Part shown: positions 1 to 64,000 of the stretch, in pieces | Numbering within the stretch: the first letter of the stretch is position 1 | Layout of the letters: each line of letters begins with the position of its first letter | Source of the DNA: Escherichia phage SP27 | Reading direction: 5' to 3' (one strand) | Sequence record: LC494302.1 | Length of the DNA stretch: 64,000 nucleotides | Notes under the pieces: model-generated | Databases searched by the model: none | What the model was told of the DNA's origin: nothing | The model's input: the letters and a program-made list of their open reading frames with translations, nothing else | Made by a program: the position numbers and the translations under genes

Positions 1-361
1 TTGCATTACATTAAAAACACCTGTTAGTATTGTAATTAAAAAAAATAAAGATGATGAATTGACATTATCTATTGGTCGTGATAAAATCATTTTAAGTAAT
101 TTGTCTGAAGAAGAATTCTTTCAAAGAAGTACTATTATCGATATGAAAGATTTCACATATGAATCATTGGTTGAACTCAATACACGTTTTAACGATATTC
201 AGGAACGATTGCGACCAATTCTTCGTATCGAAGAAGAAGCCTGGATTGAAAGTATTAGGAAGATGCAAGAAATGTTGAAAGAAAATATTAACAATCTGGG
301 TAAAGCTACAATGGAATTTGGTAAAACTTTTAAACTGAACTTTTCAAAGGATCGTAAATGA
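1..361 (+). CDS. hypothetical protein, 5'-partial; FQxST-motif family
   Basis: Frame open from window edge (TTG at 59 is internal); contains EEEFFQRSTII motif shared with ~15 paralogs. Confidence 0.45.
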   Translation, partial: CITLKTPVSIVIKKNKDDELTLSIGRDKIILSNLSEEEFFQRSTIIDMKDFTYESLVELNTRFNDIQERLRPILRIEEEAWIESIRKMQEMLKENINNLGKATMEFGKTFKLNFSKDRK

Positions 362-813
362 AAATTGATAATTTGATTCATGTTTTAGGATCTTTACATA
401 AAATATTATCACATCTACATGAGATAAAGAAACTGGGATTTAACATCTCAAATTCAATTGAAACTACATTTAAATATCAATCAATTACTGGTGATGGTTA
501 TTACATAATCGAATATACTTATGAAACCGATCCAGACTTCTATCCTCTTACGTTGAGAATTTATCCAACAAATCCGAGAGGAATTCACGACATATCATCA
601 ATTTCACTTGATCCAGATGGTGAAACGAGTATTGAATACAATAATGATTCAAAACCAGAATTTTACATTGATGATATTAAAATGATGTTCAACGATGAAT
701 ATGTTTTCCAACAAAGTACTGTGCATGATGTTGGAAGTACTAATGGACAATTTTGGAATACATGTTATTATCATATGATTGAAATTTGTAAATTATTAAA
801 AGGCGATGATTAA
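358..813 (+). CDS. hypothetical protein, FQxST-motif family
   Basis: 151 aa ORF, ATGA overlap with neighbour; C-terminal EYVFQQSTVHDV motif. Confidence 0.5.
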   Translation: MKIDNLIHVLGSLHKILSHLHEIKKLGFNISNSIETTFKYQSITGDGYYIIEYTYETDPDFYPLTLRIYPTNPRGIHDISSISLDPDGETSIEYNNDSKPEFYIDDIKMMFNDEYVFQQSTVHDVGSTNGQFWNTCYYHMIEICKLLKGDD

Positions 814-1196
814 TGAAATACAGCATTGAAGTACATTACACTACAGGGGACACTGAAACTGAAGATTCAGTTACCAATACATTGGATGTTCAATGGGAAT
901 CAAAGGATGAGGCAGTTGTAGCATTACAGTCTTTGAAAGAGCATTGGGTATTCTTTAAGAAACTCGATGATGCATATAGTAACGAACGTGCGACAATAAT
1001 CGATGAAGCCAAACATAAAGAATGGTTTGATCCAATGTCATGTGAATTCTCTTTCTTTGTAAAAATTGGAGATGAAAAAATTCCAGTACGTACACCGTGG
1101 AACGGCTACTTTGAAACTCTTCATAATGCACGAGTTGTCGCTGTTGATAATCCTGAACAAATCGATTTCGATTCATTGGACTGGAAAAAACTATGA
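813..1196 (+). CDS. hypothetical protein
   Basis: 127 aa ORF, start overlaps upstream stop (TAATG). Confidence 0.45.
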   Translation: MKYSIEVHYTTGDTETEDSVTNTLDVQWESKDEAVVALQSLKEHWVFFKKLDDAYSNERATIIDEAKHKEWFDPMSCEFSFFVKIGDEKIPVRTPWNGYFETLHNARVVAVDNPEQIDFDSLDWKKL

Positions 1197-1636
1197 CAGT
1201 ACTGCACCAATTGAAGAAGGTTAAGCATCCAGTTGTATATGAGGACTGGAAACGTCAGAAGCTGATGGGTGATTTTTATTTCCCAAAATCTAAAGTACTA
1301 GCAACGTCAAAAGCTATATACTTGAAATATAAGGATGAAGATTGTTTGTGTATTCAAATGGGATTCCATCCTAAAGTTGGTTTGTTTACAACAAATCAAA
1401 CATTTTATAAATTTAGAATTCAAAAAGATACATTTAGTATTCATATCGAAAAGCATGATGTACAAGATACAATTTATCGTGTGGAAAGTGAGCCTTTGAA
1501 TCTTGTTGAGATTCCGTACAATAATTTAGAAGAAATGTACTTTCAGCAGTTGACAATACAAGAAGACTTTGGTATGATAGGACTTCAAGAGTTAGAGATG
1601 ATTAAACAAATTCGTGATATCTACTTTAAGGAGTAA
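1193..1636 (+). CDS. hypothetical protein, FQxST-like family
   Basis: 147 aa ORF; C-terminal EEMYFQQLTIQEDFGMIGL motif. Confidence 0.5.
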   Translation: MTVLHQLKKVKHPVVYEDWKRQKLMGDFYFPKSKVLATSKAIYLKYKDEDCLCIQMGFHPKVGLFTTNQTFYKFRIQKDTFSIHIEKHDVQDTIYRVESEPLNLVEIPYNNLEEMYFQQLTIQEDFGMIGLQELEMIKQIRDIYFKE

Positions 1637-1796
1637 CTATGCCAGTACGTAACAGTACTTCACGCTTTACGCTTCAACAGAAAGCAGATCTTTTGAATAT
1701 GGCAAACAAAGATTCTAATTTTCACTATCTAGTACTCGGTGGTTCAGTTGAAAAGATTGACCTACGTGAGTGTATGAAATAACAAAAGGGGCTAAA

Positions 1797-1967
1797 ATGA
1801 GTTTACGTGAATCATGGGAACAATTTAAAGAAGAGATTGGTTATCGTGGTGTTAAGATTGAACCAATCAATCGTACTGAAAGCATCAAAGCTAGTACTAA
1901 TGGTACTACCTATGATCGTTATGATGAAAAGTATGGTTTACATTCTAAACCAAAGGATACTGAGTAA
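1797..1967 (+). CDS. hypothetical small protein
   Basis: ATG after AAAGGGG RBS; 56 aa. Confidence 0.3.
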   Translation: MSLRESWEQFKEEIGYRGVKIEPINRTESIKASTNGTTYDRYDEKYGLHSKPKDTE

Positions 1968-2106
1968 TGGTGTATACTAATATTTTTACTGGTATTATGC
2001 GTAAATTTATTAATGGTACTGGATACGTATCTAATGACAACGGTAGTACATGGGTAAAAAATAATACGTCTGAATCTTTAGTAAAAAGTCTTCCGTATTA
2101 TAAAGC

Positions 2107-2135
2107 TTGACACATGAAAATGGAGTATGTATAAT
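2107..2135 (+). promoter_or_regulatory. sigma70-like early promoter
   Basis: TTGACA, 17-bp spacer, TGtATAAT extended -10. Confidence 0.5.
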
Positions 2136-2167
2136 ACTCCTATATTAATTAAACGAGGATATACGAA

Positions 2168-2740
2168 ATGGCTGGTGTTGATAAAATTTGTGAATTCAGT
2201 TCAGATTATGAAGGTTACGAAATGTACAAGTCCAAGCGTAATCACATCCAAGTACTGTCAAAGTACCGTAAAGAATTCAGAGGCCACAAAGCAACATTGT
2301 ATGTTTTTGAGAATGGATATTCTGAAGTTTTCACAAGTGGTGGGTACAGTACAGCTAACATGGCACATATCAACCCAAACCCAACTGAAGATGATTGGAA
2401 TAGTGGTAACGCTTTTCGTATTTCAATTTTGAATAAAATGAATCGTTACGACCGTTATTGTACATTCTTTGAAAATATTTCAGAATACAAGCAAGCATTA
2501 AAGAAATATAATCAACGCTTACTAATGAATTATGATTACATTCTTCATGTGCCAACTGTTCCAGGTCAGGTTAATGGTCTGTATACGAATAGTACACATG
2601 ATTTAACTGCGGTGAAGCGTCGCCTCAAACGTATGTTGGGTTGTCGTAATTTAACAATCAAGGTTGTGCGTAATGAATCAATGTATAACTTTTTAGATGT
2701 ACTACACTACACATTGAAGGATAATAATGGAAACGATTAA
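2168..2740 (+). CDS. hypothetical protein
   Basis: 190 aa ORF with GGATATACG RBS downstream of promoter. Confidence 0.5.
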   Translation: MAGVDKICEFSSDYEGYEMYKSKRNHIQVLSKYRKEFRGHKATLYVFENGYSEVFTSGGYSTANMAHINPNPTEDDWNSGNAFRISILNKMNRYDRYCTFFENISEYKQALKKYNQRLLMNYDYILHVPTVPGQVNGLYTNSTHDLTAVKRRLKRMLGCRNLTIKVVRNESMYNFLDVLHYTLKDNNGND

Positions 2741-2924
2741 GTTTATGTTTGAGGTGTTTGTTGCATTCATCTTATGTGCTGTGTCTATTACTATTGCTTT
2801 AATCCCAGTAATCGTTTACCAAGTTAATGGTGGGACAGATCCAACAATTGATATTTTACTTCGTTGTTTCGGGTTTTTTATATGGTTGGCGATGTTTATG
2901 TACTACATGCATCTTGAGGATTGA
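2727..2924 (+). CDS. small membrane protein
   Basis: 65 aa, two hydrophobic helices, coupled start. Confidence 0.4.
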   Translation: METIKFMFEVFVAFILCAVSITIALIPVIVYQVNGGTDPTIDILLRCFGFFIWLAMFMYYMHLED

Positions 2925-3757
2925 TTATGTCATTAGAAAAAATAATCATTTCTGAATTCCGAAAGTATATCATGGATTGTGATAGAGATGTACAGCGTAA
3001 GTTCAATGAGTACCTTGACAAATATCCGTATTTGATGTTTAATCCGTTTGAAACTGATGATGATTTATATCTTGGTTTTTACATAGGATTTACTCAACGA
3101 ATTCTTCATAAAGATGAAATGAAACAATCTGAGATTTGGGTAGAAACTGACTCATCCGAGTCTAATGTTTTTTATCTTTATACATATTATGCCGAAATTG
3201 TTAGAGATACGACACCTGATGGTTGTCTATTTGTACAATCTTCTGATATTGAAAGAATATATATCGAACCTGTATCTTTAGATATGGTTGCACAGCTTCC
3301 AACTATCCAACAGTTAGGTGCAGACGAATTAACTTATTCTGTATTTGAATATCTAGGTAGAGATGATTTGACTCAAGAAATTGATAAAATGGTTTCTAAA
3401 TATACTTCATCACTTATTTCGAATGGTAAACTTAAATTAGAACTAATTTTTGAAGATACTAGTATTAATCCAGTAAGAGGGGTTACAATTGGAAAAGTTA
3501 CCATACGTGTTGTTTACGATAATGAAGTACTAGGATATATTTCAAAACGTGGACATGATTTATGTATAATTAGTACATTCGTTATTTCTCGTAAAAAATG
3601 GAATGATTTAATGCAAAAAATCGTGGACGGCAGTAAAATTCGTGATATAATATGTAATGACATGGTAATTATGAATCCTGATGTTGACTGTGATGTATAT
3701 TTTCCAGTTCCTGGATTTACACGAGAAAACTTTAGTAAATTGAAGGATACGAAATGA
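2921..3757 (+). CDS. hypothetical protein
   Basis: 278 aa ORF, overlapping start/stop with neighbours. Confidence 0.55.
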   Translation: MIMSLEKIIISEFRKYIMDCDRDVQRKFNEYLDKYPYLMFNPFETDDDLYLGFYIGFTQRILHKDEMKQSEIWVETDSSESNVFYLYTYYAEIVRDTTPDGCLFVQSSDIERIYIEPVSLDMVAQLPTIQQLGADELTYSVFEYLGRDDLTQEIDKMVSKYTSSLISNGKLKLELIFEDTSINPVRGVTIGKVTIRVVYDNEVLGYISKRGHDLCIISTFVISRKKWNDLMQKIVDGSKIRDIICNDMVIMNPDVDCDVYFPVPGFTRENFSKLKDTK

Positions 3758-4044
3758 AAATTTTAGAAGTCTTGCTAGAAAAAGATGCATCTGGTACTCT
3801 TTATGTTGGTAATGAGTTCAGTCCAGATCCAATTGATATGTTACAGAGAATCCAAACACTGACTCAAAACATCTCGGTTAAAAAACCGTTTCAGAAAGAA
3901 TTGGAAATCTTTTGTGATAAAGATATTGAACAGCATGATAATGTGATTTCAGATATTAAAAGTCTATTGACAAAAAATGGTTATGTAGAGTATAATCCTC
4001 CTATCGTAATCGTTATTCCAGACTTCATGAAAGGAACAATCTAA
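3754..4044 (+). CDS. hypothetical protein
   Basis: 96 aa ORF, ATGA overlap. Confidence 0.45.
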   Translation: MKILEVLLEKDASGTLYVGNEFSPDPIDMLQRIQTLTQNISVKKPFQKELEIFCDKDIEQHDNVISDIKSLLTKNGYVEYNPPIVIVIPDFMKGTI

Positions 4045-4313
4045 TGACTAAAGACGAAATGAAATCTCACTTAAGCGAACTGAAGAAAGAACGTAAACTA
4101 GTACGTTTAGACTGGGATATCCTTAACAGGAAAGATGAGCAATCATATGCTAACTGGAGTTCTGATAAAGTACGAAATGACCGTTCTAAAGAAGATGCAA
4201 AGCAATTCATGGCATTATCGAAGCGACTATCATCTTTGAACAGTGAAATTACTGGCCTTCAGAAAGAGATCATTTCCATTCTTAAAGCGGAGATTGAATC
4301 ACTCTATGAATAA
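4044..4313 (+). CDS. hypothetical protein
   Basis: 89 aa, charged coiled-coil-like. Confidence 0.45.
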   Translation: MTKDEMKSHLSELKKERKLVRLDWDILNRKDEQSYANWSSDKVRNDRSKEDAKQFMALSKRLSSLNSEITGLQKEIISILKAEIESLYE

Positions 4314-4602
4314 ACATGAAGTAATTCATTTTGATGATAAGATCTATATTCCAAATATTGATAGTACTGAAACATATTACCTAATCAATAAGATTATGGC
4401 TGAAACAAATACGTGTTGTCGTCAACAGCCAGGAAAATATGAGTTCAGTCAGACTATTGGTTATTACCGATATGATATGTTAGAATCATTTACAATTGAT
4501 AAGTCTAAAGTTATTGACATTCTTGTACAGAATGGATATAATGAAGAACGTGTAAATAATACAGATTTACCAGTTTCAAAAATTGTTCTTTCTAATAATT
4601 AA
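4306..4602 (+). CDS. hypothetical protein
   Basis: Internal ATG (MNKHEV) overlapping upstream stop; 98 aa. Confidence 0.4.
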   Translation: MNKHEVIHFDDKIYIPNIDSTETYYLINKIMAETNTCCRQQPGKYEFSQTIGYYRYDMLESFTIDKSKVIDILVQNGYNEERVNNTDLPVSKIVLSNN

Positions 4603-4605
4603 ACA

Positions 4606-4634
4606 TTGGACAAGAACAGATATTGTGATATAAT
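4606..4634 (+). promoter_or_regulatory. sigma70-like early promoter
   Basis: TTGGAC, 17 bp, TGaTATAAT. Confidence 0.45.
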
Positions 4635-4717
4635 GTTTGTTATCGGCAGATATTAAAATGCAAACCATTCCTCAATGATGAGGGTTTTTCATAAAAAAGA
4701 AATAAAAGGGTATTAAA

Positions 4718-4927
4718 ATGGCTAAAGAAACTAACGCACAAGTACTAGATATCACCGACTTCGACCGCACTGTGAACTACATTCAATTCCAGATTCATCA
4801 AGCAGAAGAAGCTCTAGCAGTATTCCACGGTACTGGTGCAAGGCCAATCCGTTTTGCTCACTTGATTGCATGGAAGAAAAGTCTTCAAGAAGAACTATCT
4901 GAACTGCGTAAAGCAAATCGTAAGTAA
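4718..4927 (+). CDS. hypothetical protein
   Basis: 69 aa ORF with AAAGGG RBS, flanked by hairpins. Confidence 0.45.
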   Translation: MAKETNAQVLDITDFDRTVNYIQFQIHQAEEALAVFHGTGARPIRFAHLIAWKKSLQEELSELRKANRK

Positions 4928-4992
4928 TTTATCTTACCGCCTCATCATTTTTGATGGGGCATTTTAATCATATAAAGTAAGAGGATTTATAA

Positions 4993-5499
4993 ATGAGTGT
5001 TGAATATTGGTTTTTGTTTGTGTGTATTGGTACACTTGCATTAATCACCATTGGATTGATTTTCAATACCATGATTAGTGGAAGTAAGTACTTTAAGACA
5101 TTCCAACTTTTAATGTCTGCTATGCCATATAGTGCTGATGCCGAAAAAACAATTTCTCTAATTTTAGATAAGTTCGATGCAAATCTTTTGGTGGCTAAAA
5201 TTTCAGCATGTGATACAAATATTTCATTCTACTCGGTAGACACGGATCTAGATGGAATTGATACACAATACTCAAATCCAGTAGTTGCTGAAATTTTCAT
5301 TGGTTCAAAATATTATGCCTATGGATATGTAAGAAAATATTATTCAGAAGCAAAAGCTGAGTTGACGAAGAAGCGACCATCAATAAAAACTTTAAAACGC
5401 ATCATTGCGTTGGAAAAATCACTTCGTGGTCAAACAAGCGTTAATGAGCCACCATCAGTGATTAAATCCAAAAAAAGTAATGTTGTGGAGTTGGAGTAA
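4993..5499 (+). CDS. membrane-anchored hypothetical protein
   Basis: 168 aa, N-terminal TM helix, AAGAGGA RBS. Confidence 0.5.
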   Translation: MSVEYWFLFVCIGTLALITIGLIFNTMISGSKYFKTFQLLMSAMPYSADAEKTISLILDKFDANLLVAKISACDTNISFYSVDTDLDGIDTQYSNPVVAEIFIGSKYYAYGYVRKYYSEAKAELTKKRPSIKTLKRIIALEKSLRGQTSVNEPPSVIKSKKSNVVELE

Positions 5500-5789
5500 T
5501 GGAACCAGAAAAATCAAGAAAAATTCTTATTGATGTCCAAACTAAATTACTAGATATTATGGAAATCATCAATGAGTTACCACAGGGTTATCAGTACAAA
5601 GTTCGTGAAATGTTATCTTGTGCCGAAACCGTTGTTTCTATGTACGATGATATTCAACATGGTATTATCCCTGATATTCTCAAAGATGACGTAAATATTA
5701 ACACTGAGGTAAAAGAAACTAAATTAGAATCAGAAACAGTATCTAATAAAAAAGTTCTAGACCTTAGTGGTATAAAAATTAATATCTAA
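5499..5789 (+). CDS. hypothetical protein
   Basis: 96 aa, TAATG-coupled. Confidence 0.45.
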   Translation: MEPEKSRKILIDVQTKLLDIMEIINELPQGYQYKVREMLSCAETVVSMYDDIQHGIIPDILKDDVNINTEVKETKLESETVSNKKVLDLSGIKINI

Positions 5790-5810
5790 AAAACATCCAA
5801 TAGGAGAAGT

Positions 5811-5960
5811 AATGAGTAATCAAAAAATCGACTTAGTAGTAAAACTTCAAGAGATTCAAGCACTAGCTAAAGACCTTGATAACACACGTGCATCAGTAGT
5901 TGATTCACTATGTGCAACAATCCTGACTGTTTTTACAGATTACGAAAAGAAATCTGATTA
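5811..5960 (+). CDS. hypothetical small protein
   Basis: 49 aa ORF with AGGAGAAG RBS, followed by terminator. Confidence 0.3.
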
Positions 5961-5974
5961 AACGTTACTTTGTA

Positions 5975-6004
5975 AATACCCAGTACTTGACTGGGTATTT
6001 TTTT
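5975..6004 (+). terminator. intrinsic terminator
   Basis: Hairpin ACCCAGTAC-ttg-ACTGGGT followed by T7 run. Confidence 0.6.
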
Positions 6005-6015
6005 AAGGAAATAAA

Positions 6016-6408
6016 ATGACTGAATCAGAACTACACGAAATGATAGATTTCATTTATGAAATGGTACAAGATAAAAATAACATCAATACAATTGCATCAG
6101 GCCCAAGACAAATTGGTAACCAAATAACATATTCTTTGTCCTTATGGTTACACCCGTGCATTAAGGTTGATTGTTTGTATTTCCGTCCTGATATTGATGC
6201 TTATTATTTTGTCAATCATGATGCATTAATGAAACCACATAATCGTCCAGTTGATGATACCTTTGTGACACACCCATTTTACCTGGCTGATTCCGAAGAA
6301 GATGAGTTTCAAAAGAACACAACGTTAAGCCCAGGTGAAATTTGCATCCCTTACGTACTTAAAGATAAAATGAATCACATCACAGAAGTTATGAAAACAT
6401 GCTGGTAG
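6016..6408 (+). CDS. hypothetical protein, FQ-motif family
   Basis: 130 aa; C-terminal SEEDEFQKNT motif. Confidence 0.45.
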   Translation: MTESELHEMIDFIYEMVQDKNNINTIASGPRQIGNQITYSLSLWLHPCIKVDCLYFRPDIDAYYFVNHDALMKPHNRPVDDTFVTHPFYLADSEEDEFQKNTTLSPGEICIPYVLKDKMNHITEVMKTCW

Positions 6409-6456
6409 ATGCAATGAAACTCTGATATAATACAAATAATGATAATAAGAGGATAT

Positions 6457-6675
6457 ATGAAATTTATTGATTTTGATATTTCTAAGGCCAAAGAATTATT
6501 TGTAAGAAATGAAGTTTATGATATCATGTTACATAACGGCACTGTACAAGAAGATGTTGTGTTGTTTTCGTTTGATGGTGAAAATCTCGAAACTATATAT
6601 AAATTCAGCAACTTAGATGGTGACTTTTGGGAAACCAGTGCTGTTAAAATGTATAGAATTAAAAAGGAGCATTAA
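6457..6675 (+). CDS. hypothetical protein
   Basis: Start moved to ATG after AAGAGGA RBS; 72 aa. Confidence 0.4.
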   Translation: MKFIDFDISKAKELFVRNEVYDIMLHNGTVQEDVVLFSFDGENLETIYKFSNLDGDFWETSAVKMYRIKKEH

Positions 6676-6676
6676 C

Positions 6677-7165
6677 ATGCCAATTCGTGGTGTACCAGAA
6701 CCATTAATGGAAGTTATTAAGCATGTTCGCATTGGAGATCGAGAAGTTAATCTTCGCCGTAATAACATTTATTACTTTAAAACTTCAGAAATGAGTTCTG
6801 TACAGATTGTCATTGGTACATCTATTAAGATTACTCGTGTACTTGATGGTAGTACTGATTTCGTTGAATATAATGTACTTACTAACAAAGTAATACACAC
6901 ATATAAATGGAGTGGGTATAAAACTATTAAGTATGAGTTTGATGTTGCTAGAACTGAAGAAGAACGATTTATGTTAAGTACTATCAATCCAGCAAACTAC
7001 CCTGACCTTGATACATTTTTGCTAATTTTAAAACTGTATAATGAAGCAAATGGGAAAGCGAAGGAGTATGATAGAATTATGTATGAACGCAAAAAAGAAC
7101 GTGCTCAGAAAAGTTATGATCTTTATGATAACCCATATGTAAAATATAATAAGGGGAGAAAATGA
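6677..7165 (+). CDS. hypothetical protein, FQxST-like family
   Basis: ATG after AAGGAG RBS; EEERFMLSTINP motif. Confidence 0.45.
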   Translation: MPIRGVPEPLMEVIKHVRIGDREVNLRRNNIYYFKTSEMSSVQIVIGTSIKITRVLDGSTDFVEYNVLTNKVIHTYKWSGYKTIKYEFDVARTEEERFMLSTINPANYPDLDTFLLILKLYNEANGKAKEYDRIMYERKKERAQKSYDLYDNPYVKYNKGRK

Positions 7166-7566
7166 ATAACGAAGTTCAAATTATCATAACTCCACCTATA
7201 CAAAGTCTTGATGTATCTATTAGTGATTTTTTAGAAAAATATTATGAATGGTTTAATAATGATAATACCATTTATAATCATTCATTACCAGATGGTTTCG
7301 TGGAGCTTATCGAATTAAATTCAAAATCACTATACTTCTGTGTTGAATACAATGATTATATGACAGATGAAGATTATCGCTTTCGTTGTACATTGTATCC
7401 GAATTATTTTTCAATAGGTTATAAAGATTACCAGTACTGTACCACTAACTATAGTGTTGAGGAAGAATTTCAGTACAATTTACTTTATCCTGATTTAGAT
7501 TATACGATTGCAGTACTGTTGACTAAAATCATGGATTTTTATAAAGATAAATATAATGCAGCCTAA
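7162..7566 (+). CDS. hypothetical protein, FQ-motif family
   Basis: 134 aa; C-terminal EEEFQYNLLYPDLD. Confidence 0.45.
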   Translation: MNNEVQIIITPPIQSLDVSISDFLEKYYEWFNNDNTIYNHSLPDGFVELIELNSKSLYFCVEYNDYMTDEDYRFRCTLYPNYFSIGYKDYQYCTTNYSVEEEFQYNLLYPDLDYTIAVLLTKIMDFYKDKYNAA

Positions 7567-7741
7567 GACATTTGATGAGTGGTTTAATCTACACTATAAT
7601 ATAAATGCAGCAGATATATACTATTTTAAGCTTGAATTGTATATATCATTGCGTAACCCAATTGAGTACTATAACAACATTATCAATTGTGATGATTTTG
7701 GTACATATTTTAGTATAGCCGTTATGGATATTAAGAGATGA
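7556..7741 (+). CDS. hypothetical small protein
   Basis: 61 aa ORF. Confidence 0.3.
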   Translation: MQPKTFDEWFNLHYNINAADIYYFKLELYISLRNPIEYYNNIINCDDFGTYFSIAVMDIKR

Positions 7742-7917
7742 CACATGAAGAATGGATGGCAATGATGAAAAAACGTTATGACCAGTTTGGAAATGGATTT
7801 ATTGATGGTCATTTCGATATTTTACGAGACAAATATAAGTTCGAATCATATGTACTAGATGAGAATGGAAATCGTTGGTTCATCTATGAGCTTGCGGTTA
7901 GAGACAAAAAAATATAA
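7738..7917 (+). CDS. MTHEEWM-family small protein
   Basis: 59 aa ORF starting MTHEEWM; paralogous to four others in window. Confidence 0.45.
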   Translation: MTHEEWMAMMKKRYDQFGNGFIDGHFDILRDKYKFESYVLDENGNRWFIYELAVRDKKI

Positions 7918-7995
7918 TAACCTTTTCCATTGTCCATTGCAATGCTTTCTTTACAGAAGAATAAATGAAACACTTAATTGAACTGGATACATAAA

Positions 7996-8172
7996 ATGAC
8001 ACATGAAGAATGGATAGAGTCACTAAAATATAAACATGATCATTTTGGATTTGGTATACGCCAAGGCCATTATGATGTTTTGAACGATAAAAAAACGTTC
8101 GAATCATTGGTTTTGGACGAAGATTCCAACCACTGGTTCATCTACGAGCTTGCTATTAGAGATAAAAAATAG
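7996..8172 (+). CDS. MTHEEWM-family small protein
   Basis: Starts MTHEEWI; ends WFIYELAIRDKK like paralog at 7738. Confidence 0.45.
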   Translation: MTHEEWIESLKYKHDHFGFGIRQGHYDVLNDKKTFESLVLDEDSNHWFIYELAIRDKK

Positions 8173-8177
8173 TAAGA

Positions 8178-8513
<336 letters not shown>

Positions 8514-8514
8514 A

Positions 8515-8697
8515 ATGACACACGAAGAATGGATGTCCAAACAGCATAAAGAACATGACTGCTTTGGGAATGGCATTCGTCAGGTACATTATGATATATT
8601 AAGAGATGAAAATCTTTTCAGGTCATATGTTTTGGATACCAGAAAACCCTGGTTTATATGCGAACTGGCATTTAGAAAGTCAAATAATCAAAACTAA
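8515..8697 (+). CDS. MTHEEWM-family small protein
   Basis: Starts MTHEEWM, paralog. Confidence 0.45.
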   Translation: MTHEEWMSKQHKEHDCFGNGIRQVHYDILRDENLFRSYVLDTRKPWFICELAFRKSNNQN

Positions 8698-8713
8698 ACA
8701 AGGAATACAAAAA

Positions 8714-8932
8714 ATGGAAACAACTTTATTTGAAGTTATTCAATCATTAAAACCTGAAGATGAGGTTCAAGTACTACTACATGGTTATCGTGTAAAAGGT
8801 ACTGTGGTTTTAGTCAATGATACAACATTGGTTATTACAGAAACAAACCCATATGATAGTAATCAACTTGCCAATATCCATATCGATATCACTGGAATTA
8901 TTGGTGTCGGTGTATCTAAAACACTTGCATAA
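8714..8932 (+). CDS. hypothetical protein
   Basis: Start at METTLFE after AAGGAA RBS; 72 aa. Confidence 0.4.
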   Translation: METTLFEVIQSLKPEDEVQVLLHGYRVKGTVVLVNDTTLVITETNPYDSNQLANIHIDITGIIGVGVSKTLA

Positions 8933-8985
8933 ATCATTAATTCATTATATAATGATTATCACTGGTTCTAGATGAGGATAATATT

Positions 8986-9258
8986 ATGCATTTTGAAAAA
9001 TTCAACGTAAATCGTAACACACGCATTGAAGTTCTTTATGAAACTCAAGACACCATTAGTATTCGTACAAGTAGTGGGGATGTATATCATGACTGTACGA
9101 TTGGCTGGGAACAGGGAAGAACGCGTAGTGCAGTATTTGATAATTATCGCTTTTATCAAGGAGACACTACGATTTGGCCTGAATACGTAGAAGATATTGC
9201 GTTTGAAGATGAACATAAAGATGAATTTATCAAATTTAATCCTCAAACTGAATCATAA
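8986..9258 (+). CDS. hypothetical protein
   Basis: 90 aa, GAGGATAA RBS. Confidence 0.4.
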   Translation: MHFEKFNVNRNTRIEVLYETQDTISIRTSSGDVYHDCTIGWEQGRTRSAVFDNYRFYQGDTTIWPEYVEDIAFEDEHKDEFIKFNPQTES

Positions 9259-9275
9259 ATAATGGGACATCACAT

Positions 9276-9391
<116 letters not shown>

Positions 9392-9395
9392 AAAT

Positions 9396-9497
<102 letters not shown>

Positions 9498-9502
9498 AAA
9501 CC

Positions 9503-9663
9503 ATGACGCATGAAGAATGGATGAATGACATTAATTTTAGATATGCAGGTTTCGGTAACTGGAGAAAGTATCATTGGGAAATCATGTCAGACCCAGCAGA
9601 ATACGATAAACTTATAAACCATGAAGCGTATCCGTGGTTCTTTATTGAAATAATGGTACGAAC

Positions 9664-9667
<4 letters not shown>
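9503..9667 (+). CDS. MTHEEWM-family small protein
   Basis: 54 aa starting MTHEEWM. Confidence 0.4.
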
Positions 9668-9829
<162 letters not shown>

Positions 9830-9837
9830 AAAAAAAG

Positions 9838-10247
<410 letters not shown>

Positions 10248-10251
<4 letters not shown>

Positions 10252-10281
10252 CTAAATAATTCAGTACTGAGGATATTAATA
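10248..10281 (+). promoter_or_regulatory. promoter-like element with CAGTACTG
   Basis: TTGACTaaataatTCAGTACTGagg; weaker -10. Confidence 0.35.
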
Positions 10282-10308
10282 TGTTTAAAGATGAACGTCC
10301 AGATTTGT

Positions 10309-10356
<48 letters not shown>

Positions 10357-10379
10357 ATCAGACGTATATGGTGTAAGTT

Positions 10380-10700
10380 ACGTCGATGCAATCCAGAACA
10401 AGATCTCTGGTACTCTAGGAAGTGGTGAATGTTAACCTAGACGGGTTTGATAATTGGACGATAGGCAATTATTACTTGACTAGCAGGTTGAAACTAGAGG
10501 TGACAGTCCTTCACCAAACTGGAAAACCGGATGGACTTTTATTTAAAAGGGTAAGGCGTGGAAATATGTTTACAGAAGTTGCTTTTAGTAGCCTGTACGC
10601 CCCACGTCAAGGTAGCCGAAAGGCAAGTTAAAACGGATGGTTATAAAGCTGAATTAACAGCGGCGTTTAAAAGCGTCACCATCCATTTTTTTAATTAAAG
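10380..10700 (+). ncRNA. candidate structured RNA (unclassified)
   Basis: GC-richer ~320 bp behind a promoter, no convincing ORF, GAAA-looped hairpins (GTAGCCGAAAGGCAAGT) and GGATGG...CCATCC closing stem. Confidence 0.3.
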
Positions 10701-10708
10701 TTGGTGAT

Positions 10709-11473
<765 letters not shown>

Positions 11474-11491
11474 TTCACATGATATAGGGTG

Positions 11492-12161
<670 letters not shown>

Positions 12162-12180
12162 AGAGGTACTTCGAGTATGC

Positions 12181-12304
<124 letters not shown>

Positions 12305-12307
12305 ATA

Positions 12308-12394
<87 letters not shown>

Positions 12395-12449
12395 GACTGC
12401 CAAACAGCTTGAAGTACTTTGTAGTGCTGCACCTATGCCGACACTTGGC

Positions 12450-12550
<101 letters not shown>

Positions 12551-12562
12551 TATCTTACTTCT

Positions 12563-12652
<90 letters not shown>

Positions 12653-12658
12653 TACACT

Positions 12659-13084
12659 ATGAAATACAACATTGTTAAAATGGTGAACTATGTATTAAAA
12701 AACAACGCATGGTCACTGCATGATGTACAATTAGAAGATATTGGTGAAGTTAGAGTATTTTGCTATGATCCAGATTTGAATCAAACCACAGATTTGAGTA
12801 AATGTTTTAATATTTTTCTTGGTTATGAATTCAATAATCATTTTTATTCATTTGATGTGTATTTTGAAAAAGTTATATTCAGAAGTTATGAATGTGATAA
12901 TGAAGATTATGATTATGATGATGAATCAATTGAATTGAATGTTAACGATATTGATACTGAAGAAAAATTCTTCCAGTACTGCCTCCTTAACGACATATTA
13001 GGATTAACATTTGAGGACATTAAAGCTATACTTAAAGTTCAAAAGTTGATTCCAGAAGAGGTACTAAATCCATTAAATGACTAG
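12659..13084 (+). CDS. hypothetical protein, FQxST-family
   Basis: 141 aa; C-terminal EEKFFQYCLLNDILGLTFEDIKAIL. Confidence 0.5.
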   Translation: MKYNIVKMVNYVLKNNAWSLHDVQLEDIGEVRVFCYDPDLNQTTDLSKCFNIFLGYEFNNHFYSFDVYFEKVIFRSYECDNEDYDYDDESIELNVNDIDTEEKFFQYCLLNDILGLTFEDIKAILKVQKLIPEEVLNPLND

Positions 13085-13442
13085 TCTAATAGTACGTATA
13101 ATGCAAGATGTTTGTAATAACCTTTATACAGGCAATTTTGACGATCCGAACATAAAAATATTATGTTATGATGGTTTTACAATGGTACATCCATCCTATT
13201 CAAATAATATCTACGTAGCATATACAGGTGAAAATCTATTATATCAATTTGATATATATAGTACAATGACAAAGATAATTTTGGATGCCTCTAAACCAGC
13301 AATCTTTATTGCTTCTCATGATTACCATTACACTGAAGAATCACTATTTCAGTACTCAATGATTAATGACATTGGTGGGTTGACATTGGATGAGGTTAAT
13401 GCTATACTAGCTGTCTCACGTTTGGTTAAAACCCACAATTAG
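13077..13442 (+). CDS. hypothetical protein, FQxST-family
   Basis: 121 aa; C-terminal EESLFQYSMINDIGGLTLDEVNAIL. Confidence 0.5.
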   Translation: MTSLIVRIMQDVCNNLYTGNFDDPNIKILCYDGFTMVHPSYSNNIYVAYTGENLLYQFDIYSTMTKIILDASKPAIFIASHDYHYTEESLFQYSMINDIGGLTLDEVNAILAVSRLVKTHN

Positions 13443-13451
13443 GAGATTCAT

Positions 13452-13643
13452 ATGTTCTGGAATTTATTATGCTTGTTTGGTCGTACATTGGTTCTTGCTA
13501 TTATTCATACACCTGGTATTCGTAATTATGTTTCTTATGAATTTAAGAAAAATTATCACAACAATACTGAAGTTCGTACAACTAAGATGTGCAAAGACTT
13601 CAAGGTAGATGTTCCACCATTCAAGAAGTACGAGGATGAATAA
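13452..13643 (+). CDS. hypothetical small protein
   Basis: 63 aa, GGAGAT RBS. Confidence 0.3.
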   Translation: MFWNLLCLFGRTLVLAIIHTPGIRNYVSYEFKKNYHNNTEVRTTKMCKDFKVDVPPFKKYEDE

Positions 13644-13927
13644 TGGAATTCATTGTTGCACCTGATGAACTTAAAACATTCACGTTCAGAGATAATAACA
13701 ATTATCCTTATACAAATCATTCATTGAATTCATTACATGTTATTGCAATCATTGCATCTGAATACAGGGATAATCCATGTATTGATTTTAAAACCACTGA
13801 TGGCGAATATACATGGGTGTTCCCAAAAGATAAATATAGTTATCAAGGGGCAGTAGAAATTCGTGACTCGATTCTAAAACAAATCGAAGATGGAAATACT
13901 CATCCTAAACTAAACACTCAGTACTGA
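13643..13927 (+). CDS. hypothetical protein
   Basis: 94 aa, TAATG-coupled. Confidence 0.4.
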   Translation: MEFIVAPDELKTFTFRDNNNYPYTNHSLNSLHVIAIIASEYRDNPCIDFKTTDGEYTWVFPKDKYSYQGAVEIRDSILKQIEDGNTHPKLNTQY

Positions 13928-13940
13928 AATCGTTTAACCC

Positions 13941-13995
13941 GATAGCTTCTAGTCAGTACTGATTCCTCCTTATGTATAGAAGCTATCACTTTTTT
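13941..13995 (+). terminator. intrinsic terminator with TCAGTACTGA in loop
   Basis: Stem GATAGCTTCTA/TAGAAGCTATC followed by TTTTTT. Confidence 0.5.
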
Positions 13996-14114
13996 ACGTA
14001 TAATGATATTACCCTCAAATTCATTATATTCGTTACCCTCTAACAGTATCTTTTTATTCCTCTTGGATGCTGTAATTTAGAAGTTGACTTTTTAACTTCT
14101 ACTGTGTTATACTT

Positions 14115-14145
14115 AAGGCTGATTCGATGAATCGGCCTTTTTTCT
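14115..14145 (+). terminator. intrinsic terminator
   Basis: GGCTGATTC-gat-GAATCGGCC hairpin plus T6. Confidence 0.5.
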
Positions 14146-14161
14146 TATATAGGTGAATGCA

Positions 14162-14581
14162 ATGAGTTATTTGTTTACTTTAATTGATAAGTATGTTGAC
14201 ATTGTATACCGTCAAGTTTGTAGTGATACGTTTGAAACAAAAAACCCAATTAGAGATGGCATTTTTGATGTTGTCGTTGGATCATTTTTGAATGGATACA
14301 CAGAGACATTATACAACAGTAATAATATTTTTATTTCAGTTCAATCCAGACATACATCAGACTATGCTGTTAGCATTGATATTTGGGAAAATAATATAGA
14401 AATAGATATAACGGAACATACTAACATTCATGTTGATGATACATTTAATCAATTAACTGAAGAAATGTACTTGCAGTTGAATTTTGTACATGATCTTACA
14501 AATATCAGTTATGATACATTAAGGAAAATATGTTTTCTTAGTGGGGTGATCCGTAGTAATATGAGTAAGGATAGGAAGTGA
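14162..14581 (+). CDS. hypothetical protein, FQxST-like family
   Basis: Start at MSYLF; C-terminal TEEMYLQLNFVHDLTNISYDTL. Confidence 0.45.
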   Translation: MSYLFTLIDKYVDIVYRQVCSDTFETKNPIRDGIFDVVVGSFLNGYTETLYNSNNIFISVQSRHTSDYAVSIDIWENNIEIDITEHTNIHVDDTFNQLTEEMYLQLNFVHDLTNISYDTLRKICFLSGVIRSNMSKDRK

Positions 14582-14582
14582 A

Positions 14583-14999
14583 ATGTTAAAAATTCCACCT
14601 AAGTCGTTAACACATCTTATTGAATGTGGTGTAATATTTTCCGAAGGTGATACCTCATCATACACATTGGTCGATGAACCTTATAATTTTTCATACCAAT
14701 CTTATAAAAATAATTCTAAAATTTCTTGTAGATATGCTGAAAACATATTAATAGATGTTTCGTTACATAATGTTCCGAAATTTTACATTGATATCTTTGG
14801 TGATTCTTTGACAATTCGAACATATGATTATTTTATTAATAAAGACCTCTTGAGTCTTCCAATTGAACATGATACTATAGATTCAGAGATGTTCTTTCAA
14901 CTATCAACAGTTTACGATTTACAGGGTTTAACTGTTGAGCAGTTGAATGGAATATTTGAGATTTCACGAAACATACGAAGCAGGAATAAAAATGTCTAA
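14583..14999 (+). CDS. hypothetical protein, FQxST-family
   Basis: 138 aa; C-terminal SEMFFQLSTVYDLQGLTVEQLNGI. Confidence 0.5.
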   Translation: MLKIPPKSLTHLIECGVIFSEGDTSSYTLVDEPYNFSYQSYKNNSKISCRYAENILIDVSLHNVPKFYIDIFGDSLTIRTYDYFINKDLLSLPIEHDTIDSEMFFQLSTVYDLQGLTVEQLNGIFEISRNIRSRNKNV

Positions 15000-15393
15000 T
15001 ATTTTAAATGAAAAAACAGTTGATGTTGTTATTGGTGTTCTTAACACCGCAACTTCATTTCAGAAGAAACACAGTGTTGTATACTTTGGTGAAGATTGTT
15101 GGCTGAACTATACTAATAATTCGTTTATAATTCGTGTAGAGGCTGATGATATTGGATTAACCGTTCAGGTAGGATGTGCCAAAACTGACAAACAAATCAC
15201 TGTCATTGTTGATAAACTTACGTCTTCTTTTTATGATAGTATAGATGATTGTGAACACTATAGTTCAACATTTTATGATACAGAAGAAGAACATTTTATG
15301 GAAAGTACTGTTCAAGAGTTAGCTATTCCATATAAGCTAATGAAAGCCGTGAGTGATTTAATTTTAAAATATAAAAAAAATAGGAGTTACTAA
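14992..15393 (+). CDS. hypothetical protein, FQxST-family
   Basis: Start at MSNILNEK overlapping upstream stop; C-terminal EEEHFMESTVQELA. Confidence 0.45.
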   Translation: MSNILNEKTVDVVIGVLNTATSFQKKHSVVYFGEDCWLNYTNNSFIIRVEADDIGLTVQVGCAKTDKQITVIVDKLTSSFYDSIDDCEHYSSTFYDTEEEHFMESTVQELAIPYKLMKAVSDLILKYKKNRSY

Positions 15394-15839
15394 TGCAATT
15401 TAATGGTAAAGTTTCCAAAGTAGGTTTGGTTTTTGAAAACTGTGAATTTGTTGATATTGATGTAAAGAATGTTTTATGGATGCATATTGCTGATGAGAAG
15501 ACTCTTTGTAGCCGTTTTTCAAACGGACTGACAATTAGTACTGTTATCGGTGAGTTCGGTATTGCATTACGCAGCAATACACCATCGGATTTCATGGACA
15601 ACTCTACACTGTTAGACCGTTTAAAAATGCGTGACGTTACACACGTTTATCTATATGATACTAACGGTGTTGAACAGCGTTATGTAGTTGAATGGGCTAA
15701 TTATAACCTTAGTGATCAATATTCAGTAAACCAGCGTGTTCAAATCACCCCTGGTGGTAATATTGTGTTTGTTAGTTCAACTGGTAAATTAATCAGTGTA
15801 GATGATAAAAACATTGACCTATTCACAGCATATAACTAA
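15393..15839 (+). CDS. hypothetical protein
   Basis: 148 aa, TAATG-coupled. Confidence 0.5.
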   Translation: MQFNGKVSKVGLVFENCEFVDIDVKNVLWMHIADEKTLCSRFSNGLTISTVIGEFGIALRSNTPSDFMDNSTLLDRLKMRDVTHVYLYDTNGVEQRYVVEWANYNLSDQYSVNQRVQITPGGNIVFVSSTGKLISVDDKNIDLFTAYN

Positions 15840-15850
15840 TACGAGCTTCC

Positions 15851-16270
15851 ATGAAAACAATCAAAATTCATTTCAAAGACACTTGGACAGAAGTAAGTAC
15901 TGGTAATATTCAGGATATTTTATATAGTACTGAAACTATTCATGTTTATGATGAAGAGACTGCTTCCGAGCAGTTAAAAGTTTTGCATCGTAGTGTTGGT
16001 GTGCACACTGAATATGGCATTAAACATACTCGTGAATTACTTAATACTAATCACATTGAAACCCGTAAAGCAAACTTATCAAAAGAAGAAATGTTCGATT
16101 TCATCCTGAACCATAAAGTTCATATTGAGCCTGATGGGTCTATATGGGAGAACACTGCTGGACAAAAAGTGCTGAAAAAATATCATGTTTCAATTGATAA
16201 TGTAAAAATGTCAGGGTATGATTTGGAAGATGCAATTAATGAATATGTATCTAGGCAGAGGGCAAATTGA
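15851..16270 (+). CDS. hypothetical protein
   Basis: 139 aa ORF. Confidence 0.5.
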   Translation: MKTIKIHFKDTWTEVSTGNIQDILYSTETIHVYDEETASEQLKVLHRSVGVHTEYGIKHTRELLNTNHIETRKANLSKEEMFDFILNHKVHIEPDGSIWENTAGQKVLKKYHVSIDNVKMSGYDLEDAINEYVSRQRAN

Positions 16271-16641
16271 TGAGCTTGATAACATTTACAATTATTTGTT
16301 GCATTACTATTGTACTTTGTCGCCTGATTCATGTATACTCATATCATAAAGCGTTGCGAATCGAACAAGAGATTTACAACGAAAACCGAGAACCAGAACC
16401 AGTCAAGAAGCCACCATCACCTTATGGGTTGAAACGTGAGATGCATTCTCAAAGTAAAAAGTGGGGTTATGCAATTACTAAAAATGGCTACATCTATACT
16501 GCAAGTAATGGTTATTTTCAAATTCACCACGAATTAGAAGTGGCAGTTCAAATTTTGTGGGAGATGGAGGACATTGGTGGTTATGAGCGTACTAAGTTTG
16601 AATTCATATCAAATGATCCAGGAACTTCACGAGAAACATGA
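16270..16641 (+). CDS. membrane-anchored hypothetical protein
   Basis: ATG overlapping upstream TGA; N-terminal TM helix. Confidence 0.45.
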   Translation: MSLITFTIICCITIVLCRLIHVYSYHKALRIEQEIYNENREPEPVKKPPSPYGLKREMHSQSKKWGYAITKNGYIYTASNGYFQIHHELEVAVQILWEMEDIGGYERTKFEFISNDPGTSRET

Positions 16642-16786
16642 TATAATTGTTGATGTGGAGAAGAAGGAAGTCGTTATGAAAAAGCAAGCATATAGAATTT
16701 TAGAAGACTTCCATCTAAAAGCATTTATAATGAAGTTCTGTACAGATGAACATCTTACCGGACGAGTAATACGTAAGGAGTTGTAA

Positions 16787-17128
16787 ATGAACTTAAGTTC
16801 AACAATTCAGTACTTGAGCAGTAACTTCGAGAAAATTATTTCTCGCGGTGGGATGATTGTACACCCAGAAACAGAGGAAATGTACATCATTGGATTTGAT
16901 AAAAATTCTTATGATCAAGTACTTGTAATTTCCAAGTTAGAAAGTTATAATGAAGTTGTTCAGTTTTGCTGTACCGAATTTGGTATCTATATTAAAGACG
17001 CTGAAACTAATACAATTTCGCATTATTTTTACCACACACTGATGGGTACTAAAGACTTCGGCTTGAAGTTCGATGATTTAGTACAATGTCACTATATGTT
17101 TAAAACCTTCCCAGCTAGTGGGCATTAA
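16787..17128 (+). CDS. hypothetical protein
   Basis: 113 aa, AAGGAG RBS. Confidence 0.45.
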   Translation: MNLSSTIQYLSSNFEKIISRGGMIVHPETEEMYIIGFDKNSYDQVLVISKLESYNEVVQFCCTEFGIYIKDAETNTISHYFYHTLMGTKDFGLKFDDLVQCHYMFKTFPASGH

Positions 17129-17141
17129 GGAGTATATCAAT

Positions 17142-17930
17142 ATGAGCAACATTTTCTTCAAAACTATTTCTTTCAAAAAAGCATCTTACTCCTACGCCTA
17201 CGTTGATGGTAAAGTGCTTAATATTGTACTGGATGGTGTTGACGTACCAGTTGAATTTAAAACACATGAAGAAGCAGTTGAAGGTGCTAAAGAATTGAAT
17301 TCAATTCTTAATGGTGAAGTAAGTCAAAAACAACATGTAAAATCTGATTTAGATGTACTTTTGGAAAAAATCAAAACTGGTGAAGTATTAGAAATTTTAG
17401 ACAACTGTAATGAAAAACTTCGTAATGTAGTTAATAATGTTCGTGACCAGATTCAAGAAAAAGCACTAGAGCAAGCATTCAAACATGTATCCAAGAATGC
17501 TGAATCTCGTATTGACGGTATGGTTAAAAATCTTGATGATGTACTATCTCATCTCTTTACTAAAGAATACGAACAAGAAGTTGAAGAAGAACCAGTAAAA
17601 GAAACTAAAAAAGAAAAACGTAGCTTTGGCTCAGGTGATGATGTGTTTGGTTTTACGAATGTCAGAACAAGTGCAGATGAACCAAAAGAAATTAGTGAGA
17701 TGCTCATTGGTGACATGACAACTAAGCAGCTTCGTAATGAAATTGACAAGTTTGTAACTAGTTGTATCAAATCAGAACGTGCACAAAGTATGTTTAAAAG
17801 CATTAGTGAGAACTTTGGTCCAGAAGCAACTGAGCAGGCACTAACTGCATTTAAAGAATTGATTTATAATGTAGCCATTAGCAATCCAGATAAAACACTT
17901 GAAGAAGTTCTACGTGACAATTTCAAATAA
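17142..17930 (+). CDS. acidic coiled-coil hypothetical protein
   Basis: Start at MSNIFFK after TAAGGAG RBS; 262 aa, E/K-rich. Confidence 0.5.
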   Translation: MSNIFFKTISFKKASYSYAYVDGKVLNIVLDGVDVPVEFKTHEEAVEGAKELNSILNGEVSQKQHVKSDLDVLLEKIKTGEVLEILDNCNEKLRNVVNNVRDQIQEKALEQAFKHVSKNAESRIDGMVKNLDDVLSHLFTKEYEQEVEEEPVKETKKEKRSFGSGDDVFGFTNVRTSADEPKEISEMLIGDMTTKQLRNEIDKFVTSCIKSERAQSMFKSISENFGPEATEQALTAFKELIYNVAISNPDKTLEEVLRDNFK

Positions 17931-17942
17931 TTAGATAAAATT

Positions 17943-17971
17943 AAAGCCACTACAATGTAGTGGCTTTTTTT
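17943..17971. terminator. bidirectional intrinsic terminator
   Basis: AAAGCCACTACA-atg-TAGTGGCTTTTTTT between convergent genes. Confidence 0.6.
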
Positions 17972-17972
17972 A

Positions 17973-19127
17973 TTATGCGTTGTAACCAACTATTACGACT
18001 GAGCAGTCAAGCGGTTCTACTACTTTAAGAATTACATTATCATCTTCATCCACTTGTATTTCACTATGAACTACATGATTGTCTGAAGAATATAATTGAA
18101 CTTGTGGTAGTGCTTTACCATGTTCAGTTACTGGAACTGAGATAGAGTACATAGAGTCTTCACCGAGAACCCACTCACTTAAAGTATATTCTTTATGGAA
18201 AGGAGTAGTATGCAGTGTTTTTCCGATTATACTCAAAGAAACAGGTAAATTATCAGTTTGATACACAGTAATATTACCTTCTGCGTCTACAGAAAGATCT
18301 ACACCAACTTGATATAAGTCACCACTGTATGCTTGAAGTGCTAAGTACTGTCCACGATCATGAACATCAAATGGAACAACCGCAGAAAATACACCTTCCG
18401 AAACAGGTTCAAATTGGGATAGAAGAACTGATGTAACAAAATCAATATCCTCACCACTTTCAAGAACATCAAATTCCACCACTTTAGTGTTATAATATGG
18501 AGAAGTGAGCGTAGCAGTACCTTTCCCTGATTGTGTGATAACATCAACTGGAATTGTAAATGCATCATTAACAAATTGGGTAGTAAAGTATTCTGTCCCG
18601 TCTGGTAATACGATTGTTATTACCATACCGTTAGTATCAATTTCTGAACCAGTGTTGAATAATTTACCACTAATTGAGTCATTACCAACAAATACTGGTG
18701 AAATGAGAATATTATCTATATCACGATCTATAATACCACATTCAGGTGTATACATATGATACAAGGTTTGTGAACTACCTAAAATTGTTTTATGTAGCAT
18801 AAATTTATATACAAATCCAGTATCAGTTTCTTGTGGCTCTTCAGAATATCCACGAACAAAGAAACAATTTTTATTAATTTCACTTAATAGTTGGTCATTA
18901 GTTTTATTGTAATTTAATATATAACCTTTATTATCTTTAGTTGTTATTTGTACTTTACGATATATTATATTAGTTCTTGGATCAACTAAATCATATAATC
19001 TATGGCTTCTTTGGCGATAGATTCTAATATTTTTTAGTCTAGTTCCATCGTTGAGGATTGCACCATCAACAACATAACCACATTCACCAAACTTATAGCG
19101 TCCAGCCGCAGCAATTGACCTTGACAT
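17973..19127 (-). CDS. hypothetical protein (beta-rich; only large minus-strand gene in early region)
   Basis: 384 aa ORF, GGAGGGATAAATG RBS, convergent terminator. Confidence 0.55.
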   Translation of the reverse strand: MSRSIAAAGRYKFGECGYVVDGAILNDGTRLKNIRIYRQRSHRLYDLVDPRTNIIYRKVQITTKDNKGYILNYNKTNDQLLSEINKNCFFVRGYSEEPQETDTGFVYKFMLHKTILGSSQTLYHMYTPECGIIDRDIDNILISPVFVGNDSISGKLFNTGSEIDTNGMVITIVLPDGTEYFTTQFVNDAFTIPVDVITQSGKGTATLTSPYYNTKVVEFDVLESGEDIDFVTSVLLSQFEPVSEGVFSAVVPFDVHDRGQYLALQAYSGDLYQVGVDLSVDAEGNITVYQTDNLPVSLSIIGKTLHTTPFHKEYTLSEWVLGEDSMYSISVPVTEHGKALPQVQLYSSDNHVVHSEIQVDEDDNVILKVVEPLDCSVVIVGYNA

Positions 19128-19243
19128 TTATCCCTCCATTGGTATAATTATTATAACGTATTTATTATGCATATCCAAAAAATGAGCTTGACTGGTGTAT
19201 GATTTGGTGTTATCATGTAGTGAATGAATAATGAGGTGTTTTT

Positions 19244-19828
19244 ATGAATGTTATTGATAATAGATTAGTACTGAAAAATGGAAAAATGACTGTTAAGTTA
19301 TATAAAGATGAAGCTGATTCTTTTATGGCAAAAGCGATTGAAAAATCAGAACGATATAAACTTTTGGCTCCAGCAAGTAAATCGCCATATGGTTTTAATC
19401 ATGCACATAGTCATTTTGTTGGTATGGTGTGTGAGCACGCATCTTTAGTACTTTTTAATGAAATTGAAAACAATACTGGTATTAAACTTAATATCGATCC
19501 AGCATTCCAAAATGAAGCACGTGACGGTGAATGTGATATTAAGGTAAACAACCTTCGTATTGAAGTAAAAGGTATCAAGTATAAATCATGGACTGACTTT
19601 GGACCATGTGTTAGTACTCGACAGTTAAAAAATATCCAGAAAAAAGCTGACGTAATACTATGGGTATTGTATAATGAGAAAAAACAAGAGTTCACGTTTG
19701 AGGGATTCAACTATGTAAAAGATATTAGTTCTATCCCAGTTATCCTCACTGGTGTACCAGGGCGACCAATGATTGAAAATCACCCAGTACTCGGTATTAT
19801 GAAACCACTACAGGAGTTACCATTGTGA
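19244..19828 (+). CDS. hypothetical protein; possible PD-(D/E)xK-like nuclease
   Basis: 194 aa; D..ECDIKV..IEVKG spacing weakly nuclease-like. Confidence 0.45.
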   Translation: MNVIDNRLVLKNGKMTVKLYKDEADSFMAKAIEKSERYKLLAPASKSPYGFNHAHSHFVGMVCEHASLVLFNEIENNTGIKLNIDPAFQNEARDGECDIKVNNLRIEVKGIKYKSWTDFGPCVSTRQLKNIQKKADVILWVLYNEKKQEFTFEGFNYVKDISSIPVILTGVPGRPMIENHPVLGIMKPLQELPL

Positions 19829-20052
19829 TTACTGCAACTGTATATCAAGATATCAATGAAGAATTTCATTCTAAAATTGCGTTCTTATCATTTCCTGTAC
19901 TCCCAGTAGTTGGGTCAACGTTGAATCTTACCATTTGTGGGTTTGAGAAATATTATAAAGTTCTAGATATTGAGTACTGTGCTGATGTATATTCATGTAA
20001 TAGTGAAATTGCAATTCCAGTATCAATCGATATTATTGTAAAAGAGGTTTGA
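19825..20052 (+). CDS. hypothetical protein
   Basis: 75 aa, GTGA overlap. Confidence 0.4.
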   Translation: MITATVYQDINEEFHSKIAFLSFPVLPVVGSTLNLTICGFEKYYKVLDIEYCADVYSCNSEIAIPVSIDIIVKEV

Positions 20053-20054
20053 TT

Positions 20055-20510
20055 ATGTTTAAGAATTTTATGGTTATCGTAGCAGTACTGTTTGGTACAT
20101 CATGTTTTATTTCCCCAGTACACGCAGAAGAACAACGTCAAACTATTAAAACTATTGGGACTGGTAAAACTCCCCCTAAACGTACTGCTGACGAATACAT
20201 GCCTGAAATGCGTGAACGTTATCGTCAGACATACAGGGAAAAACATGCTAATGATAAACCCATCAAGAAGCATAAATGGGAAGTTGTTAAATCTCCTTCA
20301 TTTTGTGCTGGATATGCTAAAGTAAAGATTGAGCAGCACAAAAACCAGTACTATAAAGATATGTATTACTTCTATGACTCCAGAATTTCTGACACAGATA
20401 TGATGGCAGGGAAGGTTGATAAAGAAGAATTTCTACAAGGCTATGATATGATGGACGATGACAAAATCATGGAATGCGTTGAAGTGTATGAAAAATACAG
20501 AGGCTTCTGA
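20055..20510 (+). CDS. secreted hypothetical protein
   Basis: Signal peptide MFKNFMVIVAVLFGTSCFISPVHA; AAAGAGG RBS. Confidence 0.5.
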   Translation: MFKNFMVIVAVLFGTSCFISPVHAEEQRQTIKTIGTGKTPPKRTADEYMPEMRERYRQTYREKHANDKPIKKHKWEVVKSPSFCAGYAKVKIEQHKNQYYKDMYYFYDSRISDTDMMAGKVDKEEFLQGYDMMDDDKIMECVEVYEKYRGF

Positions 20511-20986
20511 TGTTAACAATAGTGTTGTTGGTAAGTCCATTTGTGTATTTTGTGCTGTATAATATTTTTAGTAATGCTAATCATTTTAAATATGCACAAA
20601 CAATTGCAAAGCATGAAGGTTTTTGGAATTTTTTCCCAGCATTACTATGCTCATATCTATACCATGAACGCTATTTCATTTTTCCTGAATATAAAAATTA
20701 TGGTTATGATTCTAAAGTAAATGGTATAATTGAGTACTGTATAAGAAATTATCTTAATAATAATGATAACGTCCAAGTAAGAATAGGAAATGGTAATATA
20801 TCAAGAATAGTTTTCATACCTGATATACAAGATCCAATATACTTATATCCATATGATTATAGTATTAGTGTAGGTTGTTCGATACATGGTAGTAAATCTA
20901 TGTACGATTACTTTATCTTACCACCAACACAAATTAGATTAATAGAAAAATATTTGAGGGAAAAGTTTGACAACAAAGATTCTTAG
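20510..20986 (+). CDS. membrane-anchored hypothetical protein
   Basis: 158 aa, N-terminal TM helix. Confidence 0.45.
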   Translation: MLTIVLLVSPFVYFVLYNIFSNANHFKYAQTIAKHEGFWNFFPALLCSYLYHERYFIFPEYKNYGYDSKVNGIIEYCIRNYLNNNDNVQVRIGNGNISRIVFIPDIQDPIYLYPYDYSISVGCSIHGSKSMYDYFILPPTQIRLIEKYLREKFDNKDS

Positions 20987-21027
20987 TATTATAATTAACA
21001 CACCAAGTAACCCAAGGGGGATGGAAA

Positions 21028-21486
21028 ATGGATGTATTAGCTACAAATTTCAAACGTAATGTTGAAGAGCGTGAAGGTTATTTTAGTATTAGTGAAGTTG
21101 TCGATGACAATTTTAAACAATACATTTTTAATAGTGCAATTAAATTAAAATGCACAAAAGATTCACCTGATCGTAGCTTTACTAAATGGATTGCGTATTG
21201 GGAAGATTCACCAGTTGCAATTGAAATGACTGTGATTACAACAGTACTTGAAACTGGTTACATCAAAGCCATTATAGTTGATAAGAAAGTCCGTACTCTT
21301 GATGAAATTAATCCATATCCAGCCCGAAATTCTAAAGTTTTTGGTGTATTGGTTGATGGTAAATTTATGATAGAAAAAGATGCAAAGGAATATGTAATTA
21401 ATAAACTTCAAACTACAGCAGAAAAAAAAGAAGTAGTGGATCAAAACTCAGTTGATGCAATCAAAAAAGCATGGGGACTAAAGTGA
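21028..21486 (+). CDS. hypothetical protein
   Basis: 152 aa, GGGGGATGG RBS. Confidence 0.5.
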   Translation: MDVLATNFKRNVEEREGYFSISEVVDDNFKQYIFNSAIKLKCTKDSPDRSFTKWIAYWEDSPVAIEMTVITTVLETGYIKAIIVDKKVRTLDEINPYPARNSKVFGVLVDGKFMIEKDAKEYVINKLQTTAEKKEVVDQNSVDAIKKAWGLK

Positions 21487-21487
21487 T

Positions 21488-21910
21488 ATGTTCACACTAA
21501 GTAATGCAAAATATCTTTTTCTTATTGGTATTATTGGTTGGGTTATGGCTCCAGTGCTAAATGCACTGGGGTTTTCCGATGAACATAAACTTGTAAATGT
21601 TTCAGGTTTAATTCAGGGTATTTCATGGTATACATTAATTACATTTTCAGTGTGCATCAATACATTTGCCCGTGATTATCGACGTTTGTTATATCTGAAA
21701 GTATTTGGAACTACACGATATAGTTTTGTTTACACTTTCATTTTATTACCGTGCATGTTATATGCATTTGTATTTGATTACTATACATATCTATGGGTAT
21801 GTGGAACTATGTTTGTTATGTTGGAATACATCAGAACTGTTCAAAACTCATATGCCGATGAGTTTCATGATCTAGAAGTTAAACGAAAATTAACGGAGCT
21901 AAACAAATGA
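21488..21910 (+). CDS. multi-TM membrane protein
   Basis: 140 aa, about 4 hydrophobic helices. Confidence 0.45.
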   Translation: MFTLSNAKYLFLIGIIGWVMAPVLNALGFSDEHKLVNVSGLIQGISWYTLITFSVCINTFARDYRRLLYLKVFGTTRYSFVYTFILLPCMLYAFVFDYYTYLWVCGTMFVMLEYIRTVQNSYADEFHDLEVKRKLTELNK

Positions 21911-22332
21911 GAGGCTATAATAAGATTTGTATTTTTGTATTTTTAGTTTGTGCATTCAATTCGTTTGGTTACTACTGTACAGAAAATAATATTTCATATG
22001 GTTTAAATCCTTTGTGGTTTACAATTTCCAATGTAGCACAAATTGGTATTGCTCTTATGTCTGCACTTATGTTCTGTCCAATTGTCACTATGGATACGGA
22101 TCATGAAAGGCTTGGATTTCTCCGTGATACTGGAGACGAACCTTACAGTAGATTGATTGTGTTGTATCCATTTATTGTTATTTTAGGTACTAACATCCAA
22201 CTTGGGTCATTATCTAATAGTGTTACATCAGCAGCTATTGCTATATTTGCATTCACATTTTTTATGGTACACAAATCAGTACTTAATTGGTATATCACAA
22301 AAATGGCAGAAGAAGGTACTAAAAATACTTGA
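21907..22332 (+). CDS. multi-TM membrane protein
   Basis: 141 aa, hydrophobic, ATGA-coupled. Confidence 0.45.
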   Translation: MRGYNKICIFVFLVCAFNSFGYYCTENNISYGLNPLWFTISNVAQIGIALMSALMFCPIVTMDTDHERLGFLRDTGDEPYSRLIVLYPFIVILGTNIQLGSLSNSVTSAAIAIFAFTFFMVHKSVLNWYITKMAEEGTKNT

Positions 22333-22357
22333 CATAATTTAGTATGTTATATATAAT
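22329..22357 (+). promoter_or_regulatory. sigma70-like promoter
   Basis: TTGACA, 17 bp, TATAAT. Confidence 0.5.
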
Positions 22358-22391
22358 TATTTTGTTAAAAACAAATTAGAGTAAGGAACTT

Positions 22392-22643
22392 ATGAACATC
22401 GATACGGTCAAAGAACTTAGTGCTGCACTAATTAAGAATGAAGAAGTTTGTGAAGAACTTCGCAGTACTATCAAAGTTGAGTACGCACGACTCCAAGGTA
22501 TGCTTCAAGAATCAGAATGGGTAGTAACTAAATCTATCGAAGCAATCTATAAGGATATCGAATCCCTTTTCAACAAGAAAAGTAAGATTGAATCTGATTC
22601 ATATAACAAACGTAAAGAGTTATCTACTGCACTTGGTATCTAA
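22392..22643 (+). CDS. hypothetical protein
   Basis: 83 aa, GTAAGGAAC RBS. Confidence 0.45.
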   Translation: MNIDTVKELSAALIKNEEVCEELRSTIKVEYARLQGMLQESEWVVTKSIEAIYKDIESLFNKKSKIESDSYNKRKELSTALGI

Positions 22644-22649
22644 AAGTAT

Positions 22650-22679
22650 TTGACATAACAAATAATATGGAGTACAATG
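22650..22679 (+). promoter_or_regulatory. sigma70-like promoter
   Basis: TTGACA, 18 bp, TACAAT. Confidence 0.45.
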
Positions 22680-22717
22680 TGCTCCTAATTTAATTATCAG
22701 CTAGAAAGGAAAACATT

Positions 22718-22978
22718 ATGAAATCTATTCTCGTTGCAGTTAACCTAGTTGCTTCCCCATCTTTCAACTTCAAACAAGTGGTTGCTGATAATCTGAAGAA
22801 GATCTGTCCAAACGCTGAATTAACTTTCTGTGTGTTTGATTCAGAAAAAGTAACTAAAGTTGATCTAAACTATCTTTTGAACGAAGTAAAAAGCGTTTCT
22901 GGTGAAAGTAACTTAAAAGTTCTTCATGATATTGCTGATGATTATGATGATACACTTGTAATTTCGGAGAAATTCTAA
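22718..22978 (+). CDS. hypothetical protein
   Basis: 86 aa, AAAGGAAA RBS. Confidence 0.45.
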   Translation: MKSILVAVNLVASPSFNFKQVVADNLKKICPNAELTFCVFDSEKVTKVDLNYLLNEVKSVSGESNLKVLHDIADDYDDTLVISEKF

Positions 22979-22983
22979 ATAAA

Positions 22984-23403
22984 ATGTTTAGATTTCTTCA
23001 GTACTTAATCATTAAATTTTTTGGCTATTATACGATTGAAGGCAAAGCTACACTCGCACATAGAATCTTTGTAGCATTATGTACGGGTGATTATGACGTA
23101 TTGAATAAGTACTGTAAATCTAAAGCATGTATTGATATAATGGCACTTCGTATCTATGAGTGCCGTTCCAATAGATACAATTTTTACCAATACAGATTTG
23201 ATGAAAAAGAATTTGATAGCATCAAAATGCTTAAGAATTTATGTAACAATAAAAAGAATATGCATATATCAGAATTTGTTGCTTTGTATTTTTATTTAAA
23301 AAGTTCATTGTATATGAACACAATGCAAAGATTCGATACTAGAATTAATGTATTCACCGATAAAGAATTTTATATATACGATAAATTCTTAGATAAGGTT
23401 TAA
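22984..23403 (+). CDS. hypothetical protein
   Basis: 139 aa ORF. Confidence 0.45.
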   Translation: MFRFLQYLIIKFFGYYTIEGKATLAHRIFVALCTGDYDVLNKYCKSKACIDIMALRIYECRSNRYNFYQYRFDEKEFDSIKMLKNLCNNKKNMHISEFVALYFYLKSSLYMNTMQRFDTRINVFTDKEFYIYDKFLDKV

Positions 23404-23404
23404 T

Positions 23405-23902
23405 ATGACAACTGTTTATATTGATAAACGATTAAATTTATTGATTACCGATTCTAGAGTTACGTCAACTATACCACGAAACTTATTTGGTTTTTTCCCA
23501 CTAAGACCAAAATATCAATATGGAGTTGTTAATCAAAAAACTTTATATGTACATGACCGTTTATTCAGTGCTAGTGGGGTAGTAAGTGAAATTGATAAAG
23601 TACTGGATTGGTTAATTAATAAAGTACCAGTTATACCTGACAGAAAGTTAAGTTGCCATTGTGTGCTTCTTTCTAAAGATTATGTTATTCATATGATTTT
23701 AACTAAAGGAAAGTTTATTAAAAAACTTGAATATCTACATGAAGACTACACTTTCTTTATGGGAAGTGGTGGAGAATACATGCTAGATGCTGCTATTCAT
23801 GAAGAACATACAACTTTATATGATAAAGTGTTTAGTACTTTCATGGATGTGCACAACCATGATTGCTTCACAGATGATAATATTAATGTATATCGATTTT
23901 GA
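23405..23902 (+). CDS. hypothetical protein
   Basis: 165 aa, TAATATG-coupled. Confidence 0.5.
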   Translation: MTTVYIDKRLNLLITDSRVTSTIPRNLFGFFPLRPKYQYGVVNQKTLYVHDRLFSASGVVSEIDKVLDWLINKVPVIPDRKLSCHCVLLSKDYVIHMILTKGKFIKKLEYLHEDYTFFMGSGGEYMLDAAIHEEHTTLYDKVFSTFMDVHNHDCFTDDNINVYRF

Positions 23903-23923
23903 TTTCGTCATTAGGAGATGTAA

Positions 23924-24889
23924 GTGAAAAAGCTTGATTTAAATACAATTGCCGAAGAAGTTCTGGATGAATGTTTTGCTAATGAAGAAGTCAACACACT
24001 AGAAGCCTTAGATTTCGTTGAAGATAAAGATGATAATGAAGGTAAAGTACAAAGCAGTTTCAAATATAATATTACACTTAAGCGACCACCAAATGTTTCC
24101 AATGAAGATCTAATTCGTGATATTCAAGCTGGTATCAATGTAAAGAAAAACACTGAACTGTTAGTTCGTTACAATTATGGACTGATTATTGATGTAGCAA
24201 GTAAATGTACTTGTTATATCCCATTTGAAGATAAGATTTCATATGGTGTTGAGGGGTTCATGAGAGCACTAAAAACCTTTGATCTTAATAAGAATGTTAA
24301 GTTCATTACCTATGCTTCTTCTAGTATTTACATGACAGTCTATAACGAAAGTTCTGACGCTAACTATATGGTACACTTCCCACGTTATATGAGTGTTCAT
24401 AAGATCAAAGTAAAAAGATTCTGCCAGGAATATATGCGTAAACATGGTGTTCGCCCAACACCTGAAATAATCTCAGAGGGTACTGGGATTGAGATTCAGC
24501 ATGTTAATAATTGTTTATTATTTCAAAGCGAATACACTTCACTGGATGCACCATTAGACGGTGTTACAGATGGTACATTAGGTGACATTATTCATTCACC
24601 TGCTTCTGATTTTAACCTCAATGTTGATAGTATCCGTGCACCTTTACGTTATGCTATCAATGAACTGACTAACGAATTGAGTACTAAAGAACGTGAGATT
24701 ATCCAGCGTGTTCATGGTCTAGGTGAATATGAACCTGAAACGCTTCGTGAGATTGCTGATAATGGTTTTGTTGATGATAATGGAAAATATGTTAAATCCC
24801 GTTCATCAATACACCGAAAGTACAGTGAAGCTATGCAAAAGCTTAAGAAGTTAGTACTTGCAAAAGGGTACGAATACGAAGATTTCTAA
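23924..24889 (+). CDS. sigma-70-family RNA polymerase sigma factor-like protein
   Basis: GTG start after TAGGAG; region-2-like LLVRYNYGLIIDVASKC...GVEGFMRALKTFDLNKNVKFITYA; region-4-like ELSTKEREIIQRVHGLGEYEPETLREIA. Confidence 0.6.
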   Translation: MKKLDLNTIAEEVLDECFANEEVNTLEALDFVEDKDDNEGKVQSSFKYNITLKRPPNVSNEDLIRDIQAGINVKKNTELLVRYNYGLIIDVASKCTCYIPFEDKISYGVEGFMRALKTFDLNKNVKFITYASSSIYMTVYNESSDANYMVHFPRYMSVHKIKVKRFCQEYMRKHGVRPTPEIISEGTGIEIQHVNNCLLFQSEYTSLDAPLDGVTDGTLGDIIHSPASDFNLNVDSIRAPLRYAINELTNELSTKEREIIQRVHGLGEYEPETLREIADNGFVDDNGKYVKSRSSIHRKYSEAMQKLKKLVLAKGYEYEDF

Positions 24890-24894
24890 AGAAC

Positions 24895-24925
24895 AAGGGT
24901 TGGCTTATGCCAACCTTTTTTTTAT
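24895..24925 (+). terminator. intrinsic terminator
   Basis: GGGTTGGC-ttat-GCCAACC plus T8. Confidence 0.65.
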
Positions 24926-24929
24926 GGGA

Positions 24930-25540
24930 TGAAGTAAAAGTTTGTGATATAATTATCTTGTACAATTCTGTTGGCATGATATTCATGTACCTGATCCACT
25001 CGAAAACGTAGAGGGCAGTTGAGCAGTCCGACAGTGCGAACAGCAAAAGAAACCCGTTAGATGTGGGCATAGTTTGAACCCCTCACGGCAATGCGGCTGT
25101 ATAAAGAACCACGTTAGGATAGCTGGTGGTTCCTTGATAGACATATAAGGATAACACCTTACGAATTATCTAAGGGAGAGTTATCGAATTTTGTACAGGA
25201 AAGTTGCGTCCAAAATTTGAGTACTCACATTAAGTATTTGATTGCATAGATACTTAATGAAGATACACTATGTTTAAAAGTGTAGACCGTCATATGAAAC
25301 TGAAGTAGAGAGAAACAGGATGACCCGCTTTCGCACTCGTTATGAGTAATCTTCAATGCAATAGCTCTGATACCATCAGCGTCAAATTTCCCTCCTTGTG
25401 GGGGGAAGAAAAATCCCTTCCTCAAATCCCGTCAATATTAAAAGTCCTTGACAGTTATTAATCATTCGCGTAGAATACGTAGTATTAGAAGCGAACAGAC
25501 ATCTCGAAGAGATGGATGATTAACCATTAAGGAATATCAA
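24930..25540 (+). ncRNA. ~600-bp non-coding, GC-richer segment; candidate structured RNA
   Basis: No plus-strand ORF of 60 aa or more, local GC clearly above neighbours, ends in promoter TTGACA-17-TAGAAT. Confidence 0.3.
25448..25476 (+). promoter_or_regulatory. sigma70-like promoter
   Basis: TTGACA, 17 bp, TAGAAT. Confidence 0.5.
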
Positions 25541-25750
25541 ATGAATTCAGTAATCTTTTTAGTAGTCGCTTTCTCTGTTAATTCCGGTGTACAAATAACC
25601 CCAATGAATTCCATGAATCAATGCATAGCAGTACGTGATAGTACATACGAACAAGTAAACAAAGATATTTGGATTACAGTTAGTAAAGAACAAATGTGGT
25701 GTTACAATAGTAATACTAACACAAAGCTTATTGTAGGACAAACTCAATGA
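25541..25750 (+). CDS. secreted small protein
   Basis: 69 aa, hydrophobic N-terminus, AAGGAA RBS. Confidence 0.35.
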   Translation: MNSVIFLVVAFSVNSGVQITPMNSMNQCIAVRDSTYEQVNKDIWITVSKEQMWCYNSNTNTKLIVGQTQ

Positions 25751-25977
25751 GTTATGGCGTTCGTTTTGAGATTCGTTCTATTGTCATCAATGCAGAGAAA
25801 CAAGTATCGTTGGATGGTGATATACGTGAAATTTATCTATCATGTATCCGTGCGAAATCTGAAGCAGATGCCTTAGTACAAATGTATAGTTTTAACTTTT
25901 CAAATGGATTCTATTTGGTACGAGTTATTGAAGTGAAAAAAGTACTTATTGGTTGTAGCATAGAAGGATTAATGTAA
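25747..25977 (+). CDS. hypothetical protein
   Basis: 76 aa, ATGA-coupled. Confidence 0.4.
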   Translation: MSYGVRFEIRSIVINAEKQVSLDGDIREIYLSCIRAKSEADALVQMYSFNFSNGFYLVRVIEVKKVLIGCSIEGLM

Positions 25978-25978
25978 A

Positions 25979-26767
25979 ATGAGCACTATAGATGAACTGA
26001 TTCGACGGAATTCAAAATATTACCAACCATCAGAAATTGTAGGTAACATTACCAAATCAGAGTTTGGTCCAAATACTCGAAAACTCATTCATGTAATGTC
26101 ACGTGATGGCTTTAAATGTGATTGTTGCGGTGAATCTAATGTAGTATTCACTTTACACAAGCACAGTACTAAAGATCGTTATAAATTCAGACCTTATGTA
26201 CTTAAAGGGAAACGCCTTGTACGCATGACGTTAGACCATAATGTACTGGACTGTCTTCAGGGCGGTAATGATAAAGAGAACATGACTGCACTGTGTGAAG
26301 ATTGTAACGCATTACGCCAGCATAAGTTTGCTGAATACAGTGAGTTTAAACACTGGTATCATAACGCGGATCGTTCAATCGAGCCTGACGTTAACTACTG
26401 CTTCATTGAGTACATTAAGAATGCCAAAGATACATACATTCTTAAATCAATGTCACCTATTACCGTGTTTCCTGAGAACCTATTCACTACATTAAAGAAT
26501 AGTTTTATTGTAGGTGATATTGATGCATTCAAGTATTTTGACAAAGGTGCAAAACATTTTGAAATTCAATGTCTTAGTACTGCACTATGTGAACTCATTA
26601 AAATTTACATAAAAGAGTATTTGGGTATTGACAATGTACGTGTACCAGAGTATACTTTTTCTATTGAATTCGATTGTGAATCAATCAAAGAGTTTGGAAT
26701 TCTTTTCAATAAACAAATAGAACTTGCAATTCAAAACGAAATCAAGTACTATACTACTAACATTTAA
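25979..26767 (+). CDS. HNH-family endonuclease
   Basis: CDCCGE ... MTLDHNVLDCLQGGNDKENMTALCEDCNALRQHKF: Cys pairs and H-N spacing typical of HNH. Confidence 0.6.
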   Translation: MSTIDELIRRNSKYYQPSEIVGNITKSEFGPNTRKLIHVMSRDGFKCDCCGESNVVFTLHKHSTKDRYKFRPYVLKGKRLVRMTLDHNVLDCLQGGNDKENMTALCEDCNALRQHKFAEYSEFKHWYHNADRSIEPDVNYCFIEYIKNAKDTYILKSMSPITVFPENLFTTLKNSFIVGDIDAFKYFDKGAKHFEIQCLSTALCELIKIYIKEYLGIDNVRVPEYTFSIEFDCESIKEFGILFNKQIELAIQNEIKYYTTNI

Positions 26768-26782
26768 TCAGAGGAAATTATC

Positions 26783-26965
26783 ATGCAAATTATCATTCTT
26801 ATCGTTGGCATCATGCTGGGTGTTTACGGTCACTCCTGGATGAACGAGAAGTTTCCTAATACGCGTCCTGAGTATTGCAGTTCTAATGTATTCCAGAATG
26901 GTGAGAAACCAAAGGAAAGCATTGGTAAAAAGCTGGATAAAGTACTTGATGTGATCAATGAATAA
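26783..26965 (+). CDS. small membrane protein
   Basis: 60 aa, N-terminal TM helix, GAGGAAA RBS. Confidence 0.35.
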   Translation: MQIIILIVGIMLGVYGHSWMNEKFPNTRPEYCSSNVFQNGEKPKESIGKKLDKVLDVINE

Positions 26966-27176
26966 GGGCCATAAAATGTTTAAACCGAATTCCAATGTTG
27001 GTAAGAAAGTTCAATTACTTGAAGATGTATCCACCATGAGTGGAATTTTCCCAAGAGGTCACATCATGACTATTATTGCCGAAACATCCCGTGGGTGGGA
27101 TTTGGAAGATGCTGATGGTAATCGCATCCTTGAGGCTGGATTCTATGGTCATCGTGAATATAAAATCGTTGATTAA
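26958..27176 (+). CDS. hypothetical protein
   Basis: 72 aa ORF. Confidence 0.4.
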   Translation: MNKGHKMFKPNSNVGKKVQLLEDVSTMSGIFPRGHIMTIIAETSRGWDLEDADGNRILEAGFYGHREYKIVD

Positions 27177-27272
27177 GGATACAACATGACTTTAGAGATT
27201 GTCTTTGGTATTGTTAGCTTAGTCGTCTGTGTGGGTTGGTTTGGGTATCTGATGATTTTTAGTGATTAATAC

Positions 27273-27300
27273 TTGACATAAGATATCAGTACTGTATAAT
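27273..27300 (+). promoter_or_regulatory. sigma70-like early promoter with CAGTACTG spacer
   Basis: TTGACA ... tCAGTACTG-TATAAT. Confidence 0.55.
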
Positions 27301-27345
27301 GTTTATATCAAACGAAATCCACTTTAACAAATGATAGGAAATATT

Positions 27346-27624
27346 ATGTCTTTTTCTAAAGAAGAACGTGACCTTATTAAAAAAGCAATTTGGTTTTATG
27401 CTAATGAAGGGAAGTGCGATGAAGAAAAAGCACGTGAACTGTGTAATATTCTTGAGAAGAAACAAGAACTGAAAGTGTATCGTATCCGTGATTTGGATGA
27501 AGGGGATCGTATTGTCCTAGCTGAAACAAAAGAAGAAGCAGAACAAATCTTCACTGATAAAAACGAAAATCCACATTGGATGGAAGAAGTCTGTGATGTT
27601 AAAAAAGGTACTTATATCGATTGA
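27346..27624 (+). CDS. hypothetical protein
   Basis: Start at MSFSKEE after AGGAAA; acidic 92 aa. Confidence 0.4.
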   Translation: MSFSKEERDLIKKAIWFYANEGKCDEEKARELCNILEKKQELKVYRIRDLDEGDRIVLAETKEEAEQIFTDKNENPHWMEEVCDVKKGTYID

Positions 27625-27649
27625 CAGTACTGAATAATAGCAGTATTAT
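27621..27649 (+). promoter_or_regulatory. promoter-like element
   Basis: TTGACAGTACTG ... TATTAT. Confidence 0.35.
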
Positions 27650-27662
27650 GTTTTATATAAAA

Positions 27663-27713
27663 GGGAATGCAGTGAAAGGAAAGACAGCATAATCGTACTC
27701 GTCACTGCGTTCC
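27663..27713 (+). other. long leader hairpin
   Basis: GGGAATGCAGTGA ... TCACTGCGTTCCC, ~13-bp stem, in 5' leader of gene 27744. Confidence 0.35.
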
Positions 27714-27743
27714 CGCCCTTTTAAATTAAATGAGGAATTAACT

Positions 27744-28052
27744 ATGTTTCAAACTAACACTCAAGGTTTTGTAATCATCGATTTGAATCAAAACAGCGGT
27801 TATTGGATGAAACCTACTGACGCATGTATGCAGTTTGATTTTTTAGGTTACAGGATTAGTGTAAGTACTGGTGCTTCTGTACTGAGAGGTGGTTGTATCG
27901 TTGAACATCTGGTAACTGATCCAGAAGGTCGTGAGTATGAAATCGCAGGTTCAGTACAAGATGCCATTATGTTTGTATGTCAGCGTGAAATGAATGGTTC
28001 GAATTCAAATGCACTGACTCATGCTCTTTCTCAAGAAGTGGAGGTTCGTTAA
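27744..28052 (+). CDS. hypothetical protein
   Basis: 102 aa, TGAGGAA RBS. Confidence 0.45.
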   Translation: MFQTNTQGFVIIDLNQNSGYWMKPTDACMQFDFLGYRISVSTGASVLRGGCIVEHLVTDPEGREYEIAGSVQDAIMFVCQREMNGSNSNALTHALSQEVEVR

Positions 28053-28297
28053 TGAAATACATTGTAGCAGTACTCGTCGCATTTCTACTCACTGCATGTG
28101 ATGCTTCTACCAAAGAACGTACAAGTGATTTTGTTCTACCTGCTGAATTAAAAGAAGCAGGGTGTAAGATTTATCGTATGCAACAAGATGGTGCTGGTGC
28201 AACTTTATACACTGTGTACTGTCCTAATGCAAATACAAGTACTGGATACACTAGCGGTAAAACACGAATCAACACTTCCGTAATTCATGGAGAATAA
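28052..28297 (+). CDS. putative lipoprotein
   Basis: Signal peptide with lipobox LLTAC (MKYIVAVLVAFLLTACDAS). Confidence 0.5.
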   Translation: MKYIVAVLVAFLLTACDASTKERTSDFVLPAELKEAGCKIYRMQQDGAGATLYTVYCPNANTSTGYTSGKTRINTSVIHGE

Positions 28298-28299
28298 CA

Positions 28300-28668
28300 A
28301 TGAGCCTTGATACAACACGTGCAGCAGATTTATTAACTCGTCTGAATGATGAAGAATATCTTGCTGAGATAAAGTACAAGCTTGACAAACTTGTTCGAAG
28401 TGCTGAAGTAATTGAAGTTGAAGGTCACTTACCGATGGATCAATACCATAGGTTCAAGGAAGATATGGTTTATTATCCTAATGAAATTTGGATTGAGTGG
28501 CAACATTGGACTAACAAAACTCTTCGCATTGAAGGGTATTGTGTGAAGTATGAAAGTTCACCTGGTGATGTTACAAAAACTCTATCAATTTGGTGTACAA
28601 AAACAAATGAACTCGTTGAGGTGAATTTGAATTATATGAATGGATTCCGTTGGGGTGATGTTAAATGA
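28300..28668 (+). CDS. hypothetical protein
   Basis: 122 aa ORF. Confidence 0.45.
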   Translation: MSLDTTRAADLLTRLNDEEYLAEIKYKLDKLVRSAEVIEVEGHLPMDQYHRFKEDMVYYPNEIWIEWQHWTNKTLRIEGYCVKYESSPGDVTKTLSIWCTKTNELVEVNLNYMNGFRWGDVK

Positions 28669-28940
28669 TTAAAAAACTCTTGACTGGAATCATTGTGTGC
28701 AGTACAATGTTTCTTACAGCATGTAATGATGACGGCAGGTTTAGTGCAAAAGACTTAGTTCGTCAGGATTGTACATTCACAGGTAAGTCTTTTATTAACG
28801 AGTATGAAATATGTACACAATCAGGTCGTATCTGTGGTGGTTGGGAAAAACGTCAGGAGCGATTGTATGTATATGAATGCCCTGGACATCACAACAAAGT
28901 ACTAAGCACACACAAACTTGTTTATGATAAGGTTGAATAA
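28665..28940 (+). CDS. putative lipoprotein
   Basis: MIKKLLTGIIVCSTMFLTACNDD signal plus lipobox. Confidence 0.5.
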   Translation: MIKKLLTGIIVCSTMFLTACNDDGRFSAKDLVRQDCTFTGKSFINEYEICTQSGRICGGWEKRQERLYVYECPGHHNKVLSTHKLVYDKVE

Positions 28941-29155
28941 TGACTACCAATGAAATGATGCAGGTTATTTGGGATAAAGGTTGTGATATTAAAATCACTA
29001 GTACTGATGTTCGTGTATTCAAAACTGAATATATGGAGTACTTGGACCTTGATACTTATAATAATATTGTATCAATTGAACACAAAGGTGCAGTACTGGA
29101 AACCATTGACGTAGTACTCAAGAAAGCTACCGACCTATTAGGAGTGGCAGTGTGA
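28940..29155 (+). CDS. hypothetical protein
   Basis: 71 aa, TAATG-coupled. Confidence 0.4.
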   Translation: MTTNEMMQVIWDKGCDIKITSTDVRVFKTEYMEYLDLDTYNNIVSIEHKGAVLETIDVVLKKATDLLGVAV

Positions 29156-29308
29156 ATAACAAAGAGTGGGAAGATTACCGCAAGAAGTGCAGGGAGTTTG
29201 ATAAAGAACTTACTGGTACAGTGAATGCAGTAATGTGGGTATCTGTAATTATTGCAGTTCTTGCGTTGGGTGCTATTATTATTAATAAATTATTCTAAGG
29301 CGAATATC

Positions 29309-29509
29309 ATGTTTACTTTATATCTCGCAGTAGTTCTCACCAATGGTGAAATCACTCGTACTATTGGTGAAGGTGTATATAAAACACCAGACCAGTGCTA
29401 CTCTGCCACTCATTGGCCTCGCGATAGTGGGGATGAAACTCGCACTGAATTCAAATGCATGAAAGTAAAAGGTGATTTTGTTAACCTTAAGGTTATCGAG
29501 GCGAAATAA
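29309..29509 (+). CDS. secreted small protein
   Basis: Start at MFTLYLAVVL; 66 aa. Confidence 0.4.
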   Translation: MFTLYLAVVLTNGEITRTIGEGVYKTPDQCYSATHWPRDSGDETRTEFKCMKVKGDFVNLKVIEAK

Positions 29510-30027
29510 TGGATATTAATGAGTTGTTGAAATTAGTGTTTAATCGTGAACGCCGCGATACAAGACCAATTGAATATCAAGATGTGATACGCATTGAAAC
29601 TGATTTCTGTTATGGTAAAACAACTCATGACCTTTTGAATCTCTCTGGAAAACGCTATGCTGATGTTTGTTTTTCAGAGAGAAGTGATGGTTCAGAAATA
29701 ACGAGTACTGATATTGTTTGTTACGCACGCAGTGCTGATAAATCTTATGAAATAGAACTTATATATTCCCCTAGTTCTAAAACAAATCATCACCGCCATA
29801 TTTTATATGATGTTTATACACCACCTGGTATTGCTGAATATTTTGTTATTGATTATAGTACTGAAGAAAATGTGTTTCAACAAAGTTTGATTCATAACTT
29901 TGAGGTGAATGATCCATTAGTACCAAAGTTGTTCAAACTACTTGACACCATAGATGTTGATTTTGAATTTGTTATGTGCATTAGAACTTCTTTATTCAAT
30001 GAATTCATGGAACTTTTTAATATATGA
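29509..30027 (+). CDS. hypothetical protein, FQxST-like family
   Basis: 172 aa; TEENVFQQSLIHNFEV near C-terminus. Confidence 0.5.
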   Translation: MDINELLKLVFNRERRDTRPIEYQDVIRIETDFCYGKTTHDLLNLSGKRYADVCFSERSDGSEITSTDIVCYARSADKSYEIELIYSPSSKTNHHRHILYDVYTPPGIAEYFVIDYSTEENVFQQSLIHNFEVNDPLVPKLFKLLDTIDVDFEFVMCIRTSLFNEFMELFNI

Positions 30028-30245
30028 ATAGATACTATGTTGTGTATGAACACGTCTCTGAATTTAATAACATACGCGGGTTTTCCAGAGTAGTCACCAA
30101 GATGGATGTATTCATTCGTGCTCTTAGTGAAGTAGATGCACTGTTTAAATTGTTTGATGAAATTACAAAGTATAACACACCTAAAACACACCGCTATGTG
30201 GAAACTGTACATAGCATTATGCTAACTGAAAGTGATGAGGAATGA
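30024..30245 (+). CDS. hypothetical protein
   Basis: 73 aa, ATGA-coupled. Confidence 0.4.
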   Translation: MNRYYVVYEHVSEFNNIRGFSRVVTKMDVFIRALSEVDALFKLFDEITKYNTPKTHRYVETVHSIMLTESDEE

Positions 30246-30248
30246 TAA

Positions 30249-30467
30249 ATGAATTTATATCTAGTTGAAGGTTTAGTACAAGTCTATAAACCAGAAGGTG
30301 AAGGTCAACGTTTTTCACACGTAGAAGAATTTAAGTACGTTGTACAGGCTGATGGTCAGTACGATGCGGAAATTCAAGTAGATGAATCATTCCGTAAGAA
30401 AAATGAAATTGGTAAATTTCAATACCAGAACTTACAATATAAAGTATGGCCTAGTATAAATGACTAA
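30249..30467 (+). CDS. hypothetical protein
   Basis: 72 aa. Confidence 0.4.
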   Translation: MNLYLVEGLVQVYKPEGEGQRFSHVEEFKYVVQADGQYDAEIQVDESFRKKNEIGKFQYQNLQYKVWPSIND

Positions 30468-30675
30468 GATGTGGTGGTGTCATGGTGTATATAACGTGTA
30501 TGTAAATGGTAGATATAAAATGTCTAGTACCTATGCAAGACGTGTTAATGCGAACAACCAAGTTGATGCTGCTTGTGAGATCATTGAGTGGTATGCTGAG
30601 TTCAATGCACCTGACTATATGTACGAAATAGTTACAATAAATGTTGTACAAATCGATACATCTTTGATACAATAA
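30460..30675 (+). CDS. hypothetical protein
   Basis: 71 aa, overlaps upstream end. Confidence 0.35.
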   Translation: MTKMWWCHGVYNVYVNGRYKMSSTYARRVNANNQVDAACEIIEWYAEFNAPDYMYEIVTINVVQIDTSLIQ

Positions 30676-30708
30676 CCACATCAAAAAAAATTGCATCTGA
30701 GGATACTT

Positions 30709-31371
30709 ATGTTAGTTAATCTTAATTTCATCACTTCACCTGACTGGGCATTACGTGGAGTTTCTTTAAACTTCAAGGAAACTATGTTTGACTACATTGG
30801 TGAGTGTACATTGGTAAATGCAACTTTTGATCCAAATCATCCGTTTTGGGCTGAAATTCATGATCCAAATGTAAACAACAATACATCTGTTATGACTATT
30901 GTCCAGACTAAACATGCAGGTATCCTTGCAGGTTATCGACCTGCACATGCAATTGAACACTTCACTGATTACGATGTCGTGGATGAATACCCAATGATCC
31001 ATGAAGATGGAAGTCTATACACATCTGAAGACTTCCGTGCTATCTTTAATAGTACTGATGATATTCTACCAAGTGGACGTCCACGTCCTGAGTCTTATCT
31101 TATGCATCCATCTTATGGTGTAGCAGATACGCTTGAACAGATTATGAATAAGTACAAGAACCTAATTGAAGGTCCAGAAGAAATTGTCCTGTGCTATCAC
31201 CCAGTACTGAAGTCTGAACAACCAAAGGATGGTGGATGGCGTTGGCATAAGAATGGTGAGTATATCGGTACTAAACGAAGTAAAGAACGTTTTGAGTACT
31301 TGTGTGATGAGCCAGATGTTGATGTGGTTTTGTGTTATAATTTTATTAAGGTGAAAAAGAAATGTATCTAG
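30709..31371 (+). CDS. hypothetical protein
   Basis: Start at MLVNLNF after GAGGATA RBS; 220 aa. Confidence 0.5.
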   Translation: MLVNLNFITSPDWALRGVSLNFKETMFDYIGECTLVNATFDPNHPFWAEIHDPNVNNNTSVMTIVQTKHAGILAGYRPAHAIEHFTDYDVVDEYPMIHEDGSLYTSEDFRAIFNSTDDILPSGRPRPESYLMHPSYGVADTLEQIMNKYKNLIEGPEEIVLCYHPVLKSEQPKDGGWRWHKNGEYIGTKRSKERFEYLCDEPDVDVVLCYNFIKVKKKCI

Positions 31372-31604
31372 TACTAAGTTTTGTTGTTGCACTATTGTTT
31401 ATGTTCTATCCTACACTAGTGGCATTAGCCACTAGACGAACGATGGTAGATCTCACTACTGTATTCTTGCTAAACGTGGCATTAGTACTGGTGTCTATTA
31501 TCATTCCAGTGAGCTTTACAGTTATTGATATTATTTCGGTATTACTCTTCGTGTTAAGTTATCTTATGCTTATTGAAGAAACAAATGTTGACAAACGTTC
31601 GTAG
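31362..31604 (+). CDS. small membrane protein
   Basis: 80 aa, two TM helices. Confidence 0.4.
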   Translation: MYLVLSFVVALLFMFYPTLVALATRRTMVDLTTVFLLNVALVLVSIIIPVSFTVIDIISVLLFVLSYLMLIEETNVDKRS

Positions 31605-31615
31605 TACTGTATAAT
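31588..31615 (+). promoter_or_regulatory. sigma70-like early promoter
   Basis: TTGACA ... GTAGTACTG-TATAAT. Confidence 0.5.
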
Positions 31616-31661
31616 GGTTCCTGTAGTCTGAAACTTAACACTTAAACTTGAGGTAAAAAAT

Positions 31662-31988
31662 ATGCTATCAGTACTAATTTCAATTCCGTCTTTAATTCTG
31701 ATTTGGCTTCTGGTTTACGAATGCTTTATTACTGATGATAATGATAAAAAAGAGTTCTCTGAGTTGTTTATGCTTGATTCGCCGATTGTGCGTATTTTCT
31801 ATACAGTCGTTGTGGTTTCAGTAATTGTATGGGTTTTGAGTTTTATCTTCCCACTCGGTGCAGTAGTTAAAACTTTGGATTTAGTTGAGAACTTTGTTGC
31901 AATTATGTGGCTAATCAAAGCACTATTTGCAGGAAATGTTAAAATTTGGATTGATATTATCAAATTCAAGTTCACGAATAAGATGTAA
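31662..31988 (+). CDS. multi-TM membrane protein
   Basis: 108 aa hydrophobic, TGAGGTAAA RBS. Confidence 0.45.
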   Translation: MLSVLISIPSLILIWLLVYECFITDDNDKKEFSELFMLDSPIVRIFYTVVVVSVIVWVLSFIFPLGAVVKTLDLVENFVAIMWLIKALFAGNVKIWIDIIKFKFTNKM

Positions 31989-32066
31989 CAGTGAAAATAT
32001 CTCTATAGTATTAAATACTTCTGTACATATATATAGTACAGAAGTATTTCTCGTTAGAGGTTTGTT

Positions 32067-32426
32067 ATGAAGAGTTATATAAAATTAATAGCACTTGTGT
32101 GTGCATTATTTTCATGTTTTAGTTATGGTGCAGCAGCAGAAACATATTGTCGTAGTACTAAGGGAACGTGGCATGTATTGACTAACGACCCTAGAAATGG
32201 TAAAAATATAGTTGTTGATGGTGTGATTTATCGTTTTAAAGTAGAAAGTATTATCGGTAATAAAAAAATCTCGACTTATAGAGATGATTCTGGTACATTA
32301 GCAAACGTAATATTAATTGTAGACCCAAGAACTGGTAATGGTGATATCTATATAGTAATTTACTTGGACTCATCGGTACGCCGTGACCTAGATATAGATA
32401 AATTGAACTTACACTGTGAAATATAG
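32067..32426 (+). CDS. secreted protein (paralog of 32818)
   Basis: Signal peptide MKSYIKLIALVCALFSCFSYGAAAE; AGAGG RBS. Confidence 0.5.
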   Translation: MKSYIKLIALVCALFSCFSYGAAAETYCRSTKGTWHVLTNDPRNGKNIVVDGVIYRFKVESIIGNKKISTYRDDSGTLANVILIVDPRTGNGDIYIVIYLDSSVRRDLDIDKLNLHCEI

Positions 32427-32437
32427 GACTTAAAAAA

Positions 32438-32815
32438 ATGGTAAACACTATTTTACTTTTGTTGTTGAATATTCCAATTATTCTGTCTTTTTTAATTTCT
32501 ATTTTTATGGCAGGATATTGTTTAGTTGCAGTAATTCATTTCATTTTAACAAACAAATATGTCCTAATTTCTAAGCTTGATTCTATTTTTGCTTGCGATT
32601 CGATTGCTTATAACTTGTGGTTAATTTGTTCTTGCATTATGGGAGTAACTTTCCTTCTGTATGTATTTGATGTCCTTGACCAAAAGTTCGTATACATCAG
32701 TACTGGATTGGCTCTTTATCCTGCTACGTGGTACTTGATTTACGTTGGTGATATATGGTATAGTACTTATAAAGAATATCAGTACAAGAAATCACTTAAC
32801 GTTGGAGGAAAATAA
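32438..32815 (+). CDS. multi-TM membrane protein
   Basis: 125 aa hydrophobic. Confidence 0.45.
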   Translation: MVNTILLLLLNIPIILSFLISIFMAGYCLVAVIHFILTNKYVLISKLDSIFACDSIAYNLWLICSCIMGVTFLLYVFDVLDQKFVYISTGLALYPATWYLIYVGDIWYSTYKEYQYKKSLNVGGK

Positions 32816-32817
32816 TC

Positions 32818-33192
32818 ATGAAAATTATTTTATTTTTTGTATGTATGTTAATGTGTGGATTGTCATATGCTGAACCATTGGAAGGTTTAGTTTGTACAGA
32901 TGGTAATATTAAACATATCTATCAAGGTGATAGTGACGATCGAGATATTGTATATATTGATGGACAATCATATACGTTTGTTAAAGAGCATACAGTAGGC
33001 GACATTAGCTTCACTGAGTTTTCTAACGACACAGACCCTAACTTCTTAGCGTTTATTGAAGTAGATGTATATGAAGATAGTAATGGCACACAATATGCTA
33101 AATTAGTTATGATGCGTCGTGGTGCTAAAGAAACTAGTTTTGGTGGCTTGTGTAAATATAAGGATTGGTATTATGTTGATTTATCAAAGTGA
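32818..33192 (+). CDS. secreted protein (paralog of 32067)
   Basis: Signal peptide MKIILFFVCMLMCGLSYAEP; GGAGGAAAA RBS. Confidence 0.5.
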   Translation: MKIILFFVCMLMCGLSYAEPLEGLVCTDGNIKHIYQGDSDDRDIVYIDGQSYTFVKEHTVGDISFTEFSNDTDPNFLAFIEVDVYEDSNGTQYAKLVMMRRGAKETSFGGLCKYKDWYYVDLSK

Positions 33193-33355
33193 TAATATTC
33201 GTGTTATGCAGCATCCCTACTTACAAATCTTTGATGTGCAGCAGTATATGGAAGGTGATGACCCAAGAACCTATGGTCGTAAGTATGATTACTTCACTGT
33301 AAAGCAGTGTAAAAATATTAACGAAGTACGACAATTAGTTCAAGAACTTCAAAAC

Positions 33356-33390
33356 AAAGGTTGACTTCGGTCAGCCTTTTTTGTTATAAT
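33356..33390 (+). promoter_or_regulatory. PeSL-like terminator/promoter hybrid
   Basis: AAAGGTTGAC-ttcg-GTCAGCCTTTTTT; TTGACT lies in the stem, TATAAT 18 bp downstream. Confidence 0.6.
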
Positions 33391-33418
33391 TCTCTTAATA
33401 AATTAGAGGATTTTAATT

Positions 33419-33859
33419 ATGTATGTATATCGTTTTGAACTTAAATTTAGTTACATTGAACCTAACTTAGATCCTGCACGAACTGTAGGTCCGTTTGCAC
33501 GGTATTCAACCAGATACAGTACTAAAAATGGATTTGACCGTTTGCTTATGACTACACCTTCTCAATTCCAACCTGAACCAACTGAGGATGGGATCTATTC
33601 AATCAAAAGTGGATGGGTATTTGGCTGTCAAAGTTTGAAAGATTTGTTCAGATTCTTCACTATGGACTTGGGTAAATTGCATCGTGCTGGGTTTGCTATA
33701 TCTGTATATGAAGTTCCAGACCACCATGTAGACATTGGTCGTAATCAGGTTCAGTACTATTGCGGTAGTGCTAAATTAGTTCGTATCATGTCAGTTAAGG
33801 AAGCAAAGGATGAGTTCCGACAAAGTAAAAGAGAAACACATGAGGTAATATATGGATAA
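33419..33859 (+). CDS. hypothetical protein
   Basis: 146 aa, AGAGGA RBS. Confidence 0.5.
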   Translation: MYVYRFELKFSYIEPNLDPARTVGPFARYSTRYSTKNGFDRLLMTTPSQFQPEPTEDGIYSIKSGWVFGCQSLKDLFRFFTMDLGKLHRAGFAISVYEVPDHHVDIGRNQVQYYCGSAKLVRIMSVKEAKDEFRQSKRETHEVIYG

Positions 33860-34196
33860 AACTCAAATAGAATTAAAGAAATTTGTTTCATTCTATCTTC
33901 CTGATGACCCACGTAATTCACAAAAAGATATTGAATATTATAATATCCTATCTAAACAGTTAATGAGAAAGTTTCAACAGTGTTTAACTATATTCAATAC
34001 AGATGGAAGACGTAGATACCGAATCGTTTCAATGAATGATGAAAACGCAAATTTCTTTGATTACGATGTAGTTTTTAGAGCATATAATGATGATCGTATA
34101 AAATTAAATTATGATCAAATTATACTTGACCTGAATGTTATATGTGTTATAATCACTCACGTAGCCGAACTTAATGGTTTTAAAGAATGGTATTGA
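33852..34196 (+). CDS. hypothetical protein
   Basis: 114 aa. Confidence 0.45.
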   Translation: MDKTQIELKKFVSFYLPDDPRNSQKDIEYYNILSKQLMRKFQQCLTIFNTDGRRRYRIVSMNDENANFFDYDVVFRAYNDDRIKLNYDQIILDLNVICVIITHVAELNGFKEWY

Positions 34197-34210
34197 ATAG
34201 AGGATAACAT

Positions 34211-34477
34211 ATGAAGCTTAAATTACAATATAATGGATTTACTTTACGTAATGATACTGAATTTATTAATCGTTCTCCTGGTGCTGAACTGTTTTTACGA
34301 GAGATGAACATTCCTTTCATCATTACTACAGTGGGCGACCGTGAAGTTCTACAATATGCAGAGCATCCGATTATTGATGTTCCTTGGTACTCTGAGCATA
34401 TGTACATGGATATGGCACGTCGCTACAACTGTAAGTTCGTAGTTGAAGGTGATAAAATTACAGTCGAATTTAAATAA
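34211..34477 (+). CDS. hypothetical protein
   Basis: 88 aa, AGAGGATAA RBS. Confidence 0.45.
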   Translation: MKLKLQYNGFTLRNDTEFINRSPGAELFLREMNIPFIITTVGDREVLQYAEHPIIDVPWYSEHMYMDMARRYNCKFVVEGDKITVEFK

Positions 34478-34489
34478 GGTAAATTAAAA

Positions 34490-34783
34490 ATGATCAGTAC
34501 TTCAGTTAATGAAAGCATCGTCGCTGACGTAGAAATGGTTAAAGAATGTGCAGATGAAACTCTTCGTGATATGTACATTAATGATTTAATTACTGAATAC
34601 GGTAGTCGTGGTGTACACGAATTTATTCGTTTAAGTGGAGAGTTGATGAAAAATCGAATTCGTATGAAGCTTAACGTACATCCAAAAGCATGGGCATTTA
34701 CATTAAAATACGCAGAAGATATTGTTAATTTGCGTCGAACTGAAGTATATGAACGTTTGCACAATGGTATGTTAGATAAATGA
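34490..34783 (+). CDS. hypothetical protein
   Basis: 97 aa. Confidence 0.45.
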   Translation: MISTSVNESIVADVEMVKECADETLRDMYINDLITEYGSRGVHEFIRLSGELMKNRIRMKLNVHPKAWAFTLKYAEDIVNLRRTEVYERLHNGMLDK

Positions 34784-34792
34784 TTGTAAAAT

Positions 34793-34819
34793 AGGAATTC
34801 TTAAATGAATTCCTTTTTG
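34793..34819 (+). terminator. intrinsic terminator
   Basis: AGGAATTC-ttaaat-GAATTCCT plus T5. Confidence 0.55.
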
Positions 34820-34835
34820 TTTATAAGGTATAGTA

Positions 34836-35057
34836 ATGAAATATATAGTACTTGTACTGATATTATTCAGTACTGTTGTAAGTGCTAAACAAAAAGAATA
34901 TGTTAAATGTATAAATTATGAAGAGAAATATGTTGAAACATATAAAAAAAGTATAATTAAAAACGTTTCGATTACTAACAGAGCAACAATCATTGTACTT
35001 AAAAATGGGTTAATTATGCTATATAAACCACACGTTAAATGTGAAATTATTAATTGA
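34836..35057 (+). CDS. secreted small protein
   Basis: Signal peptide MKYIVLVLILFSTVVSA. Confidence 0.4.
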   Translation: MKYIVLVLILFSTVVSAKQKEYVKCINYEEKYVETYKKSIIKNVSITNRATIIVLKNGLIMLYKPHVKCEIIN

Positions 35058-35064
35058 GGAAATT

Positions 35065-35637
35065 ATGAATCGTAAAGGTCGTTTTAAAGTATCAAAAAAG
35101 AACAAAAGTTCTAGGTTTAAACCTATTGTTTTAACAGTTAAATCTAACAAAGATTTAACTGCACTTAGTAAAAAGATAATTTCATCTAAGATTGAAGTAT
35201 CATACGTAAATTCATTAAAATATATGAATGTCAAACCACTGGACCAACTCATTTCACTTATATTTGAACGTAATGATTTTGAGATATCAGTAGATGATTA
35301 TAGAGCCTATAATGCTGGTTTCATTAATGTTACTTGTAATAAAAAACTAACTGAGTTGGAAAATTTGTCATGTATAATAAATCTAGATAAAGGTGTTGTG
35401 AAGTACCATTTTGTACATTTCACTAATATCAATAATGGAATGGGTGTACAATCCAGACCTATAGTGCCTACGTGTGATGTTACTAAATTAGCAAAGCTCA
35501 ATGATGAAGAATATTTTCAAGAAAGCATTGTAACTGAGCATTTAGATGATATAATAGCTACTTACAAAGAATGCATATGGGTGTTGAATGCTATAAAACC
35601 TAAATTGTGTTTAATGAATATTGTTCGTGATTTATGA
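35065..35637 (+). CDS. hypothetical protein, FQ-motif family
   Basis: Start at MNRKG after GAGGAAA; NDEEYFQESIVTEHLDD near C-terminus. Confidence 0.5.
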   Translation: MNRKGRFKVSKKNKSSRFKPIVLTVKSNKDLTALSKKIISSKIEVSYVNSLKYMNVKPLDQLISLIFERNDFEISVDDYRAYNAGFINVTCNKKLTELENLSCIINLDKGVVKYHFVHFTNINNGMGVQSRPIVPTCDVTKLAKLNDEEYFQESIVTEHLDDIIATYKECIWVLNAIKPKLCLMNIVRDL

Positions 35638-35650
35638 ATGGGGAATCGTA

Positions 35651-36094
35651 ATGAGTTGGGTAAATGTTAATAGTATTGAACTTAACGAACAAGATATTTT
35701 TGCATTTGTAAATTTAACTAATAACACAGTACTAAAAGGGCGTTTGTTCAGTGCTAGTGATGGGTACAAATGGATCTCTTTGATGGATGATAGTGGTGTG
35801 ATTTATAATGTAATGCAATTACCCCAATGGGTATATAGTAACACTGCTGACGATGTTCTTACCGCAGTTATGCGTGAGTTTGAAAAACTCCCAGGTGGTG
35901 ATATCAAAAACAAAGTTTTTAATGCAGAACGTAAAAATTATACAGCACAGCAGTTGGAATCCGTTGCCATTGCTGCTTATCAAGCTGCTATTAAGAAGCC
36001 AGAGTGCGTTATTCTTAAGTATGTACCAGACTTAAAACTTACGTTGGAAGACATGGATGCATTCATTTTTACATCTGAACTTGATCAGTACTAA
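35651..36094 (+). CDS. hypothetical protein
   Basis: Start at MSWVNVN; 147 aa. Confidence 0.5.
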   Translation: MSWVNVNSIELNEQDIFAFVNLTNNTVLKGRLFSASDGYKWISLMDDSGVIYNVMQLPQWVYSNTADDVLTAVMREFEKLPGGDIKNKVFNAERKNYTAQQLESVAIAAYQAAIKKPECVILKYVPDLKLTLEDMDAFIFTSELDQY

Positions 36095-36210
36095 TTTAAC
36101 TTTGGGACAACCATTCTTATTATGATATAATGTTTTATGTCATTCGATATAAATGACAAACGGAACTATAAATATTATAGTAAAATTTATCTCTTATAGG
36201 AGTTATAAAA

Positions 36211-36594
36211 ATGGTTGATAAATGGAATAAGAAAGATCCATCACATGATGTTGATATTTCTGGTCTAGACAATGCACATAAGCACAAGTATCTAGATTCA
36301 CTAGGTCTTCTAAAACCAGACCAAAGTCTTGCACATGATCGTCCATCCCGTGAAAAAGCATTTAGCCTAGAATCACTAGGTCATGAGCTTAATCGTGTGT
36401 TTGAGGATCACCCAATCTATGTACGTGATATTATCGAGAAACTTAAAGTAACTCCTAAAGAGCACTTTAAAGCAACTGTACACTCTGCATTCCGTGCATT
36501 ACATGAATCTCTAAAGAAAACTCACAATCTTCGTAAAATTCATGATGAAATCGTGAATGCAATCGAAAGTGAAAAACATAAGTTCAAGAAGTAA
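36211..36594 (+). CDS. hypothetical protein (SLGLL-motif, paralogous domain with 36840)
   Basis: 127 aa, TAGGAG RBS; motif YLDSLGLLKPDQ. Confidence 0.5.
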   Translation: MVDKWNKKDPSHDVDISGLDNAHKHKYLDSLGLLKPDQSLAHDRPSREKAFSLESLGHELNRVFEDHPIYVRDIIEKLKVTPKEHFKATVHSAFRALHESLKKTHNLRKIHDEIVNAIESEKHKFKK

Positions 36595-36597
36595 TAA

Positions 36598-36632
36598 AAA
36601 GGGTTGACTAAGGTCAGCCCTTTGTTGTATCA
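36598..36632 (+). promoter_or_regulatory. PeSL-like terminator/promoter hybrid (variant loop)
   Basis: AAAGGGTTGAC-taag-GTCAGCCCTTTG; weaker -10. Confidence 0.5.
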
Positions 36633-36662
36633 TAACTTCTCAATATAACTGAGGTATCATAT

Positions 36663-36776
36663 ATGCAAGGTTTAAAATTTGTAGTTGCTGCACTCATCGC
36701 CGCAGTACTGGTTGGTGGTGTATTCTATGTAGTGGATCAAAAAGTAAATCCACCTGCACAAGAACAATCTAAGTAA
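36663..36776 (+). CDS. small single-TM protein
   Basis: 37 aa ORF MQGLKFVVAALIAAVLVGGVFYVV, bracketed by two PeSL elements. Confidence 0.3.
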   Translation: MQGLKFVVAALIAAVLVGGVFYVVDQKVNPPAQEQSK

Positions 36777-36782
36777 CAAAAT

Positions 36783-36815
36783 AAGGTTGACTTCGGTCAG
36801 CCTTTTCTTTATACT
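36783..36815 (+). promoter_or_regulatory. PeSL-like terminator/promoter hybrid
   Basis: AAGGTTGAC-ttcg-GTCAGCCTTTT; TTGACT-17-TATACT. Confidence 0.6.
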
Positions 36816-36839
36816 ATAAATATAGACATAGAGAAAAAA

Positions 36840-38117
36840 ATGAAATCTATGGAGAGAAATCAAATGCCAAGTAATTTTACTGATAAAAATGGTGGTAACA
36901 TGGCTGGTCACTCTGATAAATGGAGTGAACGCAACCGCCGTCCAAATAGTTATCAAGCAGGTCAAGGTTCACGTGGATCACGTAACCAAGGAACTGGTCT
37001 AGCTGGTAAAGCAAACGCAGAAGCAGGTGAAGTTAAGAGTACTGAGAACATGACTGAGCTAGAAAAGCTACGTTATGTTAATTCATTGGGACTTCTTAAT
37101 GCTACACAAAAACAACGCCTAGCTGATATGGAACGTGAAGAAAAAGAAAAGTCTGCTCCTGCGAAAGAAGAACCAAAACAAGAAGCACCAAAGGCGGTTA
37201 ACCCTGTCAAAGAACTGTCTGATAAGTTAGGTAAGATTTTTGCTAATAAACCACAACTTATCCAAGGTATTGTGAAAGAATTGCAATCTGTACCTAAAGA
37301 AGAATTAAAAGTCAAAGCACAAGCTGTGCTTGATGCAATGAGTGGAAATACCAGTACTGAACCAACTGAAGTATTCAGTACTATAATGCGTGCACTTGAA
37401 GGTACGCAACAAGGTGATGTGCCTGCACAAGAGGAAGTAAGTCTTGAAAGCGTACTTAAAACATTTGATAGTATTGGTAAAGAAGACCGTGCTAATGCTC
37501 AACAAGTTAAGAATGTACTAGCTAAGTTAGAAAACCGTCTGGAAGGTAAAGACGATAAGATTAAATTAGTATCTGATGCAGTTAACGATGCACTTAAATC
37601 TTATGTACAAGGTGAAAAGAGTCGTTTTGTAACTGCAATGGATGCTGCATTCAATACTATGAAAAAGTATGAAGCTGATCATGGTGAGAAGGTTACACGA
37701 GATGGTTATCTGATGCGTGATGATGAAGAAGGTGCAGTAGAACAGAACGATGTTCATTCAGACGAAGAAATTGATGACATGGAAGCTGAACTGTCACAAG
37801 ACCGCCAAATGACTGAAAAATCCCATAACGAACTACAGAAATTAATGCAATGGGTTGCAGATGTTGGTGAAAAAGCTGGTGCTGATAAGAAGAGTATAAA
37901 TCGAAATCTTAGTTGGATTAAAGATAAAGTTGGTAACAACGCTCGTAAACTACAAAAAGCGTGGACTGATGTAGTGAATGGTGCTGTTGATATTGATGTT
38001 GAATCCGGTGAGGCATATGATTATGCATTGACTACACTTGATGACTCTTTCCGTGATTACGAAAATGGAAATGTAACTCCTTGGGAAAAGGACATCATGA
38101 GCAAATACGGTAAATGA
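36840..38117 (+). CDS. hypothetical protein, K/E/Q-rich (SLGLL motif)
   Basis: 425 aa; low-complexity basic N-terminus, LRYVNSLGLLNATQ motif, charged helical body. Confidence 0.55.
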   Translation: MKSMERNQMPSNFTDKNGGNMAGHSDKWSERNRRPNSYQAGQGSRGSRNQGTGLAGKANAEAGEVKSTENMTELEKLRYVNSLGLLNATQKQRLADMEREEKEKSAPAKEEPKQEAPKAVNPVKELSDKLGKIFANKPQLIQGIVKELQSVPKEELKVKAQAVLDAMSGNTSTEPTEVFSTIMRALEGTQQGDVPAQEEVSLESVLKTFDSIGKEDRANAQQVKNVLAKLENRLEGKDDKIKLVSDAVNDALKSYVQGEKSRFVTAMDAAFNTMKKYEADHGEKVTRDGYLMRDDEEGAVEQNDVHSDEEIDDMEAELSQDRQMTEKSHNELQKLMQWVADVGEKAGADKKSINRNLSWIKDKVGNNARKLQKAWTDVVNGAVDIDVESGEAYDYALTTLDDSFRDYENGNVTPWEKDIMSKYGK

Positions 38118-38123
38118 TAAAAC

Positions 38124-38160
38124 AAAAGGTTGACTTCGGTCAGCCTTTTTTTGTAAATAC
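38124..38160 (+). promoter_or_regulatory. PeSL-like terminator/promoter hybrid
   Basis: AAAAGGTTGAC-ttcg-GTCAGCCTTTTTTT. Confidence 0.55.
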
Positions 38161-38188
38161 AAAAGAGGAATTAAGAAGAGGGATTACA

Positions 38189-38440
38189 ATGAAAAAATAT
38201 ATTATATTTGGAATTGTATTATTTTCCAGTACTGCTTATGGTGCAGATTATCATTGCTCCGTAGCAAGGCAGGATTTCAGAAATGGGGAGTTCTATACTA
38301 CCTCATACACAAAAGGAATAATACACGACACCGACAGAACTATTGGATTTAATGCGTTTGACAACAAAGATTCATATACTTCAGGTATACTATCTGAGCG
38401 TAAGACTGATGTAATGGGAATAGAAAAAGAGTTTCGGTGA
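38189..38440 (+). CDS. secreted small protein
   Basis: Start at MKKYIIFGIVLFSSTAYGADY; upstream in-frame codons are the PeSL itself. Confidence 0.45.
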   Translation: MKKYIIFGIVLFSSTAYGADYHCSVARQDFRNGEFYTTSYTKGIIHDTDRTIGFNAFDNKDSYTSGILSERKTDVMGIEKEFR

Positions 38441-38444
38441 TTCC

Positions 38445-38774
38445 GTGGCAATGTGTAATGACATTGAAAGTACTAAAACAATTTATTATAATAATGAACG
38501 TAACTATCGTTTTCATAATTTAACCACAAATAAAAGTTTACTATTTTACAATTGTAAAGAAGTAATACTCCCATCAGACAATAGCTGTACTCCAACTAAT
38601 CAACCCCCAGCACAATGTAATACTCCCTCTGAACCTGATAAAAATAAAAAAGACAAAGATAAAGATAAAAAAGAAGACAAAAAACCTTTAAAAGATAAAA
38701 AGAAAGATAAAAAACCTAATCCGTTTAAAAATAATAAACCAGCACAACCCGATATGACGTGTAAAATAAAATAA
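38445..38774 (+). CDS. lysine-rich hypothetical protein
   Basis: 109 aa with KDKDKDKKEDKKPLKDKKKDKK tract. Confidence 0.35.
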   Translation: MAMCNDIESTKTIYYNNERNYRFHNLTTNKSLLFYNCKEVILPSDNSCTPTNQPPAQCNTPSEPDKNKKDKDKDKKEDKKPLKDKKKDKKPNPFKNNKPAQPDMTCKIK

Positions 38775-38783
38775 GGATATATA

Positions 38784-39203
38784 ATGAAAAAGATTTTTTT
38801 AAGTATTATTTTAGTACTTTTTAGTTTTAATGTATATGCAGCAGATGCTAAACAGGTTGCTAATACAGTAAAAGATGTTATAGTAGACAATGCTCCTACC
38901 TTAGAGGAAATTGGGGTAAAAACTTGTGATATAGTAATATATAATTTAGTTAATGATGAACGAGTTATGTTGAATACGTATGAACAAGTAGTCCCATTGG
39001 TTGAATCTGGTGATGCTTTTAGCTTTACATATAAAGTTAAATTAACAGGAGGGGTTGAAGTTAATCTTGACATTGATACCGCTTCAGTACTAAAAGATAA
39101 ACTAGGATATGTGTTCAATCGTATTCGTGAAGAAGGTCATCTTAAGTATGTTTATGAAAGTAAAATACTAAAACGTGCAATAGTTATAGAAAACTGTAAA
39201 TGA
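38784..39203 (+). CDS. secreted protein
   Basis: Signal peptide MKKIFLSIILVLFSFNVYAADA; AAGGATATA RBS. Confidence 0.5.
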   Translation: MKKIFLSIILVLFSFNVYAADAKQVANTVKDVIVDNAPTLEEIGVKTCDIVIYNLVNDERVMLNTYEQVVPLVESGDAFSFTYKVKLTGGVEVNLDIDTASVLKDKLGYVFNRIREEGHLKYVYESKILKRAIVIENCK

Positions 39204-39207
39204 TAAT

Positions 39208-39244
39208 AAAAGGGTTGACTTCGGTCAGCCTTTTTTGTTATGAT
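39208..39244 (+). promoter_or_regulatory. PeSL-like terminator/promoter hybrid
   Basis: AAAAGGGTTGAC-ttcg-GTCAGCCTTTTTT; TTGACT-18-TATGAT. Confidence 0.6.
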
Positions 39245-39272
39245 GTTGATATTAACTACAGAGGATAAAGTA

Positions 39273-39914
39273 ATGACTAAGCAAGAAATATTCAAAACTT
39301 TAATTGACATTTTGCGTCCATCAAAAACTCGTTGTGCGATGGAGTTTGATATTCCTTATGCTGAACGCGTAATCTTTCCACAAGTTAAAGCTGCTGGACT
39401 TACTTTGCTTGGAATGGGGATGTACTCTGTAGTAGTTGAACATAAAAACTATCCTGGACGAGCATTTAAAGTAACCACTTCACGCTGGGATGGTTTTCGT
39501 GCTTATGCAAAGTACTGCATTGAAAACGCAGGAACCAAGTTTCTTCCAGTGATCTACAGTGCCAACGAACAAGGAAACTTTGGATGGTATGAGATGGACA
39601 AGTACTATCCTATAATTAAACAAAAAAATAATTATGATGACTTTGTTAGTACTAAAATTGGAGATTTATATTCTTATGCACATGCTGGTCAGTACGCTAC
39701 TTCAGTGAATGATATGCGTGGAAATTCTGAAGAGATTGCTATTGCGACGGTCGCTGCTAACATCATGAAAGAGTTTCACGGGCGTTTTGTACCAGACATT
39801 CATTCAAGTAATGTAATGATGGATAAAGATGGGAATGTATTCATTACTGATCCTCTTTCGTGTGATGTGCGTAGAGAAATACCAATTACTGAAGAAGATC
39901 CAGTTTTTTATTGA
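39273..39914 (+). CDS. atypical kinase-like protein (tentative)
   Basis: Start at MTKQEIF after GAGGATAAAG; DIHSSNVMMDKDGNVFITDP resembles HxDxxxxN catalytic loop and metal-binding D of APH/choline-kinase-like kinases. Confidence 0.4.
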   Translation: MTKQEIFKTLIDILRPSKTRCAMEFDIPYAERVIFPQVKAAGLTLLGMGMYSVVVEHKNYPGRAFKVTTSRWDGFRAYAKYCIENAGTKFLPVIYSANEQGNFGWYEMDKYYPIIKQKNNYDDFVSTKIGDLYSYAHAGQYATSVNDMRGNSEEIAIATVAANIMKEFHGRFVPDIHSSNVMMDKDGNVFITDPLSCDVRREIPITEEDPVFY

Positions 39915-39975
39915 CAGAACTGATGTTCTGATGTATTCTTAATAAACCATAAAAATTGCGGTAAAGGATAAAATC

Positions 39976-40257
39976 ATGCGTTCATTTGAAAACTTAATAG
40001 GTAAGCATCTTTTATCTGAAATTGATGCAGACGTTAAAGAATTATCCAAATCAAAAAGTTACATTCATTTGGATGAACTATTTGTTAAGTACGGTGAGAT
40101 TGGTTTTAAGTCATTATTTGTTTTTACTATGAAAGTACATAGTTTAAAGTACTTCGATTTGAGTGCTAAAGATGGTGAACCGAATCTATATTACATGTAT
40201 TACCTTAAGAACAAAGATGAAGCTAATACATTACTCTCTGAATATATATTGGGGTAA
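39976..40257 (+). CDS. hypothetical protein
   Basis: 93 aa, AAAGGATAAA RBS. Confidence 0.4.
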   Translation: MRSFENLIGKHLLSEIDADVKELSKSKSYIHLDELFVKYGEIGFKSLFVFTMKVHSLKYFDLSAKDGEPNLYYMYYLKNKDEANTLLSEYILG

Positions 40258-40259
40258 AA

Positions 40260-40598
40260 ATGGAACAATATTTTGAATTAATAAACAAAGTATCATTTTA
40301 TGTAGTATCTTTGGTTTGGGTGTATTATATGTTTTGCTACATTATTGCATTCTTCCGATACACTACTTTATATGAACGTATCTACTATGATGCCCCAATT
40401 TCATTCTTGATGTTTTGTGCATGTACGTGGGGAATATTAGAAGTACTGATATGTGGGTATAGTACTGATGAATTAAATCTGGTATCGGTCTTGACTGGGT
40501 TTTCATTTGTTGTTATGATAGCTGCCGTTCCAGTATGGTTGTTCTTTGGACTAGTTCATCGCATTGATATATGGCGTTCTAATATCCCTGAAAAGTAA
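40260..40598 (+). CDS. small multi-TM protein, array A member 1
   Basis: 112 aa, 3-4 TM helices, basic tail RSNIPEK. Confidence 0.5.
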   Translation: MEQYFELINKVSFYVVSLVWVYYMFCYIIAFFRYTTLYERIYYDAPISFLMFCACTWGILEVLICGYSTDELNLVSVLTGFSFVVMIAAVPVWLFFGLVHRIDIWRSNIPEK

Positions 40599-40607
40599 GG
40601 ATTGGTA

Positions 40608-40949
40608 ATGATTTATTACACTAACATGTTTGCCTATGCTGTTGCTTGCATTTACATTGTTTACTTCTTATTTGGTGGAGTACTGTGCTTCTTTAAGTAC
40701 AAAACGTTGTTCAACCGAATGTACCCAAATCATCCAATTGTAGTTGTACTTTTGATTCTTTCAGTTTCTCAAATAATCGTTGAAACTACAATGGGTATCA
40801 GTAGTGTACATTATAGTTTTGGTACTATAGTAATTATTACTATGCTTATTGCATACATTTTAGTACTTGGATATGGTATCTTTGGTAATATTGGTATGAA
40901 AATGTATCATCGAATTAAAACATTACGTGATAATCTACCGGAGCGTTGA
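40608..40949 (+). CDS. small multi-TM protein, array A member 2
   Basis: Paralog; tail LRDNLPER. Confidence 0.5.
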   Translation: MIYYTNMFAYAVACIYIVYFLFGGVLCFFKYKTLFNRMYPNHPIVVVLLILSVSQIIVETTMGISSVHYSFGTIVIITMLIAYILVLGYGIFGNIGMKMYHRIKTLRDNLPER

Positions 40950-40950
40950 T

Positions 40951-41295
40951 ATGTATAATTTGAACCTAATCTCATATATTATAACAACACTGTTTACATT
41001 CTATGCCTTTGTTGGTATAATCCTACTGTACTTTAAATTTTATAAAGTGTTTAACCGTTTCTATCCTTCAATGGAGAATGAGTTTTTCTTTGTGTTGTAC
41101 GTATGTTACACATTCATGGCTACATGTTTCACTGTAGTCGATGGTGTCATCGGCATTAAAACTGCTGCACCAAATGGTAGTACGCTGGTTGCATTTATTC
41201 TTACCGGATTCCTTGCAACTTATATTGCCTTCATTGCAACATGGTCAGTGGTTGAATTTCTCTTGCGACTACGAAAGAATATGCCGAATCGATAG
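40951..41295 (+). CDS. small multi-TM protein, array A member 3
   Basis: Paralog; tail LRKNMPNR; TGATATG coupling. Confidence 0.5.
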   Translation: MYNLNLISYIITTLFTFYAFVGIILLYFKFYKVFNRFYPSMENEFFFVLYVCYTFMATCFTVVDGVIGIKTAAPNGSTLVAFILTGFLATYIAFIATWSVVEFLLRLRKNMPNR

Positions 41296-41304
41296 GAGAC
41301 ATAT

Positions 41305-41559
41305 ATGTTTGCATTGCGTAACAAAAACACTAAAGAAATATTATGTTTAGATACCGTATGGGATTGTGCGGGATCAACTACAGTTCTTGAAGAAGGAACT
41401 GGATATTGCGTGTTTGTTGTACATGATAGGAATGAACTCGAATTATTACTTGCTGAGTTCAATGCTGGTGGTAATCCTAACAGTACTGAATACCCTGAGA
41501 TTATCAATCCAGCACCACCAGGCTCTTATGAAATTCTACAACTGTGGGAGTTGAAGTAA
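41305..41559 (+). CDS. hypothetical protein
   Basis: 84 aa, AGGAGACA RBS. Confidence 0.45.
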   Translation: MFALRNKNTKEILCLDTVWDCAGSTTVLEEGTGYCVFVVHDRNELELLLAEFNAGGNPNSTEYPEIINPAPPGSYEILQLWELK

Positions 41560-41939
41560 TGCGTCAAATGCACAAAGTAACCGAGCTAAACAAGCGTCTG
41601 GTTAAACAATCAATGTTCGAGGATAAAGAGTCTTATTATAACTTTAAACGTGCAGTAGAGGCTGCTATCCACATTCAGAAGCTTAAAGAACGTGGTTGTA
41701 TTATTCTGGAAAATGGTTCGGAAGTTGTAACGGATGACTTTAGTGTAGCGTTTGATGTTTCACCTGACGGGACGCTATCAATGCCCCGCTTAGGAACTGG
41801 AAACATGACTGTTTGGGTTGGCTTCACTATGGGGAATGTACCTGGTACTGTGTACGTAGATGATGCGGAATTGAAAGACAGTTTCAAAAACTTATCGTAC
41901 CTTGAACCACAATACGCACATGAAATGAATTTATTTTGA
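41559..41939 (+). CDS. hypothetical protein
   Basis: Start at MRQMH, TAATG-coupled. Confidence 0.45.
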   Translation: MRQMHKVTELNKRLVKQSMFEDKESYYNFKRAVEAAIHIQKLKERGCIILENGSEVVTDDFSVAFDVSPDGTLSMPRLGTGNMTVWVGFTMGNVPGTVYVDDAELKDSFKNLSYLEPQYAHEMNLF

Positions 41940-41940
41940 G

Positions 41941-41969
41941 TTGACAAACACATTCAGTACTGTATAATG
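41941..41969 (+). promoter_or_regulatory. sigma70-like early promoter with CAGTACTG spacer
   Basis: TTGACA-aacacatTCAGTACTG-TATAAT. Confidence 0.55.
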
Positions 41970-42015
41970 TTTATCAAGGGGATGAACTTCTCATCCCCAC
42001 AATCGAGGAATTGTC

Positions 42016-42570
42016 ATGATTACTTTTAAGAAAACTGCTAACCACATCCATGAAATCTACATTAACGGTCACAAAGCTGGCCTTCTTCGTTTACTCGCCC
42101 ATCACCCTGATGCTACCGTATCTGATAATGAACCTAAAGATTGGCGTGTCTTTTTCTTTGGAAAGTACAGTGATTTTCAAGTATCAAACCTGAAGAACAT
42201 TCGTTCAGTATGCACGTTAACTGAAATTAAAGAAAAGTTAGCACAAGCATTGAAAACTAATCCAGATGGTGTTCTTCCACCTGATAACTTTGTAGAGAAA
42301 GGTTATGCCTTAGCTCATTTCAAAGATGGTACTATTCAATCTATCAGTACTGAATATGAATATCATTGGACTGAGTACTTCACTTATGGTTCGAGTAATA
42401 CATTGATGGATTCACGTAGTAAATTGGAAGAAGTACTGACTCGTATGAATGAACGCGAGCGTCAGTTATATGACAAACCAGAAATGTGGAGTTCAACTTA
42501 CATTGACCGTATTGACTATGTTATTATGACTCCAATCTTTGACACTGCTTACTATGATTCTTTGAAATAA
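42016..42570 (+). CDS. hypothetical protein
   Basis: 184 aa, GAGGAA RBS. Confidence 0.5.
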   Translation: MITFKKTANHIHEIYINGHKAGLLRLLAHHPDATVSDNEPKDWRVFFFGKYSDFQVSNLKNIRSVCTLTEIKEKLAQALKTNPDGVLPPDNFVEKGYALAHFKDGTIQSISTEYEYHWTEYFTYGSSNTLMDSRSKLEEVLTRMNERERQLYDKPEMWSSTYIDRIDYVIMTPIFDTAYYDSLK

Positions 42571-42581
42571 GGATAACTTAT

Positions 42582-42758
42582 ATGAAACTACGTACTCGTA
42601 ATCGACTGATGGATGCACTGTACCATGAACAGCTTTCACTGAATGAAGTGAAGCGTCAGTTAATGTACACATATCAGTTTCCCGCTCGCATTGCAAAACA
42701 ACGTGCTAAAGAATTGCTGAAAGAAGCAATAGAGTACTGGGAATCTGATTCGTACTAA
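42582..42758 (+). CDS. hypothetical small protein
   Basis: 58 aa basic ORF, AAGGATAA RBS. Confidence 0.3.
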   Translation: MKLRTRNRLMDALYHEQLSLNEVKRQLMYTYQFPARIAKQRAKELLKEAIEYWESDSY

Positions 42759-42797
42759 TATTACGTGATATGTCACGTTAATTAAGTGAGGCGATAA

Positions 42798-43049
42798 ATG
42801 AAAATATTATTAGTTCTAATACTACTAATAGTTTTACCATTTACTTTAGTATCCCCTGGACTTGCATGGAATGTATTTGTGTACTTAGTATGTACTATTG
42901 TAGTAAATGGTATCTTGTTCTTAGTTCTATTCATAAATGGAATAGGACACGGTGGAGGATGGACCAGTACTGCTGATATCGTACATAAAACCACTATGTC
43001 TTTATTTGTAATGTGGAATTTGTTCTGGACTTGGTTTGTGTTCTTCTAA
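42798..43049 (+). CDS. small membrane protein
   Basis: 83 aa, three hydrophobic helices, GTGAGGCG RBS. Confidence 0.4.
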   Translation: MKILLVLILLIVLPFTLVSPGLAWNVFVYLVCTIVVNGILFLVLFINGIGHGGGWTSTADIVHKTTMSLFVMWNLFWTWFVFF

Positions 43050-43057
43050 TTAAAAAT

Positions 43058-43429
43058 ATGAATATAGATTTGAAAGGTGCAACCCGAACTGTTATCCTCA
43101 TTGGGGAATACGCTATCAAGATTCCAACCTTCAAAAGCTGGAAGTTATTCCTAACTGGAATGATAGCTAACCTCAATGAACGTTCATGGATGCAGTACTC
43201 CAATCGTAGTGATAGTGGTATCTGCCCTACTTTGTGGTCATCATGTACAGGACTAGTAACTGTACAGAAACGTTGTAAGCCAGTTCAACATAGGGGTTTA
43301 TTTTGGGTGGAGTTGTGTGCTTTAGCATTGAATTCAGAGTTAAGTACTGACTTCTTTTATTCAGATGCGAAGCCAGAAAACTTTGGTTATCTGAATGGTA
43401 AGTTAGTTAAACTTGATTATGGAGATTAA
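43058..43429 (+). CDS. truncated eukaryotic-like protein-kinase-fold protein
   Basis: GEYAIKIP (VAIK-like), SDAKPENFG (HRDxKPEN-like), KLVKLDYG (DFG-like); ORF stops two residues after DYG. Confidence 0.5.
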   Translation: MNIDLKGATRTVILIGEYAIKIPTFKSWKLFLTGMIANLNERSWMQYSNRSDSGICPTLWSSCTGLVTVQKRCKPVQHRGLFWVELCALALNSELSTDFFYSDAKPENFGYLNGKLVKLDYGD

Positions 43430-43430
43430 G

Positions 43431-43700
43431 ATGTACGCACTGTATAATAAAGAAAAGAAACGATTTGCTAAGGTTGAAATTTCGATTGATACCTTTGATA
43501 TGTTGGAGTACTGTATTGTGACGGACCTATATGCTAACTTGTATTACGTTCTTGATGACGTATCAGTACTGCAACGATTGCTTGAGAATTCCAAAAGTCA
43601 ATGCCAGGGCATCCATGATGGTTCATCTTATGAAACACCTGAGTGTTCCTACGGCTATCTGGACGGGTATGAGATTGTGAAGTTGGGGATTGTTGAATAA
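43431..43700 (+). CDS. hypothetical protein
   Basis: 89 aa, follows kinase-like ORF. Confidence 0.4.
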   Translation: MYALYNKEKKRFAKVEISIDTFDMLEYCIVTDLYANLYYVLDDVSVLQRLLENSKSQCQGIHDGSSYETPECSYGYLDGYEIVKLGIVE

Positions 43701-43703
43701 AGA

Positions 43704-43739
43704 AAAGGGTTGACTACGGTCAGCCCTTTTTGCTATAAT
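43704..43739 (+). promoter_or_regulatory. PeSL-like terminator/promoter hybrid
   Basis: AAAAGGGTTGAC-tacg-GTCAGCCCTTTTT; TTGACT-18-TATAAT. Confidence 0.65.
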
Positions 43740-43767
43740 CATTTCATCGAAACGAGAGGATGAATAC

Positions 43768-44283
43768 ATGACACGCATTAACTTAGTACACGTTAAAGAA
43801 CTTGCTGACCAACATCTGATGGCTGAATATCGTGAACTCCCACGTGTATTTGGTGCTGTACAAAAACACGTTCAAGCACGTAAGCGTGTACGTGATTTCA
43901 AAATTAACAGTACTTATCTGTTAGGTTCAGGTCATGTGACATTCTTTTACGACAAGTTGCTGTACTTACAGAAGCGTCATATCGATATTGTTAACGAATG
44001 TTTGCGTCGTGGTATGAAGATTCAAAACACTGAAGTAAACGACATTAGCGGCTTCCCTGCTGAGTTTTGTAATGACTACGTACCAACGGAGTCAGAGATT
44101 AAAATGTCTCGTGATCGTTTGATTGAGAAGCTCCAGATGAAGCCTACGTGGTATAAGTTTACTGATGTTGAATGTCCACAGTACGTTAAAGATATGCAGA
44201 ACGTAAGTAGTAAGAACGAATCTAGTACTGATATGTTCGACGAAATTGAAGAACAAATCAAAGATGAAATGAATAATTATTAA
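43768..44283 (+). CDS. denV: endonuclease V (pyrimidine-dimer DNA glycosylase/AP lyase)
   Basis: [50 protein letters not shown] matches T4 endonuclease V as I recall it over most of its length. Confidence 0.8.
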
Positions 44284-44287
44284 AGGA

Positions 44288-44304
44288 AAGGGTTGACTTC
44301 GGTT
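44288..44304 (+). repeat. truncated PeSL remnant (5' arm only)
   Basis: AAGGGTTGACTTCGGTT then unrelated sequence. Confidence 0.45.
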
Positions 44305-44321
44305 ACACAAAGGAACATAAC

Positions 44322-44516
44322 ATGTTATTAGTATATTCAACGCGTTTCTGGATTTCTTTTATTGTACTATCGCTAATCGGCTTCGGTTTGAGTATACTCT
44401 TTTCGTGGGATGAATTGGGTACATGGTATTATGAAGTCCCGTGGTACATGAAGATAGCTCCTTGTTATGCGGCATTGTTCGTGTCATTCCTTATTGTTGT
44501 CTTCAGCGAGGATTAG
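44322..44516 (+). CDS. small membrane protein
   Basis: 64 aa; PWYMK motif shared with array B member at 46911. Confidence 0.4.
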   Translation: MLLVYSTRFWISFIVLSLIGFGLSILFSWDELGTWYYEVPWYMKIAPCYAALFVSFLIVVFSED

Positions 44517-44622
44517 TTGATGTAGTATGTGCTACACCAAAGTATTTGGATATTTTAGATATAAACATTGACACCTGTTATATCTTTCTGTATTATGTAC
44601 ATCACCAAATGAGGAATACAAC

Positions 44623-44982
44623 ATGGCATCTTTAAGTGAAATCGCAGAATACAACCCACTAACAATCTCAACAATTCAACGTACAAAAACTTTTTATTTC
44701 CGTCCTGCTGATGGATGGAAACGTGGAATGAATGGTGACTATCGAGTACTGGAAGATTCACTAATCGAGCGTATCAACTCTGAACTACAGAAGTATGAAG
44801 GTGTTAAAGTTGTGCGTTCAACTTCTCGTTATTTTGAGTACTACATTGAGTCTTCAACTGTAAATGAAAACTCATCATTATCGGTGGACAACACTGATAT
44901 TCTTCGTAATGCAGTTGGTATGTTATGCAACATTGCAGAAGAAATGGGATTAACTATTAGTACTATGAGTGAGTTGGAATAA
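44623..44982 (+). CDS. hypothetical protein
   Basis: 119 aa, GAGGAATA RBS. Confidence 0.5.
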   Translation: MASLSEIAEYNPLTISTIQRTKTFYFRPADGWKRGMNGDYRVLEDSLIERINSELQKYEGVKVVRSTSRYFEYYIESSTVNENSSLSVDNTDILRNAVGMLCNIAEEMGLTISTMSELE

Positions 44983-44984
44983 CA

Positions 44985-45020
44985 TAAAGGGTTGACTTCG
45001 GTCAGCCCTTTTTGCTATAA
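44985..45020 (+). promoter_or_regulatory. PeSL-like terminator/promoter hybrid
   Basis: AAAGGGTTGAC-ttcg-GTCAGCCCTTTTT; TTGACT-18-TATAAT. Confidence 0.65.
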
Positions 45021-45049
45021 TTATTTCATCAACTGAAGAGGGTAAAGAA

Positions 45050-45820
45050 ATGACCAGAGAAGCACGCAGCATTCAAATTCAGAAAAACTTCAACTCCATG
45101 ATGGTTGCTCTTGAGTGTTTGCTCGATGATAGCAGTACTGTAAAAAGTATGGTTGTCAGTGGTGCTCCTGGTGTTGGTAAGACTTACACCTTGTCCCAAC
45201 GTCTCCAGAAGGCTCATGACGCAGCAGAATGGAACGTAGCTACTATCAGTGGTAAGATGACTACACTGGCTCTGTACGAAGTTCTGTACAAGAATCGTCA
45301 CAGCACCAACGTGTTAGTACTGGATGATATGGACAGCATCTTTGATTCTGAAGACGGTATGAACCTGCTCAAAGCTGTTTTGGATAGTGGTAAGCGTACT
45401 GTATCTTATATGACTAGCTCTAAGTACTTGAGCACTAACGGCATTCCTAATAGCTTTGATTTTAATGGTCGCATCGTATTCATTACTAACAAAGATTTAG
45501 CGTTAGATGCTAAAGCTAAAACTAAAATGTCTGCTCATTATGCTGCTCTTATGTCTCGTTCTGTGTACGTGGATTTACAGATTCAGACTAAAAGTGATAT
45601 CATGATTCATATTGAAAATGTAATGACTAAGACTAATATCCTTGCATCTAAAGGTGTTAACAGTAACGGTAGTAAAGCAATTCTGAACTGGATGTTAAAA
45701 CATGAAGATAATCTTCGTGCACCATCCCTGCGTATGCCTTTGTTGATTTCAGCAGTATATAACAACAATCCGTATGATTGGGAAGAACAATGTGAAAACT
45801 TGTTCCTTGAGAAAATCTAA
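45050..45820 (+). CDS. P-loop NTPase (AAA+-like)
   Basis: Walker A GAPGVGKT, Walker B-like VLVLDDMD. Confidence 0.55.
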   Translation: MTREARSIQIQKNFNSMMVALECLLDDSSTVKSMVVSGAPGVGKTYTLSQRLQKAHDAAEWNVATISGKMTTLALYEVLYKNRHSTNVLVLDDMDSIFDSEDGMNLLKAVLDSGKRTVSYMTSSKYLSTNGIPNSFDFNGRIVFITNKDLALDAKAKTKMSAHYAALMSRSVYVDLQIQTKSDIMIHIENVMTKTNILASKGVNSNGSKAILNWMLKHEDNLRAPSLRMPLLISAVYNNNPYDWEEQCENLFLEKI

Positions 45821-45829
45821 TTACATATG

Positions 45830-45861
45830 TTGACAGTACTACCATAGTGTAGTACTATAAC
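45830..45861 (+). promoter_or_regulatory. promoter-like element
   Basis: TTGACAGTACT ... GTAGTACTATAAC; -10 ambiguous. Confidence 0.35.
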
Positions 45862-45887
45862 TTAATATTCACCACCGGAGATACGAT

Positions 45888-46229
45888 ATGCTTGAGTTTT
45901 TTAATTCAGATACAATGCTTGGTATCACGCTAATTTACATGTTTGTATTCTTGTTTTATCATTCAATTGTAATTAGTCTTTGGTATTTTAAAAGGAAAGT
46001 TGTTTTTAAATTGTATTCGTATGATAATGTACTCTTAGTAGTATATAGCATTATACAAGGTGGGTTTATTTTATTTGGTGTGATGACATATGTGATTTAC
46101 ATGTTACAAATTGATAATACACCACACATTACACAATATGTTGTGTTTTCAGGACTAATCGTCTGGTTATTGGTGTGTACTCTGTATTTTATTATTAAAG
46201 CTCGTGATAACTTTAAATGGGGATTCTAA
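45888..46229 (+). CDS. small multi-TM protein, array B member 1
   Basis: MLEFFNSDTMLGITLIYMF; 113 aa. Confidence 0.5.
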   Translation: MLEFFNSDTMLGITLIYMFVFLFYHSIVISLWYFKRKVVFKLYSYDNVLLVVYSIIQGGFILFGVMTYVIYMLQIDNTPHITQYVVFSGLIVWLLVCTLYFIIKARDNFKWGF

Positions 46230-46567
46230 TGTTAGAATTTTTTAAATCAGATACAATGATTAGTATTACTTTGATTTATCTGTTTGGTTTTTTCTTTTAT
46301 CATGCACTAGTTGTAGTACTATGGTATTTTAAAAAGAAAATTGTTTTTAAACTGTATCCAGTGAGGAATTCATCACTAGTTCTTTACACACTTGTTCAAG
46401 GTTTGTTTGCAATTGTTGGTCTTATGGCACACTTAATTTATTGTGCCAATCCTCACTTGAACTCAATCTCACAATATATTGTATTCTTTGGGTTGTTCAT
46501 TTGGTTAGTTGTATACTTAATCCATCTCATTATTCATGGTAGAGATAAAATTCGCGGAGACTTCTAA
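46229..46567 (+). CDS. small multi-TM protein, array B member 2
   Basis: MLEFFKSDTMISITLIYLF, clear paralog; TAATG coupling. Confidence 0.5.
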   Translation: MLEFFKSDTMISITLIYLFGFFFYHALVVVLWYFKKKIVFKLYPVRNSSLVLYTLVQGLFAIVGLMAHLIYCANPHLNSISQYIVFFGLFIWLVVYLIHLIIHGRDKIRGDF

Positions 46568-46914
46568 TGTTTGAAGCTTATCTTGAGTTTTTAAGGAGTA
46601 GTCCAGTTGCACATTCACTTGCAGGGATTATTCTAACAACTTATGTATCATTTTGGGTAGTTATGTTTCTAGGATGGTATTTTAAACGACAATTCTATAA
46701 ACGTAATGGTGAAGATTTTATGAATTCTGTCATTAATCAATCGTTGTTTGCATCAACATTGATTGCATGTATTGTAGCAACACTCACAGGAAAGGTACTA
46801 CCAGCTTTTTCCGCAGTTTACGGCACACTTGGGATGATATGTTTAACTTTTATATTGACCATTAAAATTTGTTGTGTTATGATTGAACTTCGAAATAAGA
46901 TACCGGAGGAATGA
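46567..46914 (+). CDS. small multi-TM protein, array B member 3
   Basis: Hydrophobic, tail ELRNKIPEE. Confidence 0.5.
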   Translation: MFEAYLEFLRSSPVAHSLAGIILTTYVSFWVVMFLGWYFKRQFYKRNGEDFMNSVINQSLFASTLIACIVATLTGKVLPAFSAVYGTLGMICLTFILTIKICCVMIELRNKIPEE

Positions 46915-47249
46915 TGGAGTACTTTATTGATTTACTGCCGTGGTATATGAAAGTTAGTACCATGTACTATATTATTAGTGCTGGATTCTACTTTCTGATG
47001 TGGTTCTTTAAACGACCAATTTCAGTATTCATCGCTGATAACATGTTGCAATTAAAATTACACGCATGGTTTGGTATGGCGATGATTATGCCTATTATTC
47101 ACTACTCAATGATTAGTAGAGGTTTCCGTTCTAATGGTGAACCAATTGTATTAGTATTCTATTGGGGTTCAACTATTGCATATGTAAGTTTGTTGTTGTT
47201 CCCAGTCGTTCATAAGTTACGTGCTAAAGTTCCTGATGCGAGGTACTAA
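46911..47249 (+). CDS. small multi-TM protein, array B member 4
   Basis: Tail KLRAKVPDARY. Confidence 0.5.
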   Translation: MMEYFIDLLPWYMKVSTMYYIISAGFYFLMWFFKRPISVFIADNMLQLKLHAWFGMAMIMPIIHYSMISRGFRSNGEPIVLVFYWGSTIAYVSLLLFPVVHKLRAKVPDARY

Positions 47250-47563
47250 TGGATATAGTAACATTGATTTACACGTTGTATTCATTCTATTTCATTATGT
47301 GTTGGGTTGGATTTTTATTTGTACTCAAGATGTTTGATTATGTTGAAAAACAGATAAAAGAATTTTGTATTCCTTTTATCGGTTCAACCATTATTAGTGT
47401 TTCTTGTGTGTATTTTTTGGTTTTTGATCCACCAGATAACACTGCAATGATTGACTTGATGTTACTACCAACAACTGTTACTTTTTTATGTAGTCTGATG
47501 CCGCCGATTAGCCGTGGACTAACAGAATTTAGACGCAATCAAAAGCGTAAACGAGGGATGTAA
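47249..47563 (+). CDS. small multi-TM protein, array B member 5
   Basis: Basic tail RRNQKRKRGM. Confidence 0.5.
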   Translation: MDIVTLIYTLYSFYFIMCWVGFLFVLKMFDYVEKQIKEFCIPFIGSTIISVSCVYFLVFDPPDNTAMIDLMLLPTTVTFLCSLMPPISRGLTEFRRNQKRKRGM

Positions 47564-47931
47564 TGGAAATTGCTCTTATTATCTTAACTGCTATGCTGTT
47601 TATTAGTACTGTGGTTATAATTGGTAAATTCTTTTGTGTATCATTTTTAGAAACGGTATACGATGAAATTGCTGATGATTATGAATTACAAGCCGGATTT
47701 TTCATTACGTATTGGCTTAGTTTATTTTGTCTAGTCATTGCTTGGATTTTACATATCTTTAAATGGGGTATGGTAGACGGTGATCCTATTATGGCAATTA
47801 TTGTTCTAGTGTTTGGTATCCTTGGTGGTGCAGTGCATAATCTAATGGTTATCTGGCAAACTGTTCAATATGTTTTGGTTCCCTATTTCGAAAAGATGCA
47901 CAGTACAATTAAAAAACGTAAACGAGGTTAG
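47563..47931 (+). CDS. small multi-TM protein, array B member 6
   Basis: Basic tail KKRKRG. Confidence 0.5.
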   Translation: MEIALIILTAMLFISTVVIIGKFFCVSFLETVYDEIADDYELQAGFFITYWLSLFCLVIAWILHIFKWGMVDGDPIMAIIVLVFGILGGAVHNLMVIWQTVQYVLVPYFEKMHSTIKKRKRG

Positions 47932-47932
47932 T

Positions 47933-48295
47933 ATGAACGGGATAGAATTATCTTTCGTTGGTCAATTACTAGTAATGGCGTATACATTTATCTTCTCACT
48001 GAATGCATTCGTGTGCATTGGGAAGTACTTCCATAAGCGACCATTATCAAATATATATGATGTAATCCAAAAGAGATATAGTCCAGCATATACTGTGTTG
48101 GGTACAGTATTCAATTTTGGTTTTATTGTATTAATAATTGGACTGTTCACATCCTCTTTGAATACAATAACCTTCGGTCTTATGATATGTTCATTGGTAT
48201 TAGCCGTAATTATATGTTGTTTAGTACTGCACCTTGTGGTACTATTGTATATAAAGATCTCTGAAATCCACCAACGTTTGGGTATGAGGAAATAA
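47933..48295 (+). CDS. small multi-TM protein, array B member 7
   Basis: Start at MNGIELSF after GAGGT. Confidence 0.45.
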   Translation: MNGIELSFVGQLLVMAYTFIFSLNAFVCIGKYFHKRPLSNIYDVIQKRYSPAYTVLGTVFNFGFIVLIIGLFTSSLNTITFGLMICSLVLAVIICCLVLHLVVLLYIKISEIHQRLGMRK

Positions 48296-48296
48296 T

Positions 48297-48668
48297 ATGA
48301 GTTACCGTGAGATATTTTCCATTATTTCAATTATTATGTTCAGTACTGGAACACTGGTATGGTTATTATACTTCTTCTGTATTAATCCAGTGTATAATAT
48401 GTTATGTAATATTAAATCAAGTGCCGGATATATCACTTTTATGGTCTTTATGGGATATTATTGTCTAAGCATTTTAGGTGTTGTTTTGGTTGTTATATTT
48501 GATGTGGGACCAAATAGTGATGGTATGGAAATACATGAATTAATAACCATGTTTGGATGTATGATACCAACAGCACTACTGTTTGTAGCTACTGGTAGTG
48601 GATTGATAAAATTATATAATTATTTAAAATCCATTCATAATTCCATTCATAATAAGCGTATGTCATAA
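48297..48668 (+). CDS. small multi-TM protein, array B member 8
   Basis: 123 aa, tail NKRMS. Confidence 0.5.
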   Translation: MSYREIFSIISIIMFSTGTLVWLLYFFCINPVYNMLCNIKSSAGYITFMVFMGYYCLSILGVVLVVIFDVGPNSDGMEIHELITMFGCMIPTALLFVATGSGLIKLYNYLKSIHNSIHNKRMS

Positions 48669-48698
48669 TAAAAAATCCAGTACTATTAAGTACTGGAT
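48667..48698 (-). terminator. hairpin with T-run on minus strand
   Basis: TCCAGTACT-attaa-GTACTGGA; T6 follows only on the minus-strand reading. Confidence 0.4.
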
Positions 48699-48710
48699 GT
48701 ATAAGGAGTT

Positions 48711-49373
48711 ATGATGAAATCAAAATTAGGTTTGTTTTATAAAAACTATTTTGTTAAACAACGTAAATTTATAAAAAAATATTTCTCTGGCGAGAAGTCT
48801 AGTCCTATAATCTTTAAAAGACCAAGTTATAATACTTACTTAGCTGGTGCTAAACAGTCTAAGAAATTTATTACTCTTTTACATAAAAACAAAATTAAAG
48901 CTTCTTATGTTGAAACGAGAAGAAACTCATCAATAACTCCTGGTGATTTTATTGAGTACGGATGTTTCAATATTAAGTACAATGATAATACATACTTTAT
49001 GGATATTGATTGTAATACATCCAATCTTTTTAACATTGTAGTAAATCCATTAAAACAATATAATGTTTATGGTGATTCTATTATCAAATTAATCAAAAAC
49101 AAAGATAGCTTTGATTTTGAAATAAATGTTTTAGATGATAATTTTGACGAAGTACCAGTAAACCCTGAAATCTGTGATATTTTAAACAGTTTAAAAGGTA
49201 GTACCTACACTATATCATCTGATTTAATGTTTCAGTACTCATTAATCCATAAAGATATTGAAAAGTATATTGAATGCTCCAGAATTTTGAATTTTCTCTA
49301 TGATGAATTTAAAAAGAGTTCTAAAATAACTGCATACACTTTGTACAATATTCCTAAAATGGTGAATCTTTAA
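48711..49373 (+). CDS. hypothetical protein (last plus-strand gene, convergent with array)
   Basis: 220 aa, AAGGAG RBS; 3' end overlaps degenerate array member. Confidence 0.5.
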   Translation: MMKSKLGLFYKNYFVKQRKFIKKYFSGEKSSPIIFKRPSYNTYLAGAKQSKKFITLLHKNKIKASYVETRRNSSITPGDFIEYGCFNIKYNDNTYFMDIDCNTSNLFNIVVNPLKQYNVYGDSIIKLIKNKDSFDFEINVLDDNFDEVPVNPEICDILNSLKGSTYTISSDLMFQYSLIHKDIEKYIECSRILNFLYDEFKKSSKITAYTLYNIPKMVNL

Positions 49374-49776
49374 CAAATACAGTACTGGCAACTCCACCGT
49401 CTGTAATATATTGTCCAGTACTGTAAATTTGTATACCATCGGTTAAGTAAGTTCTGTATAAAGTTGCTGTAACATATACGTTATTCATATTCATCTCTAT
49501 TGGTAGTACACATTTGGTATAGGCCGACACATCTGTTTGTGTACCTATACCCAATTGACCTGCGTTATCGCCTGTGTTATTACCAGTTGCGTAAACACCC
49601 AATGAAGTTATAATATGATTAGAAAAATATGAATAACCCAAACTCTTGAGATTCTCTACTGTACAACGTACCATCTGACATAAGGGCAAAAACTGTTGTA
49701 TCAGATGAAGCTATTTTTGTTACAGAAGGTTGTATGTTCTGTTTTGATGATGTGATAATTCTTCGAAAGGGTAGCA
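49354..49776 (-). pseudogene. degenerate/frameshifted member of MLPF-propeller array
   Basis: Starts MLPFRRI after diverged cassette, stops after ~50 codons; another frame continues with GDNAGQLGIGTQ. Confidence 0.5.
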
Positions 49777-49849
49777 TTGTATCCTCCAAATGTAAATCGT
49801 TATTATATTTAGGACAAAAAAATGCCAGTACAAGGCACTGGCATAAAAT
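49777..49849 (-). promoter_or_regulatory. array cassette (diverged)
   Basis: Hairpin GCCAGTGCCTTGTACTGGC, TATAAT, GGAGGA RBS. Confidence 0.45.

Positions 49850-64000: not shown

Follow-up and report, generated by a model that had tools for sequence, protein, structure and literature searches.

Two paralogous virion proteins, their predicted late promoters and PeSL-like elements in an Asteriusvirus jumbo phage

The internal proteins IPI, IPII and IPIII of phage T4 are accessory, non-essential virion components, and their genes are set apart from those for the main structural proteins. They share a conserved N-terminal segment of about 10 residues, the remainder varying between related phages (PMC3012670). 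This segment is a capsid-targeting sequence (CTS) that the prohead protease cleaves off at (L/I)xE sites, and the cargo behind it is hyperdiverse. Another internal head structure is the inner body of phiKZ, the proteins of which (gp89, gp90, gp93, gp95, gp97, and gp162) are abundant in the head, with some injected together with the DNA. Some of them are paralogous to one another. Proteins of an inner body of the phiKZ type are present in approximately 100 to 200 copies, are embedded in the DNA, and cause bubblegram damage. The particles of 121Q and phAPEC6 also show a phiKZ-like, bubblegram-visible inner body, and the phAPEC6 proteins have no similarity to phiKZ inner-body proteins (PMC7247149).

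Two regulatory elements of T4-type phages are also relevant here. The T4-type late promoter carries TATAAATA at -10, has no -35 element, and precedes late or structural genes. CBB and GAP32 have ATAAATA ahead of structural genes, and CBB encodes a gp55-like sigma factor (PMC5259590). PeSLs (promoter-early stem-loops; Arbiol 2010; Comeau 2014) are strong stem-loop terminators fused to a sigma70-type promoter, which are repeated intergenically in plastic regions of small, mostly uncharacterized genes and are found at the edges of replacements and deletions.

A paralogous gene pair of a RaK2-like phage family

The window analyzed (the whole 64-kb stretch of DNA) is from an Asteriusvirus jumbo phage, a RaK2-like myovirus with 99.5% identity to phAPEC6 and 94% to 121Q; a T4-type source was rejected on the basis of the identity to phAPEC6. 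The two genes under study, A and B, are separate from the main cluster of structural genes and distant from the cluster for tail and baseplate; they are found in a locus of small, mostly uncharacterized genes that also encodes a sigma70-type sigma factor and a protein kinase. Both open reading frames described in an earlier note on this sequence are present; they and all other nucleotide features given below are on the plus strand. Gene A (36211 to 36594) encodes a 127-aa protein of 14.83 kDa that is 100% identical to phAPEC6 gp037c and corresponds to 121Q gp199. Gene B (36864 to 38117) encodes a 417-aa protein of 46.39 kDa that is 100% identical to phAPEC6 gp035c and allelic to 121Q gp201. 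The earlier note had placed the start of B at 36840; the true start is almost certainly the ATG at 36864, as all homologs begin with MPxxF there, the codon is preceded by a GGAGAG Shine-Dalgarno sequence, and phAPEC6 and 121Q are annotated likewise. The mass of 46.39 kDa in the phAPEC6 table agrees with the 417-aa product. Between the two genes lies a 37-aa ORF (36663 to 36776; phAPEC6 gp036c, 121Q gp200; phrog_35037 at 2e-29) with one hydrophobic helix, which is outside the A/B family.

Using BLASTP, it was found that the A and B products share 24% identity over 119 residues (E = 4e-8), with the alignment beginning at K(H/L)(K/R)Y(L/V)(D/N)SLGLL and extending through the helical region. In PHROG profile searches, A matched phrog_16530 at 3.6e-56, and B matched phrog_20398 at 6e-180 as well as the family of A, phrog_16530, at 5.8e-38. 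A hidden Markov model (HMM) of the helical module matched A at 7e-29 and B at 7e-33, and separate HMMs of the N-terminal motif and the helical module agreed with the PHROG family membership. The AlphaFold models of both proteins have a common layout of a helix, an LGLL turn, a disordered linker, and four helices. A and B are thus paralogs, with a similarity far beyond chance. The shared SLGLL motif and downstream helical pattern noticed earlier were in this way borne out by both of the checks that had been suggested for them, pairwise alignment and structure prediction.

The family core begins with an N-terminal motif of approximately 80 residues, which a flexible P/E/K linker joins to a four-helix module of approximately 70 residues. 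The N-terminal motif comprises a disordered G/S/N/R-rich stretch followed by an amphipathic helix and a KLKYFNSLGLL turn. In B, the motif spans residues 1 to 80 (36864 to 37103), as defined by the family alignment, with SLGLL at residues 73 to 77 (37080 to 37094); a P/E/K linker separates SLGLL from the four-helix module at residues 110 to 181 (37191 to 37406; HMM and AlphaFold model), the helices of which are modeled at residues 114 to 125, 130 to 141, 145 to 161, and 167 to 180. In A, SLGLL occupies residues 30 to 34 (36298 to 36312) and the module, identified by the same means, residues 50 to 122 (36358 to 36576), with modeled helices at residues 53 to 63, 68 to 79, 86 to 103, and 107 to 126. 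The 29-residue NRR...ANT core of the N-terminal motif is absent from A, the middle of the motif having evidently been lost from this protein. B has in addition an all-helical, acidic C-terminal extension of approximately 235 residues, which includes a second helical domain (residues 194 to 273), an acidic disordered linker (residues 276 to 298), and a C-terminal helical domain (residues 299 to 415). No significant further copy of the helical module was found within this extension (i-E 1.4); tandem helical modules do occur in two metagenomic relatives. The N terminus of B had been described as basic and of low complexity. It is indeed mildly basic (pI 9.6, net charge +3, in a protein that as a whole is acidic at pI 5.06) and G, S, N, and Q make up 32 of its 80 residues, but it is not drifting low-complexity sequence, as alignments showed the G/S/N/R-rich N terminus to be the best-conserved segment of the whole family. 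So slight a basic charge gives no reason to infer that the region binds DNA. The T4-type (L/I)xE protease site was absent from B; A has two such sites, neither of which is conserved across the family, and no site of this type was conserved in the family alignment.

The two PHROG families carry the label "virion structural protein" and together include 121Q gp199 and gp201, CBB_38, GAP32_032, RaK2 gp275, and K64-1 gp344. A profile search of 1.84 billion protein representatives returned 34 clusters, all with the same family core. Judging from these matches, the family is restricted to RaK2-like jumbo myoviruses, namely, Asteriusvirus, Alcyoneusvirus, Mimasvirus, Eneladusvirus, and Munch-like phages, with one or two members per genome; CBB has a single homolog, CBB_38. 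No Pfam or NCBIfam domain was identified in A, in B, or in 15 variants from the family, a sequence search against solved structures gave no match, and the sole matches in a BFVD fold search were members of the same RaK2-like family. The GenBank label of phAPEC6 gp035c is an SMC-like "chromosome segregation protein." This identity was rejected for B, in which an ATPase head and Walker motifs are lacking and no SMC_N or AAA Pfam hit was obtained at an E value of ≤1. The likeness to SMC/SbcC proteins goes no further than a helical, charged composition; unlike the long antiparallel coiled coil of those proteins, the 417 residues of B are modeled as bundles of 10- to 39-residue helices joined by disordered linkers.

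A and B thus belong to a catalogued family, to which some anatomy is added here, and are not a new kind of system. The papers on phAPEC6, CBB, RaK2, 121Q, Sharanji, and fEgEco12 and a 2026 review of jumbo phages contain no functional statement on the family, nor do they point out the paralogy of the two Asteriusvirus genes, and gp035c appears in this literature under the erroneous SMC-like label. New in this analysis are the pair of late motifs, the conserved N terminus in a family of 34 clusters, the exchangeable cassette in B, and the deletion in a Salmonella isolate (both described below).

Late motifs, stem-loops, and exchange of the B cassette

A and B each stand as a lone gene with a T4-type late motif, flanked by cassettes of a stem-loop and a predicted sigma70 promoter. 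The motif TATAAATA is found at 36167 to 36174, 44 nt before the ATG of A, and at 36815 to 36822, 49 nt upstream of the corrected start codon of B, where it overlaps a -10 box. These are the only two copies in the 64-kb window, against 13.5 expected, and TATAAATA is the rarest among 56 8-mers of the same composition. Similarly, in 49 kb of phAPEC6 the only two copies precede the A and B genes; the motif is at the same position before the 121Q ortholog of A, and K64-1 gp344 carries it at -45. In line with the T4-type late arrangement, both copies at the locus have a gene for a virion protein downstream. This suggests that A and B are late genes with predicted T4-type late promoters.

The stem-loop elements share the promoter pattern TTGACT-N17/18-TATNNT linked to hairpins with z scores of about -5, and their 18-nt stem-loop consensus occurs in eight copies, against 0.02 expected. 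Upstream of B, a consensus stem-loop, AAGGTTGACTTCGGTCAGCCTT (36783 to 36815, with the stem-loop at 36783 to 36804; z = -5.1), has an embedded -35 box, TTGACT, followed by the -10 box TATACT; the same element is present upstream of the K64-1 and 7t3 homologs. A further consensus stem-loop with a T-run (38124 to 38149; z = -4.9) is the predicted terminator of B. After A, a variant stem-loop, GGTTGACTAAGGTCAGCC (36598 to 36633, with the hairpin at 36598 to 36622; -17.6 kcal/mol, z = -5.3), has TTGACT within its stem, followed 18 nt further on by TATCAT; by its sequence, it is a PeSL-like predicted terminator and early promoter. No PeSL was found directly upstream of A, where there are a predicted sigma70-like promoter (36102 to 36131; TTGGGA-N18-TATAAT with a TG extension, 10/12 in a consensus scan) and a weak hairpin (z = -2.1), with the nearest consensus copy at 33359. 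The description of both genes as PeSL-bracketed was therefore correct for B, which has an element on either side (36783 to 36804 and 38124 to 38149), but not for A, which has a variant copy on its 3' side only (36598 to 36622). As in the PeSLs of T4-type phages, a stable stem-loop is fused to a near-consensus sigma70 promoter and repeated intergenically in a plastic region of small, mostly uncharacterized genes; the elements differ in belonging to a RaK2-like jumbo phage, in having their own 18-nt consensus, and in placing the -35 box inside the stem.

Comparison with 121Q revealed a sharply bounded segment of B (37080 to 38123) that begins at the SLGLL codons and extends as far as the stem-loop after the gene. 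DNA identity was 99 to 100% up to 37079, 69 to 88% within the cassette, and 98% after it; dS rose from 0.02 before the cassette to about 0.9 (0.6 to 1.1) within it, where dN/dS was 0.08 to 0.21. By this pattern, the part of B downstream of SLGLL has been swapped by recombination between closely related phages. On the same dN/dS values, positive selection was rejected for the part of B that varies, and the divergence of the cassette is attributed to old alleles imported by recombination and held under purifying selection. In phage SD-2_S15, a Salmonella isolate represented by one assembled genome, positions 37140 to 38123 are deleted, and a similarly truncated B was identified by tblastn in three sister isolates of SD-2_S15. 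The cassette is therefore dispensable. The stem-loop at 38124 forms the 3' boundary of both the 121Q allelic replacement and the SD-2_S15 deletion, so that at this one locus examined a PeSL-like site lies at replacement and deletion boundaries between close relatives, as in T4-type phages; the second crossover differs in lying inside the coding sequence, at the SLGLL motif of B, and not at another PeSL.

Presence in virions and place in the particle

The products of A and B are built into virions, as established by published mass spectrometry of the identical phAPEC6 proteins. In purified phAPEC6 virions analyzed by ESI-MS/MS, gp037c (A) was detected with 5 unique peptides (48% coverage) and gp035c (B) with 8 peptides (28.8% coverage) (PMC7247149). 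CBB virions contained CBB_38 with 9 peptides and 56.6% coverage, and GAP32_032 is flagged as MS-detected in the CBB supplement (PMC5259590); RaK2 gp275 was found in virions with 20 peptides and 34.3% coverage. The earlier proposal that the two proteins are packaged, and the virion proteomics named as its check, thus agree with the record in phAPEC6 and in relatives from CBB, RaK2, and GAP32. In the CBB_38 peptide table, residues 50 to 172 are almost fully covered, and the tryptic peptide with SLGL is among those recorded from mature virions. Residues 1 to 49 were never detected; the first peptide seen is tryptic, and the missing peptides are short and hydrophilic. CBB_38 may undergo N-terminal processing other than T4-type cleavage.

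We tentatively favor, as a plausible reading that falls just short of probable, A and B as accessory, non-essential internal head components that belong to an inner body or are ejected with the DNA. The invariant N-terminal motif would dock the proteins into the particle, where they would either contribute to the inner body that bubblegrams reveal in 121Q and phAPEC6 or leave with the DNA, in a role comparable to that of the T4 internal proteins or the phiKZ inner-body proteins, without relatedness to either. Indirect support for an internal place comes from the inner body of 121Q and phAPEC6, from the position of the genes apart from the main structural cluster, and from the models of A and B, which are disordered and all-alpha with a high charge. 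Phage core and ejection proteins typically have such a make-up, unlike beta-rich decoration or fiber proteins. Against this reading, conservation of the family core across genera, together with strong purifying selection, sets the family apart from the T4 internal proteins and suggests a structural rather than an arms-race role. As with the T4 internal proteins, the genes lie away from the main structural genes, the proteins would be non-essential accessories, and a conserved N-terminal segment precedes a part that varies between related phages (in B, downstream of SLGLL). However, the conserved segment is approximately 80 residues long rather than 10, the four-helix module is conserved across genera whereas the T4 cargo is hyperdiverse, and a T4-like internal role is opposed by the absence of a cleavable targeting peptide and by the retention of the motif region, including the SLGL-containing peptide, in mature CBB virions. 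No sequence or fold similarity of A or B to IPI, IPII, or IPIII was found. The earlier argument from T4, that internal-protein genes lie near denV, does not transfer to this locus: a denV homolog, gp022c, is situated approximately 7 kb downstream with about 12 annotated genes between it and B, and synteny with T4 was rejected as evidence because this RaK2-like phage belongs to a different lineage. With respect to phiKZ, no similarity of A or B to gp89, gp90, gp93, gp95, gp97, or gp162 was found in the BFVD fold search, in line with the phAPEC6 authors (PMC7247149), and only one or two family members are present per genome. Against an inner-body role, the phAPEC6 authors preferred RCC1-repeat proteins as candidates (PMC7247149). 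A stronger form of the internal reading, in which the family forms or nucleates a RaK2-like inner body, the uncleaved 80-residue motif is a new head-targeting or DNA-embedding signal, and the C-terminal cassette of B is delivered with the DNA, is unlikely.

The proteins could instead be external accessories, anchors or components of hair-like fibers or decoration layers on the capsid or tail of phAPEC6, 121Q, and CBB, with the conserved N terminus plugged into the particle surface and the variable C terminus exposed. Several external densities on phAPEC6 have no assigned protein, namely, a decoration layer, fibers at hexamer centers, and tail fibers at three levels, and these phages carry capsid and tail "hairs" likewise without assignment (PMC7247149). 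A conserved N-terminal anchor with an exchangeable C terminus is the classic layout of fiber and decoration proteins, allelic C-terminal exchange among near-identical genomes is usual for exposed, host-interacting virion proteins, and the B cassette is dispensable. An external place is nevertheless doubtful, given that the models are all-alpha with long, disordered, highly charged linkers and lack domains of the beta-rich, Ig-like, beta-helix, or collagen-like kind, that 10 long variants were all free of Pfam domains, that dN/dS was 0.08 to 0.21 with no diversifying selection, and that the core is kept in phages with very different fiber sets, such as RaK2 compared with CBB and GAP32. A further alternative is that A and B are minor components of the tail, neck, or baseplate, or assembly factors retained at these sites. 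Their association with virions in four phages would fit this, and of the 62 proteins in phAPEC6 virions many lack an assignment; the distance of the genes from the tail and baseplate cluster and the tolerance of a partial deletion make such a place quite improbable. It is very unlikely that A and B are remnants of a scaffold or core, or late proteins so abundant that they copurify, with no role in the mature particle. They do resemble scaffolding proteins in being helical and charged, and such unexpected proteins as SSB, a RecA-like protein, and thymidylate synthase are also found in these virion proteomes; yet detection is reproducible and of high coverage in four independent phages, peptide coverage of CBB_38 residues 50 to 172 is near complete, the genes have dedicated predicted late promoters, and the family is conserved across genera under purifying selection.

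Whatever the location of the proteins, the misleading annotation of B as a chromosome segregation protein is corrected, and predicted T4-style late promoters mark isolated virion-protein genes in a jumbo phage that is not of the T4 type. The PeSL-like cassettes, as putative recombination and deletion boundaries, would extend a mechanism described only for T4-type phages. An internal location would turn A and B into named candidates for components of the inner body in 121Q and phAPEC6, and the N-terminal motif into a candidate packaging tag. Should the family indeed form or nucleate this structure, an inner body from beyond the phiKZ group would become accessible at the molecular level for the first time, and the tag could serve to deliver cargo in 350-kb phages.

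Homology of A and B and their presence in virions

The 4-kb region around genes A (36211 to 36594, + strand, 127 aa) and B (36864 to 38117, + strand, 417 aa) shares 99.5% identity with Escherichia phage vB_EcoM_phAPEC6 and 94 to 99% with other Asteriusvirus jumbo phages (~350 kb), such as 121Q, PBECO4, and G17. The window is therefore not a T4-type genome, and the analogy with T4 genes near denV, from which the earlier note argued, does not apply. A corresponds to phAPEC6 gp037c and 121Q gp199, and B to phAPEC6 gp035c, allelic to 121Q gp201; both 121Q proteins are named "virion structural protein" in RefSeq. The label of gp035c in GenBank MK817115 ("chromosome segregation protein"/SbcC-type exonuclease/SMC) was supported by neither domain searches nor the structure model and probably comes from a coiled-coil-like composition. 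The true start of B was placed at 36864 (MPSNF...), as all homologues begin there and a Shine-Dalgarno sequence lies upstream; the 417 aa agree with the 46.39 kDa listed for phAPEC6.

The motif and downstream pattern that the earlier note saw in both proteins proved to reflect homology, on which alignment, profiles, and models agreed. BLASTP aligned A with B over 119 residues from SLGLL, the common motif, onward (E = 4e-8), the PHROG profile of A was matched by B at 5.8e-38, and an HMM of the helical module matched both at about 1e-29 to 1e-33. The AlphaFold models have an identical order of elements: helix, LGLL turn, disordered linker, and four helices.

The guess that these proteins are packaged is confirmed by published mass spectrometry (MS), as both phAPEC6 proteins were found in virions by ESI-MS/MS (gp037c, 5 unique peptides, 48% coverage; gp035c, 8 peptides, 28.8% coverage; PMC7247149). 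CBB_38 (9 peptides, 56.6% coverage; PMC5259590) and RaK2 gp275 (20 peptides, 34.3% coverage) were also detected in virions, and GAP32_032 is likewise marked as detected in the supplement of the CBB paper. Residues 50 to 172 of CBB_38 are nearly all covered in the CBB peptide table, including SLGLMPGAEP...PER; thus, cleavage does not take place at SLGLL. Peptides within residues 1 to 49 are absent from that table, which could reflect N-terminal removal, modification, or poor recovery of short hydrophilic peptides.

Late-promoter boxes and stem-loop cassettes

The 64-kb window has exactly two copies of the T4 late-promoter box, TATAAATA, against 13.5 expected; this box is the rarest of 56 8-mers of the same composition. 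The copies lie 44 nt 5' of the A ATG and 49 nt 5' of the true B ATG; the box is similarly placed in 121Q and upstream of K64-1 gp344, and in 49 kb of phAPEC6 those of A and B are the sole copies. Independently, the CBB paper described a gp55-like sigma factor and, for CBB and GAP32, ATAAATA ahead of structural genes. A 7/8 late-promoter-like box (AATAAATA, 19165, - strand) is found 39 nt 5' of the start of the equivalent of phAPEC6 gp077, a further virion protein detected by MS, supporting a tie between the late motif and virion genes. A and B are surrounded by small ORFs, hypothetical for the most part, along with genes for a protein kinase and a sigma70-type sigma factor, and denV; judged by predicted promoters, both therefore stand alone as late genes. 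A sigma70-like promoter also lies close upstream of each, so that both may be transcribed early as well as late.

An 18-nt stem-loop, GGTTGACTTCGGTCAGCC, is present in eight copies on the + strand (33359, 36602, 36785, 38128, 39213, 43708, 44291, and 44990), with a TTGACT -35 box within the stem and a -10 box 17 to 18 nt downstream; these are putative terminator/promoter cassettes similar to PeSL (promoter-early stem-loop) in a non-T4 jumbo phage. The element also occurs upstream of the K64-1 and 7t3 homologues; in the papers searched, it was not described for RaK2-like phages. Both genes had been described as PeSL-bracketed, which is correct for B, with the 18-nt stem-loop on both sides, whereas A has a variant copy on its 3' side only. 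Between A and B lies a conserved ORF (36663 to 36776, + strand; phrog_35037; 121Q gp200) for a 37-aa product with a single hydrophobic helix; the sigma70-like promoter of the cassette 3' of A would serve it.

Two other arrays were observed. Nine sites in an array of RCC1-repeat paralogues (51030 to 62829, - strand), known in phAPEC6 as virion "DNA condensation proteins," carry an identical 22-nt leader, TTAAATATAGTATAATGAATAA, before each member; in phAPEC6 another stem-loop (GCCAGTACT...GTACTGGC) precedes this leader, and the two together resemble promoter cassettes of a second family. At 40260 to 41295 (+ strand), at least three similar small ORFs (112 to 122 aa) stand in tandem; their products, which all combine several hydrophobic segments with a basic C-terminal tail (...NIPEK, ...NLPER, and ...NMPNR), look, by sequence, like paralogous membrane proteins.

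Family anatomy and allelic exchange in B

When 1.84 billion representative proteins were searched with a profile, only 34 clusters were returned, sharing one core except for two sequences without the G/S/R-rich part and a few that are short or consist of the N motif alone. Relatives occur in Asteriusvirus, Alcyoneusvirus (RaK2 and K64-1), Mimasvirus (GAP32 and CBB), Eneladusvirus (BF and fHe-Yen9-04), and Munch/7t3-like phages, and in a few metagenomic contigs keeping the same gene context. The basal form (~155 to 180 aa) comprises an N-terminal motif (consensus MPxxFxxKNGAxxAGHSDKWSxxNRRxNSHxAGQGSRGSRNQGTGxAGKANTxxSxxVDTSKMxPEEKLKYFNSLGLL), a Pro/Glu/Lys-rich linker, and a ~70-residue four-helix module. 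The N terminus of B, previously called basic and low in complexity, proved to be the segment that the family conserves best; it is only mildly basic (pI 9.6), and the whole protein is acidic. A retains DKW and VD.S...K.KY.DSLGLL and lacks the 29-residue NRR...ANT center; its module is of the REKAFS.E..G.EL subtype, which in metagenomic relatives accompanies a complete N terminus, and A therefore derives from a full-length paralogue rather than from a fragment of B. A C-terminal extension follows in B (~235 residues) and in the RaK2/K64-1 proteins (~380). In the B model, residues 1 to 60 are disordered, 61 to 96 form the most confident part (helix-SLGLL-helix, pLDDT 88 to 92), 114 to 180 and 194 to 273 form helical bundles (pLDDT about 80 to 90), 276 to 298 are an acidic disordered linker, and 299 to 415 are helical at lower confidence. 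Two metagenomic members, P0009 (7040 to 7810 of contig SRR30726806_20707) and P0039, have the module in tandem duplicate; ~3 kb upstream of P0009 a Band_7/SPFH protein is encoded, as in GAP32, CBB, and BF, where it is virion associated.

From 36000 to 37079 the DNA is 99 to 100% identical to 121Q; identity drops to 69 to 88% from 37080, the first SLGLL codon, and is back at 98% from the stem-loop starting at 38124. Synonymous divergence of B is 0.02 in codons 1 to 72 and 0.6 to 1.1 downstream, where dN/dS is 0.08 to 0.21; therefore, an old functional allele was swapped in by recombination, and the dN/dS values rule out rapid adaptive change. In 121Q gp201 (4364 to 5851 of the 121Q sequence compared), an additional ~78-residue insert (DTVDMDGYIHRPEMEEF...HGIDVGS) separates the acidic linker from the C-terminal domain. 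In Asteriusvirus genomes otherwise 94 to 99% identical, B occurs as at least six to eight distinct alleles and ranges from 100% down to 59% identity, and A is always at least 93% identical. In Salmonella phage SD-2_S15 (OR699181), a clean 984-bp deletion (37140 to 38123), with its right end exactly at the stem-loop, removes B residues 93 to 417 and joins residues 1 to 92, with the N-terminal motif, to the next downstream ORF. Thus, the phage can apparently do without the module and extension of B, at least in the presence of A. By tblastn, sister isolates SD-6_S16 and SD-1_S14 looked similar.

Location in the particle

The secure finding is that A and B are paralogues that are incorporated into virions and, by their predicted promoters, expressed late. 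Their family, restricted to one clade, has an invariant N-terminal motif of a putative docking type, and the C-terminal part of B recombines and appears dispensable. That they are internal head proteins is a tentative placement, to which we give slightly less than an even chance. It is suggested by the bubblegram-visible inner body of 121Q and phAPEC6, whose proteins are unrelated to those of phiKZ; by the predicted disordered, all-alpha, and highly charged nature of A and B; by gene positions outside the structural cluster; and by a conserved N terminus with a variable remainder, which recalls the T4 internal proteins with their capsid-targeting sequence. Against it, the same layout would suit surface or fiber-anchoring proteins, and these phages bear unassigned "hairs"; in addition, the core of the family is not hypervariable but conserved, and, unlike in T4, there is no cleavable signal. 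A role in external decoration or fiber anchoring seems unlikely; we regard a tail or neck component as somewhat less probable still, and scaffold remnants or co-purifying proteins as the least probable origin.

The observation on A and B is real, and their reading as internal or injected proteins is a hypothesis; the family itself had been catalogued before. Usefully added are the marking of both genes by late-promoter boxes, the layout of the domains, the exchange of the cassette between SLGLL and the PeSL, and the deletion found in nature, which make the inner-body question testable.

Follow-up and report, generated by a model that had tools for sequence, protein, structure and literature searches.

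A probable kinase-only relative of the phage T7 gp0.7 protein kinase in Escherichia phage SP27

What does the small open reading frame (ORF) at 39273-39914 of this stretch of Escherichia phage SP27 encode and, if the product is a kinase, to which kind of kinase does it belong? The ORF lies on the + strand of the 64,000 nucleotides analysed here (sequence record LC494302.1; hereafter the window). It drew attention through a single motif region, DIHSSNVMMDKDGNVFITDP, which corresponds to residues 175-194 (nucleotides 39795-39854, + strand) and which a sequence-only reading had likened to the catalytic loop and metal-binding aspartate of aminoglycoside/choline-kinase-like enzymes. Our analysis argues for a different placement: the protein is very probably a catalytically competent member of the phage T7 gp0.7 family (T7K, Phage_T7_kinase), in a form consisting of the kinase domain only. 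Its probable kinase nature has been noted before: orthologues are annotated 'protein kinase' and the jumbophage homologues are discussed in the literature (PMC13645617, PMC11895373). The questions that we take up here are how well its sequence and predicted structure bear out that assignment, which functions of T7 gp0.7 can reasonably be carried over to it and what its setting in the genome suggests about when it acts.

The coding sequence comprises 213 codons and a stop, running from an ATG at 39273 to a stop codon at 39912-39914 (+ strand). An alternative in-frame ATG at 39240 would yield 224 residues; this longer form is the one annotated in phage 121Q, and the 213-residue form is the one annotated in G17. 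We favour 39273 as the start because it is preceded at a distance of 7 nt by a Shine-Dalgarno-like AGAGGA that can be read directly from the sequence (39260-39265, + strand), because 23 homologues, with identities down to 40%, start at the aligned methionine (consensus MTKxEIFK) and because a predicted -10 hexamer at 39239-39244 overlaps the upstream ATG. The limits given for the ORF in the sequence-only reading were thus right.

That reading had named profile searches as a check on its call, and these, once run, placed the protein close to T7 gp0.7. It matched PHROG 15752 at E = 4.7e-92 and PHROG 2828, the T7 gp0.7 family, at E = 8.1e-17; for scale, T7 gp0.7 (gene 0.7 taken from NC_001604, 2021-3100) matched its own PHROG 2828 at 1.6e-169. 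The relationship also holds in reverse, with T7 gp0.7 matching PHROG 15752 at 1.7e-46 over T7 residues 6-222, a span that implies homology of the N-terminal helical part too. By BLASTP, residues 41-196 aligned with T7 residues 68-216 at 27% identity (E = 6e-9), from the glycine loop through to I-T-D-P-(L/V)-S. A phmmer search with T7K against every ORF of the window returned the 39273-39914 ORF as its sole match (8.8e-10).

Larger collections gave a consistent picture of the family. A search of 5.8 billion proteins yielded 27 homologues, including one 99% identical to the query (P0001), and all 27 carry a precomputed assignment to PF27024 (Phage_T7_kinase). Using tblastn against 50,697 phage records, we found 773 that match, of which 27 reach 60% identity and 746 fall short of it; among the matches listed, the former group consists of ~350-kb jumbo phages and the latter of ~40-kb T7-like phages at 25-32% identity, many with the gene annotated as a serine/threonine kinase. 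Searching 1.84 billion representatives by profile, we retrieved 1,470 clusters at E <= 1e-3, with 193 at E <= 1e-10. General-purpose family libraries were silent: an hmmscan of the ORF against Pfam-A at E <= 10 returned no family, Pkinase included, and an NCBIfam scan also returned none. The Pfam-A version used predates PF27024 and assigns no family to T7 gp0.7 itself either, so the empty Pfam scan is uninformative on kinase identity. Among PDB sequences, the best phmmer matches were the protein kinases PAK4, GRK2 and AKT2, aligned at the right motifs with E values of ~1, non-significant on their own.

The residues expected of a working kinase are in place. The putative glycine-rich ATP-binding loop, G47-M-G49 (39411-39419, + strand), is assigned from conservation and from the BLASTP alignment, in which G47 and G49 pair with T7 G74 and G76; a G76F mutant of T7K serves as a catalytically dead control (PMC13645617). 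K66, within AFKV (39468-39470, + strand), aligns with T7K K93 and is the predicted ATP-anchoring lysine of strand beta-3. The candidate catalytic loop, D175-I-H-S-S-N180 (39795-39812, + strand), would supply the base aspartate and the Mg-binding asparagine, roles assigned from its conservation; it aligns with T7K D195-M-H-S-G-N200, and HMMER aligns the same stretch with the catalytic loop of PAK4. It is followed by D193-P194-L195-S196 (39849-39860, + strand), a DPV-like motif in the position of the canonical DFG, the last residue of which is the counterpart of T7K Ser216. The metal-binding D193 lies 13 residues past N180, a distance that is also found between these two positions in PKA and other canonical protein kinases. 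The sequence-only reading was therefore correct in seeing a catalytic loop with a downstream aspartate, although not in the literal motif that it proposed: rather than H-x-D-x-x-x-x-N, the stretch reads F-V-P-D-I-H-S-S-N, a D-x-H-x-x-N pattern (D175, H177, N180).

Conservation follows these positions closely. Across 23 close homologues, G47, G49, K66, D175, H177, N180, D193 and P194 are invariant. A wider alignment, of 40 members at 19-56% identity with T7K among them, has G49, K66, D175, N180 and D193 in 40 of 40, with G47 retained in 37 and H177 and P194 in 39 each; the positions conserved at 90% or more are G47, D73, P92, H177, M182, I191, T192 and P194. Together with the PHROG E values, the invariance of D175, N180 and D193 in all 40 bears out the call of a kinase-like ORF. 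Two neighbouring positions are more variable. Residue 195 is leucine in 22 of the 23 jumbo-type homologues and valine in most T7-like ones, and residue 196, a serine in the SP27 protein, is alanine in 14 of the jumbo-type homologues, glycine in 7 and serine in 2. In T7K, the DPV motif has been proposed to lock the enzyme in a DFG-in-like, constitutively active state, and Ser216 is a reported site of inhibitory autophosphorylation (PMC13645617). Judging by this distribution of residues, an off-switch of the S196 type, if it operates, would be clade-specific.

The predicted structure agrees with the sequence evidence. An AF2 model built from the 23-sequence alignment (mean pLDDT 92.9, pTM 0.88) begins with three helices (residues 3-40), followed by strands 44-48, 52-56 and 63-68, which we equate with kinase strands beta-1 to beta-3; G47-x-G49 falls between beta-1 and beta-2, and K66 lies within strand 63-68. 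A helix at 75-84, taken as alpha-C, precedes strands 94-100 and 103-109, a short hairpin at residues 115-124 and helices 127-139 and 152-168, and the chain closes with the catalytic loop (175-180), two short strands, D193-P-L and a 20-residue tail. The kinase fold anticipated by the sequence-only reading is what structure searches returned. In Foldseek comparisons with the PDB, the top matches all have protein-kinase-like folds (E ~1e-5, TMq 0.35-0.44) and include DMPK, MRCK, MEK1, CHK1, CK1 and aPKC, with APH(3')-IIIa at rank 6. Against the predicted viral structures of BFVD, the best match was a 62%-identical orthologue of 213 residues (TM 0.91), and ranks 2-9 were Autographiviridae proteins labelled 'protein kinase' (E 2e-14 to 8e-12, TMq 0.63-0.75, mostly 0.70-0.75). 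The models of Autographiviridae kinases are thus much nearer to the SP27 model than is any solved kinase.

The chain stops at residue 213, 20 residues past D193, and those 20 residues form no helix; the protein therefore lacks an activation segment, a P+1 pocket and the canonical helices that follow them. A region this short after the 'DFG' position is characteristic of the family, many of whose members stop within 3-20 residues of the metal-binding aspartate; some of them, however, may be ORFs truncated at contig ends. Throughout the family, the core might work without an activation segment and without the canonical helices beyond it, the conserved N-terminal three-helix bundle perhaps completing the C-lobe instead.

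The same features bear on what else the protein might be. The motif resemblance that led to the aminoglycoside/choline-kinase comparison could point to an enzyme of the aminoglycoside, choline or Kdo kinase type that acts on a small molecule (antibiotic, sugar, lipid head group or metabolite) rather than on proteins. We regard this as very unlikely, and the original class assignment does not hold. Neither APH (PF01636) nor Choline_kinase (PF01633) matched at E <= 10, and the H-x-D signature is absent, with a valine two residues before D175 and the histidine two residues after it. In APH and ChoK enzymes, the substrate is bound by a C-terminal helical subdomain, and the 20-residue tail past the metal-binding aspartate leaves the SP27 protein without one. 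T7K-type kinases are far closer to it (E 1e-14, TMq 0.70-0.75, with reciprocal profile matches), and the T7K family is an experimentally proven family of protein kinases (PMC13645617). A further alternative is a pseudokinase or nucleotide-binding scaffold devoid of transferase activity, or a polynucleotide kinase like Ark1, a minimal archaeal RNA kinase. This strikes us as highly improbable: the G-x-G loop, the lysine, the catalytic aspartate, the asparagine and the metal-binding aspartate are conserved across the 40 members at 19-56% identity, the opposite of the pattern expected of a pseudokinase, and the match to Ark1 is weaker than about 20 matches to protein kinases. Further, T7K, whose core is equally truncated, has high protein kinase activity (PMC13645617). 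A T7K-type protein kinase remains the reading that we prefer.

This kinase appears to be the only one in the window. The sequence-only reading had counted it as a second kinase-like ORF, a description that we could not sustain, as the family profile matches the 39273-39914 ORF alone when run against all six-frame ORFs of the window. Pfam searches of ten other large ORFs in the window found no kinase and gave only a sub-threshold match to a P-loop NTPase, at 45050-45820, and regular-expression scans of the window for the motifs of another kinase returned chance matches only.

The locus is shared with a group of closely related phages. Over the 1,601 bases compared (38700-40300), the sequence is 100% identical to that of Escherichia phage vB_Eco_slurp01 (LT603033), and its identity to 121Q, G17, Sharanji, PBECO4 and phAPEC6 is ~99%; all six are ~350-kb Asteriusvirus jumbo myoviruses. 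The protein is 96-100% identical to orthologues annotated as 'protein kinase' in SHEFM2K and UE-S1, and the orthologous genes of 121Q, G17, phAPEC6 and UB, with a DNA identity of ~99%, likewise carry kinase annotations. The Asteriusvirus orthologues, including 121Q gp205, G17_00108 (QBO61604), Sharanji WNN14432 and those of SHEFM2K, phAPEC6 and UB, share the gene order and the upstream hairpin described below, carry labels such as 'protein kinase' or 'putative protein kinase (PHA00451)' and show no difference of substance from the SP27 ORF; the slurp01 record calls the gene a 'hypothetical protein'. A 2026 Nature paper cites G17 and Salmonella phage Munch as examples of jumbophages whose T7K homologues have diverged and no longer possess the shut-off (SO) domain (PMC13645617), and the Sharanji orthologue has likewise been identified as a T7 kinase homologue, in a genome that encodes a second, unrelated kinase elsewhere (PMC11895373).

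One public annotation goes further. In RefSeq (NC_025447, NC_027364), 121Q gp205 is named 'inhibitor of host transcription; positively regulates RNaseIII; negatively on RNaseE', which would give the jumbophage protein the full set of gp0.7 functions. The description of PHROG 15752 points the same way, and is itself a copy of the description of T7 gp0.7. Part of the set could in principle carry over, since T7 gp0.7 needs its kinase domain to phosphorylate RNase III and RNase E. As a whole, the full set seems to us very unlikely to apply. Identity to T7K is only 27%, and transcription shut-off in T7 maps to the SO domain, residues 243-359 (PMC13645617). The SP27 protein stops 20 residues past the DPL motif, and a phmmer search with T7 residues 243-359 against all ORFs of the 64-kb window found none below E = 0.6. 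With the SO domain absent, the product name is best seen as a label transferred from T7 that goes beyond the evidence and over-states the function that can be inferred for a protein of 213 residues.

How, then, might a T7K-type kinase of this kind work? Its enzymatic activity, its Ser/Thr/Tyr protein substrates, its timing of expression and its biological role are inferred. The G47-x-G49 loop and K66 would hold ATP, with Mg2+ bound by N180 and by D193 of the D-P-L that stands in place of DFG, and D175 would act as the catalytic base as the gamma-phosphate is passed to protein hydroxyl groups. With neither an activation segment nor a P+1 pocket, constitutive activity and little sequence specificity are to be expected. 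Both properties have been found by experiment in T7K, which disarms defences as a hyperpromiscuous kinase of Ser, Thr and Tyr (PMC13645617). The kinase domain of T7K, a highly active protein kinase, occupies residues 1-242, with DPV at 213-215, and its SO/DNA-binding domain (residues 243-359) is responsible for transcription shut-off and for a bias of phosphorylation towards nucleic-acid-binding proteins (PMC13645617). For want of an SO domain, the SP27 protein should be incapable of the kinase-independent shut-off and should show no preference for substrates bound to nucleic acids. The host polymerase would probably transcribe its gene early, and the product might act on host and phage proteins in host takeover, in the blunting of defences or in both.

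Parts of this scheme deserve less confidence than the identification of the kinase. A hyperpromiscuous anti-defence role would be an extrapolation from T7K, and we consider it possible but doubtful. Equally tentative is a picture of a free-standing, constitutively active 'minimal' T7K: a hyperpromiscuous kinase that recognizes no motif, has no DNA tether and acts early against defences or in takeover in ~350-kb phages, and that in the 121Q/slurp01 clade might be switched off by autophosphorylation at S196. As a further and similarly uncertain element of that picture, this off-switch would have been replaced by alanine or glycine in most other jumbo-type homologues.

Amino acid composition does not help to decide the matter. 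Depletion of serine, threonine and tyrosine in co-expressed phage proteins is a signature reported for T7-like phages. In E. coli, these three residues make up roughly 14% of proteins. In the window they account for 18.0% of + strand proteins and 25.8% of a - strand array of paralogues, so that depletion is not evident in the + strand window proteins relative to the E. coli value. We dropped this content as a sign of a promiscuous kinase, as it is confounded by protein class and by AT-rich codon usage.

The suggestion of early transcription comes from the sequence immediately upstream. A stem-loop at 39212-39236 (+ strand), GGGTTGACTTCGGTCAGCC followed by T6, lies 36 nt 5' of the start codon; it has the form of an intrinsic terminator, GGGTTGAC-TTCG-GTCAGCC then T6, and would close the upstream gene at 38784-39203. 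RNA folding of 39204-39245 gave -15.7 kcal/mol (z = -5.08), a value equalled in none of 200 shuffles. Within the 5' arm of the hairpin lies a TTGACT -35 hexamer (39215-39220), which opens a sigma70-type promoter-like element at 39215-39244 (+ strand) found by promoter scan: TTGACT, an 18-nt spacer and TATGAT, with 10 of 12 matches and a TG that makes it an extended -10. Hairpin and TTGACT-N18-TGnTATGAT together form a cassette 29 nt upstream of the ORF start. The hairpin recurs in the window, with 6 copies of the 25-mer and 7 of its 16-nt core at up to 3 mismatches, all on the + strand and with 0 expected; the 7 core copies span 33.3-45.0 kb. The stem-loop that the sequence-only reading had placed beside the ORF is therefore real. 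At the same distance from the hairpin, a TGnTATAAT-like -10 is present in four of the six aligned cassettes. The orthologous sites in G17 are annotated as terminators, the one corresponding to 39212-39236 being an ARNOLD terminator.

This arrangement suggests a cassette like the promoter-early stem-loop (PeSL), and with it early transcription by the host polymerase. Promoter scanning of the window as a whole stands at background (38 sites found against 40.9 expected from shuffles), so any function of the cassette is deduced from its repeated composite architecture rather than from the scan. The kinase gene sits within a long run of small + strand genes, with predicted secreted proteins upstream (38114-38440 and 38784-39203), a gene for a 93-residue protein downstream and three tandem multi-TM paralogues at 40260-41295. 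Further upstream, two ORFs (36211-36594 and 36840-38117) match PHROGs described as 'virion structural protein'. In view of these two matches and of the lack of enrichment in the scan, early timing is best taken as a suggestion. In metagenomic relatives, the kinase is likewise found in one-directional arrays of small ORFan genes.

PeSL cassettes are known from T4-like phages, Tquatrovirinae (PMC4122927; also PMC2839356). In architecture the SP27 cassette resembles them, with a repeated terminator-like stem-loop joined to a putative sigma70-like promoter and placed between small, variable genes on the same strand. It differs in that its stem reads GGTTGAC-TTCG-GTCAGCC, with the -35 box inside the 5' arm, and in that it occurs in Asteriusvirus.

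As for the enzyme, its fold, the roles of its residues and the 13-residue Asn-Asp spacing are those of Pkinase (PF00069), but there is no significant sequence match to PF00069 or PF07714, and HRD, DFG and APE are all absent: the protein reads VPD and DPL, has no APE and differs further in its three-helix N-terminal extension (residues 3-40) and in ending 20 residues past the metal-binding aspartate. Its reduced C-lobe and want of a classical activation loop recall Rio and Bud32. From APH (PF01636) and Choline_kinase it is set apart by the histidine after the aspartate, the missing C-terminal helical subdomain and the lack of a profile match. The closest likeness by far is to T7K, which also comes from a phage of enterobacteria. 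Both have the G-x-G, the lysine, D-x-H-x-x-N and I-T-D-P, both do without the HRD arginine, DFG and a long activation segment, and S196 matches T7K Ser216. The two differ in length (213 residues, ending before any C-terminal shut-off/DNA-binding domain, against 359 in T7K), in DPL against DPV and in the phage that carries them, a ~350-kb myovirus in one case and a 40-kb podovirus in the other. An SO domain is usual among Autographiviridae members but is no defining feature of the kinase domain family. T7K phosphorylates nearly the whole host proteome and disarms DNA-associated defence systems, with the DNA-binding domain at its C terminus providing the bias (PMC13645617). As a natural kinase-only version of T7K, the SP27 protein could reveal whether hyperpromiscuity resides in the minimal core alone, and what a T7K-type enzyme does when it is not tethered to DNA.

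Across 33358-45013 on the plus strand, a search of the window's sequence recovered seven near-identical copies of one hairpin, at 33358, 36604, 36784, 38127, 39212, 43707 and 44989, with the consensus (G/A)GGTTGACT(T/A)(C/A)GGTCAGCC(T/C) followed by a run of T. The stem contains a -35-like TTGACT, and most copies have a TGnTATAAT-like -10 element 18 nt downstream. This repeat is a PeSL-like terminator/candidate promoter cassette in an Asteriusvirus, PeSL being the promoter-early stem-loop of T4-like phages.

Two related plus-strand ORFs (36211-36594 and 36840-38117) match the 'virion structural protein' families PHROG 16530 and 20398, and their counterparts in phage 121Q are likewise annotated 'virion structural protein'. 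Yet both sit amid the sigma70-like promoter/hairpin cassettes, which are of a kind typical of early regions; their products could be packaged or ejected proteins. Also on the plus strand, 40260-41295 holds three tandem ORFs for multi-pass membrane proteins of about 112-115 aa each, and both of the two tested match PHROG 19285, a family without known function. All three proteins share the C-terminal ending R-x-N-(I/L/M)-P-(E/N)-(K/R).

The cassette at 44989-45013 lies directly 5' of a 256-aa plus-strand ORF (45050-45820) with sub-threshold Pfam matches to P-loop NTPases of AAA/STAND type (nSTAND_NTPase5, 3.7e-6; AAA_16, 7.9e-6). The sequence-only reading had called the kinase gene at 39273-39914 the second of its kind, and ORF 45050-45820 may be the 'first' kinase-like ORF it meant.

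On the minus strand, 49850-63974 is occupied by twelve tandem ORFs of 251-433 aa that form a large paralogue array. In BLASTP comparisons nearly all resemble one another, at 25-35% identity and with E from 1e-6 to 1e-62; similarity of the 251-aa ORF at 55978-56733 to the others is restricted to short stretches. The array proteins are rich in Ser and Thr, with S+T+Y at about 26% as against 18% in the window's plus-strand genes.

Among metagenomic homologues of the kinase, eight proteins of 572-1,343 aa (P0036, P0037, P0039, P0040, P0042, P0054, P0068 and P0075) each carry two to five tandem minimal kinase domains resembling that of T7 gp0.7 (T7K), and in several of them the D-x-H-x-x-N...DP motifs are intact. 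Either several kinases genuinely share one chain in these proteins, or the gene calls have been fused.

The T7K autophosphorylation site Ser216 is conserved in all variants according to PMC13645617. At the corresponding position, S196 (39858-39860), our alignment of 23 jumbo-type homologues shows Ala or Gly in 21 sequences and Ser in the window's clade. For the orthologues in 121Q (NC_025447, gp205) and PBECO4 (NC_027364) the product reads 'inhibitor of host transcription; positively regulates RNaseIII; negatively on RNaseE', and PHROG 15752 is described in the same words. This label, taken over from T7 gp0.7, is an annotation over-transfer, the recipient protein lacking the shut-off domain.

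Follow-up and report, generated by a model that had tools for sequence, protein, structure and literature searches.

Two tandem arrays of small hydrophobic proteins in the genome of a jumbo coliphage raise the question of whether their eleven members form one family, how they are placed in the membrane and what they do there, the original prediction having likened them to holins and to superinfection-exclusion or immunity proteins. The window analysed is a 64,000-nucleotide stretch of Escherichia phage SP27 (LC494302.1), 98% identical to Asteriusvirus G17, Sharanji and 121Q, which are Rak2-like jumbo coliphages. All eleven open reading frames were confirmed at the predicted positions on the plus strand, tightly packed as three genes (array A) and eight (array B). 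The size range is 104–123 aa and not 104–141 aa as first proposed, because the starts of three members were corrected: the longest-ORF starts of m3, m5 and m10 run into the upstream gene, and the starts annotated in G17 and ph0011 (40951, 46229 and 47933, giving 114, 112 and 120 aa) are more likely.

Array A comprises m1 (40260..40598; 112 aa; phrog_19285), m2 (40602..40949; 115 aa from a TTG at 40602, or 113 aa from the ATG at 40608, as in the G17 annotation) and m3 (40951..41295), separated by gaps of 1–3 nt. Array B starts with m4 (45888..46229; 113 aa; phrog_19454) and m5 (46229..46567; orthologous to RaK2 ORF311 and Turkey5 B1), whose proposed duplication is borne out by 51% identity (E 7e-42), m4 being a recent duplicate of m5; it continues with m6 (46567..46914; 115 aa; RaK2 ORF309/310, Turkey5 B2), m7 (46911..47249; 111–112 aa; RaK2 ORF312, 37–38% identity), m8 (47249..47563; 104 aa; RaK2 ORF313), m9 (47563..47931; 122 aa, with an invariant GKFFC motif; RaK2 ORF314, Munch gp530), m10 (47933..48295; Turkey5 B7 and, weakly, RaK2 ORF316) and m11 (48297..48668; 123 aa; RaK2 ORF315, 39% identity; phrog_27618). 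Five of the array B junctions are 1-nt stop/start overlaps (four TAATG, one TGATG) and two are 1-nt gaps; each array gene has its own upstream Shine-Dalgarno sequence, and the packing of both arrays fits translational coupling of their members, as judged from gene spacing. In the G17 annotation, neighbouring genes with no relation to each other are tightly packed as well. The number of copies, initially regarded as unusual, is less striking than it seemed because tandem families recur in these genomes, the same genome type having ones with 25, 16 and 7 members.

In the databases these proteins are dispersed: PHROGs splits them into at least seven families (19285, 19454, 19046, 27396, 33258, 26405 and 27618), all of "unknown function", while m10 has no PHROG match; the PHROG members 121Q gp207–209 and gp224–232 and RaK2 ORF309–316 correspond to the array proteins themselves or to orthologues of them, with full-length matches of E 1e-50 to 1e-70. 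Profile tests merge these apparently unrelated families. When each orthogroup in turn was left out of the profile and its members were then scored with it, true members reached 17–53 bits, compared with at most 14.6 bits for reversed and 8.2 bits for shuffled sequences, and at most 13.3 bits for the best non-family ORF (of 977) in a complete related genome, which holds exactly 11 family members. Family clustering thus places all eleven proteins above the decoys in a single, fast-evolving superfamily of predicted three-pass inner-membrane proteins. Its distribution is narrow: a profile search of 1.84 billion representative proteins retrieved only 46 relatives, all of 56–128 aa (44 of them 99–128 aa; two, of 56 and 99 aa, are fragments), the match spanning nearly the full length in almost every case; every relative with a traced source comes from Rak2-like jumbo phages, either as contigs of about 350 kb or from the phages themselves, and scans of IMG/VR and of metagenomes gave 121Q- and RaK2-like contigs only. 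As far as these searches reach, the family is found only in Rak2-like jumbo phages, and no similarity in sequence or fold was detected to holins, to Imm/Sp, to defence proteins or to any solved structure.

As to the membrane topology, predicted at the outset as three to four hydrophobic helices, the Kyte-Doolittle profile displays three peaks in each of the eleven members (weakest in m7) and no fourth. Over 94 sequences, the mean number of Lys and Arg residues is 0.38 in the N-terminal tail, 3.34 in the first loop, 0.50 in the second and 4.45 in the C-terminal tail; together, hydropathy and the positive-inside rule give a predicted N-out/C-in orientation, with the N-terminus in the periplasm and the first loop and the basic C-terminal helix in the cytoplasm. 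AlphaFold2 models of m6 (pLDDT 79) and m9 (pLDDT 90) show three long helices and, on the cytoplasmic side, a short one. The proline-containing tails noted at the start are present in m1 (NIPEK), m2 (NLPER), m3 (NMPNR), m6 (KIPEE) and m7 (KVPDARY), but the other six are basic tails lacking the proline (NFKWGF, KIRGDF, NQKRKRGM in m8, IKKRKRG, RLGMRK and HNKRMS). Two motifs are common to all paralogues, both on the predicted cytoplasmic face: the juxtamembrane W-[YF]-F-[KR], containing the single invariant column (F) across 70 sequences, and [RH]-x-[KN]-[IL]-(P-[DE]) in the C-terminal helix, which partly coincides with the Shine-Dalgarno sequence of the following gene. Conservation among orthologues is mildly higher on the cytoplasmic side (0.38–0.40 vs 0.23–0.30), and TM2, the periplasmic second loop and TM3 are the most variable regions. 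This combination of common cytoplasmic motifs and variable membrane and periplasmic segments suggests a shared cytoplasmic interface joined, in the different paralogues, to different in-membrane or periplasmic specificities.

Such a layout immediately recalls the class I holins of the lambda S105 type, which have three TM helices, an N-out/C-in orientation and a charged C-terminal tail; indeed, with about 110 aa (105–120 aa in the comparison with class I holins), three helices, the same predicted orientation and a basic tail, the array proteins are similar to them in size and topology, and one source names an m2 orthologue "Holin" (UniRef A0AAU7PHD9), an unreferenced database label. Moreover, no holin gene is named in the Rak2-like genome papers text-searched for the term, which occurs there only in a generic remark within the discussion of UE-S1. 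The likeness ends with topology: no member matches a holin model in Pfam, NCBIfam or PHROGs, no lambda-S-type dual start with an intervening basic residue was seen in the array ORFs, and the SAR-type endolysin is remote from the arrays (gp532 in 121Q, compared with gp207–209 and gp224–232). SAR endolysins are normally paired with small two-helix pinholins, and we know of no precedent for holins in eleven copies and at least seven conserved classes.

The organisation of the operons bears directly on this point. A cassette made of a hairpin terminator and a sigma-70-type promoter (39213..39244, plus strand; GGTTGACTTCGGTCAGCC-TTTTTT-...TATGAT) heads the array A operon, whose first gene encodes a T7 gp0.7-like protein kinase (39273..39914, plus strand; "putative protein kinase, PHA00451" in G17), without a match in the local Pfam scan, its homologue in L019 carrying PF27024 (Phage_T7_kinase); a 93-aa soluble protein (39976..40257, plus strand; phrog_37917, Turkey5 A1) lies directly upstream of m1. 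A second cassette (44990..45021, plus strand; TTGACT-18-TATAAT with TG) heads the array B operon, whose first gene (45050..45820, plus strand) encodes a 256-aa P-loop ATPase (phrog_1250, function unknown) homologous to T4 NrdC.10, with 38% identity over 93% of the length. The window holds seven copies of the cassette, compared with none expected from shuffles; in six lineages the hairpin and TTGAC...TATAAT elements lie directly upstream of the ATPase gene. A further, internal promoter-like site (45830..45858, plus strand; TTGACA-17-TACTAT, with the inverted repeat AGTACTAC/GTAGTACT in its spacer) is confined to the Escherichia lineages. Past the last array gene, a hairpin with a 10-bp stem (48675..48698), annotated as a terminator in G17 and with its T-run on the minus strand in the window, recurs in all five lineages in which that end is sequenced; the unit of ATPase and array, bounded by cassette and terminator, is found in the window, ph0011, Turkey5, RaK2 and Munch, and L019 carries the same cassette ahead of its ATPase gene. 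No T4-type late promoter (TATAAATA) was found near the arrays. In the related phage CBB, RpoD-like promoters cluster in a region of short ORFs that includes a sigma factor, also present in the window, and these ORFs were taken as early, host-takeover genes (PMC5259590); the region so interpreted is where the array operons lie. From the promoter consensus and this published parallel, the array operons are presumably early-type; because the genes sit in such operons, an early action on the host membrane is more likely than a role as lysis holins, and it is very improbable that the eleven proteins are holins and antiholins timing lysis.

That the genes are functional is hardly in doubt. Against ph0011, dN/dS is 0.13–0.33 for all eleven, so they are constrained coding sequences under purifying selection, and no gene-wide positive selection is found in this comparison. 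A reading of the genes as hydrophobic ORFs arisen by chance, or as duplicates in decay and without function, might draw on the shortened copies in Salmonella SD-phage records (P0028, 99 aa; P0031, 74 aa; P0036, 101 aa), yet orthologues keep their length across genera, every array gene has its own ribosome-binding site and every related record lists the genes as CDS; with a probability close to nil, this reading is effectively refuted by the conservation data. One and the same set of 32 Escherichia/Salmonella records contains m2, m5 and m7, ph0011 retains the 3 + 8 layout, and the eleven genes are, by these comparisons, core to the phage group. In the virion proteome of phAPEC6 no gene product between gp010 and gp035c was found, which argues that the array proteins are not parts of the virion.

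The same conservation brings in the proposal that the paralogues are subunits of one hetero-oligomeric inner-membrane complex (a channel, scaffold or anchoring platform), with the co-transcribed NrdC.10-like ATPase possibly as its organiser or energy source. Seven distinct array B orthogroups, common to the window phage, Turkey5 and RaK2, are kept together in Asteriusvirus, Turkey5/JNE01 and Alcyoneusvirus with one extra duplicate per lineage, and thus retained between phage genera of E. coli and Klebsiella; all seven array B junctions lie within −1 to +1 nt, as for stoichiometric co-production, the cytoplasmic motifs are shared by all paralogues, and ATPase and array stand in one bounded operon in five phages. 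The packing argument, however, is weakened by unrelated neighbours that are tightly packed too; Munch has only about four family members, array A stands apart, preceded by the kinase rather than the ATPase, and the ATPase family has a wide distribution (1309 phage records), with no three-helix array after the gene in T4, PA5oct and BUDD. T4 NrdC.7, itself predicted to lie in the membrane, gives no match to the family profile (E 0.99). The two components have also had discordant histories, the ATPase being closer to RaK2 (70% identity) than to ph0011 (59%), whereas the membrane proteins are closer to ph0011 (73–88%) than to RaK2 (22–39%). On balance such a complex appears rather unlikely, although core status and conserved orthogroups speak for a structural role, or one within a complex, no less than for exclusion or anti-defence.

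A role in superinfection exclusion or immunity is plausible on grounds of analogy, the array proteins being small, presumably early and predicted to reside in the inner membrane. T4 Imm and Sp are likewise small inner-membrane proteins, made early and acting on the envelope; they belong to a T4-related myovirus, and T4-like genes (denV, nrdC.10) are found in the window phage. Imm, however, has 83 aa and two helices, both it and Sp are single-copy and unrelated in sequence to the array proteins, and no member has an Imm/Sp-type match in Pfam.

A more specific proposal makes the arrays an immunity or anti-defence battery, each member neutralising a different membrane-acting toxin through helix–helix binding in the membrane; candidate targets are abortive-infection pore formers, TM effectors of the CBASS, Pycsar or retron type, or pore-forming colicins. 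Size and three-helix layout are reminiscent of the E1-type colicin immunity proteins, which have about 113 aa and three TM helices and recognise their target helices within the membrane, and immunity genes, including bacterial orphan ones, often lie in tandem arrays. Tandem diversification centred on TM2, the second loop and TM3, an operon context suggestive of early expression, and a protein evolution faster than that of the neighbours (22–39% identity between genera vs 70% for the ATPase, with somewhat higher dN/dS) are in keeping with it. Yet E1-type immunity genes are bacterial or plasmid genes, their products have no detectable similarity to the family, and the orientation of ImmE1 is reportedly opposite to that predicted for the array proteins; neither PADLOC nor Pfam yields an immunity match, a single PycTM hit (E 0.029) being noise. 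Genes for exclusion or anti-defence tend to be accessory and to turn over fast, whereas the three members searched display no presence/absence variation among the 32 Escherichia/Salmonella records, the orthogroups are kept in E. coli and Klebsiella phages despite the differing defence repertoires of their hosts, and gene-wide positive selection is absent. A battery of this kind is therefore unlikely, more so than the hetero-oligomeric complex.

The explanation that best accommodates these observations jointly, put forward tentatively from sequence comparisons, is that the arrays encode early, diversified inner-membrane modules which condition the host envelope and have no part in the timing of lysis. 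Host RNA polymerase would transcribe the arrays in the first minutes of infection, and coupled translation would deliver their products in roughly equal amounts for insertion into the host inner membrane. There, as diversified and non-redundant modules, they may condition the envelope for the long cycle of a jumbo phage, be it by excluding secondary infection, by protecting membrane integrity or by taking over host membrane functions.

All eleven open reading frames of the original prediction are found on the + strand, three in array A (m1-m3, 40260-41295) and eight in array B (m4-m11, 45888-48668). Once their starts are corrected, the proteins measure 104-123 aa, so that of the predicted range of 104-141 aa the lower limit stands and the upper does not; the longest-ORF starts of three members (m3, m5 and m10) run into the upstream gene, and related annotations place them at 40951 (114 aa), 46229 (112 aa) and 47933 (120 aa), respectively. 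Where three or four hydrophobic helices had been proposed, Kyte-Doolittle profiles give three peaks, and not four, in every member, m7 being the weakest. The C-terminal tail sequences that had been quoted are present, the tails of the remaining members being basic and devoid of proline, and the presumed duplicates m4 and m5 share 51% identity. The genes of array B are joined by five 1-nt overlaps (TAATG four times, TGATG once) and two 1-nt gaps, those of array A by gaps of 1-3 nt; a GAGG or GGAG Shine-Dalgarno sequence for each downstream gene is located within the last 2-4 codons of the preceding one (ends of m4-m10, 46200-48300), as in CCG GAG GAA TGA TG and CGA GGG ATG TAA TG, and the extreme C-terminal residues are thus constrained doubly, as protein and as ribosome-binding site. 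The segment 40000-49000 matches two Escherichia phages, G17 and Sharanji, at 98% identity from end to end, and UB, SHEFM2K, phAPEC6, slurp01, 121Q and PBECO4 at 93-98%, all of these relatives being members of Asteriusvirus, Rak2-like jumbo myoviruses of ~350 kb; the annotations of G17 and 121Q (gp207-209 and gp224-232 in the latter) give no more than 'hypothetical protein' for any of the eleven genes.

Direct BLASTP comparison links only m1-m2-m3, m4-m5, m11-m1 and m3-m4/5, and the PHROGs split the members over at least seven families of unknown function, with m10 in none. The family clustering that had been suggested as a check unites the eleven as one family by means of held-out profiles: a set of 94 members, taken from the window and from related phages and completed by two database searches, was sorted into orthogroups (paralogue classes kept across lineages), and each orthogroup was scored against a profile built from the remaining ones. 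True members held out in this way scored 17-53 bits, while the decoys reached at most 14.6 (reversed), 8.2 (shuffled) and 13.3 bits (the highest score among 977 further ORFs, those of a complete related genome). In an alignment of 70 sequences a single column is invariant, an F within the motif W-[YF]-F-[KR] with which the first helix ends, and a C-terminal [RH]-x-[KN]-[IL] motif is recurrent; the whole-family alignment has no conserved 7-mer, and within the m9 class G-K-F-F-C is invariant. The Rak2-like three-helix superfamily is here defined by a length of 99-128 aa, three transmembrane (TM) helices and both motifs, all of which apply to the eleven members of the window, and by an arrangement in tandem arrays, in an early-type operon behind a NrdC.10-like ATPase or near a T7-like kinase, which is found in the window, in the related jumbo phages ph0011, Turkey5, RaK2 and Munch and in the distant contig L019. 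A profile search revealed no further members in the window or in the complete related genome. Two sets of candidates were rejected, namely the remaining small ORFs for membrane proteins in the window, at 21488-22332, 31362-32815, 42798-43049 and 44322-44516 (no profile match) and T4 NrdC.7/8/9, encoded 3' of T4 NrdC.10, as distant relatives (E >= 0.99).

The topology prediction likewise put forward as a check yields a consistent pattern of three helices with the N-terminus out and the C-terminus in. Mean K+R counts (n=94) are low in the N-tail (0.38) and loop 2 (0.50) and high in loop 1 (3.34) and the C-tail (4.45), a distribution which, by the positive-inside rule, predicts a periplasmic N-terminus and loop 2 and a cytoplasmic loop 1 and C-tail; W-[YF]-F-[KR] is accordingly placed at the cytoplasmic end of TM1, and [RH]-x-[KN]-[IL] in the C-terminal helix. 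The AlphaFold2 models of m6 (pLDDT 79, pTM 0.60) and m9 (pLDDT 90, pTM 0.76) are mutually consistent, with TM1, a short loop-1 helix, TM2 and then TM3 running on into the C-terminal helix. Foldseek returned no meaningful structural neighbours for either model, the comparison with BFVD giving only weak matches to 'putative membrane proteins' of CBB and GAP32 and that with the PDB only E > 3; the matches of a sequence profile search of the PDB, for example V-ATPase subunit e (E 0.02), were no more than noise. Among orthologues, identity is 0.38-0.40 in the N-tail, TM1, loop 1 and C-tail, as against 0.23-0.30 in TM2, loop 2 and TM3.

A word-indexed search of 5.8 billion proteins retrieved 32 close relatives. 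With a full HMMER profile, 46 matches were obtained among 1.84 billion cluster representatives; 44 of them are 99-128 aa long (the list including two fragments, one of 56 aa and one of 99 aa), and in nearly all the match extends over almost the entire protein. Tracing of sources led in every case to a Rak2-like jumbo phage or to a ~350-kb phage contig within a bacterial or other assembly, including Asteriusvirus, A4/JNE01/Turkey5, Munch/SE_PL, fENko-Kae01, the RaK2 group and a 362-kb contig in GCA_000227035; a scan of IMG/VR with the GKFFC subfamily returned 121Q and RaK2 only, and a metagenome scan no additional relatives. The complete Asteriusvirus genome OR844650 (351,992 bp) encodes exactly eleven members, and m2, m5 and m7 occur in an identical set of 32 Escherichia and Salmonella records, so that these genes behave as core; in the Salmonella phages SD-1_S14, SD-6_S16 and SD-15_S21 some members are shortened or altered (99, 74 and 101 aa), either by real decay on a Salmonella host or by assembly error. 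The 3 + 8 layout is kept in ph0011, at ~13% DNA divergence, while Turkey5 and RaK2 each have eight members behind the same ATPase, the gene order of RaK2 being slightly permuted. Reciprocal best hits resolve array B into seven orthogroups (m4/5, m6, m7, m8, m9, m10 and m11), the eighth member being in each case a duplication of the lineage's own: m4/m5 in the window, ORF309/310 of the m6 type in RaK2 and B4/B5 of the m8 type in Turkey5. Array A is present in Turkey5, broken by a soluble gene, and two copies of array-A type are found near the kinase in L019; in Munch about four members follow the ATPase. The dN/dS ratios against ph0011 are 0.13-0.33 for the members and 0.03-0.19 for their neighbours, which rules out gene-wide positive selection. 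The superfamily is therefore under purifying selection, with seven paralogue classes kept across genera.

Both arrays belong to operons headed by a repeated cassette. A 24-nt hairpin, GGTTGACTWCGGTCAGCCYTTTTT, with a terminal T-run is repeated on the + strand in the interval 33-45 kb, in seven copies (33359, 36602, 36785, 38128, 39213, 43708 and 44990), where none is expected, and a degenerate copy is found at ~44290. The -35 hexamer TTGACT lies inside the hairpin stem, and in most copies a -10 element (TATAAT, TATGAT or TATTAT) follows the T-run at the correct spacing, so that each cassette could serve both as terminator and as sigma-70-type promoter; G17 annotates the hairpins as terminators only. 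The array-A operon runs (+) from the cassette at 39213 through the T7 gp0.7-like kinase gene (39273-39914), a 93-aa gene and m1-m3 on to 43700, and the array-B operon from the cassette at 44990 through the NrdC.10-like ATPase gene (45050-45820) and m4-m11 to a hairpin at 48675-48698. In six lineages (the window, ph0011, Turkey5, RaK2, Munch and L019) the ATPase gene is immediately preceded by the cassette, and in all five of them for which that end is sequenced the last array gene is followed by a hairpin, whose T-run in the window is carried by the minus strand. Only the Escherichia lineages have a further, internal site before m4, TTGACA-17-TACTAT; its spacer (45830-45858) carries the inverted repeat AGTACTAC-catagt-GTAGTACT, with which the hairpin after m11 (arms CCAGTACT/AGTACTGG) shares an AGTACT core, and these repeats may be an operator for some regulator.

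In the related phage CBB, RpoD-like promoters cluster among short ORFs that include a phage sigma factor, and this region has been read as one of early, host-takeover genes, while TATAAATA-like motifs were assigned to late genes (PMC5259590). The window encodes a sigma-70-family factor at 23924-24889 (phrog_351, E 2e-60), the counterpart of CBB_513, which the same paper places in the presumed early region (PMC5259590). No T4-type late motif TATAAATA is present near either array, and the promoter cassettes, together with the reading of CBB, point to early expression of both. One of only two such motifs in the window, at 36815, is ~20 nt 5' of a 425-aa gene (36840-38117) which is annotated as 'structural protein' in ph0011 and is probably the counterpart of the phAPEC6 virion protein gp035c; it would be a late gene within an otherwise early-type region. 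The phAPEC6 virion proteome contains no product between gp010 and gp035c, and a virion role for the eleven proteins is ruled out by the absence of their products from it.

The resemblance to holins that had been noticed is limited to size and predicted topology: like class I holins of the lambda S type, the eleven proteins are small, with three TM helices, an N-out/C-in orientation and a charged C-terminus. Homology, promoter class, position relative to the endolysin, dual start and copy number do not fit. No holin family model is matched in Pfam (E up to 1, for ten of the eleven, m1-m9 and m11), in NCBIfam (all eleven scanned) or among the PHROG matches. Whereas class I holins are expressed late, usually from a lysis cassette beside the endolysin, sigma-70-type cassettes head both array operons, and the SAR-type endolysin homologue of 121Q is gp532, as against gp207-232 for the array genes; given this distance, these cassettes and the lack of a nearby late motif, the late expression of a lysis gene would not be predicted here. 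The dual-start motif of holin/antiholin pairs was not found, the alternative upstream starts of m5 (MGILM..., with no intervening basic residue) and m10 falling inside the preceding gene. A single database entry names an orthologue of m2 'Holin', with no evidence attached.

As for superinfection-exclusion or immunity proteins, the other proposed resemblance, no match to the Imm, Sp, Sie or Cor families was obtained in Pfam, PHROG or NCBIfam. T4 Imm and Sp are small, early inner-membrane proteins, and the eleven would be comparable if their predicted membrane character and the early timing suggested by the cassettes and the CBB paper hold. PADLOC defence models gave one match, of one member to PycTM at E 0.029, and nothing meaningful emerged from Pfam, NCBIfam or PADLOC altogether. 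A battery of anti-toxin or anti-defence proteins is a poor fit with core, non-variable genes, and we consider it quite improbable.

We conclude that the eleven proteins form a lineage-restricted superfamily of three-pass inner-membrane proteins, in their predicted topology, in early-type operons. The interpretation that we tentatively favour, short of an even chance, is that they condition the envelope early in infection, by exclusion, membrane protection or takeover; they would act through a common cytoplasmic face combined with diversified membrane and periplasmic parts. The main rival, a hetero-oligomeric complex possibly including the ATPase, accounts for the retention of the paralogue set, the tight coupling and the conservation of the operon, but the ATPase is distributed independently of the arrays and its history is discordant with theirs, and we regard it as unlikely. 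Indeed, array members of the window and RaK2 share 22-39% identity and the ATPases 70%, and the window ATPase is 100% identical to that of JP4, 59% to that of ph0011 and 57% to that of Turkey5; an obligatory link is excluded by T4, PA5oct and BUDD, in which no array follows the ATPase. Improbable, too, in our judgement, is the further reading that the seven array-B classes, perhaps with array A, make up one inner-membrane machine or scaffold specific to Rak2-like phages and serviced by the co-transcribed ATPase, which the phage would build minutes into infection, for example as a channel or platform for a very long infection cycle; if true, this would be a phage-encoded membrane apparatus not recognised before, rather than a set of independent small effectors.

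Some further features may be added. The ATPase allele of the window is mosaic, while the flanking membrane genes fit the expected phylogeny, and many records mislabel the ATPase 'thioredoxin' or 'FleQ'. Inside the ATPase-array operon of RaK2, between ORF308 and ORF309 (~5153-5281), there is an unannotated 42-aa ORF (MKPEQWIIDDMRAMRK...), homologous to Munch gp532 (5689-5817) and with no counterpart in the window. Insertions and deletions are concentrated in the stretch between the arrays (43700-45050): two additional genes (1.4 kb) precede the ATPase in G17, the genes of ph0011 are different ones over ~4 kb, among them that of a Dam-like methyltransferase, and HNH or homing endonucleases occur there in other relatives. 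Small membrane or exported ORFs unrelated by profile are found at 21488-22332, 31362-33192, 28052-28297, 28665-28940, 42798-43049 and 44322-44516; they include an overlapping multi-TM pair (140 and 141 aa), a TM cluster (80, 108 and 125 aa) interleaved with two apparently paralogous signal-peptide proteins, two lipobox-like proteins and, between the arrays, two 2-TM mini-proteins.

Eleven copies had been thought unusual, and in this type of genome they are not exceptional, since OR844650 has tandem families of 25 ORFs (60-95 aa), 16 RCC1-like ORFs and 7 ORFs of ~150 aa. The RCC1-like 'DNA condensation' family, which in phAPEC6 contributes several proteins to the virion, is the direct neighbour of array B and is encoded on the other strand (window 49850-64000, -; 327-345 kb in OR844650), the remaining two families being located elsewhere in the genome. 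The interest of the three-helix family is rather in its membrane nature and its conservation as a set; literature searches that covered Asteriusvirus, RaK2, NrdC.10 and paralogues in jumbo phages yielded no publication on these proteins.

Rak2-like jumbo phages (121Q, PBECO4, G17, RaK2, Munch, CBB) are being isolated in rising numbers and have been proposed for therapy, and for more than 80% of their genes no function is on record. The analysis brings together, as one superfamily, eleven 'hypothetical proteins' that the databases spread over at least seven families, and it supplies a predicted topology, conserved motifs, a conserved operon setting and a cross-genus orthologue map; it is also relevant to what the T4 NrdC.10-type ATPase, widespread and uncharacterised, may do. 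If the proteins exclude other phages or block membrane-acting defences, they would be relevant to the design of phage cocktails; a complex, if they assemble into one, would amount to a novel membrane machine of phages; and should neither be the case, the family would join the several other rapidly evolving tandem expansions in these genomes. The superfamily thus offers a testable entry to the early effects of these phages on the inner membrane of the host.

Follow-up and report, generated by a model that had tools for sequence, protein, structure and literature searches.

A 123-residue protein of Escherichia phage SP27 represents a large phage protein family predicted to form a protein-kinase-like core that ends at the DFG motif

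Kinase structural biology regards hydrophobic helix F, together with the C-lobe, as the scaffold for the catalytic machinery. Reduced kinase folds are already known from parasites, namely those of T7K, OspG/NleH, HopBF1, RIO/Bud32 and ArkI. OspG/NleH and HopBF1 keep a helical remnant of the C-lobe, while RIO, Bud32 and ArkI retain C-lobe helices, and the catalytic loops of RIO and Bud32 are of another type (D-L-S-E-Y-N and D-L-T-T-S-N). T7K/JSS1_004 is the only well-studied family of phage protein kinases and was recently found to act broadly against host defences, T7K being an active, hyperpromiscuous anti-defence kinase (PMC13645617).

The genome of Escherichia phage SP27 (LC494302.1) specifies a still shorter kinase-like protein, referred to here as the mini-kinase. 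The stretch of DNA analysed (the window) is 64,000 nt long, and the part of it that surrounds the gene (nt 42000–44300) shows 98% identity to the Asteriusvirus jumbo coliphages vB_EcoM_CRJP21, G17, Sharanji and 121Q, which have genomes of 350–370 kb each. The features of the locus are collected in Table 1. The mini-kinase gene is an intact ORF that starts at ATG 43058 and stops at the TAA at nt 43427–43429. An alternative GTG start at nt 43013 would overlap the upstream gene, and is disfavoured because the N-termini of homologues align with M1. Synonymous codon differences from close relatives outnumber non-synonymous ones (17:4 and 14:2), which points to an intact gene under purifying selection. 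Broken copies were also seen. The gene is in two pieces in the close relative CMSTMSU (MH494197), and is disrupted or lacks its N-terminal part in the Salmonella phages SD-1, SD-2 and SD-6 (OR699181/OR699182, SD-1_S14). It is possible that the mini-kinase is dispensable or has recently been lost in some Asteriusvirus-like genomes, and sequencing errors are also possible.

Table 1. Features of the mini-kinase gene, its operon and the T7K-like gene in the window.
Feature	Position (nt)	Strand	Remarks
T7 gp0.7-like kinase, 224 aa	39240-39914	+	phrog_15752 (E 1e-98), phrog_2828 (E 9e-17)
Sigma-70 promoter	41941..41968	+	TTGACA-16-TATAAT, 12/12 consensus; heads the five-ORF operon
First operon ORF, 184 aa	42016-42570	+	phrog_22186
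Second operon ORF, 58 aa	42582-42758	+	phrog_38182
Third operon ORF, 83 aa	42798-43049	+	Hydrophobic, membrane-like
Mini-kinase gene, 123 aa	43058..43429	+	PHROG 4301; predicted N-lobe, helix E, catalytic loop, strands 7-8, DYG
Turn G7-A-T9-R10 between predicted strands 1 and 2	43076..43087	+	Occupies the position of the GxGxxG glycine-rich loop
K21, putative strand-3 (VAIK) lysine	43118..43120	+	Invariant, 158/158 aligned sequences
E41, putative helix-C glutamate	43178..43180	+	Invariant, 160/160; within the family signature F-L-x-G-x-x-A-N-x-x-E
Putative catalytic loop D103-A-K105-P-E-N108	43364..43381	+	SDAKPENFG = residues 102-110
D120-Y-G122, DFG equivalent	43415..43423	+	KLVKLDYG = residues 115-122; D in 156/156
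Last operon ORF, 89 aa	43431..43700	+	phrog_8563; GGAG Shine-Dalgarno within the end of the mini-kinase gene
Operon-closing hairpin and T-run	43702..43739	+	Overlaps the next promoter, TTGACT-18-TATAAT

A preliminary description of the locus had picked out the motifs GEYAIKIP, SDAKPENFG and KLVKLDYG as lying in canonical kinase order and spacing, and this was confirmed, with GEYAIKIP at residues 16–23 and the other two as given in Table 1. The distances between the key residues are 20 (K21–E41), 5 (D103–N108) and 12 residues (N108–D120), compared with 19, 5 and 13 for the corresponding K–E, D–N and N–D pairs of PKA. The ORF had been described as stopping two residues after DYG, which needs correcting, as D123 is the sole residue before the stop codon. 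The statement that an activation segment and C-lobe are missing holds true: the sequence stops at DYG-D, and both an activation segment ending in APE and subdomains IX–XI are absent, as is the helical core of the PKL C-lobe (helix F onward), which anchors the catalytic and regulatory spines. Several PKL-fold features are recognisable in what precedes this end. Conservation and spacing indicate a K/E pair formed by strand-3 K21 and helix-C E41, a putative acidic base has an Asn five residues on (D103...N108), and a Mg-type Asp (D120) follows strand 8. The Hanks-type loop H/Y-R-D-x-K-x-x-N, with the lysine typical of Ser/Thr kinases, is present as Y101-S-D103-A-K105-P-E-N108. The GxGxxG loop was not found in the mini-kinase, which has K-G-A-T-R instead; in the family alignment G7 and R10 of this turn are invariant and T9 is T or S in 149 of 156 sequences.

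Motif order on its own is weak support for kinase identity. No full-pattern match occurred in 300 shuffles of residue-shuffled six-frame segments, and a loose regular expression for the motif order also matched an unrelated ORF of the window at nt 19268–19603. Because of this false positive, motif statistics were not relied on and the case was built on the protein family and the predicted structure. The ORF concerned (nt 19244–19828, plus strand, 194 aa, phrog_16175, "unknown function") carries an ECD-x12-EVK segment that resembles the PD-(D/E)xK nuclease motif, and its match to the kinase expression is by chance.

The mini-kinase matches the HMM of PHROG 4301 ("unknown function") with an E value of 7.2e-44, residues 2–122 aligning to profile positions 40–167 of 225. 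Exhaustive searching of 1.84 billion cluster representatives (clusters at 50% identity) with a profile gave 1,206 clusters with E ≤ 1e-3, of which 639 had E ≤ 1e-10. Nearly all of the best 150 profile matches are 110–135 aa long, and the 15 relatives returned by a word-indexed database search have 102–127 aa. The C-terminus is equally uniform, lying 0–3 residues past the G of DxG in 132 of 161 family sequences. Longer members include proteins of Kosakonia phage Kc263 (267 aa), Pseudomonas phage OBP (273 aa) and Ralstonia phage RP12 (209 aa) as well as some metagenomic proteins; their tails lack conservation and have neither an APE nor a helix-F-like motif, and the end of the domain at DxG is therefore valid across the family. 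Members are found in T4-like, rV5-like, jumbo and PaMx11-like phages, and the host genera of the myo-, sipho- and jumbo phages that carry them are Escherichia, Pseudomonas, Aeromonas, Erwinia, Ralstonia and Klebsiella. Aeromonas phage PS1 has tandem paralogues of 119 and 121 aa (L005:1642-2366) and a third site elsewhere in its genome (tBLASTn), and two small kinase-like proteins of Pectobacterium phage CBB are present in BFVD; the family has therefore expanded within some jumbo phages.

A natural, very large family ending at DFG is described in none of the family databases searched. The mini-kinase has no Pfam match at E ≤ 1, no Pfam kinase model rose above noise in 111 family members, and neither NCBIfam nor PADLOC gave a match to the mini-kinase or to up to 111 diverse relatives. 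Two queries run against species-representative bacterial genomes returned no relative, a weak negative given the narrowness of the back-translated patterns. A few GenBank records name PHROG 4301 members "serine/threonine kinase" by automatic annotation, and no publication on the family was found in a literature search that had most subscription journals outside its reach.

Residue conservation was counted from 161 sequences aligned to the family HMM. G7, R10, K21, E41 and D120 are invariant, and P23, G34, N38, G65, G110, Y121 (143 sequences) and G122 (138 sequences) almost invariant. The catalytic loop is more variable. At position 103, D occurs in 103 sequences and E in 51, making 154 of 156 acidic; K105 is kept in 136 of 157 and is lacking in the OBP/Kc263 sub-branch; and at position 108, the putative metal ligand, 108 sequences have N and 46 have S. 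Positions 103 and 108 covary strongly, the combinations being D...N (101 sequences), E...S (42) and mixed (8). This may partly reflect two clades, and it is the pattern expected if active-site geometry were under selection.

Structure prediction with AlphaFold2, based on a 14-sequence alignment, gave a confident model of the mini-kinase (pLDDT 90.4, pTM 0.79). The predicted order of elements is strand 1 (residues 2–4), strand 2 (10–15), strand 3 (18–23, bearing K21), helix C (28–43, bearing E41), strand 4 (58–61), strand 5 (68–71), helix E (79–92) and a short helix (97–101), followed by the catalytic loop, strands 7 (109–112) and 8 (115–118), and DYG. The N-lobe of the model is a five-stranded antiparallel sheet with helix C, as in the PKL fold, and the predicted fold is without helix D, activation segment and helices F to I. 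Helix E (GLFWVELCALAL, residues 80–91) is strongly hydrophobic. When the model was compared with the PDB (Foldseek), the top matches were exclusively protein kinases or kinase-like enzymes (TTK/MPS1, Lpg2603, CK2), with a best E value of 5e-4 and a TMq of about 0.6, and BFVD holds a continuum of small kinase-like phage proteins of 117–273 aa. Sequence searches of the PDB, using the single sequence and two profiles, gave nothing significant (profile E values of 0.25 or worse). Of the 23 sub-threshold profile matches (E 0.25–0.9), 22 are to TTK, and these non-significant alignments place vDaKPeNFG...iDyG over HSDLKPANF...IDFG, a register that therefore lends independent support to the assignment of the VAIK, HRD and DFG motifs. 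Model confidence, structural matches and TTK register agree with the kinase-like fold that had been suggested from the motifs. The assignment depends on the predicted structure because sequence similarity to kinases does not reach significance; on the model, the mini-kinase would comprise the core of a protein-kinase-like fold that binds the nucleotide and carries the catalytic residues.

The mini-kinase gene is the fourth of five co-oriented, close-packed ORFs (nt 42016–43700). The host-type promoter ahead of them suggests early expression of the operon. The operon is closed by a hairpin (nt 43702–43731, −19.8 kcal/mol, z −5.6), the stem of which holds the −35 element of the next promoter, and this overlapping promoter drives denV. 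A 32-nt cassette of this kind, GGTTGACTWCGGTCAGCC(C/T)TTTTTG(C/T)TATAAT, occurs three times on the plus strand of the window (nt 33359–33390, 43708–43739 and 44990–45021; 0 expected); its terminator hairpin contains a sigma-70-type −35, so that the end of one unit and the start of the next fall within about 40 nt. The denV gene itself (T4 endonuclease V, a pyrimidine-dimer glycosylase; nt 43768–44283, plus strand) lies just downstream of the mini-kinase operon, and a denV-like gene directly follows the mini-kinase homologue in PaMx11-like Pseudomonas siphophages (L027, L028, L030, L031, L033). This adjacency, seen in two unrelated phage groups of 23, may be a coincidence or a small mobile module. 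Other genes in the surroundings, all on the plus strand, include three consecutive ORFs of 112, 115 and 122 aa (nt 40260–41295) between the T7K-like gene and the operon, which look like paralogous multi-pass membrane proteins and have a common C-terminal motif (...R..N[IL/M]P[EN][KR]). A 256-aa P-loop/AAA-type NTPase (nt 45050–45820, phrog_1250) gave weak Pfam matches, most of them (AAA_16, nSTAND NTPase 5) below the curated cut-offs and AAA (PF00004) just above its own. Six tRNA genes (Gly-tcc, Ser-tga, Ser-act, Met-cat, Asn-gtt and Thr-tgt; nt 8200–12642) lie about 30 kb upstream of the mini-kinase.

In other phages the gene is found in varied settings. The homologue of the T4-like phage JS10 lies upstream of rnlB and that of Tequatrovirus G4507 adjoins a tRNA array; in rV5-like and jumbo phages it sits amid small hypothetical genes, and in Salmonella lambdoid prophages it is a moron between Rz and Nu1. 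Across 40 loci in 23 phage groups, no partner gene was found to be conserved beyond close relatives, the exception being denV (two groups). The mini-kinase is distributed in the manner of a mobile accessory gene.

Taking the model and the conserved residues together, we consider it somewhat more likely than not that the mini-kinase is a stand-alone, early, constitutively open core kinase with phosphotransfer activity. Mg-ATP would be bound in the cleft of K21, E41, N108 and D120, and the gamma-phosphate transferred via D103 and K105. The core would consist of the five N-lobe strands, helix C, a short hinge, helix E, the Ser/Thr-type loop, strands 7–8 and DYG, with the C-terminus placed there by design. 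Because activation segment, P+1 loop and helices F–I are absent, such an enzyme would be unregulated in the usual way, poorly selective and constitutively "open", and self-association or a target surface would probably cover what the C-lobe normally buries. It might serve as an early accessory effector in host takeover or counter-defence, phosphorylating either host proteins with little discrimination or a small molecule or nucleic acid of the host. There are weak points. To our knowledge, helix F is regarded as the organising scaffold in every active protein kinase, and the mini-kinase is without it; we also know of no active kinase as small as 123 aa. In a third of the family, Glu stands at the position of the catalytic Asp and Ser at that of the metal-binding Asn, and an E...S pairing is unusual for active kinases. 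Nor do conserved neighbours point to a substrate. The mini-kinase may be the smallest natural kinase-fold enzyme, and we tentatively entertain a bolder proposal, in which PHROG 4301 proteins are self-sufficient active kinases, the smallest natural ones, perhaps working as oligomers and with neither helix F nor an activation segment nor any C-lobe. Phages of many lineages would use them early in infection on host targets, for instance those of defence or takeover, or on RNA/tRNA, and E...S would be a second, previously unseen catalytic solution.

The same conservation pattern could describe a pseudokinase, whose cleft binds ATP or sequesters a host signalling nucleotide, or whose fold docks on a host protein to inhibit it or to act as a decoy. 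The five strictly invariant residues are the nucleotide/Mg-binding set, it is the catalytic-loop positions that vary (D/E at 103, K105 in 136 of 157, N/S at 108), and the substrate-binding half of a kinase is wholly missing. Small nucleotide sponges of phages are known in counter-defence, an example being Tad1/2 (cited in 10.1101/2025.06.06.658234). Set against this are the near-constant acid at position 103, the retention of K105 in most sequences and the covariation of D/E with N/S (101 + 42 against 8), a pattern to be expected of a selected active-site geometry rather than a decaying site, and a pseudokinase appears somewhat unlikely. The kinase or ATP-grasp-like cleft might also be put to other chemistry, such as AMPylation or nucleotidyl transfer, ATP-dependent ligation, or a 2'- or 5'-kinase reaction on RNA or tRNA. 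Precedents are the SelO-type pseudokinases, which AMPylate, SAICAR synthetase, an ATP-dependent ligase, and the archaeal RNA/tRNA kinase ArkI. Both the D-x-K-x-x-N loop and the register in which the weak matches align are, however, of the Ser/Thr protein kinase type, RNA-related neighbourhoods make up two of more than 23 contexts, and no ArkI, SelO or SAICAR synthetase sequence was matched at E ≤ 10, leaving this explanation quite improbable.

A C-lobe could in principle act in trans, supplied by a phage protein, a host protein or obligate homo-oligomerisation, and the preliminary description had proposed that nt 43431–43700 might complement in this way. The gene arrangement is suggestive, with 1 nt between the mini-kinase stop and the next start and the next Shine-Dalgarno inside the mini-kinase gene; the hydrophobic helix E would be exposed without a partner; and the minimal kinase OspG was solved with the host partner it needs, E2~Ub (4q5h). 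The candidate partner itself does not fit. The 5.8 billion proteins searched include just 6 clusters of its product, every one from this phage group, and its ORF occurs in 38 phage records compared with 119 for the mini-kinase. It was not found beside mini-kinase homologues in the 22 other phage groups, no similarity was detected between it and the C-terminal tails of longer homologues (which are themselves unconserved and not C-lobe-like), and its AlphaFold2 model, of poor confidence (pLDDT 46), is mostly beta rather than a helical lobe. A split kinase made with this protein was rejected on distribution, lack of co-occurrence and lack of tail similarity. As, in addition, no neighbouring family is common to the 23 phage groups beyond close relatives, a phage-encoded C-lobe partner appears very unlikely. 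A host-supplied partner or self-association may still contribute, and a split enzyme is improbable overall. The suggestions that the ORF is what decay has left of a full-length kinase gene, or a non-kinase ORF with motifs arising by chance, can draw on the broken copies in CMSTMSU and in SD-1, SD-2 and SD-6 and on the false positive of the loose expression, respectively. Neither is compatible with the size of the family, its uniform length and C-terminus, the invariant core (K21, E41 and D120 in every aligned sequence), the synonymous excess and the confident kinase-like model, and both are highly improbable.

A large conserved family consisting of only an N-lobe, catalytic loop and DFG would define the minimal unit of the kinase fold, and a 14-kDa protein of this kind would be a tractable system for catalysis without regulation. 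The finding would be considerably more interesting if the catalytic activity proposed above proves true.

Comparison with known kinases places the mini-kinase nearest to the Hanks-type Ser/Thr kinases (TTK/MPS1, PknB, BRAF), which are its best structural matches and its sole, weak, sequence matches. Like them it has a predicted N-lobe, Lys/Glu pair and helix E, and it has the D-x-K-x-x-N loop, strands 7–8 and DFG-type Asp at the same spacing. It differs in being about 123 aa instead of about 250–300 aa, in lacking helix D and everything past DFG (activation segment, APE, helices F to I), and in having G-x-T-R in place of the glycine-rich loop; Pfam Pkinase (PF00069) matches none of 111 PHROG 4301 members. 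The type III secretion effectors OspG/NleH (PDB 4q5h) and HopBF1 (PDB 6pwd), which work in eukaryotic cells, have 170–200 aa, about 50 or more residues above the mini-kinase, and RIO/Bud32 and the archaeal tRNA kinase ArkI (PDB 1zp9, 1tqi, 3en9, 7vnx, 8yv5) are also larger, with solved chains of 173–519 aa. No sequence similarity of the mini-kinase to any of these proteins was found in the PDB sequence and profile searches.

The window also encodes a T7K homologue, at a separate site from the mini-kinase (Table 1). This protein matches T7K with an E value of 1.6e-6 (tBLASTn), ends 21 residues past DPL, its DFG equivalent, and is without the T7 shut-off domain; its counterpart in Sharanji is WNN14432.1 (PMC11895373). 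It is of the kind mentioned in PMC13645617 as the "jumbophage G17" T7K homologue, and the idea that the mini-kinase is that homologue was rejected on this ground. The T7K family and the mini-kinase are alike in being phage-encoded, with early expression and a kinase fold (both predicted for the mini-kinase), a short tail after DFG and no canonical activation segment. T7K (about 210–240 aa) has a GxG loop, a D-x-H-x-x-N loop, DPV/DPL, a helical extension at the N-terminus and a long helical insert, none of which are found in the mini-kinase, which is about 100 residues shorter. Profile–profile comparison of the two families (PHROG 4301 against PHROG 2828 / 15752) revealed no relationship, with an hhalign probability of 2%. 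T7K and its homologue have about 20–25 residues after the DFG equivalent and T7K is active; therefore, phage kinases with almost no post-DFG region exist, and by analogy T7K provides a functional precedent for the mini-kinase. PHROG 4301, carried by T4-like, rV5-like, jumbo, PaMx11-like and lambdoid phages and currently annotated as "hypothetical protein", would stand beside T7K as a second, unrelated and far more widespread kinase-like family, and is an obvious candidate for a role in host takeover or counter-defence.

Follow-up and report, generated by a model that had tools for sequence, protein, structure and literature searches.

A truncated promoter stem-loop behind denV in an Asteriusvirus genome as the probable scar of an illegitimate junction that accompanies the small gene g218

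In the 64,000-nt stretch of phage DNA analysed here (the window), the endonuclease V homologue denV lies between a complete promoter-early stem-loop (PeSL) and a second copy of which only the 5′ part is left. This arrangement raises the question of which gene has moved. The original prediction was that denV had been inserted or exchanged as a unit and that the downstream element had been broken in the process. PeSLs were described in the T4-type phages RB49 and phi1 (Arbiol et al. 2010, PMC2839356) and in T4/PST and KVP40/nt-1 (Comeau, Arbiol and Krisch 2014, PMC4122927); the term was coined for T4-type phages and is applied to the window elements by analogy. In a sequence search, positions 43000-45100 showed 97-98% identity to the Asteriusvirus jumbo coliphages G17, Sharanji, 121Q and CRJP21, and an identical record was not among the matches; judged by its sequence, the source of the window is an Asteriusvirus (121Q/PBECO4-like jumbo coliphage) and not an RB49/T4-type phage. 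We compared the denV neighbourhood in 19 Asteriusvirus genomes and in two outgroups, Klebsiella phage OU509535 and Erwinia phage Kaldavass. The features concerned, with the evidence used for each, are as follows.

43700-43739, with leader to 43767, + strand: full PeSL-type element AAGAAAAGGGTTGACTACGGTCAGCCCTTTTTGCTATAAT (sequence, folding, promoter scan)
43768..44283, + strand: denV, predicted pyrimidine-dimer DNA glycosylase (T4 endonuclease V homologue), 171-aa 'long-tail' allele (PF03013, PDB 2END)
44287..44305, + strand: PeSL remnant consisting of the A-tract, 5′ arm, loop and first 3′-arm bases (sequence, folding, scans, relatives)
44306..44321, + strand: putative relic of a foreign 105-aa gene, comprising its final codons and its stop, ..CAC AAA GGA ACA TAA (contigs L023-L025, Munch)
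44322..44516, + strand: g218, 64-aa protein with two hydrophobic segments (database matches, dN/dS)
44568..44596, + strand: plain sigma-70-type promoter TTGACA-17-TATTAT, no hairpin, 5′ of g219 (promoter scan)
44623..44982, + strand: g219, an ORFan (ORF list, relatives)
44986..45049, + strand: second full PeSL with leader, directly 5′ of g223 (sequence, folding, promoter scan)
45050..45820, + strand: g223, predicted AAA-type ATPase, conserved downstream anchor of the variable stretch (profile match; 45% aa identity in Kaldavass)

As read from its sequence, this genome has composite elements, nearly identical to one another, interspersed through its early region; in each, a G+C-rich hairpin with a T-run overlaps a sigma-70 promoter. 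The -35 box would lie in the 5′ arm and the -10 box right past the T-run, hairpin and T-run forming a putative intrinsic terminator. A complete copy 5′ of denV was indeed present at 43700-43739. Its hairpin (43702-43731) folds at -19.7 kcal/mol (z -6.07) and that of the second full copy at -18.3 kcal/mol (z about -6), with 0/200 shuffles as stable. The promoter scan called TTGACT-18-TATAAT at 43710-43739 and 44992-45021, both with an 11/12 promoter match and TG ahead of the -10 box. In the element upstream of denV, the -35 box TTGACT (43710-43715) is located inside the 5′ arm, and the extended -10 TGCTATAAT, which includes TATAAT (43734-43739), ends at 43739, after the T-run. The site is intergenic, preceded by a stop codon in A/T-rich sequence and followed by the ribosome-binding sequence and start codon of the adjoining gene: the g216 stop (43698-43700) is followed by the element, by the leader CATTTCATCGAAACGAGAGG carrying a Shine-Dalgarno sequence (GAGG, 43755-43759) and by the denV ATG at 43768; 44986-45050 is laid out alike.

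Where 0.01 would be expected, 7 sites in the window carried the full-hairpin pattern; they lie between 33.3 and 45.0 kb, and each is on the + strand. Every related locus contains more copies. A simple terminator scan made no call at the full hairpins, a miss that we read as the maximal stem swallowing part of the T-run. Folding energies were used in its place, together with the ARNold terminators annotated in the G17 record, which fall at the equivalents of this stretch's three full copies, including the one upstream of denV, with none at the remnant. The denV-upstream element is thus predicted to terminate g216 transcription and, probably, to start the denV transcript. By sequence, the window elements display the features of PeSLs: sigma-70-like hexamers with 17 +/- 1 nt spacing, a stable stem-loop at or overlapping the promoter, intergenic placement, repetition within a variable, ORFan-rich region, and association with breakpoints (see below). 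They depart from the description of PeSLs as elements of T4-type myoviruses, a matter of taxonomic scope rather than of mechanism.

The identification of denV as an endonuclease V homologue also stood. Its product matched Pfam PF03013 (E 5.9e-15, 55.8 bits for a cut-off of 23) and, over residues 1-131, T4 endonuclease V (PDB 2END, E 2.4e-54), with about 67% aa identity to T4-type endonuclease V in this range; both the family profile and the solved enzyme are therefore matched. Thr2, Arg3 and Glu23 of the T4 enzyme were seen in the alignment (N-terminus MTRINL); Thr2 and Glu23 we take to be its catalytic residues. On these matches denV encodes a pyrimidine-dimer DNA glycosylase, with predicted glycosylase and AP-lyase activity on cyclobutane dimers. 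Compared with T4 endonuclease V (2END, 1VAS; PF03013), the window protein is longer (171 aa versus 138 aa), and its residues past about 135 form a derived, acidic C-terminal extension confined to part of the genus, whereas the short 144-aa allele of other Asteriusviruses and of the outgroups is T4-like. Two C-terminal alleles can be distinguished in all (window 44172-44283), of 144 and 171 aa. The long one seems to have arisen by a +2 frameshift that carries translation through the former stop region (Klebsiella GGAT--AAGTAATAATATAG versus long GGACGTAAGTAGTAATATAG), and among the 19 relatives examined a PeSL or PeSL remnant 3′ of denV was found only with this long allele.

The position of denV turned out to be fixed. 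In all 20 relatives examined, outgroups included, denV and an upstream PeSL with conserved leader were found at this position, and the sequence 5′ of that element was variable. Homologues of g211/g212 are located upstream of denV in the Klebsiella phage, and a g223 homologue downstream of it in Kaldavass. Because denV and its upstream PeSL are fixed in this way, denV appears to be an old resident and a conserved anchor instead of a recently inserted cassette, and together they would form an old, fixed transcription unit. The idea of denV as a moving unit could not be upheld. A conserved denV context with intact flanking synteny in relatives would speak against it, and we found such conservation for denV itself, not for its surroundings. 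An older movement is suggested by the degree of identity: since denV (window 43768-44160) is about 67% identical to T4-type denV while three other genes shared with contig L024 are just 39-80% identical, denV may have been transferred from or exchanged with T4-like coliphages in ancient times, before these genera.

A comparison of relatives had been proposed in order to look for presence or absence of denV with breakpoints at the PeSLs. No relative without denV was found among those examined. The breakpoints were: homology blocks ended at 43689-43708 in 14/19 relatives and at 44980-45053 in 13/19, and insertions, deletions or replacements between close relatives had their limits at the elements, PeSL edges being the main homology breakpoints in the denV neighbourhood. 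Others were located outside the elements, namely a g214 indel (42761/43055), the denV tail switch (44171) and positions 44526 and 44563. The g220-g222 cassette has the appearance of a textbook PeSL-by-PeSL indel, the pattern that exchange from one element to another would leave. Between two full PeSLs at 44986 it occupies 1.3-2.1 kb in G17, 121Q and other relatives (L001 4978-6469; L002 4978-7230), while the window and UE-S1 are without it; the single PeSL at window 44981-45053 aligns to both G17 copies.

Further variation was seen on both sides of denV. Several relatives carry a 414-nt ORF, absent from the window, between the g216 stop and the denV PeSL (window point 43700/43701; L003 3716-4129, L015 3215-3628, L016 3215-3628, L019 3716-4129, L010 4714-5127). 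It is annotated as HNH endonuclease in EcMJ, fEgEco12 and WPEC3 and as hypothetical protein in EC.P1 and ph0011, and the same slot holds shorter pieces in UB (195 nt, annotated HNH), SHEFM2K (83 bp) and ELP-22. In A4 (L018 about 3440-3460), g216 is deleted between the 12-nt direct repeats AATAAAGAAAAG (window 43446-43457 and 43696-43707), the second of which forms the A-rich sequence bordering the denV PeSL on its 5′ side. Salmonella phage SD-15_S21 (L009 3154-3933) has a denV-g219 in-frame fusion, a 780-nt ORF derived from the short-tail arrangement by a deletion of ~85 bp with 2-nt microhomology that may be genuine or may reflect an error of assembly. In JNE01, a g219-like gene (L006 3739-4120; 77% nt identity) is located upstream of denV, within a 1.5-kb insert with its own variant PeSL AAAGGTTGACAGTAGTCATCCCTTTCTATATAAT, and gene order around denV is shuffled. 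The g219 gene is absent from BF17, fEgEco12, EC.P1 and Ecwhy_1, and its promoter (44568-44596) is common to short-tail genomes such as PBECO4. Further downstream (window 45888-46567), the tandem paralogues g224 and g225 are about 79% nt identical over their 5′ parts and have homologues in series in relatives; their products are small, largely hydrophobic and probably membrane proteins.

The downstream copy, as had been noticed, keeps the 5′ arm only. It starts three bases past the denV stop, and its first 17 nt, AAAGGGTTGACTTCGGT (44287-44303), agree base for base with those of the full copies at 39209 and 44986, after which the sequence diverges (TACACAAAGGAAC...). The rest of the 3′ arm, the T-run and the -10 box are missing and the -35 box alone is kept. 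The promoter scan made no call at the remnant, and its folding energy (-2.7 kcal/mol, z +0.76) was no better than that of shuffles, so that no stable stem-loop is left. The orphan 3′ half of the element was not found anywhere in the 64,000-nt window. With up to 1 mismatch, the 17-mer occurred 5 times in the window against 0.00 expected, and 0/100 shuffles gave any match.

Among relatives, three states were observed 3′ of denV. In state 1 (BF17, fEgEco12 and EC.P1), an intact element whose 5′ flank (AATAATTATTAAAGGAAAGGGTTGACTTCGGTCAGCCCTTTTTGCTATAAT) is that of the window comes after the long-tail denV (171 aa), so that denV is flanked by two intact PeSLs; g218 is absent, and the next gene is either g223 directly (fEgEco12, EC.P1) or a g220-like gene (BF17). 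The homology of these genomes to the window stops at exactly 44303. In state 2, the long-tail denV is followed by the remnant and then by g218. This was read directly in the window, 121Q, G17, UB, EcMJ, Ecwhy_1, ELP-22, UE-S1 and JNE01; in Sharanji, CRJP21, E9.1 and JP4 the query 44284-44562 is matched over its full length at 98-99%, which places them in the same state. In state 3 (PBECO4, SHEFM2K, WPEC3, CMSTMSU, Turkey5 and A4), denV is short-tailed (144 aa) and no element follows it.

Thirteen database records (12 phages), all Asteriusvirus, contain g218, and in all of them the match to the query begins at the remnant's first base and covers 100% or 87% of that query. The junction, GGTCA joined to CACAAAGGAAC, i.e. 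GGTCA joined to CACA(A/T)AAGGAACATAACATG, was read in nine relatives and in the window. Because the ancestral remnant AAAGGGTTGACTTCGGTCA with the adjoining CACAAAGGAACATAACATG is common to all state-2 genomes, i.e. to all those bearing g218, the remnant appears to have arisen once. The window differs from this ancestral form by C>T at 44304. Substitutions in the remnant differ by lineage, with GGTTA in the window group, GGA in JNE01, ELP-22 and UE-S1, and TTAAC in EcMJ and Ecwhy_1, a pattern that fits a loss of constraint and function. Since the remnant accompanies g218 in all 13 records, the break would be tied to g218 and not to denV. The original view of a downstream element broken by recombination is thereby retained as far as the scar itself is concerned, and given up for the arrival of denV as its cause. 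Both denV tail sub-alleles occur with both the intact element and the remnant. The full-element genomes could be secondary, via recombination between the 19-nt remnant and a downstream PeSL.

We then considered g218 and the bases that separate it from the remnant. The g218 product is probably a small membrane protein. Its dN/dS values of 0.07-0.26 indicate purifying selection, the ORF was intact in all copies read, and g218 appears to be a real gene. An IMG/VR search returned 121Q itself only. A search of 5.8 billion proteins returned two diverged homologues, with 83% and 80% aa identity, on the metagenomic contigs L023-L025. In these contigs the g218 homologue belongs to a tight operon and starts 1 nt past a 105-aa gene, whose end, ..AAG TGC ACA CGT AAA GGA ACA TAA, reads ..AAGTGCACACGTAAAGGAACATAA(C/T)ATG into the g218 homologue. 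The window sequence CACAAAGGAACATAA (44306-44320) corresponds to the 3′ end of this 105-aa gene except for a 2-nt gap, and this homology is only about 17 nt long. The bases 3′ of the break match the coding 3′ end of the 105-aa gene in L023-L025 and are for this reason read as a piece of a foreign gene, which establishes where the junction sequence comes from; the relic would now serve only as the predicted ribosome-binding region of g218. At the other side, the stop codon of g218 (44516) marks the limit of the homology between the window and the donor-like operon. The 46 nt between this stop and the g219 promoter (44517-44562) begin with 10 nt common to JNE01 and Ecwhy_1, which then differ.

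PeSLs of this kind are present on the contigs too, as is a kinase with 60% identity to that of the window, and because of this we regard the contigs as parts of related jumbo phages. They are short (2-4.6 kb) and 80-86% identical in g218, and thus represent a donor-like context, not the donor itself. Values of dS against L024, compared with a view to dating the g218 transfer, were 1.29 for g218 and 1.79 for the kinase, both near saturation, and a recent transfer does not follow from them. The 105-aa family is also present in the Salmonella phages Munch, 7t3, SE_PL and PHA46 and in Klebsiella phage fENko-Kae01. In each of these five genomes the aligned part extends to residue 104 of 105, and the C-terminus, read directly in Munch only, is ..LKCTRSGL*. 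No g218 match was obtained in these five phages in the annotated phage collection. The slot 3′ of the 105-aa gene is variable: in Munch (L026 1818-1871) a full PeSL occupies it, ahead of the next small membrane-protein gene, and in L024 (2385-2584) and L025 it holds the g218 homologue and no PeSL. By this comparison the slot is itself an exchange site.

The best explanation of these data, to which we give a probability of roughly 0.78, is that the remnant is an illegitimate-recombination scar joining a PeSL once located behind denV to operon-internal DNA carrying g218. In the long-tail denV lineage, a second full element would once have followed the denV stop. The half element (44287-44305) would be the left junction of a single illegitimate event with at most 2 nt of microhomology, 'CA' (GGTCA versus GTGCACAC). 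Through this event the downstream element would have been linked, shortly after its loop, to sequence from within another phage operon. Complete g218 would thereby have been brought in, preceded by the ~15 nt that end the 105-aa gene, with loss of the 3′ arm, T-run and -10 box. As to direction and route, which we infer from the sequence comparison, capture of a piece of ~215 bp from a co-infecting related jumbo phage seems most likely, a deletion in cis being the less likely alternative. The site would then be left with neither termination nor initiation. Because hairpin, T-run and -10 box are gone from the remnant, g218 and denV probably share a transcript, formed by read-through from the denV promoter, and g218 would be translated from the relic ribosome-binding site.

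A route by deletion in cis, which we regard as unlikely, would start from an ancestor with the order denV-PeSL-genes-105-aa gene-g218; the deletion would begin in the PeSL 3′ arm and stop where the 105-aa gene ends, and no foreign DNA would be involved. The junction sequence is equally compatible with it, and the g216 loss of A4 and the denV-g219 fusion of SD-15_S21 are examples of short-homology deletions in this region. Neither the 105-aa gene nor any intermediate was, however, found in any Asteriusvirus record searched. Moreover, the operon adjoins the kinase gene in L024 and Munch, whereas the kinase gene of the window lies 4.5 kb upstream of denV, in a different order; and the end of the donor-like homology at the g218 stop would require a second, independent right-hand breakpoint.

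That denV, bounded by two PeSLs, was itself inserted or swapped as a cassette, with damage to the downstream PeSL in that event, is in our judgement very improbable. Several observations are in its favour: the two intact PeSLs on either side of denV in BF17, fEgEco12 and EC.P1; the coming and going of PeSL-bounded cassettes nearby, such as the 220-222 cassette at 44981-45053; shifts of identity across the upstream PeSL in several pairwise comparisons; and the identity to T4 endoV, with the ancient transfer that it suggests. The identity shifts can nevertheless reflect stronger constraint on denV than on the surrounding ORFans. Against it, denV and its upstream PeSL are constant even in the outgroups, the break accompanies g218, and the bases that follow the break derive from the former upstream neighbour of g218.

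We give hardly any credence to an internal deletion of about 27 nt between short TCA repeats in a full PeSL that once drove g218. The bases in question, CACAAAGGAACA, do show weak similarity to the leader of the g220 PeSL, CAACACAAGAGGTAACA, but that alignment needs three indels in 20 nt and the same bases fit the 3′ end of the 105-aa gene far better (16/16, then CACAC past the 2-nt gap). In addition, g218 behind a full PeSL was found in none of the 13 g218 records of the annotated phage collection, searched by DNA and by protein. This candidate was dropped once the donor-like operon context had been found. Finally, a chance resemblance with no derivation from a PeSL, which only the short length of the remnant could favour, has a negligible probability given the exact 17-nt match, never reproduced by shuffling, and the complete element with identical 5′ flank at the same position in three relatives.

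Taken together, these results align base by base three states of one site: recipient-like (BF17, fEgEco12, EC.P1), product (the window, 121Q, G17 and others) and donor-like (the metagenome contigs, Munch). They point to the entry of a small gene via an illegitimate junction inside a regulatory hairpin, at the cost of a terminator and a promoter, and they extend PeSL-type modular shuffling from T4-type phages to the Rak2/121Q jumbo phages, in which most genes are ORFans. A warning for annotation follows: a repeat-flanked, 'cassette-like' gene need not be the one that moved. For phage engineering, PeSL edges would be naturally tolerated insertion points. A broader and more speculative idea, which we consider doubtful, is that PeSL hairpins in jumbo phages are preferred sites of illegitimate joining, for example through replication stalling and template switching during mixed infection, and so capture promoterless ORFs from operon interiors into existing units; half-PeSLs would be the scars of such events.

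The window elements resemble the PeSLs of RB49 and phi1 in many respects (PMC2839356). Both are intergenic, combine a near-consensus sigma-70 promoter with a stable G/C-rich stem-loop, have a stop codon within A/T-rich sequence on one side and the Shine-Dalgarno sequence with the start codon of the following gene on the other, and are repeated in ORFan-rich early regions, at breakpoints of insertions, deletions and replacements; in a subclass of the RB49/phi1 elements the stem-loop overlaps the -35 box, as in the window. Differences concern the host, here a ~350-kb Rak2-like jumbo phage (Asteriusvirus) instead of a T4-type phage, and the uniformity of the copies, which is far greater in the window (near-identity over about 36 nt, together with a conserved leader). 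The window hairpin and T-run also have the canonical form of an intrinsic terminator, unlike the RB49/phi1 PeSLs. For the latter, promoter and terminator activity and mini-circles are experimental (PMC2839356), whereas promoter and terminator activity of the window elements is predicted from sequence. The stem consensus of the nt-1 pair, A3-4G3-loop-C3T3-4 (PMC4122927), has the same form as AAAGGG...CCCTTT in the window, and the PeSLs of T4/PST and KVP40/nt-1 were assigned the same role, that of an exchange point between otherwise unrelated sequences; the promoter hexamers (TTGYVH/TAWWAT in nt-1 versus TTGACT/TATAAT in the window) and the phage family differ.

The event at 44305 would be an illegitimate junction within one element, unlike the PeSL-by-PeSL homologous exchange described previously (PMC4122927). 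The wording 'remnant' or 'partial PeSL' was not found in PMC2839356 or PMC4122927, and half elements appear undiscussed there. A literature search (full text; titles and abstracts) returned no PeSL or recombination analysis for Asteriusvirus or Rak2-like phages; RpoD-like early promoters were reported for the Rak2-like phage CBB, the text of whose paper gave no match to 'stem-loop' or 'hairpin'.

A second comparison concerns g218. In lambdoid phages, a moron brings its own promoter and terminator. Like a moron, g218 is a single accessory ORF added between two resident genes. It differs in having brought neither promoter nor terminator: its arrival would have destroyed the resident ones, and it is predicted to ride the denV transcript.

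What the first reader, a model, noticed from the sequence alone, without database searches (positions are those of the whole stretch)
45050..45820. P-loop ATPase just upstream of the eight-gene membrane array
Seen: Walker A GAPGVGKT and Walker B-like VLVLDDMD in a 256-aa protein bracketed by a PeSL and a promoter. Function unknown; its position invites a link with the membrane-protein array.
Basis: inference. Interest (0 to 1): 0.4.

Follow-up and report, generated by a model that had tools for sequence, protein, structure and literature searches.

The report
Phage NrdC.10-family AAA+ ATPase gene
The gene is real and encodes a short form of a very widespread but still uncharacterised phage ATPase, first seen as T4 NrdC.10. 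Its tie to the neighbouring membrane-protein genes is only positional and is limited to one group of jumbo phages.

Summary
ORF 45050-45820 (+) encodes a 256-aa protein with Walker A GAPGVGKT and Walker B VLVLDD. A PeSL-type terminator/promoter cassette lies upstream and a sigma-70-like promoter downstream.

The window comes from an Asteriusvirus-type jumbo coliphage (JP4, G17, 121Q). The protein belongs to the T4 NrdC.10 family (phrog_1250, E 3e-103; 38% identity to T4 NrdC.10). This family occurs in about 1300 sequenced phages and forms at least 1311 clusters at 50% identity. No function has been shown for it.

The protein has a complete AAA+ motif set (sensor 1 N147, arginine finger R170, sensor 2 R228) and a confident AAA+ model. 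It has a conserved insert before sensor 1 and no close solved relative. Unlike most relatives, it lacks the N-terminal extension, which is an RGRP AT-hook in 71 of 260 members.

Elsewhere the gene lies beside DNA genes: UvsY/UvsW, gp46/47, and exonuclease with DNA polymerase. My best reading is an oligomeric, DNA-associated accessory ATPase of replication or recombination. This is inferred, at about 0.4.

The link to the membrane array is co-transcription and conserved adjacency within the jumbo clade only. It is absent from 87 other loci. This is an ordinary new member of a known, uncharacterised family.

The parts
44986..45011 (+). Stem-loop of a PeSL-type cassette (AAAGGGTTGAC-TTCG-GTCAGCCCTTT), followed by a T-run. 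It is the likely intrinsic terminator of the upstream 119-aa gene.
   Evidence: Folds at -18.3 kcal/mol, z -6.1. The cassette is repeated 4 times in the window against 0 expected and aligns well. Its form matches nt-1-type PeSLs (PMC4122927).
44992..45021 (+). Sigma-70-like early promoter embedded in the PeSL: -35 TTGACT, 18-nt spacer with extended TG, -10 TATAAT.
   Evidence: 11/12 consensus match. The same cassette lies upstream of the ATPase in L094, and a terminator plus TTGACA/TATAAT lies upstream in L093.
45036..45041 (+). Shine-Dalgarno AAGAGG, 8 nt before the ATG.
   Evidence: Read from the sequence.
45050..45820 (+). CDS of a 256-aa AAA+ ATPase (28.7 kDa, pI 7.7) of the T4 NrdC.10 family / phrog_1250. 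It lacks the family's usual N-terminal extension.
   Evidence: ORF. phrog_1250 E 2.8e-103, matching profile positions 77-326 of 327. 38% identity and E 8e-56 to T4 NrdC.10. AF2 model with pLDDT 94.2. PF00004 scores 24.0 bits against a 21.2 cutoff.
45161..45184 (+). Walker A / P-loop GAPGVGKT (residues 38-45).
   Evidence: G38, G41, G43 and K44 are invariant in 50 homologues. Position.
45311..45334 (+). Walker B VLVLDDMD (residues 88-95). It reads DD rather than the commoner DE.
   Evidence: D92 and D93 invariant, D95 at least 90% conserved. It lies on strand E87-92 of the model.
45386..45466 (+). Conserved insert of about 27 residues (113-139) between helix alpha3 and the sensor-1 strand. It has two short strands and a short helix and sits at the pre-sensor-1 position.
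45488..45490 (+). Sensor 1 asparagine N147, at the end of strand beta4 (FITN).
   Evidence: Invariant. Position in the model.
45557..45559 (+). Putative arginine finger R170, in an LMSRS (box VII / SRC-like) motif just before beta5.
   Evidence: Invariant. It lies between H161-169 and E172-175. Its role is inferred from AAA+ topology.
45731..45733 (+). Putative sensor 2 arginine R228 (SLR), at the start of lid helix 228-239.
   Evidence: S226 and R228 are invariant. The four-helix lid spans 181-252. Its role is inferred.
45830..45858 (+). Internal sigma-70-like promoter (TTGACA-17-TACTAT) between the ATPase and the first membrane gene. The spacer holds a 7-8 bp inverted repeat, and no T-run terminator precedes it.
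   Evidence: Found. The fold is not better than shuffles (z -0.9). The element is conserved in Turkey5. It is absent from L093 and L094, where the gap is 10 bp.
45888..48668 (+). Array of eight small (104-123 aa) membrane-protein genes, most with 3 TM segments, co-oriented and probably co-transcribed with the ATPase. Its functional connection to the ATPase is unproven.
   Evidence: TM counts. Each matches only a lineage-specific PHROG of unknown function. The array is gene-for-gene collinear in Turkey5. Arrays of the same size and topology follow the ATPase in L093 and L094.

Best explanation
The gene encodes the Asteriusvirus orthologue of T4 NrdC.10, a stand-alone AAA+ ATPase module transcribed early from a sigma-70-type promoter inside a PeSL cassette.

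Shown here:
- It has the full catalytic set of an oligomeric AAA+ enzyme: Walker A K44, Walker B D92/D93, sensor 1 N147, a trans-acting arginine R170 and sensor 2 R228.
- It has the alpha/beta core plus four-helix lid fold.
- It carries a family-specific, strongly conserved insert in front of sensor 1.

Inferred mechanism:
- Subunits assemble into a ring or spiral, with ATP bound at subunit interfaces.
- ATP binding and hydrolysis move the conserved pre-sensor-1 insert, which grips the substrate.
- The substrate is most likely DNA or a DNA-bound protein of the phage replication, recombination or repair machinery.

In most relatives the same core is attached to a basic N-terminal targeting module: an RGRP AT-hook, a small beta-rich domain as in T4, or a helical module. 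The gene usually sits among helicase, nuclease, recombinase or polymerase genes. The jumbo-phage form has lost the targeting module, so it must either act untargeted or be recruited by a partner. It is an accessory factor, not a core replisome component.
For: Identity (high confidence):
- phrog_1250 at E 2.8e-103.
- 38% identity over 239-252 aa to T4 NrdC.10, E 8e-56.
- BFVD structural match to 'nrdC.10' of Aeromonas phage 25, TM 0.94.
- 1309 phage records carry one copy each.
- 1311 clusters at 50% identity at E <= 1e-30.

Active oligomeric AAA+:
- Invariant catalytic residues.
- Model pLDDT 94.2.

DNA connection (inferred):
- 71 of 260 family members carry an N-terminal K/R-RGRP AT-hook.
- N-terminal extensions have a median pI of 9.6, against 6.3 for the core.
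- In 51 of 90 loci a UvsW-type helicase lies 1-6 genes downstream, and a UvsY-like gene lies upstream in 23 loci.
- L097 places the gene after gp47/gp46-like genes.
- In siphovirus RDJL Phi 1 the homologue gp32 lies between an exonuclease and DNA polymerase A.
- In Xanthomonas phage BUDD it is close to a divergently oriented primase/helicase gene, with one small ORF between them.
- In L098 a DEAD/ResIII helicase gene lies one gene away.
- Here, denV lies 0.8 kb upstream.
- The weak sequence-level neighbours are ORC1/Cdc6, RFC, Hda and TnsC.

Early expression: the PeSL promoter.
Against: - No experiment on any family member was found. The only paper naming nrdC.10 reports just a weak AAA match.
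- The neighbourhood evidence is guilt by association. 51 of the 90 loci probably belong to one broad marine T4-like lineage, and early regions of large phages are rich in DNA genes anyway.
- The window protein lacks any DNA-targeting extension, and its core is not basic (pI 7.7).
- T4 NrdC.10 is not among the classical T4 replication or recombination genes (my own knowledge), so any role is accessory.
- Structure searches do not single out a DNA-handling clade. MoxR, NtrC and dynein score as well as DnaA and ORC.
- In this clade the gene heads an operon of membrane proteins, which the DNA model does not explain.
Confidence: 0.42

Rival explanations
1. Membrane-coupled ATPase. In the jumbo-phage clade, the extension-less ATPase is the cytoplasmic energy or assembly partner of the fast-evolving 3-TM proteins encoded after it. 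Together they could form, for example, a superinfection-exclusion, envelope-remodelling or DNA-to-membrane tethering system.
For: - Adjacency is kept in all six clade loci while the ATPase diverges to 47% identity and the TM proteins diverge beyond recognition. 25 of 30 downstream genes have at least 2 TM segments.
- L093 and L094 have 10-bp gaps with the promoter/PeSL only upstream of the ATPase.
- No terminator separates the two here.
- This clade lacks the N-terminal extension and is the one clade sampled with the array.
Against: - There is no association in 87 other loci (7 of 373 downstream genes), in T4, or in three independent extension-less lineages.
- A second array of the same TM family at 40260-41295 has no ATPase.
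- An internal promoter precedes the array here and in Turkey5.
- The ATPase has no TM or obvious membrane-binding segment.
- The whole region is syntenic in the clade, so adjacency may simply be inherited.
Confidence: 0.12
2. Host-takeover or counter-defence accessory ATPase. It would remodel or sequester a host protein such as a defence system, protease or nucleoid protein, rather than act on phage DNA transactions.
For: - It lies in an early, hyperplastic, PeSL-punctuated region full of small orphan genes.
- In T4 the homologue lies in the nrdC.1-nrdC.11 block, where nrdC.5 counteracts Dsr1 (PMC9391042).
- Nearby parts of that block are deletable (PMC9825161).
- Indels with homing endonucleases occur right next to the gene.
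Against: - Conservation is very broad and single-copy, across Straboviridae, Ackermannviridae-like phages, Rak2-like jumbo phages, PA5oct and a roseophage siphovirus, with invariant catalytic and insert residues. Host-specific counter-defence genes are usually patchier.
- There is no significant PADLOC match.
- AT-hook extensions point to DNA.
Confidence: 0.15
3. It is what various GenBank records call it: a clamp-loader subunit, a replication initiator, a FleQ/NtrC-type transcription activator or a thioredoxin.
For: - Record names include 'clamp loader of DNA polymerase', 'putative processivity clamp loader', 'transcriptional regulator FleQ' and 'thioredoxin'.
- Weak hits exist to clamp-loader PHROGs (E 0.009) and to RFC4, ORC1 and Cdc6 (E 0.003-0.02).
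Against: - All these hits are at generic-AAA+ level and below the family thresholds.
- The protein ends right after the lid, so there is no clamp-loader collar domain, no winged-helix or HTH DNA-binding domain and no initiator helical insert in alpha2.
- It has no GAFTGA motif and no CxxC motif.
- 'Thioredoxin' is a name carried over from the neighbouring T4 gene nrdC.
Confidence: 0.04

Closest known systems
Bacteriophage T4 NrdC.10 (NP_049708, 325 aa; 'uncharacterized 36.7 kDa protein in nrdC-mobD intergenic region'); PHROG family phrog_1250
   Same: Homologous over the whole AAA+ module: 38% identity, E 8e-56, with the same invariant Walker A/B, N147, R170 and R228 and the same pre-sensor-1 insert. 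Both are early-region, single-copy genes. The predicted structure of an nrdC.10 orthologue superposes at TM 0.94.
   Different: The window protein lacks the beta-rich N-terminal domain of about 66-76 residues (phrog profile positions 1-76 are unmatched). None of T4's neighbouring nrdC genes has a homologue in the window. T4 has no downstream array of 3-TM proteins. The function of NrdC.10 itself is unknown.
AAA+ ATPases with a pre-sensor-1 insertion (MoxR/NorQ/CbbQ, NtrC-type activators, MCM, dynein/midasin, McrB, RuvB)
Initiator / loader AAA+ proteins (ORC1/Cdc6, DnaA/Hda, RFC/gp44 clamp loaders, DnaC/IstB, TnsC/MuB)
   Same: These are the closest at sequence-profile level, though only weakly (E 0.003-0.2). 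The Walker B context VLVLDDMD resembles Cdc6-type VLVLDEMD, and the box VII 'SR' and sensor-2 arginine arrangements are similar (the motif comparison is from my own knowledge). Many family members carry DNA-binding-type N-terminal modules.
   Different: There is no initiator-specific helical insert, no collar domain and no winged-helix or domain IV. The insertion before sensor 1 is not a feature of these clades. All hits fall far below family cutoffs, for example 21 bits against a 181-195 cutoff.

Membership tests
AAA+ ATPase superfamily | Walker A GxxGxGK[ST] and Walker B hhhhD[DE] | tested here: met
   GAPGVGKT at 38-45 and VLVLDD at 88-93, invariant in 50 homologues.
AAA+ ATPase superfamily | Sensor 1 polar residue on beta4, arginine finger before beta5, sensor 2 arginine in the lid | tested here: met
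   N147, R170 and R228 are invariant and sit at the expected places in the model. Their catalytic roles are inferred, not assayed.
AAA+ ATPase superfamily | alpha/beta Rossmann-like core (strand order 5-1-4-3-2) followed by a helical lid | tested here: met
T4 NrdC.10 family (phrog_1250) | Significant full-length match of the ATPase module to the family profile and to T4 NrdC.10 | tested here: met
   phrog_1250 at E 2.8e-103, profile positions 77-326 of 327. T4 NrdC.10 at 38% identity, E 8e-56.
T4 NrdC.10 family (phrog_1250) | Family-specific conserved insert before sensor 1 (R116, L127, P133, F136, G140) | tested here: met
   P133 is invariant and the other four are at least 90% conserved in alignment A1. 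All are present in the window protein.
T4 NrdC.10 family (phrog_1250) | N-terminal extension (about 25-100 aa; beta-rich domain or AT-hook) found in most members | tested here: not met
   The window protein starts 37 residues before Walker A. 52 of 260 members, including the whole jumbo clade, lack the extension. This marks a truncated variant and does not exclude membership.
Clamp-loader subunits (T4 gp44 / RFC / gamma-delta') | C-terminal collar domain (domain III) after the lid, and a significant family match | tested here: not met
   The protein ends at residue 256, directly after the lid helices. The best clamp-loader PHROG hit is E 0.009 and RFC4 is E 0.01.
Replication initiators (DnaA / Orc1 / Cdc6) | Initiator-specific helical insert in alpha2 and a C-terminal DNA-binding domain (winged helix or domain IV) | tested here: not met
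   alpha2 is a plain 10-residue helix (72-81) and there is no C-terminal domain. TIGR02928 scores 21.2 bits against a 181.3 cutoff.
Sigma-54 activators (NtrC / FleQ) | GAFTGA loop and a C-terminal HTH | tested here: not met
Thioredoxin (name used in many GenBank records) | Thioredoxin fold with a CxxC active site | tested here: not met
   No CxxC; the only cysteines are at residues 23 and 248. The fold is AAA+. The name derives from the nearby T4 gene nrdC.
PeSL (promoter-early stem-loop) cassettes of T4-type phages | Composite stem-loop terminator plus sigma-70-like promoter, repeated in the genome and lying at indel boundaries | tested here: met
   The stem-loop folds at -18.3 kcal/mol with the -35 inside it and TATAAT after the T-run. 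There are 4 copies against 0 expected. JP4, G17 and vB_Ec-M-J carry an insertion exactly at this cassette. The form matches PMC4122927. Promoter and terminator activity were not assayed.

The most novel reading that the evidence does not exclude
In the Asteriusvirus-like jumbo phages, an NrdC.10-type AAA+ motor lost its DNA-targeting N-terminal module. It became the lead gene of an operon of rapidly diversifying 3-TM proteins, forming a previously undescribed membrane-associated ATPase system. Such a system might act in superinfection exclusion, envelope remodelling, or anchoring of the very large replicating genome to the membrane.
Probability: 0.1. Interest if true: 0.6.

Novelty: new member of a known kind. 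Interest (0 to 1): 0.27.

Why it matters
NrdC.10-type ATPases are among the most widely conserved phage proteins with no assigned function. They occur in about 1300 sequenced phages and at least 1300 clusters at 50% identity, from T4 to jumbo phages and a marine siphovirus.

This analysis corrects misleading database names (thioredoxin, clamp loader, FleQ). It defines the catalytic residues and a conserved pre-sensor-1 insert that can be mutated. It shows that the N-terminal module varies between AT-hook, beta-domain and none.

It also gives two concrete, testable hypotheses: a DNA-transaction accessory factor, or a membrane-array partner in jumbo phages. For this particular window, the finding is an ordinary member of that family and not a new system.

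Tried and rejected
- Pfam, NCBIfam and PADLOC scans gave only generic or sub-threshold AAA hits.
- Sequence searches of the PDB, with the single protein and with a profile, found nothing better than E 0.003.
- Literature searches for nrdC.10 and spelling variants found one 2006 paper noting a weak AAA match. Jumbo-phage genome papers do not mention the gene. The supplement of the T4 genome-reduction paper is not held.
- I looked for T4-like synteny. No other T4 nrdC-block gene has a homologue in the window.
- I tested whether loss of the N-terminal extension goes with a membrane array in independent lineages. It does not.
- Pfam scans of the longest N-terminal extensions found no domain.
- PHROG and Pfam scans of the eight membrane proteins gave only lineage-specific families of unknown function.
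- I rejected the clamp-loader, initiator, FleQ and thioredoxin labels because their defining domains or motifs are missing.

Full report
**What is in the sequence**

The ORF at 45050-45820 on the + strand starts with ATG and encodes 256 aa. An AAGAGG ribosome-binding site lies 8 nt upstream. Walker A GAPGVGKT occupies residues 38-45 and VLVLDDMD residues 88-95.

The window comes from an Asteriusvirus-type jumbo coliphage. The region is 99.8% identical to phage JP4 and 96% identical to G17 and Sharanji. It also matches 121Q, PBECO4 and phAPEC6. In those records the gene is named 'hypothetical protein', 'AAA family ATPase', 'clamp loader of DNA polymerase' or 'transcriptional regulator FleQ'.

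**Flanking signals**

A strong stem-loop sits directly after the stop codon of the upstream 119-aa gene, at 44986-45011. It folds at -18.3 kcal/mol with z -6.1. Its stem contains a -35 TTGACT. A T-run follows, and after an 18-nt spacer comes TATAAT.

- The 35-nt cassette occurs four times in the window (33356, 39210, 43705, 44987), against none expected.
- It has the A3G3-loop-C3T3-4 shape reported for nt-1/KVP40-type PeSLs (PMC4122927).
- In JP4, G17 and vB_Ec-M-J, a 1.4-2 kb insertion with a homing or HNH endonuclease sits exactly at this cassette. This fits the shuffling role proposed for PeSLs.

Downstream of the ATPase, TTGACA-17-TACTAT (45830-45858) is a 10/12 match. Such matches are not enriched overall in this region. 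But the element is conserved in Turkey5, whose ATPase is only 57% identical. No terminator-like site lies between the ATPase and the next gene.

**Family**

The protein matches phrog_1250 ('unknown function') at E 2.8e-103, but only over profile positions 77-326 of 327.

- A tblastn search finds one copy in each of 1309 phage records. These are mostly T4-like phages, in which the hit is gene nrdC.10.
- Identity to T4 NrdC.10 (325 aa, 'hypothetical protein') is 38% at E 8e-56.
- A profile search of 1.84 billion representative proteins gives 1311 clusters at E <= 1e-30 and 4036 at E <= 1e-10.
- The family also occurs in an Ackermannviridae-type vibriophage, PA5oct, Xanthomonas phage BUDD and the siphovirus RDJL Phi 1.
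- The only paper in the library naming nrdC.10 reports a marginal AAA-domain match (PMC1524935).

No functional study was found, so the family is known but uncharacterised.

**Molecular anatomy**

Fifty homologues were aligned, with mean column identity of 34%. The invariant residues are G38, G41, G43, K44, D92, D93, P133, N147, H163, A166, R170, L176, S226, R228 and W244.

The AlphaFold model is confident (pLDDT 94.2, pTM 0.88). It shows an AAA+ alpha/beta core followed by a four-helix lid, and the protein ends there.

- N147 lies at the end of beta4, the sensor 1 position.
- R170, in LMSRS, lies just before beta5, the arginine-finger position.
- R228, in SLR, opens a lid helix, the sensor 2 position.
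- A conserved insert of about 27 residues (113-139) lies between alpha3 and beta4. It has two short strands and a short helix and occupies the pre-sensor-1 position. P133 is invariant; R116, L127, F136 and G140 are at least 90% conserved.

The structure searches do not resolve a clade:

- Foldseek ranks ORC1, ClpA, RuvB, Bcs1 and RFC first, at TM about 0.5.
- Sequence profiles weakly prefer ORC1/Cdc6, RFC4, TnsC and Hda.

So this is a bona fide AAA+ enzyme, probably active and oligomeric, from a distinct family with no solved close relative.

The alternative labels fail on their defining features. There is no collar domain (clamp loaders). There is no initiator insert or DNA-binding domain (DnaA/ORC). 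There is no GAFTGA or HTH (FleQ/NtrC). There is no CxxC (thioredoxin).

**Variable N-terminus**

Most relatives carry an N-terminal extension ahead of the core. The median is about 45 aa and the maximum 146 aa.

- 71 of 260 collected members have a canonical K/R-RGRP AT-hook.
- Many others, T4 included, have a small beta-rich domain (M..V.I.NG.Y.G..I.GTF.L...).
- Others have helical modules.
- The extensions are basic (median pI 9.6), while the core is near neutral (6.3).
- No Pfam domain matches the extensions.
- The window protein and its whole clade have no extension.

**Neighbourhoods**

I called genes in 93 loci (90 for the neighbour-clustering step) and clustered the neighbours.

- A UvsW-type helicase lies 1-6 genes downstream in 51 of 90 loci. 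A UvsY-like mediator, a UvsX-like recombinase and a gp32-like protein lie upstream in many of them. The last two are recognised by eye, not by a tool. These loci probably form one broad marine or freshwater T4-like lineage.
- Independent contexts also point to DNA genes:
  - L097: the gene follows gp47/gp46-like genes.
  - RDJL Phi 1: it lies between an exonuclease and DNA polymerase A.
  - Xanthomonas phage BUDD: it is close to a divergently oriented primase/helicase gene.
  - L098: a DEAD/ResIII helicase gene lies one gene away.
  - L003: a UvrD helicase lies about 5 kb upstream.
  - This window: denV lies 0.8 kb upstream.

Together with the AT-hooks, this is the basis for my preferred, inferred reading: an accessory, DNA-associated AAA+ remodeller or loader of phage replication, recombination or repair. 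The ATP-driven movement of the conserved insert is assumed from how other AAA+ enzymes work. It has not been shown.

**The membrane array**

The eight ORFs at 45888-48668 are 104-123 aa long, mostly with three hydrophobic segments and basic C-terminal tails. They match only lineage-specific PHROGs of unknown function.

Evidence that ties the array to the ATPase:

- In all six loci of the jumbo clade (ATPase identity 47-100%), the ATPase is followed directly by such an array. 25 of 30 downstream genes have at least 2 TM segments.
- The figure is 7 of 373 in 87 more distant loci.
- The array is gene-for-gene collinear in Turkey5. In L094 and L093 it is similar only in size and topology.
- In L093 and L094 the gap is 10 bp and the only promoter or PeSL lies upstream of the ATPase.

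So the ATPase heads the transcription unit in this clade.

Evidence against a functional link:

- Three independent extension-less lineages lack an array.
- T4 has none.
- A second array of the same 3-TM family, with the shared C-terminal motif LR.N[IML]P[ED], lies at 40260-41295 with no ATPase.
- An internal promoter precedes the array here and in Turkey5.
- The entire neighbourhood, from denV to the RCC1-like genes, is syntenic in the clade.

It remains a minority hypothesis, at about 0.1.

**Verdict**

The gene is an N-terminally short member of the known but uncharacterised T4 NrdC.10 family of AAA+ ATPases. Nearly identical copies are already in GenBank. Its mechanism is inferred, not shown.

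The finding is ordinary for this window. Its modest interest lies in the breadth of the family, the variable targeting module, and the clade-specific operon with membrane proteins.

Noticed in passing
window 33356-33390, 39210-39244, 43705-43739, 44987-45021 (+): A 35-nt PeSL-type terminator/promoter cassette (AAGGGTTGACTTCGGTCAGCCCTTTTTGCTATAAT) is repeated 4 times in the window. The same 34-53 nt occur at 90% identity or more in 76 phage records. These include Rak2-like jumbo phages (K64-1, Serratia BF, Erwinia pEa_SNUABM_50, Pectobacterium CBB, Yersinia fHe-Yen9-03), Vibrio phages of about 253 kb and Aeromonas phage 65. A regulatory cassette shared across phage genera could be followed up as a recombination hotspot.
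   Followed up: partly
window 44982/44983 junction; L001 3971-6000 (JP4); L002 3803-5412 (vB_Ec-M-J): JP4, G17/Sharanji and vB_Ec-M-J carry an extra 1.4-2 kb between the 119-aa ORF and the ATPase, exactly at the PeSL. The insertion holds small ORFs plus a homing or HNH endonuclease. This window lacks it.
   Followed up: partly
window 40260-41295 (+): A second array of three 3-TM proteins (112, 115 and 122 aa) belongs to the same family as the eight-gene array. The first member, a1, shows weak similarity to m8, the last gene of the eight-gene array, and the arrays share the C-terminal motif LR.N[IML]P[ED]. No ATPase lies next to it. Further small membrane-protein clusters lie at 31362-33192 and 21488-22332.
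   Followed up: partly
window 49850-63974 (-): A long array of at least 12 paralogous genes of about 370-430 aa lies on the opposite strand. Related phages annotate them as 'regulator of chromosome condensation', and they carry RCC1/WD40_RLD-type repeats. GC skew flips sign at about 50 kb, where the coding strand changes.
   Followed up: no
window 43768-44283 (+): A T4 endonuclease V (denV, pyrimidine-dimer glycosylase) homologue lies 0.8 kb upstream of the ATPase. A Pyr_excise gene is also kept upstream of the ATPase in the distant jumbo contig L093.
   Followed up: no
window 48675-48698 and 49822-49844 (-), 51065-51083 (both strands): Terminator-like hairpins built on a common CCAGTAC...GTACTGG palindrome punctuate the region after the membrane array and between the RCC1-like genes. 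A related 7-8 bp inverted repeat, GTACTAC...GTAGTAC, lies in the spacer of the promoter at 45830-45858.
   Followed up: no
L099 18802-19833 (Roseobacter phage RDJL Phi 1 gp32); L098 6001-6780: The family reaches beyond myoviruses. A siphovirus homologue (32% identity, E 3e-34) sits between an exonuclease and DNA polymerase A. One 259-aa member lies in what looks like a bacterial chromosomal context, with ABC transporter and heparinase genes nearby and a DEAD/ResIII helicase gene one gene away.
   Followed up: partly
public records: Database names for this one family are inconsistent and mostly wrong. They include thioredoxin, clamp loader of DNA polymerase, putative processivity clamp loader, transcriptional regulator FleQ, archaellum component FlaC, P-loop NTPase and ATP-binding protein.
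   Followed up: yes
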